Assembly: GCA_964016885.1 (NCBI GenBank)
Contig: OZ024742.1
Span: 214,458,001 to 214,522,000 of the forward strand
Source: Eledone cirrhosa
Taxonomy: Eukaryota
Direction: 5' to 3'
Length of the DNA stretch: 64,000 nt
The position numbers and the translations under genes were made by a program. Shown here piece after piece: positions 1 to 64,000 of this stretch (position 1 is the first letter of the stretch; each line of letters opens with the position of its first letter). The notes under the pieces were generated by a model, which had not been told where the DNA came from, searched no databases, and saw nothing but the letters and a program-made list of their open reading frames with translations.

Positions 1-15099: not shown

Positions 15100-15987
15100 A
15101 AGAAAAAGAGATACAAAAACATAATCTGGTATAATGCTCCTTTCTCCATCTCTATTAATAAAAATATTCCTAAATTATTCTTTAGTGCCTTATATAAATG
15201 CTTCCCTCCCTCACATATCTATAGTAAAATATTTAACAAACACACTATAAAACTTTCCTATTCTACATCCTCCAACATTTCCAACATTATCTCTAAACAC
15301 AACAATAAAATACTAAATACTAAATCTCTTCCTTCCAACACTCATTATCATAATAATAGTAATAGTACTCCCGACGTCATTGTAAACCCTAGGCTAATTT
15401 CTGTAAACCTAAATACAACGTCAAACACAACTTCGCTAAATGTTCTTAATCTCATTCTAAATCAAGAAACTATTATTCCTATCGCAAACAACTTCTCCAA
15501 TCCAATTCCTTCTATAGATAACACTAGGTCACGCGTTAATAATCTCTCTAATCGCAATTGCAATTGCCCTGTTAAAAATAAATGTCCTCTCAACAACCAT
15601 TGTCTTGATAAAAACTTAATTTACGAATGTAAAGTTATAACTGACACCAATTCCTTCACCTATTTTGGCTCCACTTCCACCTCTTTTAAAGCTCGTCTTT
15701 ATAACCATCATTCGTCTTTTAAATACAAACTTAAAAGAACCAACACGGCTCTCTCAGAACTCATATGGTCCTTGAAAGACAAAAATATTAAATATAGCAT
15801 CATTTGGAAGAAGGTTTCTTCTGCGTCTCAATACTTGAACAGTTCTCTATCCAAAATTTGCAATCTCTGTCTAAATGAAAAATTTACCATTATATCTAAT
15901 TTAGATTCTATAATAAATAGACGCACTGACTTGTTTTCTATCTGCTTGCATAAATTCCACAAAACATTCCACAAAGTATACAGCTAA
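15100..15987 (+). pseudogene. PLE ORF C-terminal part (thumb, linker, GIY-YIG); open frame with no start codon
   Basis: Own translation: KNIIWYNAPFS...CNCPVKNKCPLNNHC...LIY...YFGST...FKARLYNH...CNLCLNEK. Confidence 0.85.
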
Positions 15988-16924
15988 TATCCAAATCTTT
16001 ATCAATTTAGAATCTTTTTTGTCAAAGGCACATATATGTATTTACACTTCTTTAAAAATATACCCATCTTTCTACCTTATTTCAAAGGTTATTATACATT
16101 CTATAATACTTGTTACTCATTCTATATCGCTCCTATTTATCACTTCCCTTTCTTCTCTTTTTCTTTTAATGCCTAACCCCTAATATGTACCTTTTCTCAC
16201 TGTTGCCTAACATAGAATCAATTATTACATAATACAATACATTCTTACTCTATATCACCTTGTAAAAATCCTTCGTAAACATAAACATCTTTTTGACGTT
16301 AGATTATTCATCCTCAATTCATTATTCTTTTCTCCCTTTCATCTAACTCATTCATGCTCATCTCACAATATATCCTTACTTAAATTACCTGTTGTTCTTT
16401 TTAATAATACATATCAACATTTTCTTTCCATCGCACATATTATTAAACCCTTAAATATCATTCTTAATACATATTAACTTTTTCTTTCCATCGCACATGT
16501 TATTAAACCCTTAAATATTATTCTTAATACATATTAACATTTTCTTTTCATCGCACATATTATTAAACCCCTCAATATACAAACCTTAACTTTACATTAT
16601 TTTTCTCTTCGTTAATTTTCAAATTCTTTTAATTTATACATTATCTTCCAACGGTTTTCAACCTCTGTATGTAAAACAATATATCTTTCTCAGTTATAAA
16701 AGCTATCTCTCTCTCTCTATCACCCATCTCTCCTCATATCTCACCCTTCCTCATTATACTCCTCCCTCTGCACTTTTTACTCTCATCTCCTCCCCTTTTT
16801 CATCCCCCCCTCAAAATAAAATATTTTTCCCAATATCACACATCAATCTAAAACTACTTCTCATATGTTGATTTAAAACTGCACTATCCACAAGTGTTTT
16901 TTAACCTTCATATCATGTCTTCCG

Positions 16925-16993
16925 GTTTTATCTGATGAAAACACAAATATTATTGCATGATGATGTTTGTTTTTGAAATGCGCATAATAAAAT
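16925..16993 (+). ncRNA. Minimal type I hammerhead ribozyme
   Basis: gttttat CTGATGA...GAAA tgcgca TA ataaaat. Confidence 0.82.
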
Positions 16994-17149
16994 ACATGGA
17001 ACTCTTTTAACCATCTTTTGTTCTTATATATTATGTAAACTCCAGTCCTACAAATTGTAGAGTGCTTCTTATCCGATATCTGCATTGCTTTATTGTACTA
17101 CAATAACACTCACCTCCTACAATGCAGATATCGGATAAGAAGCACTCTA

Positions 17150-17193
<44 letters not shown>

Positions 17194-17198
<5 letters not shown>

Positions 17199-18151
17199 AT
17201 ATTTAGAAACACACAGATACATGCGGACACACACATATACATGAATGCATCCTCATCCAACTGTGAGTCAATGGTGCCAACCCTACCGATGTTGCTCAAT
17301 GAATGACTGGGACAGACCAATCCGGTTGAACCAGACTGAACCAGTATCAGAGTTAAAAATACATTATGAAGAGAGAAGGAACATTTAGATACAATTAGCA
17401 ATAAAATGTATCATACCTAAACTGCTCCTAGATTCCTCGACTACGTAGTTTCGTGGCATAAACAAAAACAGTACATCATAAAGATATAGAGCCTTTGCGA
17501 GGTCTGCCGACTTATCAAGAGGATACCTCATTTTATAGCTTCAAGAACGCGTCTACACGACGTGAGAAAGAATCCCAAAAGGCGGAGGGGGAGATAGTCA
17601 CGCGATATAACGGTCGAGAAACAGAGCTAAGCCTCTTATAACCCCGAAGAAAATACCACGGAGGCGGAGGGGGTATTTATATCGAAGCCGTAGAAGAGGT
17701 GGTAAAGGAGGCGAGAAGTATGAGTAATGGCAGCTTTCCAGCTGTCACTACACTTCAAAGATTACTCGACCAGAGGGAGTTATGAACAATATATTTAGAA
17801 ACACACAGATACATGCGGACACACACATATACATGAATGCATCCACATCCAACTGTGAGTCAATGGTGCCAACCCTACCGATGTTGCTCAATGAATGACT
17901 GGGACAGACCAATCCGGTTGAACCAGACTGAACCAGTATCAGAGTTAAAGATACATTATGAAGAGAGAAGGAACATTTAGATACAATTAGCAATAAAATG
18001 TATCATACCTAAACTGCTCCTAGATTCTTTATGATGTACTGTTTTTGTTTATGCCACGAAACTACGTAGTCGAGGAATCTAGGAGCAGTTTAGGTATGAT
18101 ACATTTTATTGCTAATTGTATCTAAATGTTCCTTCTCTCTTCATAATGTAT
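17194..18151 (-). mobile_element. PLE-like remnant: tandem pLTRs plus terminal inversion
   Basis: Direct repeat 17194-17435 / 17786-18027; inversion 17951-18027 / 18075-18151; degenerate hammerhead (GAAA ctacgtag TC); (TA)n on both flanks. Confidence 0.6.
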
Positions 18152-18690
18152 ATATATATATATATATATATATATTCGCTGCGTCTCGGTTTTGGTAATT
18201 GCCATCGCTTGGCAATTTTCTCCCGCCTGTGTGGCACGAATATGACATTTAGCCCTGCCAAGGAATTAGATTCCATTCTTCATATGCTGCAGCGAGTGTA
18301 AAAGGAAAAGGCCATGCTCATGGAACATAAGTGAAAGTTATTTAGATCCAGTGATAGCTGAGCTCCCAGCTTATTTTATTGAAGAAAGAACTTGCATTGA
18401 ATCAATCCCCACTCTGAACAACGGTGACAGGTTCCCAAAACAAAGATGTTAGCATTATTGGCTGCCATCTTGTTGCAAGTTTTACATGCTATTCTAACAA
18501 GAAAGAAAAATCTCTCAATTCCGGTGGGCTGACCATTTACTCGGGCACCAAAAGGGATAGTTTCATATCCCCGCGAAAACTTGAGCCATACGTTCACCGT
18601 AGAGCTCTAACATTTTACGAATTGAAGCGGGTAAACCACAATAACGATATACGTTTAATACTTGATACATTGGGATAAATCATAAATATC

Positions 18691-18764
<74 letters not shown>

Positions 18765-18780
18765 AAGGATAAAAAACCCT

Positions 18781-18829
<49 letters not shown>

Positions 18830-18852
18830 TGTATAAAAATCAATACAATATA

Positions 18853-18930
18853 ATTACCTCATTACAAGAGGTTTCCCGAATGAGGCGAATACAAAATAAA
18901 CGACTTCATTCGTTCGTCAGACGAGGCAAT
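18853..18930 (-). ncRNA. Type I hammerhead ribozyme
   Basis: attgcctcgt CTGACGA a cgaatga...tcattcg g GAAA cctcttg TA atgaggtaat. Confidence 0.75.
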
Positions 18931-20140
18931 ATAAAACATGGGCAAATACTTAGAAAAACACATCAAGAAAATCAAAAAAAGATATAGATAAATGAAATAG
19001 AAATTGAAATATATAAAAAATCTATCAAGAAATATAGTTAGGTGTGTGTATATGTATGTATATACGGTCACAGATGTGCATATATGTATATGCGCACATA
19101 TATATGTATAGTGAGAAAGTGTGCGTAATTCTAAAATTTAGGGCAAATGTGTCTATATGTCTGTATTATACAGACAGAAATGGTTACATCGTAAATATAT
19201 GAATATGAAGGCGCGCGTATAAAACGCCTGCATACTCGTACACTTAGATGCGGAAAGAATGGAGGTAAGGGAGTGTAATAATTAAAAGAAAAGTATCAGT
19301 CTCGATATATTTATAAAAATATAATAACGATAAATTAGAAAGAAAAGATATTAGAAAGAAAAAATTAAAGAAAACAAAAAAAGGGGGTACATACATACAC
19401 AGACATGCGTGTCTCACAAAAGAAATGTAAAAATAATTATGCTTATATACACACGCGCACTTACACATCCATACGTTCGATACGTACATACACACACAAC
19501 ACACACACATACTTATAGTCACGCATATAAACCTGTTTGCATGCCCACGCATGAAACTGAGTAAGTAAAAAAAAGGAAAGGGGGGTGGGGTGGAGAAGAA
19601 AAAAGGAACAAAACATAAAACCGAGATGTCAAAAACACGGATATAAAGACACGTACACATACGCATAATATATACATACACACACACACAAACACATGTA
19701 CACACACATATATATACATATATATATATATATACATATACATACACGCACGCGCGCGCACACACGTAGTCACTCATGTACATATATAAAAAGTATACAC
19801 ACATTAAGGCGTTCAGCCATATTGATACAGGGTGTAAAAAACTTGTGGATAAATAAGTACAAATATAAAATTGTAAGATAGGCTGCGCAAAAATAAAATA
19901 AAAATAGAAATGAAAAATATATCTGGATTGAAAAACACAAAAGACCAGTGTAATCAGTTAGTGGAGGAAAAAGGGAAGTAAAAGAAGGGGAAGTAAAAAA
20001 TAGAAAATAGAAAGTGGATCGGAGAATAAAGGGGGGGGGGGATGTGAAGTAAAAATAAAAGTGAAAATAAATGAAATTATTGACAAGGATAAAAATGAAA
20101 GTAAGTCAGAAAAGGTAATTAAAAAGAGAATAATAAGTGT

Positions 20141-21563
20141 TTATGGAGGATAAGTATCTGAAAGTGTGTTAAGTTTATATGAGCTGGAAAGCAGGTGTGA
20201 TTTCATGTGTGGGCAACTGGTGAAAATTTCCGTCTTTGTGTTCAGGCAGGTCTTTGGTGATTTAAGATTTTGCAATATCCAAAATTTTTCATTTATGCAG
20301 AGCGTGCACTTTCTTGTTCCTCTAGCATATTTTTTAGATTGGTTCAAAATTGACCAATCTAGTTTATATTTGATGCCTTGGTCTTTCAAATCCTAAATTC
20401 TGCTAGCCAGAGCTGTTGTAAATCTTTTTTCTGGATGTCGAAAGGATGCGACATGTGAGTAATAACGCGTTTTGAATCTGTCTTGCGTCATACCCACATA
20501 TCGTTCACTGGTGGCTGGATGGTTGTTGCTGATGGTTGTCACTTTAGCCGCATATACAATGGCTTTGGTGTTGCATTTACCTTGTAATGGGCATTCACTT
20601 TTGATTCTACAGGAGCAAGTTTGATTTTCTCTAGGTGATATTTTGTTGAGGATATAGGACTTAATAGGGGGACCGCAGGAATAGCTAATTTTAACACAGT
20701 TTCTGTTAAAGATCTTATAGTATCTATGTGTTCTAGGGAAATGTTTATCTAGGAGTTCTAGGAATTTTTTGCCTACATTAGTTTTAACTGCTAGAGAGTA
20801 GGGGGGTGTGAACCAGATTATTTTTCTTTTCCTATTTTTATGTGTAATAGAGTTAGTGTAGTTAGGTATGTATTTAATCGGTTCGCTAAAGCCGCTATTT
20901 TGGAGGGCTTTATTATAGTAGGGGGATGCCTTATTAAAAATAGCTTCTGAGGAAGAGAGGGTGGAGATCCTACGGCTAATATTAGGGATAAGGTTTTTAA
21001 AAACTATAGGTGGATGGCAAGATCCTTTATTTATATATTTTAAGTTTTCATTAGGTTTATGGTATGGTTTATAAGAAGCAGTAGGCAAATCTAGGTTTAT
21101 ATCTAGGAAATCTACGTTGGAAAGGTTAGTGTCAATAGTAATTTTAAGATTAAAACTAGCGAAGGTTTTTATTAAGTCTTTCCTTAATCTATCTAAGTTA
21201 TGGCCTATGGTGGTATGGGAAAGTATTAGACCATCATCGCGATAAAGCCCAAAAATATGGTTAGGAAATTTTTCTTTAAGTGTATGTAAGAGGAATAGGC
21301 CGACAAGATCACAAACCTCGGCACTGTCATAAGAGCCCATTGAGACATCGAATGGGTTCTCTGGGTTAGATATTTTTACCCAAGAGTCATTATCATTAAA
21401 AAGTAGAGTGTTCCTAGCATGCAAGATGACATTTTCTTCAATATTGGAGATATTAGTGAACCCGCTAGCGAAATTTAAAGCTTTCACTAAAAGGGTCTGA
21501 GTAATAGATGGGTAGAAATCTACAATGTCAAATTGGGTGAATCTAGAACTGATTTTGTTTTTA
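20141..21563 (-). pseudogene. PLE reverse transcriptase + GIY-YIG endonuclease, one nonsense codon
   Basis: FDIVDFYPSI, MGSYDSAEVCDLVG, YRDD, RKIIWFTPPYS, CSCRIKSECPLQGKC, IVY...YVG; TAG at 20393-20395 in place of the Trp of IW.LKD, frame continues to 20141. Confidence 0.9.
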
Positions 21564-21565
21564 TA

Positions 21566-21890
21566 TATATATTATTCAAAATGTTAATAAATGAAAAATA
21601 TTCTCATAATGAAAATATATATTTTATTATACATATTTCAAAGGTATTGAATAATCAAAACCGTAGCGGTATGTCACATATCAAGTCTTATATTTTGTCT
21701 GATGAAAACGTACTTAAACACCATTGTATCTTTGAAATATGTATAATAAAATATATATTTTGATTATGAGAATATTTTTCAATTATTAACATTTTGAATA
21801 ATATTAAATACTCCAGGAAAATCGTTTGTCGAGTGCTTCCAATCTATTGTAAAATTGTATTCGTTGATTAATCAACGAACCATATTAATT
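21566..21890 (+). mobile_element. Fold-back PLE remnant
   Basis: Imperfect arms ~21568-21648 and ~21727-21805; tail TACTCCAG...GAGTGCTTC resembles that of the 14294 family. Confidence 0.6.
21689..21755 (+). ncRNA. Hammerhead ribozyme, partly decayed stem II
   Basis: tatattttgt CTGATGA...GAAA tatgta TA ataaaatata. Confidence 0.6.
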
Positions 21891-21907
21891 TTTGGTTATA
21901 TATATAA

Positions 21908-21963
<56 letters not shown>

Positions 21964-22994
21964 ATGTATATACGAGTGTGTGTCTGTTTATTATGCATAT
22001 ACTCTTTTATATAAAACACATGGCGAACTCGTATGTTCCTGCCTACTGAGGTTATTATTGCTTTGTTTGCCAGCCATTGGAAAGTGTGAGCGTATATAAG
22101 CAGACACAAACATATACATATTTATATAAAGTATCTGTTTCTTTCTCTCACATTCCCACTGTCACTAAACACACGCACATGCACAAACACATACAGACAC
22201 ATATACACCCCCACATAATATATATAACCAATAAGCAGCATAGTCAGTATGCTTTTTAATCAATTTTAACTGAAATCAATTGCAAAGTGAATATTTGTCA
22301 CGTAAGGAGTTATGAAATCTAATAACTGTTATGTATATTTTATAACGCAATGGTGTTTGTTAAATGAATAAAATATCAGTCTTAGTGCACTGTTAAGACG
22401 TCTGACAGAAAATACTCCGTTCTCCATTGCATTCTCTTTCCTATGAATGTTTATAGGTGTAAATGAATACTCTGGTCGTCAGTGAATAAAAAATATTATA
22501 ATAATATCATAATATTATTACTATTCGTTTTTTTTTTTAAGTAAACAGCCTCATAAAACACTACGTGTTAAATGACAACTATAATTATTTACTCACAAAT
22601 ACATTTAGATATCCCCACGTTAAGAGCGAAAACACATTTTGTTTTTTAATACTGTGATTATTTATTGGGAAATAAGCTCACTGAAATAATTCAATACTGA
22701 AATAATTCAGAACTGAAGCATTCAAATATTTTCTTTTCTCATGAGATGTGTTTATTATTTCACACACATATTAGGGATTTGAAGCCATACATTAGGAGCA
22801 TATATTCCTTTTTATCGGTTTCCTTATCAATAATGATATGTGCATTTCCTAGTCGTGATTTCTCAGAGTCATGACCACAATCCAGAAATATCCTCATGTT
22901 GATGTCCACGCATCATTTTCTTATCATCGTTTCATAATAATGATGAAATTGCTGATTAAGGGGAACTCCATTAACATCATAGCCGTTATCATTA

Positions 22995-23145
22995 TCTATA
23001 TAACTAAAACAGAGAATGTATGTATGTCTGTCTGTCCAATCACTAAAATTCATGAACCACTCAACCGATTGTTTTCAAACTTTACACATGTAATACTTAT
23101 GGTCCTGTGAGTTTTTGAGCAAAGTCAAATTCAAATATTCAATGC
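22995..23145 (+). mobile_element. Non-autonomous Helitron-like 5' end
   Basis: A|TCTATATAACTAAAAC...(GTCT)n...AACCGATT; homologous to 44631-44685. Confidence 0.5.
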
Positions 23146-23166
23146 CTTACCGACCGCATTTAGCGA

Positions 23167-23197
<31 letters not shown>

Positions 23198-23348
23198 TTT
23201 TAGATAGATACATAGATATAACGTTACGCCCTTATAATATCTGTCTATATGCCTGGCTGTCTGCATTACGAGATTATGACGTAGCTGTGTGTTTGTATAT
23301 ATGTGTGTGCGTGTGTGTGTATGTGTGTGCGTGTGCGTGTGTATAGTG

Positions 23349-23385
<37 letters not shown>

Positions 23386-23435
23386 AAGTTTTCGAAATAT
23401 TTACTTCTGCGTTCACAGATTCATTTTTTAATTTC

Positions 23436-23486
23436 AGTTTCAGAAGATCCCGTTAAAGGTGAAAGCAGGGATTCTTTGCTTAAACT
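23436..23486 (+). ncRNA. Hammerhead-like motif with CAGAAGA core, copy 2
   Basis: Near-identical to 11270-11320. Confidence 0.55.
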
Positions 23487-23507
23487 TTAATCTCTTATTT
23501 TATTATA

Positions 23508-24533
23508 TCTAGGCTTAATCATAACTTTTAACTTTGTCTTGCCTCCTTCTACTAGCACTTAACTAAATCCCCCACCAGTGTGAATAACTAGTAAACGTTT
23601 GGTAAATACGTTGGCCGGCGCAAGGTGGCGGACATCCCGCTAACACATCCGACGCTTTAGACAGTTAACAATCCTGGAGTGCTCGGAAAAATAAATTTCC
23701 ATTTCTTTCGCTAGACGACATTACTCGGAACGGCTGGCACGCCGTTGAGCCCCGGGCTGGCCGGTGGTCCGCTACGTCGCTGCTTATTGACCGCTAGGCA
23801 TGGGCTTAATCTTTACTCTATATTCTACCCTGAAACTATATCGTGACTATCTATAATGAACTTAAACTTTTTCATAAAAGCCTCCCTCTGTAAATTCTTT
23901 AACTAAATCTCACAACTTCGAACCTAAACCTTATTTTTCTAATTTCAGACGCCCACTATATATTAATATATATAGATCTGTTAAAGACATATGTTCTTTG
24001 ATATTTTTCGCGGCACTTTCTAGCACGCATGGCCAGCTTGATTGTGACCTGAGCTCAACGCTGGCCTCTGTCTTTGATGGGGTGATAATAGTACACTATA
24101 AGCCTACGTCCCTTATTAAGCCTACGTGATTATTAAGCCTACTTATGTCCATCTGGACATAAGTAGGCTTAATAATCACCACTTGAGGGCGACCGACCCG
24201 GGTAGAAGTGCTAAATGTTCGGTCGCCCTAATGTCTCTGATTTTCAGCCCCATGGATTTTGTCTATTATATTCCTTTGTTATATTTCGAATACCTGATGA
24301 TGTCACCGGATTCATACTGAACCCGGTCATTGAAATGATCATAGTATAATAAATCTGTTAAGGAATTACACCAGTCCAGCCTCCTGTTATTTTACAATAA
24401 TTAGCTCCCTACTCGCACCACCAACTACACAAACGAAGACGGGTGAGTTGCATTACGTTGAGTGCTCTCCATAATATTACATCGAGGTTGACCATAAGGA
24501 ATGACCAGTTCTATCCAGTGGTGAACCAACAAA
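23508..24533 (+). mobile_element. Hammerhead-bearing non-coding PLE-like repeat (structured-RNA family), copy 1
   Basis: Homologous to 25763-26807 and 49188-50132. Confidence 0.7.
24290..24347 (+). ncRNA. Minimal type I hammerhead ribozyme
   Basis: atac CTGATGA tgtcaccgg...ccggtcatt GAAA tgatca TA gtat. Confidence 0.8.
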
Positions 24534-24546
24534 CGCATATATATAA

Positions 24547-24739
24547 TTGTTTCTACTTTAGGGACAAGGCCAGCAATTACCCAGTGCATTACTGGTACTT
24601 TATTTTATCGACCCCGTAATGATGAAAGGCAAAGTCAACCTCGGCGGGATTTGAACTCAGATCGTAAAGGGACGTAACTGCTGGAAATGCTGGAAAGCAT
24701 GGCGTCCAACCCTCTACTGATACTGCCAATCCACCGCCC
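24547..24739 (-). mobile_element. tRNA-derived SINE copy 3
   Basis: Same A box, B-box-like motif and body as 4322-4506. Confidence 0.85.
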
Positions 24740-24744
24740 TTCAC

Positions 24745-26807
24745 AAACCCATATAAATAATGCTCCATGAAATGTCGAGCGCTTTCAGATGTAATAATGA
24801 ACAGCGGCACTGACTCCAGTGTACAGCTATCGCCAGCATGAGACTAACTACGCACCTTTCGGATTATGGCTGCCTTGACCTTTGTCTACCGCCCACCTGG
24901 ACCATGCATTGCTGCTTCCCTGTCGGGAATATTCAGACTCCGTCAGACCTCATAGATTCTTCAAAAAGTCAACATATTTTGCTATACCCTGTATTGTATT
25001 GACTGAATTCCCTATCCTATATTTCAGGGCTTTTGGGATTCACATTGAAAATTAAGACTCGAACCTACACTAGGTATCACCTGATGCCATTCCAACTCTT
25101 CCATCCTCTATATCTATATGTATAACCTTGCATCCTCCTACCGTGCTATATATTGCCCATTTACTGCACCTTGATATGTATTTTATTTCTTCGGTATTGT
25201 GATTTTTTCGATATGTTCTTATATACTTCCTTTTTACTCCCTACATCACCACCCTAGGTTTGGCTGCATTTTATTTATGTATTTTACTTATGTTTTTATT
25301 TATGTGTGTATTTATTTACTCGCTTTACTCTCCTTATATACTTGTCCTTGTACTCATTAGCACACGACCCTAGAATATTACTCTATGTACCCTTATATCT
25401 GTTTATCTTTATTCACTCCCCCTATCCACCCAGGAATCATACTACATATAACCCGGACTAAATGGGGACTAATTAAAGTCTATTTGCACATTTCATCAGA
25501 TTTTATAACTTTCAACTTCACATCACGGGTGTGAATAACAAATAATCGTTAGGTACACGCGTTGATCCGACGGATGTGGCGGCTTTCCCGACTGCACGCC
25601 AGGCGCTCGGAACGATCAGCCAGCCTAGAGTGCTTGGAAAAATAAATTTCCCCTATTTTCGGTAAACGAAATTACTCGGAACGATTGCTTCGCCCTGGGG
25701 CCGTGTCGGACTTGGAACCCGCCGCGACACCGGTTATTTACCGCCAAACAATACCTTTAAATTCTAGGCTTAATCATAACTTTTAACTTTATCTTGCCTC
25801 CTTCTACTATCACTTAACTAAATCGCCCACCAGTATGAATAACTAGTAATCGTTTGGTATATACGATGGCCGGACGACGGTGGCGGACTTCCCGCTAGCA
25901 CACCCGACGCTTAAGACAGTTAACATTCCTGGAGTGCTCGGAAAAATAAATTTCCATTTCTTTCTGTAGACGATAATACTCGGAACGGCTGGCACGCCGT
26001 TGGGCACCGGTCTGGCTGGGGTCCGCAACGTCGCTGGTTATTGACCGCTAAGCATGGGCTTAATCTTTACTCTATATTCTACCCTGAAACTATATCGTGA
26101 CTATCTATAATACACTTAAACTTTTTCATAAAAGCCTCCCCCTAAACCTTATTTTTCTAATTTCATCTTAAATGGAATCTTCTAACTCTAAACATAAATT
26201 TAAGGTTTCTAATTGTTAATCGTAATTTCTGTCCATACATGATACCATGCAGACGCCCACTATATATTACTATATATAGATCTGTTAAAGATATATGTTC
26301 TTTAATAATTTTCGCGGCACTTTCTAGCACGCATGGCCAGCATCATTGTGACCTGATCTCAACGCTGGCCTCTGTTTTTGACGGGCTGGTAGTAGTACAC
26401 TATAAGCCTACGTCCCTTCACCAGATGGACATAAGTAGGCTTAATAATCACCAATTGAGGGCGACCGACCGGGGTAGAAGCTGCTAAATGTTCGGTCGCT
26501 CTCATGTCTCTGATTTTCAGCCCCATGGATTCTGTCTATTATATTCCTTTGTTATATTTCAAATACCTGATGATGTCACCAGATTAATACTGAACGCGGT
26601 CATTGAAATGATCATAGTATAATAAGCTTTTTAAGGAATTACAAACGTCCAGCCTCCTGTTATTTTACAATAATTAACTCCCTACTCGCACCACCAACTA
26701 CACAAACGAAGACGGGTGAGTTGCATTACGTAGAGTTCTTTCCATAATATTACATCGAGGTTGACCATACGGAATCACCAGTTCTTTCAAGTGGTGAACC
26801 AACAAAC
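24745..26807 (+). mobile_element. Longest copy of the structured-RNA PLE-like family (5' boundary uncertain)
   Basis: Two tandem diverged GC-rich units (25526-25745, 25830-26048), a hammerhead and the family tail. Confidence 0.6.
26563..26620 (+). ncRNA. Minimal type I hammerhead ribozyme
   Basis: atac CTGATGA...GAAA tgatca TA gtat. Confidence 0.75.
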
Positions 26808-27011
26808 ATAAATAAATATATATATATATATATAATTATATATTGGTTTACAGATAATTTTGCATACACATTAACAAAATATAAACAAAAGTATTTATTT
26901 CGCGATAAAGTATTAATGTTCTTCGCACAGAATGTACGACGGATTTTTTTCATGAGCACAAAATGTAGACACCGTCCGGAGGCCGAGGAATTCCGTACTT
27001 CTCGGTACTGT

Positions 27012-27046
<35 letters not shown>

Positions 27047-27050
27047 ATTA

Positions 27051-29522
27051 CTCTTTGAGTCTCAGTCATTGATGTTAGTTAACTGGAAAGTTTGTTGAAA
27101 TTAATATCAAGCCACTACCTGCAGCCTCATACATACAGGACGTATCGGAGGGTTCTTGCTGTTCCCAGCAAGCATGCCTTTTGAAGCGTTCCAAAAAGCG
27201 TGAAGGGGCCAATTTTCTTTAACCATCCCTGGAAACTTTTTGAGATAGTCCCTAGTGCGCCTATGACAATCGGGATCACTTTGACTTCATGGCAGTTCCA
27301 AGTCCGTTTTACCTCCCACTTTAAGTCCTGGTATCGGTTAATTTTCTCCCTCTCCTTCTCTTGCACTCTCGTGTCGAATGGGCAGGCCACATCCACAATC
27401 AGGCACGATCTTTTTTTCTTTTTCCACAACCACCAGGTCAGGTCTATTGTGTTCCAGTTTCTTGTCAGTCTGTATCCTAAAATCCCACAGCACCTTCACC
27501 TGATCCTTTTCTATCACCGACTCTGGCTTATGCTCATACCACTTCTCAGAATGTGGTAAATTGTTTACTTTGCATAGGTGCCAGTGGATCACCCTGCCCA
27601 TCACATCATGTCTCCATCCCTTATAGTGAGTCTGAGCTAGGTGTTTACACTCGGATACAATGTGAGCCACAGTCTCCTCTCTCTCTCTCCACAGATCCTG
27701 CACAGTGGGCTAGCCTCCTCCTTGTAAATATGGTGTTTCAACCACTTCGATTTGAACGCCTGCTCCTGCGCAGCCATTAACATTCCTTCTGTAGCCTTTT
27801 TAAGGTCTCCTCTTCTCAACCAGTTCCATGTCTGTGGATTTCTAAATTCAGTTTTCTCAAAGAAGGTACTATGAAGGGATTTTTCCTGAAGGCTGCTCTT
27901 TCTCCTTGATGTTATTTTCCCCTTGGACATCCCCTGGCCTATTGTCACCTCCTTCAGTACAGTTCTGATCATTGGCTCCTTACTATCAGTCACGTATTTG
28001 TGTAGGTTGTTTTTCTCCTTCTGAACACAGTCCTCTATGCTGATAAGACCTCTTTCACCCTCAGATCTCCTTAAGTAGAGTCTATCGACATCACTCCTCT
28101 TGTGGAACATGTTGTAGATACTCAATAGCTTCCTAGTCTTCCTATCCATTTCTTTCTGTTCAGCAACATTCCATCTCAGAATTCCCGCACTGTACCTAAT
28201 AATAGACACAGCTTGGGAATTTACTGCACTTATGGCATTTCTACTGTTCAGATGTGACTTAAATACGCTCCTTACTCTCCGAATGTATTCAGTTCTTATC
28301 AATTCCTTCATTTTTTTATTCTTGATGTCATCAGCCTCCAGAACCTCCAAATACTTGTATCCTTCATCAGAGTCAATTTCCTTTATCATCTCAACCGTTG
28401 GTACCTGGATTCCGTTACTTCTGCTCAACTTACCCCTCTTCATCACAATGACTCCACACTTACTAATACCAAATTGCATACATATATCATTGTTGAAAAT
28501 ACGGACAGTGTCAACAAGCACATCCAACTCCTTCTCACTCTTGCCGAAGAGGTTAAGATCGTCCATGAAGATGAGGTGTTTGATGGTAAGCCCTCCCTTT
28601 CCCAACCTGTATCCTGCTCTCACTTTTCGCAGTACACTGGTCAGGGGCATCAGGGCAAGGACAAACAACAGAGGGGACAGAATATCTCCCTGGAAGATAC
28701 CTCTCTTGATCTTAACGCTTCCCAAGGATTCTCCAGTTGATGTTAACTCTGTTTCCCAGGACTTCATACTTTTGCCCAACAACTGTCTGATGTTATCTGC
28801 CACCCTGAAGATCTCCAGGCTTTTGGTGATACAAGAATGAGGCACCATGTCAAATGCCTTTTTGTAGTCTATCCATCCCATGGCAAGACCAGTGTGTCTC
28901 CTCTTGCAATTCCTCATTACCAGCTTATCAATAAGTAACTGGTCCTTTGTACCATGTGACTTCTTTCGGCATCCTTTCTGTTCGTCCGGTAACAGGTTGT
29001 TTGTGTGGAGGTGATGGTAGATTTCCTCAGACATAATGCTTGTCAACAGTTTCCACATTACGGACAGACATGTGATAGGTCTATAGTTGGTAACATCATT
29101 ACCCTTGATTCGGTCTTTCATTATCAGAACAGTGGTACCTTTTGTCAACCACTCTGGTACCTTACCTGACATCAAGCAGTCATTGAACATGGTTGTCAGT
29201 TTCGGGTGGAGGGATGTTATATTTTTAATCCAATACCCCTGCACACCATCTGGGCCTGGTGATTTCCAGTTGGTTAATTTTTTGGCCTGCCCCTTAAGAG
29301 TTTCAACTGTGATACTCAAATCAGTTTGTTGGTGTGCCTGTTCACTAATCTCCTTCTGTACTGTCTCAATCCACACTGCCTGGTCATTATCTTTAACATC
29401 CTGCTCCCATATTCCTCTCCAGAATGTTTTAGTTTGTTCCGCCTCAGGGATCAAGTCGTTGCCTCTTTCTTCCCCTTCAAGCTGTCCAAACAGCATCTTC
29501 TGGTTGTTGTCGAACATGCGGT
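27051..29522 (-). mobile_element. R4/Dong-like RLE non-LTR retrotransposon family A, 5'-truncated, frameshifted
   Basis: WKSPGPDG, YRPITCL, IDYKKAFD, GIFQGDILSP, FMDD, CRIC...HIVSEC, RPDLVV...DVACP; TAA-type tail at 27036-27050. Confidence 0.92.
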
Positions 29523-32500
29523 GTACGGTAAGTGGTCTTTCCCATCTTTTCCACTCTATTTTAAACATGACCTCACTCAGAATAGGCAGCATAAATGCGC
29601 GTGGCTTGGGGTCGTCATGGAAGCAGGGTCACCTGCTCAACGACCTCAGGTCACTAAACATAGATGTAGTGGCCATCAGCGAGACCAGAATCTCCGAAGC
29701 ACGGGCCTTCGCACCGATCTTCGGCGGCTACGATGTGTACGCATCTCCCAGCCGTCCTGGATCGGGTGGAGGAGTTGCTGTGCTTTTTCGGAGAGGTTTG
29801 GATCTCGCCATACGGGCCATCTTCCTGGACCCAGAGGGTAAGCTGGTGGTGCTGGACGTGACCAGCGGAGACGGGCAAGCTTTCAGGCTAGTGGCCGTCT
29901 ATGCCCCGACAGGAGCAGGGCGGCCGGATTTCTTCCGGCGTCTGGAGACCTTTCTTGGAACGTCCCGCTCTTTAGTGTTAGTGGGCGACTGGAACGGGAT
30001 CTTAGATGCACGCTGGGACTGTGTGGGATTAGCGGATAGGGGTGGAGGGTGCAAGAGCCTCACCAACCTGCTCAGGCGTTTTGAACTGTCTGACAGGTAC
30101 CGATTGGATTTCCCGAATGTGCCAATGTGGACTTGGACAAACCGCATAGGGTCATCCAGATCATATCTAGATAGAGTATTTTGTAGGGAAATAGATAGGT
30201 CTAGCATAGGCTGTCCACAATTCAAGATAGTCAGCTACACGGACCACAAATTCGTGACCTGTGTGCTTGACTTAGATAGGCTTCATAGACGAGGACCCGG
30301 CTACTGGAAGCTAAACGCGTCCTTACCAGCGCGCAAGGCCTACAGAGACCGGATTAGCGAACTAGTTAAGCGGGCGTTGACGGGGGCCATCGTCAACAAC
30401 AAGTGGTGGTTTGCTCTGAAAAGAGCGATTAGAATAGAATCGATTAGGTTTAGTAAGGCTTTAGCAATAGAGAAAAATAGAGCAGAGGGAGAACTAGTTA
30501 GAAAATTAGACGAGGCGCTTAGCAAAGGCATTGCGACCGACGTGCTTGCGGCGAAATTGGCCCTTGACCAATTCTTCAATGCAAAGCACGAAGGCTGCGT
30601 TGTCAGAGCTAGGTTGCGTGCTCTCAGACACGAGGCGACGAAAGCCGTTCAATGGGCCCGAGTGGCGGAGGCGCGTCGTGGCAACAAAGCCACGATCCGG
30701 TCTTTGGTGGACCACGACGGGCGCATGCTACTCGATCCCGGGCAAATGTGTGAAGCTTTTCAGCGACACTTCGCTCAGCTGTTCGGGGGCAGCGGGGGGC
30801 CTGGTAGAGGGATGGACTTTAGTGTCTACCTCGACGGACTGCCGCGGCTCTCGGCCACTGAGGCGAAGTGTTGCGAAAAGCCGATAACAGCCGCTGAAGT
30901 ACGGGAGGCAATGACTGGCTGCACAAGGGGTAAATCGCCTGGTTTGGATGGTCTGCCCTATGAACTTTACGTACAGATGCCAGACTTGTTCGGAGGCCTC
31001 TTGGCGGACGTCTACTGCAACTGGCAACAGAACGGGAGAATTCCCAGTTCTGTGAGCCGAGGAGCGGTGGCACTGCTGAGAAAGGATCCGAACAAGGGGA
31101 ATAACATAGAAAATTTCCGGCCCATAACTCTGCTAAACACAGAGTTTAAGATTTTGGCCAAGGTGCTAGCAAAGAGGTTGGCGCTTGTCGTTGGTGGTCT
31201 GGTGGGAGAGGCGCAGACATGCGCCATTCCCGACAGATCCATCCACGACAACCTCCACCTCATGCGATACATCGTAGAGAGGGTAGCTAGGGAACCTGGC
31301 ACGGGTGGGTCCTTGATCAATTTAGATCAGTCGAAAGCTTTCGATAGGGTCGACCATCGTTACCTAGCGGCAGTCCTGAGGGCGGCTGGCTTTGGGCCCG
31401 TCTTCAGAGGCTGGATCGCTGCCATGCACAGCGACATCTGCTCTGTGGTGAGAGTGAATGGTCACCTGTCGGAACCGTTCAACATCATGCGCTCGGTCCG
31501 CCAAGGATGTCCCCTCTCATCCCTCTTGTACGTATTGACTCTCGAGCCATTACTGCACAAACTGGAGACGTTGAGGGGGGTCCCGCGCGAACTAGGATGC
31601 GGAAGATCCGTGTCAGCATATGCGGACGATGTCACCGTAGTGGTGTCGAACGCCAAACACATCGAGGCGATCGGCACTACACTAAGAGAATACGAAGCGG
31701 TGACAGGAGCAATGATCAACAAGGAAAAGTCAGTGGGCCTGCAGCTCGGCACCTGGAGAGGCAGGTCCATGCCGTCCAACAGCGTCGTCGGGCGATGGAC
31801 GGACGGACCGGTTAAATTGCTAGGGGTCTGGTTCGGTCCGGACCTCCAGCCGGACAAAAACTGGGACGAGGTGACGAGCAGGGTGGCTTCTCTCACCCAG
31901 AAATGGGCGGAGACGAAGCTATCCCTGAAAGGTCGAGCGGAGGAGGCTAACGCGTACATCGCGTCTGTCATCTGCTATCGCCTAACCGTCGTACCTTGTC
32001 CTAAGCCTCGCCTGACTGCGCTGGAGCGTTTGCTCTTTCGCTTTTTGTGGAAGGGACGTGCTCCGATGGTCAGGCGGTCCATCTGTTGTCAACACCCGCT
32101 ACGTGGAGGGCTGGGCATGCCGTGGCTGATGATGCGCAGGCACGCGCTCAGGCTACGACATCTCCACCTCTTCCTCGACGGTGATGAGGTGTGGTCGCCG
32201 TTTGCTAGACGCGTTTTTCCCCAGCTCGTTTCCTTGACGGAGCTGCAGTCCTGGGTCAAGCGAAGAGCGAGAGGGAGCACCTGGAGACTGGAATGTCTTC
32301 AGGCGCTCACAGCCCTCGACCAATCGGGCAATGTGATCGGTGGAAACTCCACCTCGGCGTTCTATAGAGGATTAGTGGAGGGGAAGAGCGACGACGTACT
32401 TGGGGAAACTCTAGGCGTCGACGAAAATCAACTAGCCAATCTCTTCGGAAGAACTTTCGGGCCAGGGCCTATGGACAACTTCCAGAAATCTCTGGCCTGG

Positions 32501-33248
32501 CAGTGCTACCGAGGAGCCTTGCCAGTTCGGGATAAACTCTACAGGCATGGAGGTGCCGTCAGCCGGGCATGTCCGAGATGCGCGCAGGGCGACGAAACCG
32601 TCCTGCACGCACTCGTCCAGTGTCCGAAAATTGCTGACTTGTGGGTTTATGTCGAACACCTGCTGTCGCGTTTAGGACGGATCCAGCTATCATCTGAGTC
32701 TATCGTGAGGATTGCCCCGCCCTCCTCCTTTAGCCGGGAAGGGCAGGCAGTTTTTATCTGCCTGGTGGCCATGGTGAAAGAGATAGTATGGTGGACACGT
32801 TTGAAAGGGCTGAAGACGAGCACTTACCTCTTCGGTGATGCTCTGATTGACTTTTTCAAATTTCATTTGAAAAGGAAAATCAGAGTAGAGAGGGAAGTGC
32901 TCTCTTCCCAGCATTTTGTTGAAAGATGGGTGAGAGAAGCAAGAATGGCCCGAGTGAATGGGCCTACTCTGAGTATATATCTGTAAATTAAAGGTGGAAA
33001 ACTGGGAGAGGGCACTTGCCTTGGTGGTCAGGGTCATTGTGGCTTTTTACTGGGCTTTCTCCACAAATGTCCCTCCGAAGTCTCCCCCCTATTGGGGAAT
33101 TTTTCATTGTTATTTTCATTGTTATTTTTGTTACATCCTCTGTTTTTGTTTTTTTACACGCAGAAATGCCCATTTGTACCGTCCTGCATTGTCCTGCACT
33201 GTCCTTAATGTCTACTTTATGTAAACCCTTGTGGTTAATAAAGAAATC
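29523..33248 (+). mobile_element. Tx1/L1-clade non-LTR retrotransposon copy 1, 5'-truncated at the ORF1 stop
   Basis: Near-identical to 35577-39304; followed by (ATT)8. Confidence 0.95.
29567..32986 (+). CDS. ORF2: APE endonuclease + reverse transcriptase + C-terminal CCHC (1139 aa), intact
   Basis: INARG, SET, GDWN, YLDR, TDH; PGLDG, RPITLLN, DQSKAFD, RQGCPLS, YADD; CPRC...H...C. True start is the ATG at 29567. Confidence 0.93.
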   Translation: MTSLRIGSINARGLGSSWKQGHLLNDLRSLNIDVVAISETRISEARAFAPIFGGYDVYASPSRPGSGGGVAVLFRRGLDLAIRAIFLDPEGKLVVLDVTSGDGQAFRLVAVYAPTGAGRPDFFRRLETFLGTSRSLVLVGDWNGILDARWDCVGLADRGGGCKSLTNLLRRFELSDRYRLDFPNVPMWTWTNRIGSSRSYLDRVFCREIDRSSIGCPQFKIVSYTDHKFVTCVLDLDRLHRRGPGYWKLNASLPARKAYRDRISELVKRALTGAIVNNKWWFALKRAIRIESIRFSKALAIEKNRAEGELVRKLDEALSKGIATDVLAAKLALDQFFNAKHEGCVVRARLRALRHEATKAVQWARVAEARRGNKATIRSLVDHDGRMLLDPGQMCEAFQRHFAQLFGGSGGPGRGMDFSVYLDGLPRLSATEAKCCEKPITAAEVREAMTGCTRGKSPGLDGLPYELYVQMPDLFGGLLADVYCNWQQNGRIPSSVSRGAVALLRKDPNKGNNIENFRPITLLNTEFKILAKVLAKRLALVVGGLVGEAQTCAIPDRSIHDNLHLMRYIVERVAREPGTGGSLINLDQSKAFDRVDHRYLAAVLRAAGFGPVFRGWIAAMHSDICSVVRVNGHLSEPFNIMRSVRQGCPLSSLLYVLTLEPLLHKLETLRGVPRELGCGRSVSAYADDVTVVVSNAKHIEAIGTTLREYEAVTGAMINKEKSVGLQLGTWRGRSMPSNSVVGRWTDGPVKLLGVWFGPDLQPDKNWDEVTSRVASLTQKWAETKLSLKGRAEEANAYIASVICYRLTVVPCPKPRLTALERLLFRFLWKGRAPMVRRSICCQHPLRGGLGMPWLMMRRHALRLRHLHLFLDGDEVWSPFARRVFPQLVSLTELQSWVKRRARGSTWRLECLQALTALDQSGNVIGGNSTSAFYRGLVEGKSDDVLGETLGVDENQLANLFGRTFGPGPMDNFQKSLAWQCYRGALPVRDKLYRHGGAVSRACPRCAQGDETVLHALVQCPKIADLWVYVEHLLSRLGRIQLSSESIVRIAPPSSFSREGQAVFICLVAMVKEIVWWTRLKGLKTSTYLFGDALIDFFKFHLKRKIRVEREVLSSQHFVERWVREARMARVNGPTLSIYL

Positions 33249-33485
33249 ATTATTATTATTATTATTATTATTGAATGCCATGGTTGACGGAGGCTCGGCT
33301 CTGTAAGGTATAGTAATTTTTAACCGTTAAAACAATTGTAAATTGTTTAAAACTTGAACCAAATTGTTGATAAAGACACCCTCCTCCTCGTGAGAGGGGT
33401 CTTTCTGTCCGTTATTTGGCCCTTCGGGGTTAAATAGCCAGTTATTGGGGTTTTGTACCCAAAATTTCATTTTAAACAAAAAAAC

Positions 33486-35585
33486 ATGGCTACCAAAAAA
33501 AAAAAATTTCACACGTCACTCCCACTCATTCCGTCTTCTTCTTCCTCAATCATCACTACAGGAGAGAGAAGATTGTCTCTCTCCCTCCCTTCTTTAAATG
33601 TGTCTCTCTCCCTACCTTCTCTTTCGCAAGCGACGAAAGAAAAGAAAAGTTTCGTGCAAAGCGTGCAAGGTTTCTCCACGACGACGACGACAGCGACGAA
33701 ACAGGTGTGCGGGAAATACGAAAACCCAGTTCATTCGTCTGACGTCAGGAATAATAGCAGTAGCAGCCGTAATAACAACAGCAACAGTGACAATGAAAAC
33801 AACAGTAGCAGCCGCAACAGCATCACCAGCAGCATAAACAACAACAGCATTAGCAGCAGCAACACCAACAACAACCACAGCAACAGCGGCGGAGGCAGTA
33901 GTCGTAGTACCTGCAGCAACAACAAAAGTACCAGCAGCTCTGACGACAACAACAACAGCAGAGAAAAACCAATCTCATTTGCAGGTATTGCGAAAAACCT
34001 GGAAACAATCCTCATAACAAATGAGGAATTAGAGGAAGCGAAGAAGATGGTGACAAAGAACGGACACCGAGCAATCTGCAAGGCAGCGAAAAATTTTTTC
34101 GAAACCCAAGAGCACTGTACGGTCACGTACCGTACAGTAAGTACAAAATCCCGTAGGGTGGAAAGAGCCACAGAGGCCCAAATACAAAAAGCCTTGGGGT
34201 CTGTGTGGCAGAGGAAAACGCACATCACCCGAGGCAAAAAATACGCCACCGTAGACGTACTTTTTGCCACACCCCAGGAGGCAAAGGCCCAATCAGTAGT
34301 GACCCTAAGGAGCGAGGAAATGGTGTTGGTGCCCTCCTACTGCGGGCAAAAAATTGTGAGGGTCAAACTGACCCACGTCCCCCCCGGAATGACCCCTTCT
34401 TGGCTGGCCGCGTCTGTCCTCGTCGGAATCGAGGACAAAACAACTGTACTGCAAGTACAGAAAAAAGTAAGAGAAGATTGGGTCGGCTCCTCCATTGAGA
34501 TGCTAATCCAAACCAACCAGGAGTGCATCGAAGCTATCCCGGATGTGATAGACTTCGATAACGGCACTCAACTGCCCATAAGTGTTGAGGGCAAACGCCC
34601 GAAATGCTTTCGCTGTGGATCGAAGACTCACCTCAGGGCCTTCTGCAACGAGAAGACCCTGAGAAAGGAGAAAACCCCCCTCCTCCCGAATCCGGTTCCA
34701 CGGCTACCAGCAACAGGACAAGCGGCAACCAGGAACGATAGGTCCGTGGCACCCATACCCACTCCACGGAAATCAAAGACAGCAGCAGCAGTGGAAATAT
34801 TAACAACAACAACAGCAATACCAAATGCAGCTGCAACAGAGACTCCAGTGCAAACATCACCAACAACAACAAGTGAAAGAGTGGAGCTGGTACCCCTCCC
34901 CGACCTTACAGAATCAGACATGGAGTGTGAGGTGGGAGAGGGATGGCAAAAGGTCTCAAGAAGGCACAAACGCAGAAGCAGCGCATCGTCGCCTTTGAAA
35001 AGGGAGGAAAGAAATGAGAAAAGGGTAAAGTCTACTGCAAAGAGACCCACAGCAGCAACACCACCAACACCATCACCACCCACACCAGCACCACCATCAG
35101 CACCGGCGACAACCCCACCGCCAACAACACCTTCAACACCACCACCACAAGCACCAACATCGCAAACACAACAACAAAACACACACACCCAGCAACAACG
35201 ACAAGAAAATAGTAGAACCACACCCCACCCCCAGAAAAACAAATGCACGGCAATAAATACACACAACAAGAAACTAATGACTTACATAATTGAACACACA
35301 GACATTTCACAACAGGACTACATAATACCAGCACCAATCAAAACGCCAACTAACATAAGACTGCTAAAAATAGCACAGAAACAATACACAAATATTAAAA
35401 CGAAATTCCCCAACGCAGTTGGTGATTTCAGGGACCTAGGAGGAACCATCAATCGAAGAGTATACTCAGACATTCTCTTAGAAGAGCCGACGACCAGCCG
35501 AAGGGACGATTCAACGGTCCCTTCACCAGACGATCAAGTGAAAAGGGATGTAAAAACCATCCCTCCTCTACCAAAAGTACGGTAA
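33486..35585 (+). CDS. ORF1 gag-like protein with CCHC zinc knuckle (699 aa from first ATG)
   Basis: CFRCGSKTHLRAFC; S/N-rich and P/T-rich low-complexity flanks; directly upstream of ORF2. Confidence 0.88.
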   Translation: MATKKKKFHTSLPLIPSSSSSIITTGERRLSLSLPSLNVSLSLPSLSQATKEKKSFVQSVQGFSTTTTTATKQVCGKYENPVHSSDVRNNSSSSRNNNSNSDNENNSSSRNSITSSINNNSISSSNTNNNHSNSGGGSSRSTCSNNKSTSSSDDNNNSREKPISFAGIAKNLETILITNEELEEAKKMVTKNGHRAICKAAKNFFETQEHCTVTYRTVSTKSRRVERATEAQIQKALGSVWQRKTHITRGKKYATVDVLFATPQEAKAQSVVTLRSEEMVLVPSYCGQKIVRVKLTHVPPGMTPSWLAASVLVGIEDKTTVLQVQKKVREDWVGSSIEMLIQTNQECIEAIPDVIDFDNGTQLPISVEGKRPKCFRCGSKTHLRAFCNEKTLRKEKTPLLPNPVPRLPATGQAATRNDRSVAPIPTPRKSKTAAAVEILTTTTAIPNAAATETPVQTSPTTTSERVELVPLPDLTESDMECEVGEGWQKVSRRHKRRSSASSPLKREERNEKRVKSTAKRPTAATPPTPSPPTPAPPSAPATTPPPTTPSTPPPQAPTSQTQQQNTHTQQQRQENSRTTPHPQKNKCTAINTHNKKLMTYIIEHTDISQQDYIIPAPIKTPTNIRLLKIAQKQYTNIKTKFPNAVGDFRDLGGTINRRVYSDILLEEPTTSRRDDSTVPSPDDQVKRDVKTIPPLPKVR

Positions 35586-35620
35586 GTGGTCTTTCCCATC
35601 TTTTCCACTCTATTTTAAAC

Positions 35621-38600
35621 ATGACCTCACTCAGAATAGGCAGCATAAATGCGCGTGGCTTGGGGTCGTCATGGAAGCAGGGTCACCTGCTCAACGACCT
35701 CAGGTCACTAAACATAGATGTAGTGGCCATCAGCGAGACCAGAATCTCCGAAGCACGGGCCTTCGCACCGATCTTCGGCGGCTACGATGTGTACGCATCT
35801 CCCAGCCGTCCTGGATCCGGTGGAGGAGTTGCTGTACTTTTTCGGAGAGGTTTGGATCTCGCCATACGGGCCATCTTCCTGGACCCAGAGGGTAAGCTGG
35901 TGGTGCTGGACGTGACCAGCGGAGACGGGCAAGCTTTCAGGCTAGTGGCCGTCTATGCCCCGACAGGAGCAGGGCGGCCTGATTTCTTCCGGCGTCTGGA
36001 GACCTTTCTTGGAACGTCGCGCTCTTTAGTGTTAGTGGGCGACTGGAACGGGATCTTAGATGCACGCTGGGACTGTGTGGGATTAGCGGATAGGGGTGGA
36101 GGGTGCAAGAGCCTCACCAACCTGCTCAGGCGTTTTGAACTGTCTGACAGGTACCGATTGGATTTCCCGAATGTGCCAATGTGGACTTGGACAAACCGCA
36201 TAGGGTCATCCAGATCATATCTAGATAGAGTATTTTGTAGGGAAATAGATAGGTCTAGCATAGGCTGTCCACAATTCAAGATAGTCAGCTACACGGACCA
36301 CAAATTCGTGATCTGTGTGCTTGACTTAGATAGGCTTCATAGACGAGGACCCGGCTACTGGAAGCTAAACGCGTCCTTACCAGCGCGCAAGGCCTACAGA
36401 GACCGGATTAGCGAACTAGTTAAGCGGGCGTTGACGGGGGCCATCGTCAACAACAAGTGGTGGTTTGCTCTGAAAAGAGCGATTAGAATAGAATCGATTA
36501 GGTTTAGTAAGGCTTTAGCAATAGAGAAAAATAGAGCAGAGGGAGAACTAGTTAGAAAATTAGACGAGGCGCTTAGCAAAGGCATTGCGACCGACGTGCT
36601 TGCGGCGAAATTGGCCCTTGACCAATTCTTCAATGCAAAGCACGAAGGCTGCGTTGTCAGAGCTAGGGTGCGTGCTCTCAGACACGAGGGGACGAAAGCC
36701 GTTCAATGGGCCCGAGTGGCGGAGGCGCGTCGTGGCAACAAAGCCACGATCCGGTCTTTGGTGGACCACGACGGGCGCATGCTACTCGATCCCGGGCAAA
36801 TGTGTGAAGCTTTTCAGCGACACTTCGCTCAGCTGTTCGGGGGCAGCGGGGGGCCGGGTAGAGGGATGGACTTTAGTGTCTACCTCGACGGGCTGCCGCG
36901 GCTCTCGGCCACTGAGGCGAGGTGTTGCGAAAAGCCGATAACAGCCGCTGAAGTACGGGAGGCAATGACTGGCTGCACAAGGGGTAAATCGCCTGGTTTG
37001 GATGGTCTGCCCTATGAACTTTACGTACAGATGCCAAACTTGTTCGGAGGCCTCTTGGCGGACGTCTACTGCAACTGGCAACAGAACGGGAGAATTCCCA
37101 GTTCTGTGAGCCGAGGAGCGGTGGCACTGCTGAGAAAGGATCCGAACAAGGGGGATAACATAGACAATTTCCGGCCCATAACTCTGCTAAACACAGAGTT
37201 TAAGATTTTGGCCAAGGTGCTAGCAAAGAGGTTGGCGCTTGTCGTTGGTGGTCTGGTGGGAGAGGCGCAGACATGCGCCATTCCCGACAGATCCATCCAC
37301 GACAACCTCCACCTCATGCGATACATCATAGAGAGGGTAGCTAGGGAACCTGGCACGGGTGGGTCCTTGATCAATTTAGATCAGTCGAAAGCTTTCGATA
37401 GGGTCGACCATCGTTACCTAGCGGCAGTCCTGAGGGCGGCTGGCTTTGGGCCCGTCTTCAGAGGCTGGATCGCTGCCATGCACAGCGACATCTGCTCTGT
37501 GGTGAGAGTGAACGGTCACCTGTCGGAACCGTTCAACATCATGCGCTCGGTCCGCCAAGGATGTCCCCTCTCGTCCCTCTTGTACGTATTGACTCTCGAG
37601 CCATTACTGCACAAACTGGAGACGTTGAGGGGAGTCCCGCGCGAACTAGGATGCGGAAGATCCGTGTCAGCATATGCGGACGATGTCACCGTAGTGGTGT
37701 CGAACGCCAAACACATCGAGGCGATCGGCACTACACTAAGAGAATACGAAGCGGTGACAGGAGCAATGATCAACCAGGAAAAGTCAGTGGGCCTGCAGCT
37801 CGGCACCTGGAGAGGCAGGTCCATGCCGTCCAACAGCGTCGTCGGGCGCTGGACGGACGGACCGGTTAAATTGCTAGGGGTCTGGTTCGGTCCGGACCTC
37901 CAGACGGACAAAAACTGGGACGAGGTGACGAGCAGGGTGGCTTCTCTCACCCAGAAATGGGCGGAGAGGAAGCTATCCCTGAAAGGTCGAGCGGAGGTGG
38001 CTAACGCGTACATCGCGTCTGTCATCTGCTACCGCCTAACCGTCGTACCTTGTCCTAAGCCTCGCCTGACTGCGCTGGAGCGTTTGCTCTTTCGCTTTTT
38101 GTGGAAGGGACGTGCTCCGATGGTCAGGCGGTCCATCTGTTGTCAACACCCGCTACGTGGAGGGCTGGGCATGCCGTGGCTGATGATGCGCAGGCACGCG
38201 CTCAGGCTACGACATCTCCACCTCTTCCTCGACGGTGATCAGGTGTGGTCGCCGTTTGCTAGACGCGTTTTTCCCCAGCTCGTTTCCTTGACGGAGCTGC
38301 AGTCCTGGGTCAAGCGAAGACCGAGAGGGAGCGCCTGGAGACTGGAATGTCTTCAGGCGCTCACAGCCCTCGACCAATCGGGCAATGTGATCGGTGGAAA
38401 CTCCACCTCGGCGTTCTATAGAGGATTAGTGGAGGGGAAGAGCGACGACGTACTTGGGGAAACTCTAGGCGTCGACGAAAATCAACTAGCCAATCTCTTC
38501 GGAAGAACTTTCGGGCCAGGGCCTATGGACAACTTCCAGAAATCTCTGGCCTGGCAGTGCTACCGAGGAGCCTTGCCAGTTCGGGATAAACTCTACAGGC

Positions 38601-39040
38601 ATGGAGGTGCCGTCAGCCGGGCATGTCCGAGATGCGCGCAGGGCGACGAAACCGTCCTGCACGCACTCGTCCAGTGTCCGAAAATTGCTGACTTGTGGGT
38701 TTATGTCGAACACCTGCTGTCGCGTTTAGGACGGATCCAGCTATCATCTGAGTCTATCGTGAGGATTGCCCCGCCCTCCTCCTTTAGCCGGGAAGGGCAG
38801 GCAGTTTTTATCTGTCTGGTGGCCATGGCGAAAGAGATAGTATGGTGGACACGTTTGAAAGGGCTGAAGACGAGCACTTACCTCTTCGGTGATGCTCTGA
38901 TTGACTTTTTCAAATTTCATTTGAAAAGGAAAATCAGAGTAGAAAAGGAAGTGCTCTCTTCCCAGCATTTTGTTGAAAGATGGGTGAGAGAAGCAAGAAT
39001 GGCCCGAGTGAATGGGCCGACTCTGAGTATATATCTGTAA
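35621..39040 (+). CDS. ORF2 APE-RT-CCHC (1139 aa), intact
   Basis: Same motifs as 29567-32986; about 17 aa differences by manual count. Confidence 0.95.
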   Translation: MTSLRIGSINARGLGSSWKQGHLLNDLRSLNIDVVAISETRISEARAFAPIFGGYDVYASPSRPGSGGGVAVLFRRGLDLAIRAIFLDPEGKLVVLDVTSGDGQAFRLVAVYAPTGAGRPDFFRRLETFLGTSRSLVLVGDWNGILDARWDCVGLADRGGGCKSLTNLLRRFELSDRYRLDFPNVPMWTWTNRIGSSRSYLDRVFCREIDRSSIGCPQFKIVSYTDHKFVICVLDLDRLHRRGPGYWKLNASLPARKAYRDRISELVKRALTGAIVNNKWWFALKRAIRIESIRFSKALAIEKNRAEGELVRKLDEALSKGIATDVLAAKLALDQFFNAKHEGCVVRARVRALRHEGTKAVQWARVAEARRGNKATIRSLVDHDGRMLLDPGQMCEAFQRHFAQLFGGSGGPGRGMDFSVYLDGLPRLSATEARCCEKPITAAEVREAMTGCTRGKSPGLDGLPYELYVQMPNLFGGLLADVYCNWQQNGRIPSSVSRGAVALLRKDPNKGDNIDNFRPITLLNTEFKILAKVLAKRLALVVGGLVGEAQTCAIPDRSIHDNLHLMRYIIERVAREPGTGGSLINLDQSKAFDRVDHRYLAAVLRAAGFGPVFRGWIAAMHSDICSVVRVNGHLSEPFNIMRSVRQGCPLSSLLYVLTLEPLLHKLETLRGVPRELGCGRSVSAYADDVTVVVSNAKHIEAIGTTLREYEAVTGAMINQEKSVGLQLGTWRGRSMPSNSVVGRWTDGPVKLLGVWFGPDLQTDKNWDEVTSRVASLTQKWAERKLSLKGRAEVANAYIASVICYRLTVVPCPKPRLTALERLLFRFLWKGRAPMVRRSICCQHPLRGGLGMPWLMMRRHALRLRHLHLFLDGDQVWSPFARRVFPQLVSLTELQSWVKRRPRGSAWRLECLQALTALDQSGNVIGGNSTSAFYRGLVEGKSDDVLGETLGVDENQLANLFGRTFGPGPMDNFQKSLAWQCYRGALPVRDKLYRHGGAVSRACPRCAQGDETVLHALVQCPKIADLWVYVEHLLSRLGRIQLSSESIVRIAPPSSFSREGQAVFICLVAMAKEIVWWTRLKGLKTSTYLFGDALIDFFKFHLKRKIRVEKEVLSSQHFVERWVREARMARVNGPTLSIYL

Positions 39041-39302
39041 ACTAAAGGTGGAAAACTGGGAGAGGGCACTTGCCTTGGTGGTCAGGGTCATTGTGGCTTT
39101 TTACTGGGCTTTCTCCACAAATGTCCCTCCGAAGTCTCCCCCCTATTGGGGAATTTTTCATTGTTATTTTCATTGTTATTTTTGTTACATCCTCTGTTTT
39201 TGTTTTTTTTTACACGCAGAAATGCCCATTTGTACCGTCCTGCATTGTCCTGCACTGTCCTTAATGTCTACTTTATGTAAACCCTTGTGGTTAATAAAGA
39301 AA

Positions 39303-39304
<2 letters not shown>

Positions 39305-39350
<46 letters not shown>
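39305..39350. repeat. (ATT)n shared tail-to-tail by Tx1 copy 2 and Dong family B
   Basis: Direct reading. Confidence 0.95.
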
Positions 39351-39351
<1 letters not shown>

Positions 39352-42300
39352 AGTTGCATTTATCTTGCTTTATGTTCATACGAGTTATCACCAAGTCACA
39401 ACCAGTGACCTCAAGAGACAACAAGGTCCGCCATGTTCAAGAAAGAACATACGTACTCACACATGCATCTTTAGTGTTTAGACTTGTGATGTACTTATAT
39501 TGACAGAATCTTCCTTAGTATATGGGCAGTTCCCATTAGTACTATCTTTTGTATTTCTCCTATACGCGGGTTTCCTGGGATTTGCGATAAGTAATCATTA
39601 GACCACTTAGGTATCATTCCCAGAGCGCCTACAACCACTGGTATTGTTTTAGTTCTCAATTTCCACATTTTTCCAATTTCTATCTCCAGGTCCTTATACT
39701 TGCTCAATTTTTCAAATGTTTTTATAGATACATTCTTGTCTATTGGAACAGACATATCAATTAGCAGGCATACCCTCTTTTTAAAGTCCTTCAATATTAT
39801 ATCAGGTCTATTTGCATCTATTTTTCGGTCTGTTTGGATGCTAAAGTTCCACAAGATTGAGATGTGATCTTTTTCAAGTATGGGAGGTGGTTGATGTTCC
39901 CACCAATTCTTTTGATGGGGCAGGTCAAAATGCTTATACATTATCCAATGTATGTATTGTGCAGCTGTGTCATGCCTGTTTAGGTATTCGGTTGGAGCTA
40001 TAGGACTGCACATTGAAATTATATGGTCAATGGTCTCTGGTTGTTTTTTGCATACACGGCATAATGGGATGCATCCATTTTTTATTATGTTGGCTTGGTA
40101 ATTTTTTTGCTGGCAGACACTGATCTTGTGCTGATATAATCTGTCCTTCAGTCTCCGATTTCAGTCCAGAGGATGCCAACCACTGATGGGTTAAAGTTTT
40201 GTCAACATCAGGATTGTTAGCTCGCTCTGGGTATTTTCCATACAGAGGCTTTTCTTGCCATTTCTTAGCCAGTTTCTGTAGCAGTTCTTTCTTTGCAGTT
40301 ACTTTTACCTGCTTTGCTTTTTCTGTGTTTTCCATTTCAGCAGTAAATGGGACTTCTAAAATGTGTAGTCCATTACTGTATCTTTGTGCATCTTTTGTAA
40401 TGGAATATGATCTTTTGATACTTTCGTGTTTCAAAACGAGTTTGATCATCCAATCATGTGATTCCCTTAGATATGTAGATAATCCAATTGTTGCAGTTTT
40501 CAACGCAATGTCTAACTGGACTAAGCCACGTCCTCCTTCTTTCCTAGGGAGATATATTCTATCTATATCTGCCTTAGGGTGATGCATTCTGTGCATGGTT
40601 AAGAATTTTCGAATTTTTGTATCGAGCCTACGGATCTCTGTGCTTGACCAGTTGATGACATTGTAACTGTAGGTTACTACTGGTATGGCAAGCATGTTTA
40701 TGGCATCGATCCTATTCCTTGCATTCAATTCCGTTCTTAAGATTGCTCTTACTCTGCGGTAACATTCCATCCTTATCCTTTCCCTCATTGTCTAGTGCCC
40801 GATTCCGTCTCCTTCACAAACACCTAGATATTTGTAAGTTTTTTCTTGATCAAGTTCTCTTATCAAGTTCCCCCGATCAAGATTAATGTCTGAACTCTTC
40901 AGCAGCTTTCCTCTGGTGAACGTTGCTTTGGCGCATTTATCTAGTCCAAACTCCATTTTAATGTCATCACTGAACTGCACCACAGTGGATAACAGCCCTT
41001 GCAATTGTTCATCATTTTTTGCAAATAGTTTCAGGTGATCCATGTAGAACAGGTGATTAATGGTTTTGTCATAGACTTTATATCCATATTTTGTTTCATT
41101 GAGCATTTTACTTAATGGTATAAGTGCGATGCAGAATAAAAGCGGTGATAAAGAGTCACTCTGAAAAATTCCACAATTAATATTAACTTCTCCAGCTTCC
41201 AGTGATTTTGTTTCACTATTCAAAAGGAGTGTCGTTTTCCATGTCCTCATACTGAATGACAAATCCTCCTGACAATGGGGGATATTTTGAAAATCTCTAA
41301 ACATTTTTCAATCCAACTGTGTGGCAAACTATCGAATGCTTTTTTATAATCTATCCAAGCGATCGATAGATTTTTGAGTCTATTATGACAATCTTCTAGT
41401 ATCATTTTGTTAACCAGAAGCTGATCCTTACAGCTATATGAGCCTCGTTTACACCCTTTCTACTCAATGGGAAATAGGTCATTTGTTATCAGGTGGTCAT
41501 ATGTGTATTCAGTTAGGACTGATGTTAAAATGTTATACATTGTGGTCAAGCAAGTTATCGGTCTGTAATTTTTGAGATTGTTTGTCTCGTCATTTTTCGG
41601 AAGCAGGAATGTAATGCCGTTAACTAGCCATGATGGTATCTTTTCTGGCTCCTTAACTATTTCATTGTAAAGTTGGTCTAACAGCTCATGAGACTCTGTG
41701 AAGGCATTTATCCAAAAGTTTTGTATTTTGTCTTTTCCTGGGGATTTCCATTTGCTGGTTTTTCTTAGAGCCAAGCGCAACTGTTCAACTGTTATATTTT
41801 CCCATATTTGTTCCTCAAGGTGAGCTGTATCTTTCATTTGTCTGTCTATCCATGGGGCATGTATGTTATGAACTTTTTGTTCGGCCCAGATCTTTTCCCA
41901 GAATTCTTGCACTTCCTCCTTGGGTGGTATTGATTTAGCAGTTATTGTTGACTTAACAATTTTTCTGTAGAAGTTTCTTTGGTTGTTCTTGAACATATTA
42001 TTGTCCTTATAGAATCTAGATCGTTTTTCAAAGCGCCTTATACGAGCAGTTTTGGCCGACACTTTTTGCTTGATTATTTCTATCAGCATGTCTATGTCAC
42101 ATGTTGATTTTATACTGTACTTTTTTTTCAATTTTCTAAGTTTAGTTTGTTTAACATGTTCACCTACTTTATAGTTTGTTAAAATTTCTATGTCAGATCG
42201 GAGAAGGTTTATTTGGCGATTGATGTTCTCTTGCCAAGTAGATTTCTTGTGGGAATTCCTTTGTTTTTTCATCTTCACTCCACATAAGTGAGTGGTGACT

Positions 42301-43310
42301 TTAGCCGATGCATAATAGAGATGATTTAAATCAGTAATGTTTAGTTTGTTTGTGATGATAATGTTTTGAGAATTATGTTAGTCTTGTGTATTATCTTTTG
42401 GTTCTTTTTGGAGTTCTGGATCTTAGGGAAGGTATCTCGTTGCCCCATGTCAGATTCTTTCATTTTCATCCATTCGATCATAATTTCATCCTTCAAGTTG
42501 GCAAGTTCATTCTCATTCATTTCTTTATCATTTACGATCTCATTATTTTCATTTGGAGTTTCATCCTGAGCATGCACTCCCTCCACTTTTTCGATCCTTT
42601 CTTTAATTTGATCTGTTGCCAGTGATTCCGCCCCAACCCTGGGATTCGAAGTGTTACAGTTTACCTCGTTTTCACTGACACATGTTTCATTTTCCCTTCG
42701 CTGACTTTGTGCTAATAGCTTGATCTGATCAATTTCTATATCACTTAGTAACTTTTTTTTTACAATATTTCTTCGTATATTGGCTAGTTTGTTACTGTCA
42801 GTATAGCCTCTGTTTTCGGGATGTTTCTTTTTCCAGTTGATATATGTCTGTTCTGTATTCGATGTATTTGATGGGTAGTACATGGCAGTGTAGAAAGCCT
42901 CAAGGACTTCTTTATTATCTTCCCTTGACCATTTTTCTCTCTTTTTCTTTGGATTTCTTGGTGGTGAGCATGGAGGGCCAACAGTAGGAGTATTCCGGTT
43001 ATGGAAGGTCTCCAGCTCCGAAGTGATGGGAAGGTTTGAACGATTAGCTGATTTTTCGACCCCAGTCTGGTTCCTCTCTGAGGGACGCGGCCCTTTTTCA
43101 CCCGGGTGACGGCCGATCCGGTATGAGATTTTATCATTAGACATTTACTTTATTTTGTCGCGTGTTATCCTTATCCGCCAAGGGGTAATCATTTCGTGTT
43201 AAGAACTTCTAGAACGAGTGTCAACCAAGACTAGAGGGGTCGTTCTCCCCTAGAGACACGGCTATTCCCCGCCGGCCGCCATCCCGGTATTTCTTGGTCA
43301 CGGGGTTTTC
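39351..43310 (-). mobile_element. Near full-length R4/Dong-like family B, inactivated
   Basis: ORF pieces 43144 to 39495 with frameshifts and stops; KWSREDNK N-terminus, WKSPGKD, YRPITCL, YMDH (mutated YMDD), RPDIILKD...IDMSVP. Confidence 0.9.
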
Positions 43311-43574
43311 TTTTTGTTGTTTTTTTAAATTGTTATCATCATGAGTGGTTCCTTAATGTGAGCATTGCGTGGCTTAAGAATGAAATTATTAATAATTGTC
43401 TCCACTCCAGGCACAAGGCCAGCAATCACCCAGTGCATTACAATAATATAATATACTTTTTGCTGAAGTTGCCTGTTATTGTTGTTGGCTATGTCGGTGG
43501 TGGTGCCGGGGCTTTTTATATCGTTGGTGAGGAAGGGGTGAGCCAGCAGTCCCATAGTTGTTGATGTTGACGTT

Positions 43575-44278
43575 TGGCCGGTGGCCAGGTCACTAAGTCA
43601 ATCTATTTATATCTTTTGCTAGCCTCTCCCTTGTCTAGTGATACCGCCACCTTCCCCTTTCTCTCTCAAGTTAACAGGGGAATAGTGGTAGTAGCAATGA
43701 AGGAATGGTGTTGGCGGTGATGGCATAGTGGTAGCAATGATGGATGGAGTGATGGCGGCGGTGGCGTTGTCGTTACTGAGTTTTGTGATATGTAGTATCT
43801 ATGCATTTGTGTTCGTATGTTTAATATATATTGTGTTGACATATTCCCGTAAAATTGGGATTAAACATTTTGTTAAAACTTGAGACAAAAATAATAATTA
43901 TTATTATTATGATGCTGGGATTGATGGTGGTGGTGGTGAAATTGCCGTTATCTGGCTGTTATATTTAGTGTGATGGGATAGGTGGTGTATCAAGTTTCTG
44001 GTGTTGGTGAAATTGCTGTTATTTGGCTGTTCTATATAGTGTAGACAGAGGGTGTTTTCTTCCATTTATAACCATATTCTTTTTTTGAATACAAAATATA
44101 TAATACAAAATATATAATACAAAATTGAATATTTGAGCGATATAACAATATAATATGGATCCGAAATTTTATGGGACTTCATTCGGTGGTTTATGCAATT
44201 GATTTAAATATGTTAAAAATCAAAAACTTACGGGAGCGATTTCATGACCTTCTACCACCTCGTGCGTCTTCTTCCCTT
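43575..44278 (-). repeat. Old diverged repeat, inverted relative to 62629-63242
   Basis: Shared blocks AATCGCTCCCGTAAGTTTTTGATTTTTA and AAAAGATATAAATAGAyTGA. Confidence 0.55.
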
Positions 44279-44489
<211 letters not shown>

Positions 44490-44630
44490 TCGTGTACAGA
44501 TATTTTTGCATCAACAATAACAAAATATGAACAAACGTATTTATTTCACGAGGCTCGATAAGGATAAATATATATCAAATATATAAGAACCCATGAGCAA
44601 ATCCCGAGCAACGTCGGGCCATTCTAATAG

Positions 44631-45102
44631 TCGATATATCTAAAACAGAGAGTGTATGCCTGTCTCTCTGTCCGATCACTAAACTCGATGGTGGATAGGT
44701 GCTACACGAGAATGCTGAGGATGGCTCTGAACATTAATCAGTCTACACTGAGGATGAAAAACTCAGAGCTGTATGGGAGCCTCTCAAAAGTCAGCTCAAA
44801 AGTGACACAGAGGAGACTTAGGTTAGCTGGACATGCTCACCGACATCCACTGTTGACATTGTACTCAGTGCACCTGTGGGAGCCCCTACACGGACACACT
44901 GGAAGAGGAAGACCAAGGTTAACTTATGTTGATGCCCTAAGGACAGACACTTGTCTGTTGGAGACGCAGGACATGGCAGCGATAATGAGGGACAGAGACC
45001 GCTGGGGAGAACTCGTACATGGATCTCGGGAATTTTACCTGCCCTAGAAAAAATATAAGAACCCTAGAGCAAATCCTGAGCAACGCTGGGCCATTCTGCT
45101 AG
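44631..45102 (+). mobile_element. Non-autonomous Helitron-like element containing an RTE fragment
   Basis: 5' TC, 3' hairpin CCTGAGCAACGCTGGG then CTAG|T; preceded by another Helitron-like 3' end at 44551-44630. Confidence 0.55.
44686..45047 (+). pseudogene. RTE-clade RT C-terminal fragment
   Basis: CYTRMLRMALNI...RRLRLAGHAHRH...GRGRPRLTYVD...DRDRW. Confidence 0.8.
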
Positions 45103-45389
45103 TCACGTCTAATATTGGCATAATTAGAATTGCTTCGAAAAAAGTGTCACGCTGCATTTAGTGACGTTAATTTATTTTCTATATATTGATATTTCAAAGA
45201 TCTTTATGAAATTATTTATCAGCTGATATATTCATGAAAAGATTTCTAGTTTTTATACTTCGTCTATTTTGATGCAAGGTCCAGACTGTATTTATTGGGA
45301 AATATAAAAAAAAATTGTTACATCGACTTATTTTATTACCGATTCTCGTCCTTGTTCATATTTGTTGGTAGTTGTATATATTTTGTGTG

Positions 45390-45600
45390 GAAAATACATA
45401 GTTTCCAGTGAAAATATTTTCCTTTTCTCTCATAACGGTTGTCATACTGAATTGGTGTCAATATCGGAAAAATTGAAAGAGCATGGTGATTGTCTATGAT
45501 ATGAGTTTGGTAGTTCCTGGTAAATCCGGCTTTGTTTACTTTTATTCTGTTTTTATGTTGCAAGTAAAATCTTTATCGCCAAGCTTAACATTTCTGTGGC
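45390..45600 (-). pseudogene. Highly decayed R4/Dong-like fragment
   Basis: TRNYQTHII...PILTPIQYDNRYERKGKYFHWKLC resembles family B TKNYQANII...PIAPTEYLNRHDRAAQYIHWIMC. Confidence 0.5.
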
Positions 45601-45812
45601 TAACTTTTATACAAAAGAGTCCTGATGATTTCAGCAGTAAGATTCAATGCTGATCATTTATTCGTCTTTTTATGAAACATGTATTGCAATATAACCCTGT
45701 TAACTCTCATTTTTGTCGTATAAGAGTATTTCTTATGTGATACAATTCAGCATTGCAGAGACTGCATATCATAATATAACGCAGACAGCTGTATCATATA
45801 TATATATATATA

Positions 45813-46042
45813 TTAGAATATGTGTAATAAGGCCAAGACAATGCAGATATGGACATAGAAAAAGAATGCAATAGTGAGAGATATTGGTGAGAATTAGTCT
45901 TTCAAAAGACTAATTCTCACCAATATCTCTCACTATTGCATTCTTTTTCTATGTCCATATCTGCATTGTCTTGGCCTTATTACACATATTCTAACGTTTA
46001 TACCTCATTACACAATGCTTCAAGTGAACTATAACCTCCTCC
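45813..46042 (+). mobile_element. Fold-back PLE-like remnant: perfect 90-bp arms plus tail, in (TA)n
   Basis: Arms 45813-45902 and 45905-45994; no hammerhead retained. Confidence 0.6.
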
Positions 46043-46043
46043 A

Positions 46044-46078
<35 letters not shown>

Positions 46079-46109
46079 TGTATGTACGTATGTGTGTATG
46101 TATTATGCG

Positions 46110-46385
46110 CGGGGACATAGACATAGTGGGGCTGGAGACCCGATCGCTGCGGTTAAACCACTGGGAGTGAAGGATCCCTAGCCTTTGTCAGGACATTCTT
46201 CTAGGAGAAGGCAACTCAGGAAACTGGGATAACACAGATATAAAACCTGCGGCTCAGTATTTACCGATGATGTTTATATTTTCTTCTTTTCGGGTTATAG
46301 CTACTGTCGCTCAGAGAGTTTGATTGGCTCAGTTCACAGTCTGTCGCCACTTTAAAAAATATCTTCACGTACAGGCATTGCACGA
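46110..46385 (+). mobile_element. Diverged copy of the 10540-11045 repeat
   Basis: TAGCCTTTGTCA...TTCTAGGAGAAGG...AC(A)CCTGC...ACAGGCATTGC. Confidence 0.45.
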
Positions 46386-46555
46386 TAGAATTAATTAATT
46401 GTTAGAATTAATTAATAATTATTAATAAAGGTATATCGTGCAATGGCCATACTCGATAACGAGGGCGGCAGCGATCATGTATTTATGTATGCATGTATGT
46501 GTTAACATATTCAAAAGGCATGTTTCACCACACACATATTTAGAGAGAGAGAGAG

Positions 46556-46635
<80 letters not shown>

Positions 46636-48149
46636 GATAATGCATCTCTTAAAAAGCCCAGATAAAATGTGTAATTCTAAATTCTATTTCCTTCTCCTTG
46701 CTGCTATTAATTATATTATTTAGCATATCCTCAGCTGCACGATCTTAAAGTGTTCACTACTTGGAATCAAGAGACATTTTTGAAATATAATCATATTATT
46801 AACAATTTTAGTAGTTATGGTAGTGATGATGACTTAGGAGTATTTGGTGTATATTTGTGGTTGGGGATTTATTGGTGGTTGTAATTTGGCTCGCGAATAT
46901 ATCGTACTGTTCCACTAATTTGAAACAAAGCAAATTGAATCTCCTGACAGATGTCTATTAATTGAATCAATAGCAACATAATACTGCGATCAATGAATCT
47001 TAACAAGTTTGATACAATATTTCTCTCGTTTTCCGCCCGCATCCTTTTCAATGTTTTAATTAATAAACGTGATTCTATTTGCGTTATGATCCCACTGTAT
47101 TATAACTGATGCATGGAGACCATTACTCATAGAGGTGAGGGACCAATCTGTTGGATTAATAGGTATTTATTAATACATTAGTAAACTCTACTTCATTTAA
47201 TGTGTGAGTTATTGAAATTTAAAAGCATAAATTTGATTCATTATCTGAAAGGTTGAAAGACTGTGAGCATACTGTATATAATGTGTGACTCGCTGAACGC
47301 ATGATAAAAGTAGTGTCGGTGATGGTAGTAGTGGTGATGGTAGTGGTGGTGCTGGTGTTAGTGGCAGTGGTGGTGGCGGTGGTGTTAATAGTGGTAGTGG
47401 TTGTGGTGATGGCGATGGTGATGGTGTTGCTGGTAATGATGATGATGATGCTGGCAATTTTAGCTTTCACAGGCCTGTAGAGTACACTGTGCAGGTTTCC
47501 TTGAGAGGAACGAAAGCTATTAAGTGAGTGTGGGAGACCACCCTTTTGCCGATTTAAATAATAATATGTTGTCTGCAAATTTCAGTCGACTGATTTTACA
47601 CCCTGCCGTCTTGATGTCACCGTCAAACTGGTTGTGCATATAAATCTTATTACGGTGTAGGCACACGGTAAACGGGGGAGGCCACGTGCTCTCCCTCTCC
47701 GACATATTTTCCCCCCTAGTTGATGGATGCGAAATCCGAAATATAGGGACTATTAAATCACTTCCGAGGTAACTCTATCTCGTGTTATTATTTTTTACAC
47801 TTTTCCAACGCTCTTTTACGCTTTATACGTCTCTTTCTACACTTCCTCTTACCTCCTGAATCTGTTACCCGGAGATTTACACATCTGCATTGTTGAGGCT
47901 TCCAAAATGACTATATATATATGTATGTATTCATACGCTGTTAATTTTTATATTTTTATAATTCTTTTCGATGTATATATATGCATGCCCTTCCTTACTG
48001 TATATATGTGCGTGTGTTTATTATCGTCAGTGTGTGTGTATGAGTATATATTTGTGGATGATGCGCTTATATATCTATGTAAGTGTGTATATGAATGTAC
48101 ATATACATGCGCACTTGTGGTTTTATGTGTGTGTGTATATATGTATATC

Positions 48150-48248
<99 letters not shown>

Positions 48249-48354
48249 CCAAAATTAATTAAATTAAATTAAATTAAGGGAGTCATGTCAGAGACATGCG
48301 CCATATCCACCGTAGAATAAGCTCAAAGATTCCAATGAATAGATCCGAGCATTT

Positions 48355-48414
48355 TATATCAACGAGAAATTGATTGACATATATATATATGTCAATCAAT
48401 TTCTAGTTGATATA
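48355..48414. repeat. Palindrome with (TA) centre, 24-bp arms, one mismatch
   Basis: TATATCAACGAGAAATTGATTGAC...GTCAATCAATTTCTAGTTGATATA. Confidence 0.8.
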
Positions 48415-48516
48415 TATATATATATATATATTCCGTTATAAGATGTTATTTTAAATGAGCCTCGCTTTCATTTTTAATAGGTATCAATTTTAAAACTTAT
48501 ATCCAAAACACTACTA

Positions 48517-48587
48517 GTTCATCTGATGAACCAGCTGGACGTTTCTGTAAGGAACATCTAGTTTCTTGAAACCTTTGGTAATTGAAT
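48517..48587 (+). ncRNA. Type I hammerhead-like motif
   Basis: gttcat CTGATGA...agctggacgtttc/ggaacatctagtt...GAAA cctttgg TA attgaat. Confidence 0.55.
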
Positions 48588-48991
48588 ACTTATATTGTGT
48601 TATTTATTATGTAATTATATATATCTATATATAATGTTTTGACGTGAAACTTAACAATTTCTGGATACCCGCAGAAGAGCACAGAAATAGGAACTTTCAC
48701 TTAATTGTTGCGAAACAAATTTGAAATTTAAAATTTAAATTTGTCCAGGTATCACGGCTTTTCCCAATATAGATTGTTTTTTAATGATTTATTATTTTAA
48801 ATCGAGACAGGCAAACCGTAATATTTTAATTAGTATTTTTCAATCTTGCTAACTTGGTAATTTGCAATAAGAACACATGTATACTTGTATCAGTGTTTAT
48901 TCCTATCATATATTCATTTGTATTACACGGCTCAGAAATATTCCTTTCTTTGAGCTATTTAATTGTAAAATACTATCTGAGTTTATAACTG

Positions 48992-49183
<192 letters not shown>

Positions 49184-49187
49184 TATA

Positions 49188-50132
49188 CACCCGACGCTTA
49201 TGACAGTTAACATTCCTGGAGTGCTCGGAAAAATAAATTTTCATTTCTTTCGCTAGACGATAATACACGGAACGGCTGGCACGCCGTTGGGCCACGGGCT
49301 GGCTGGGGGGCGCAACGTCGATGCTTATTGACCGCTAGGCATGGGCTTAATCTTTACTCTATATTCTACCCTGAAACTTTATCGTGACTACCTATAATGC
49401 ACTTAAACCTTTTCATAAAAGCCTCTCTCTGTAAATTCTTTAACTAAATCTCACAACTTCAAAACTAAACCTTATTTTTCTAATTTCATCTTAAATGGTA
49501 TCTTCTAACTGTAAGCATAAATAATTTAACGTTTCTAATTGTTAATCGGAATTTCTGTCCATACATTATACCATGCAGACGCCCACTATATATTACTATA
49601 TATATAGATTTGTTAAAGATATGTTCTTTGATATCTTTCACGGCACTTTCTAGCACGTTTGACCAGCTTGATTGTGAGCTGACCTCAACGCTGCCCTCTG
49701 TTTTTGACGGGGTGGTAGTAATACAGTATAAACCTTCGCCCTTTCACCAGATGGACATAAGTAGGCTTAATAATCACCAATTGAGGGCGACCGACCGGGG
49801 TAGAAGCTGCTAAATGTTCGGTGGTCCTCATGTCTCTGATTTTCAGCCTCATGGATTTTATCTATTATATTCCTTTGTTATATTTCAAATACCTGATCAT
49901 GTCACCGGATTCATACTGAACCCGGTCATTGAAATGATCATAGTAAATTAAACCTTTTAAGGAATTACACCAGTCCAGCCTCCTGTTATTTTACAATAAT
50001 TAACTCCGTACTCGCACCATCAACTACAAAAACAAAGAGGGCTGAGTTGCATTACGTTGAGTGCTCTCCATAATATTACATCGAGGTTGACCATACGGAA
50101 TGACCAGTTCTATCCATTGGTTAACCAACAAA
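49188..50132 (+). mobile_element. Structured-RNA PLE-like family copy 3 (hammerhead core mutated to CTGATCA at 49893)
   Basis: Homologous to 25900-26807; (TA)n on both flanks. Confidence 0.7.
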
Positions 50133-50304
50133 TATAAATATATTATATATATATATATATATATATTAGAAAGTGAGGTTTTTTTTTACAAAATGAAAAC
50201 TAACCGAGGTGTCCTACACGAGTGGAAGTATAAAGAAAAAGAGATGAAATCGAAAATGCAACTGAAGTCTTATTTAAAAAAAAAATATATATATTTATTT
50301 GGTT

Positions 50305-50342
50305 CCTTTACCGGTTTCGCAGTTCTTCTGCTTTTCAAAAGG
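50305..50342 (-). ncRNA. U3-A8 minimal hammerhead copy 2
   Basis: Exact reverse complement of 12440-12477. Confidence 0.7.
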
Positions 50343-50408
50343 TGAGTTGAGATGGAGGGTCTGTGGCTTTTCTCACCTCTTCGTTTTCTCATATATATAT
50401 ATATATAT

Positions 50409-50445
<37 letters not shown>

Positions 50446-50479
50446 GAGAGAGAGAGGGAGGGAAAGAGAGAGAGAGAGA

Positions 50480-50545
<66 letters not shown>

Positions 50546-50951
50546 ATCATAAATCAATATTTTATTTTACTGGATGCTAAACATTAAACATGAATGACAT
50601 CACAATGTAATTAATATAAAATCACCTCTTTTACTGTCTTATGGAAATGAACCCCAGAGAACTTTTTGTATTAACATATTCACATTGTTTAGTTGGAAAT
50701 TGTTTAACGGAATTATCACACCAGACAATTAAACTCTTACAGAAGGCGTCTGCAGGCACAGATTATACATTGAGATTCGCAACTGTCAAATTAAAACATA
50801 TTGCAAAAGTTGTCACCAAAATATTGTCGCTTTTGACAAGTATTTTGCTAATAAAATTATATTTAATTCTCGCAAGATAATAAATACATATATGCACACA
50901 CGCACACACACACGCACACACACACACATACACACACACGCATGCACACAC

Positions 50952-51019
<68 letters not shown>

Positions 51020-64000: not shown

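Follow-up and report, generated by a model that had tools for sequence, protein, structure and literature searches.

Animal non-LTR retrozymes (Cervera and de la Pena 2020, PMC7229834; Li et al., bioRxiv 10.64898/2026.07.22.740005) are tandems without an open reading frame (ORF) that carry a type I hammerhead and a repeat related to Penelope-like elements (PLEs); their described monomers measure about 225-400 nt, and self-cleavage as well as circular monomeric RNA in vivo are among their characteristics. Non-autonomous PLEs such as Chlamys-derived MRC1 (PMC8557442) and the hammerhead-bearing pLTRs of PLEs (PMC4209133, PMC11167929) form partial pLTR tandems and inverted truncated copies, have two 3' ends (an optional tail, described with 30-40 nt), lie at AT-rich (TA)n targets, and combine a minimal dimer-type hammerhead with an intron across the pLTR/body junction, as reported for Penelope and Chlamys (PMC8557442). 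In the Anolis PLE there are two reverse transcriptase (RT) start sites and a tail, and the minimal RNA is located immediately 3' of the pLTR (PMC11167929). Schistosoma W-elements are a looser parallel: non-coding monomers of up to about 1.2 kb, some with active hammerheads, in satellite arrays (PMC8490949). As far as the available texts go, hammerhead and tail are the only signals in cis described for the mobilisation in trans of retrozymes and of Penelope derivatives without an ORF.

Here we analysed a stretch of 64,000 nt from Eledone cirrhosa (the window), whose genome comprises 3.0 Gb and is rich in microsatellites. The window holds an element with the following parts:

24743 to 26810, + strand: ORF-less unit (~2.07 kb) of a Penelope-derived, non-autonomous, hammerhead-bearing tandem element
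23508 to 24545, + strand: upstream tandem copy, 5'-truncated, with domain copy B2, a 5' splice site predicted at 24443, and a pLTR in which the hammerhead core is at 24294
49187 to 50146, + strand: dispersed copy, 5'-truncated, with a partial domain copy B (junction at 49219) and a pLTR whose hammerhead core is mutated (49893)
24543 to 24747, + strand: SINE-like dispersed short repeat at the unit junction
25003 to 25027, + strand: 3' side of a predicted intron that would span the pLTR/body junction, with its predicted branch point, its pyrimidine tract and, at 25026-25027, the AG of the 3' splice site
26457 to 26503, + strand: pLTR hairpin 5' of the hammerhead, from folding
26563 to 26620, + strand: minimal type I hammerhead of PLE type, from sequence (helix I at 26563, core at 26567)
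26672 to 26810, + strand: PLE-type tail between two preferred insertion 3' ends, with an AC-rich end and a predicted 5' splice site (GT at 26716)

Sequence comparison of the family loci showed that similarity among copies spans 24743 to 26810. Since the 3' end rejoins position 24743 directly in 19 of the 22 distinct loci that reach that point, the unit is a tandem monomer of about 2.1 kb. The same joint is also present in two public sequencing runs, one of DNA and one of unspecified kind, which carry no information on expression. A query with both domain copies yielded 1,464 candidates in the genome, and the 40 that were scored are 88-94% identical, the window itself excepted. The unit has no convincing ORF, as the preliminary description had noted for the domain, and none that is similar to the PLE proteins compared. 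Tandem units that each bear a type I hammerhead and lack an ORF agree with animal retrozymes. However, 67 complete units, measured between the 5' anchor and the end of the pLTR, were 1,046-3,115 nt long, mostly 1.7-3.1 kb, usually stood in partial tandems, and were in no case as short as retrozyme monomers. Frequent 5'-truncated inverted copies and partial tandems of the pLTR correspond to non-autonomous PLEs. Judged from its sequence, the element appears to behave as a non-autonomous PLE or an animal retrozyme, with a hammerhead and repeat architecture of PLE type. Hammerhead-bounded non-coding units are thereby extended from a few hundred nt to 2-3 kb. Several copies have the SINE-like repeat directly at the unit junction or slightly within it (in the window at 24543-24747, and in loci L007, L010, L017 and L024), so one sub-lineage may carry it as a part of the unit.

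The hammerhead consists of a 4-bp helix I, a CTGATGA core, a long helix II and a palindromic helix III, that is, the minimal features reported for metazoan PLEs (PMC4209133). It is predicted to cut after 26616 and to require a dimer. Its pattern had 1,434 exact matches in the genome and none in the control. A counterpart of the pLTR hairpin folds in six of eight hammerhead-to-hammerhead intervals, the other two not being natural units. Across subfamilies the pairing of this hairpin (26457-26503) is preserved while its loops vary. A sister pLTR family (L268-L327), found as truncated copies only, has a far longer, near-perfect hairpin at the same place.

Among 30 hammerhead-anchored copies, 13 have their 3' end near 26672 and 17 near 26810. 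These two insertion ends past the hammerhead resemble the two RT start sites of the Anolis PLE (PMC11167929), and insertions usually abut (TA)n, as in PLEs. However, with about 140 nt the tail is longer than the 30-40 nt of described PLEs. The predicted intron has the position reported for Penelope and Chlamys (PMC8557442); its 5' splice site is weaker in A26/A27 units. Splicing of such a Penelope-type intron (24443-25027 and 26716) would take out the AC-rich insertion end. A search with one junction pattern found no spliced genomic copy. Downstream of the hammerhead, the family consensus contains AATAAA.

Unlike retrozymes, these units carry predicted splice sites and, in addition, a separate structured module in one to four copies, and the available text of PMC8557442, PMC4209133 and PMC11167929 describes no rod-and-junction module for PLEs. 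Nor is a comparable module described in the available text on Schistosoma W-elements (PMC8490949), and the titles and abstracts found by literature searches (Repbase, subscription papers and supplements lying outside this scope) contained none. In the window the module occurs as follows:

25526 to 25749, + strand: domain copy A, predicted rod with an apical three-way junction
25628 to 25677, + strand: conserved A junction of ~50 nt
25830 to 26053, + strand: domain copy B, predicted rod with junction
25932 to 25981, + strand: conserved B junction
23575 to 23799, + strand: domain copy B2 in the truncated upstream copy, junction at 23677-23726

The preliminary description had already recorded A, B, B2 and a partial B, with several sequence blocks in common; all are present (the partial B from 49187), each block at its place. 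It had also put the hammerhead roughly 500 nt 3' of the domain, which agrees with a start about 515 nt after B. Copies A and B are 70% identical. The A junction is made up of a 5-bp closing helix, a 5-bp hairpin with an A-rich loop of 6 nt and a second 5-bp hairpin with a loop of 5 nt. Two junction patterns had 907 and 474 exact matches in the genome, against zero in controls. We collected 237 distinct domain copies; 203 of them clustered into 13 subfamily variants, and the 34 in clusters of one or two copies were left out. An independent sample of copies reproduced all ten consensuses for which it contained enough copies. A tree of the variants separates A from B/X types. The architectures found are A+B, A alone, A+A, A+A+A, B+A+B and A+B+A+B. 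All homologues of the domain come from this one genome, and the evidence is entirely computational.

To assess retention of the module without using the domain itself, we took a motif at the 5' end of the unit, which has 219 matches, and analysed 80 loci from among the first 100. Sixty-seven of these loci were complete, and 66 of the 67 carried the domain in one (n=9), two (n=54), three (n=1) or four copies (n=2). The sole complete unit without it is a deletion copy of 1,046 nt that was observed once. An A type is present in 65 of the 66 domain-bearing units; B is dispensable. In 81 of 88 motif-anchored loci a hammerhead pLTR follows 0.6-1.4 kb downstream on the same strand, whereas none of 59 PLE control loci reached the linkage threshold. 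In the B18, B3a and B3b variants, deletions have removed part of the 3' arm or of the basal strand and left the junction intact, which makes the lower rod of B dispensable. One RAD-seq run showed a spike in B18-type read depth at 25916-25984, probably caused by a restriction site beside the B18 junction.

Most subfamily consensuses fold as a long imperfect rod with the same ~50-nt three-way junction at its apex. The helix that closes the junction has a pairing probability of at least 0.8 in 11 of the 13 consensuses; the exceptions are B_own and B3b, whose optimal folds lack the junction. On the + strand, family consensuses folded better than shuffled sequences (z -3.3, compared with -0.6 and -1.6 for the - strand). 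Energy was lower on the + strand in all 13 consensuses and z in 11 of them. Stability is ordinary in the B18 consensus (z -0.5), and the single copies in the window are decayed and fold no better than shuffled sequences (z -0.9, -1.7 and -0.4). Conservation is concentrated at the apex. Identity by bin is 0.87-0.92 in the junction and 0.93-0.94 in the hammerhead, compared with 0.47-0.89, mostly below 0.85, elsewhere; across the 13 consensuses it is 0.85 in the junction versus 0.60-0.63 in the arms. Several unpaired junction bases are invariant.

The base of the rod departs from what had been proposed. By-eye folding in the preliminary description gave a closing stem, a small 5' hairpin, a long interrupted helix and an apical junction with two hairpins. 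The long helix and the two-hairpin junction recur in the family consensuses. In contrast, in the four long types that could be scored, pairing probability is at most 0.002 for the closing stem and at most 0.001 for the 5' hairpin. An alternative basal helix, GTTTGGT/GCYAARC, is favoured instead, with a probability of 0.70-0.99 in six of seven types by a method that does not score pseudoknotted coexistence of both basal folds. At the rod base, each of the five short A consensuses has a tract of 3-4 U opposite one of 4-6 U, with flanking G-C pairs. The U-rich loop is degraded in copy A of the window and absent in B and X13.

Is the pairing of the arms maintained by selection? With each type's own substitutions placed at random, the arm duplex of the five short A types averaged -45.6±2.5 kcal/mol, compared with -60.2 observed (0/400 as stable); for six B/X types the values were -33.4±2.0 and -44.6 kcal/mol (0/400). 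The gap between observed and random energy is thus -14.6 kcal/mol in A and -11.2 in B/X, while copies compared after insertion show only -4.4 to +0.3. One explanation without function is that the module is a neutral relic, a decaying ancestral inverted repeat whose pairing is renewed by template switching between its arms. In 160 neutral simulations from A-type ancestors, such gaps averaged 1.2-3.7 and reached 11.7 kcal/mol at most; therefore the A result is clear and the B result borderline. The A gap was never reached, whereas the B gap was, although all simulations started from A types (minimum -11.7). Simulated arm energies of -37 to -46 kcal/mol also fall short of the roughly -60 observed. 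Cognate arms paired better than swapped ones in 68 of 78 pairs over all types and in 13 of 15 among the long types. Among the five short A types this test failed: cognate arms were better in only 3 of 10 pairs (104/120 permutations), and the fact that some non-cognate pairs are stabler than cognate ones is in line with a relic, as is the absence of significant covariation described below. However, a relic accounts poorly for retention in 66 of 67 units and for a junction conserved, loops included, nearly as well as the hammerhead. We regard it as quite improbable.

Formal covariation of the fold is not shown. The column-wise score was 0.098 versus 0.101 after shuffling (321/500), which is not significant. 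Of the 42 and 41 pairs that RNAalifold predicted, no more than three each show a double change (3 of 42, 3 of 41), and most junction pairs never vary. The junction cells nevertheless pair in 92.7% of cases versus 36-57% for slid partners, and the sole count that stands out is that of double-change junction cells (7 versus 3.0 shuffled, 4/500). Changes in the stems mostly preserve G-U pairs, with one G-C/G-U/A-U series. The three compensatory changes cited in the preliminary description do not hold up. The double change AACGT/ACGTT belongs to the copy at 23573 alone: of 40 B copies, 26 were parsed and 14 were not, and one of the 26 has it. In GGCG/CGCC versus GACG/CGTT the 3' partners are offset by 3 nt (+13 versus +16 from the junction), which is a register slip and not a column-wise change. 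The GATTG of CGATC/GATTG is private to copy A of the window, the family having GGCTG. From the comparisons between subfamilies we conclude that selection upholds arm pairing, for the most part by way of register slips and of changes involving G-U. Thus, the earlier proposal of a functional RNA domain in a PLE or retrozyme-like element is supported by pairing selection, retention and PLE-type architecture, while the covariation and the base of the fold that had been cited for it are not.

These data also bear on the idea that the ~50 nt act as DNA, as a promoter or enhancer of inverted and direct transcription-factor sites, with the RNA fold incidental. The segment is rich in GC and CpG, contains GGAAA/TTTCC as an inverted pair, repeats the word CTCGGAA, lies 0.6-1.4 kb 5' of the pLTR, and has a core that is invariant and does not covary, all of which would suit such sites. 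However, an enhancer would explain neither the strand asymmetry and the G-U-preserving changes nor the long-range pairing of arms that persists while their sequence drifts, and we consider this improbable. The sequence comparisons point to a real, selected RNA motif, outside Rfam, in an unusually long ORF-less Penelope derivative.

A binding site is suggested by four features together: the scaffold is free in sequence, the exposed apex is invariant, nearly every unit retains the module, and the module has multiplied repeatedly. We see about an even chance that the module docks a protein which helps the RNA of the element to be copied by a borrowed RT. In such a mechanism, the + strand of the unit would be transcribed, and the protein of an autonomous PLE would bind and prime at the pLTR tail. 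The rod would be the scaffold on which the junction is exposed, offering a second binding site distal to the template, so that an RNA with more copies of the module would compete better for the enzyme. RT recruitment, one of the roles suggested earlier, may therefore apply, though not as the start of reverse transcription: the insertion ends place that start in the tail, at the end of the pLTR, and the module itself is not the start site. As to the ligand, the PLE protein is tentatively ranked first, by analogy; host export or stability factors come second, as a possible if rather unlikely choice, and the translation machinery third.

The RT is placed first because of an analogy with telomerase. 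Telomerase RT is the sister of PLE RTs, and its second RNA site, CR4/5, is a distal three-way junction (PMC4993307). CR4/5, which binds the RNA-binding domain of the RT, has three short helices, one of them a short stem with a 5-nt loop, as is predicted for the junction here, and both are remote from the template start; where CR4/5 has a 4-bp stem, the second hairpin here is predicted to have 3-5 bp. However, CR4/5 has an invariant adenosine between P6 and P6.1, whereas the linker of the A and X types consists of pyrimidines alone. The first hairpin is short, unlike that of CR4/5, and no Rfam telomerase model matched. The analogy is a functional one only. The module also lies upstream of the pLTR, in contrast to the minimal RNA of the Anolis PLE just downstream of it (PMC11167929). 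In its fullest form, which we find doubtful, the units would be giant retrozymes of 2-3 kb, and the module a site that can be transferred and multimerised and that captures a telomerase-like Penelope RT; it would be the PLE counterpart of CR4/5, used in the manner of the Alu dimer to outcompete the coding element. If the ligand were indeed the PLE RT, RNA recognition by PLEs and by telomerase would be linked. In any case, 13 variants with one to four copies per unit provide a compact, naturally mutagenised motif with which trans-mobilisation can be tested by deletion and binding.

A binding site for the RT would be expected in the autonomous partner too, and therefore the absence of a junction homologue from 89 loci of three autonomous PLE families (covariance model R1, flanks of 1.5 kb) counts against the RT as ligand. 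The pLTR and 3' end of the unit are not shared with the three ORF-bearing families sampled, two Naiad-like and one other PLE. No autonomous partner was found among the sampled PLE families, the sister pLTR family consisting of truncated copies only. Applied to 99, 76 and 29 sequence sources, R1 retrieved family copies only (best non-family score 16.7 bits). Viral contigs gave no exact match to the junction pattern; a relaxed pattern hit eight loci there, and the three inspected were chance matches in coding DNA. Metagenome contigs gave one hit, also by chance. In the genome itself, the 28 sequences that fitted a loop-variant pattern were all point mutants of types already known, and a new family was not among them. 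As proposed earlier, we searched Rfam 15, and no covariance model matched the domain, whether the query was the window (E<=1), positions 23400-26850 (E<=10) or, at the gathering score, six loci of the subfamilies; the matches obtained were miRNA noise driven by microsatellites or palindromes. Likenesses to SRP, RNase P, tRNA-like structures, the rRNA GTPase centre and the CTE were rejected, either for want of Rfam support or because the motif is not kept across subfamilies. A pre-miRNA was rejected since the apex is conserved and the arms are not, and a polyadenylation hairpin since the loop hexamer varies in B types.

Alternatively, the module could bind host factors for stability or nuclear export of the unspliced non-coding transcript, with the rod base of the short A types acting in addition as an ENE-like poly(A) clasp; we doubt this more than we credit it. 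The opposed U-tracts of the short A consensuses, located upstream of a poly(A) signal, are shared with the ENE of the Evade retrotransposon, an element of the kind that forms a triple helix with poly(A), and an ENE raises the mobilisation of a plant retrotransposon (PMC12501189). The near-constant presence of an A type alongside a dispensable B fits, as does the consensus AATAAA after the hammerhead. Because the RT start region has predicted splice sites on both sides, an unspliced form must survive. On the other hand, the lineages of window copy A and of B and X13, in which the U-loop is degraded or absent, nevertheless amplified; the invariant part is the apex and not the U-loop, and Rfam gave no match.

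Docking of ribosomes or initiation factors, or the relic of an IRES or cap-independent enhancer from an ancestral coding PLE, is in our view distinctly unlikely. In having a long stem topped by a Y-shaped apex, the module is similar to viral translation elements, and the Alu dimer docks on ribosomes; dimerisation and multimerisation of the module are likewise recurrent. However, an ORF directly downstream, as an IRES would have, follows the domain in no subfamily, and neither Rfam nor the viral contigs, with their chance matches, lend support. A new self-cleaving ribozyme is the least probable reading, and highly improbable in itself. The junction is compact and conserved and several of its unpaired bases are invariant, but its strands lack a hammerhead core and the unit already bears a hammerhead. 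The 5' truncation points of 88 motif-anchored copies are evenly spread with no pile-up at the domain, which is an indirect and weak test. With no ORF after the domain and no accumulation of 5' ends at it, the IRES-like and ribozyme roles entertained earlier are thus disfavoured.

Several other elements were observed during this analysis. ORF fragments of Naiad-like PLEs lie in the window at 20393-21571 (- strand) and 15100-15987 (+ strand). The family of the former is young and very abundant, has open frames of ~719 aa and shares no DNA with the element. A word resembling the hammerhead core occurs ~1.2 kb past a Naiad-like ORF in two loci (L074 at ~4135, L084 at ~4148), while Naiads are reported to lack canonical hammerheads. 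Another very abundant PLE family (L238-L267) has open frames of up to ~1,260 aa and a hammerhead-like motif ~300 nt after the ORF. In one case (L102, 1-1500) a Naiad-like copy is fused to a 5'-truncated A27 unit without a microsatellite, possibly by a template switch, and in another single case (L426) a Naiad-like fragment is nested in a truncated unit. As one-off chimeras or nested insertions, both were rejected as candidates for the autonomous partner. Finally, the window contains young copies of non-LTR retrotransposons at 27034-29628 (- strand), 29523-39170 (+ strand), 52010-55596 (- strand), 39354-43144 and 57867-61927. One of them has a Pfam RVT_1 match, and another family has long intact ORFs and is present in two tandem copies.
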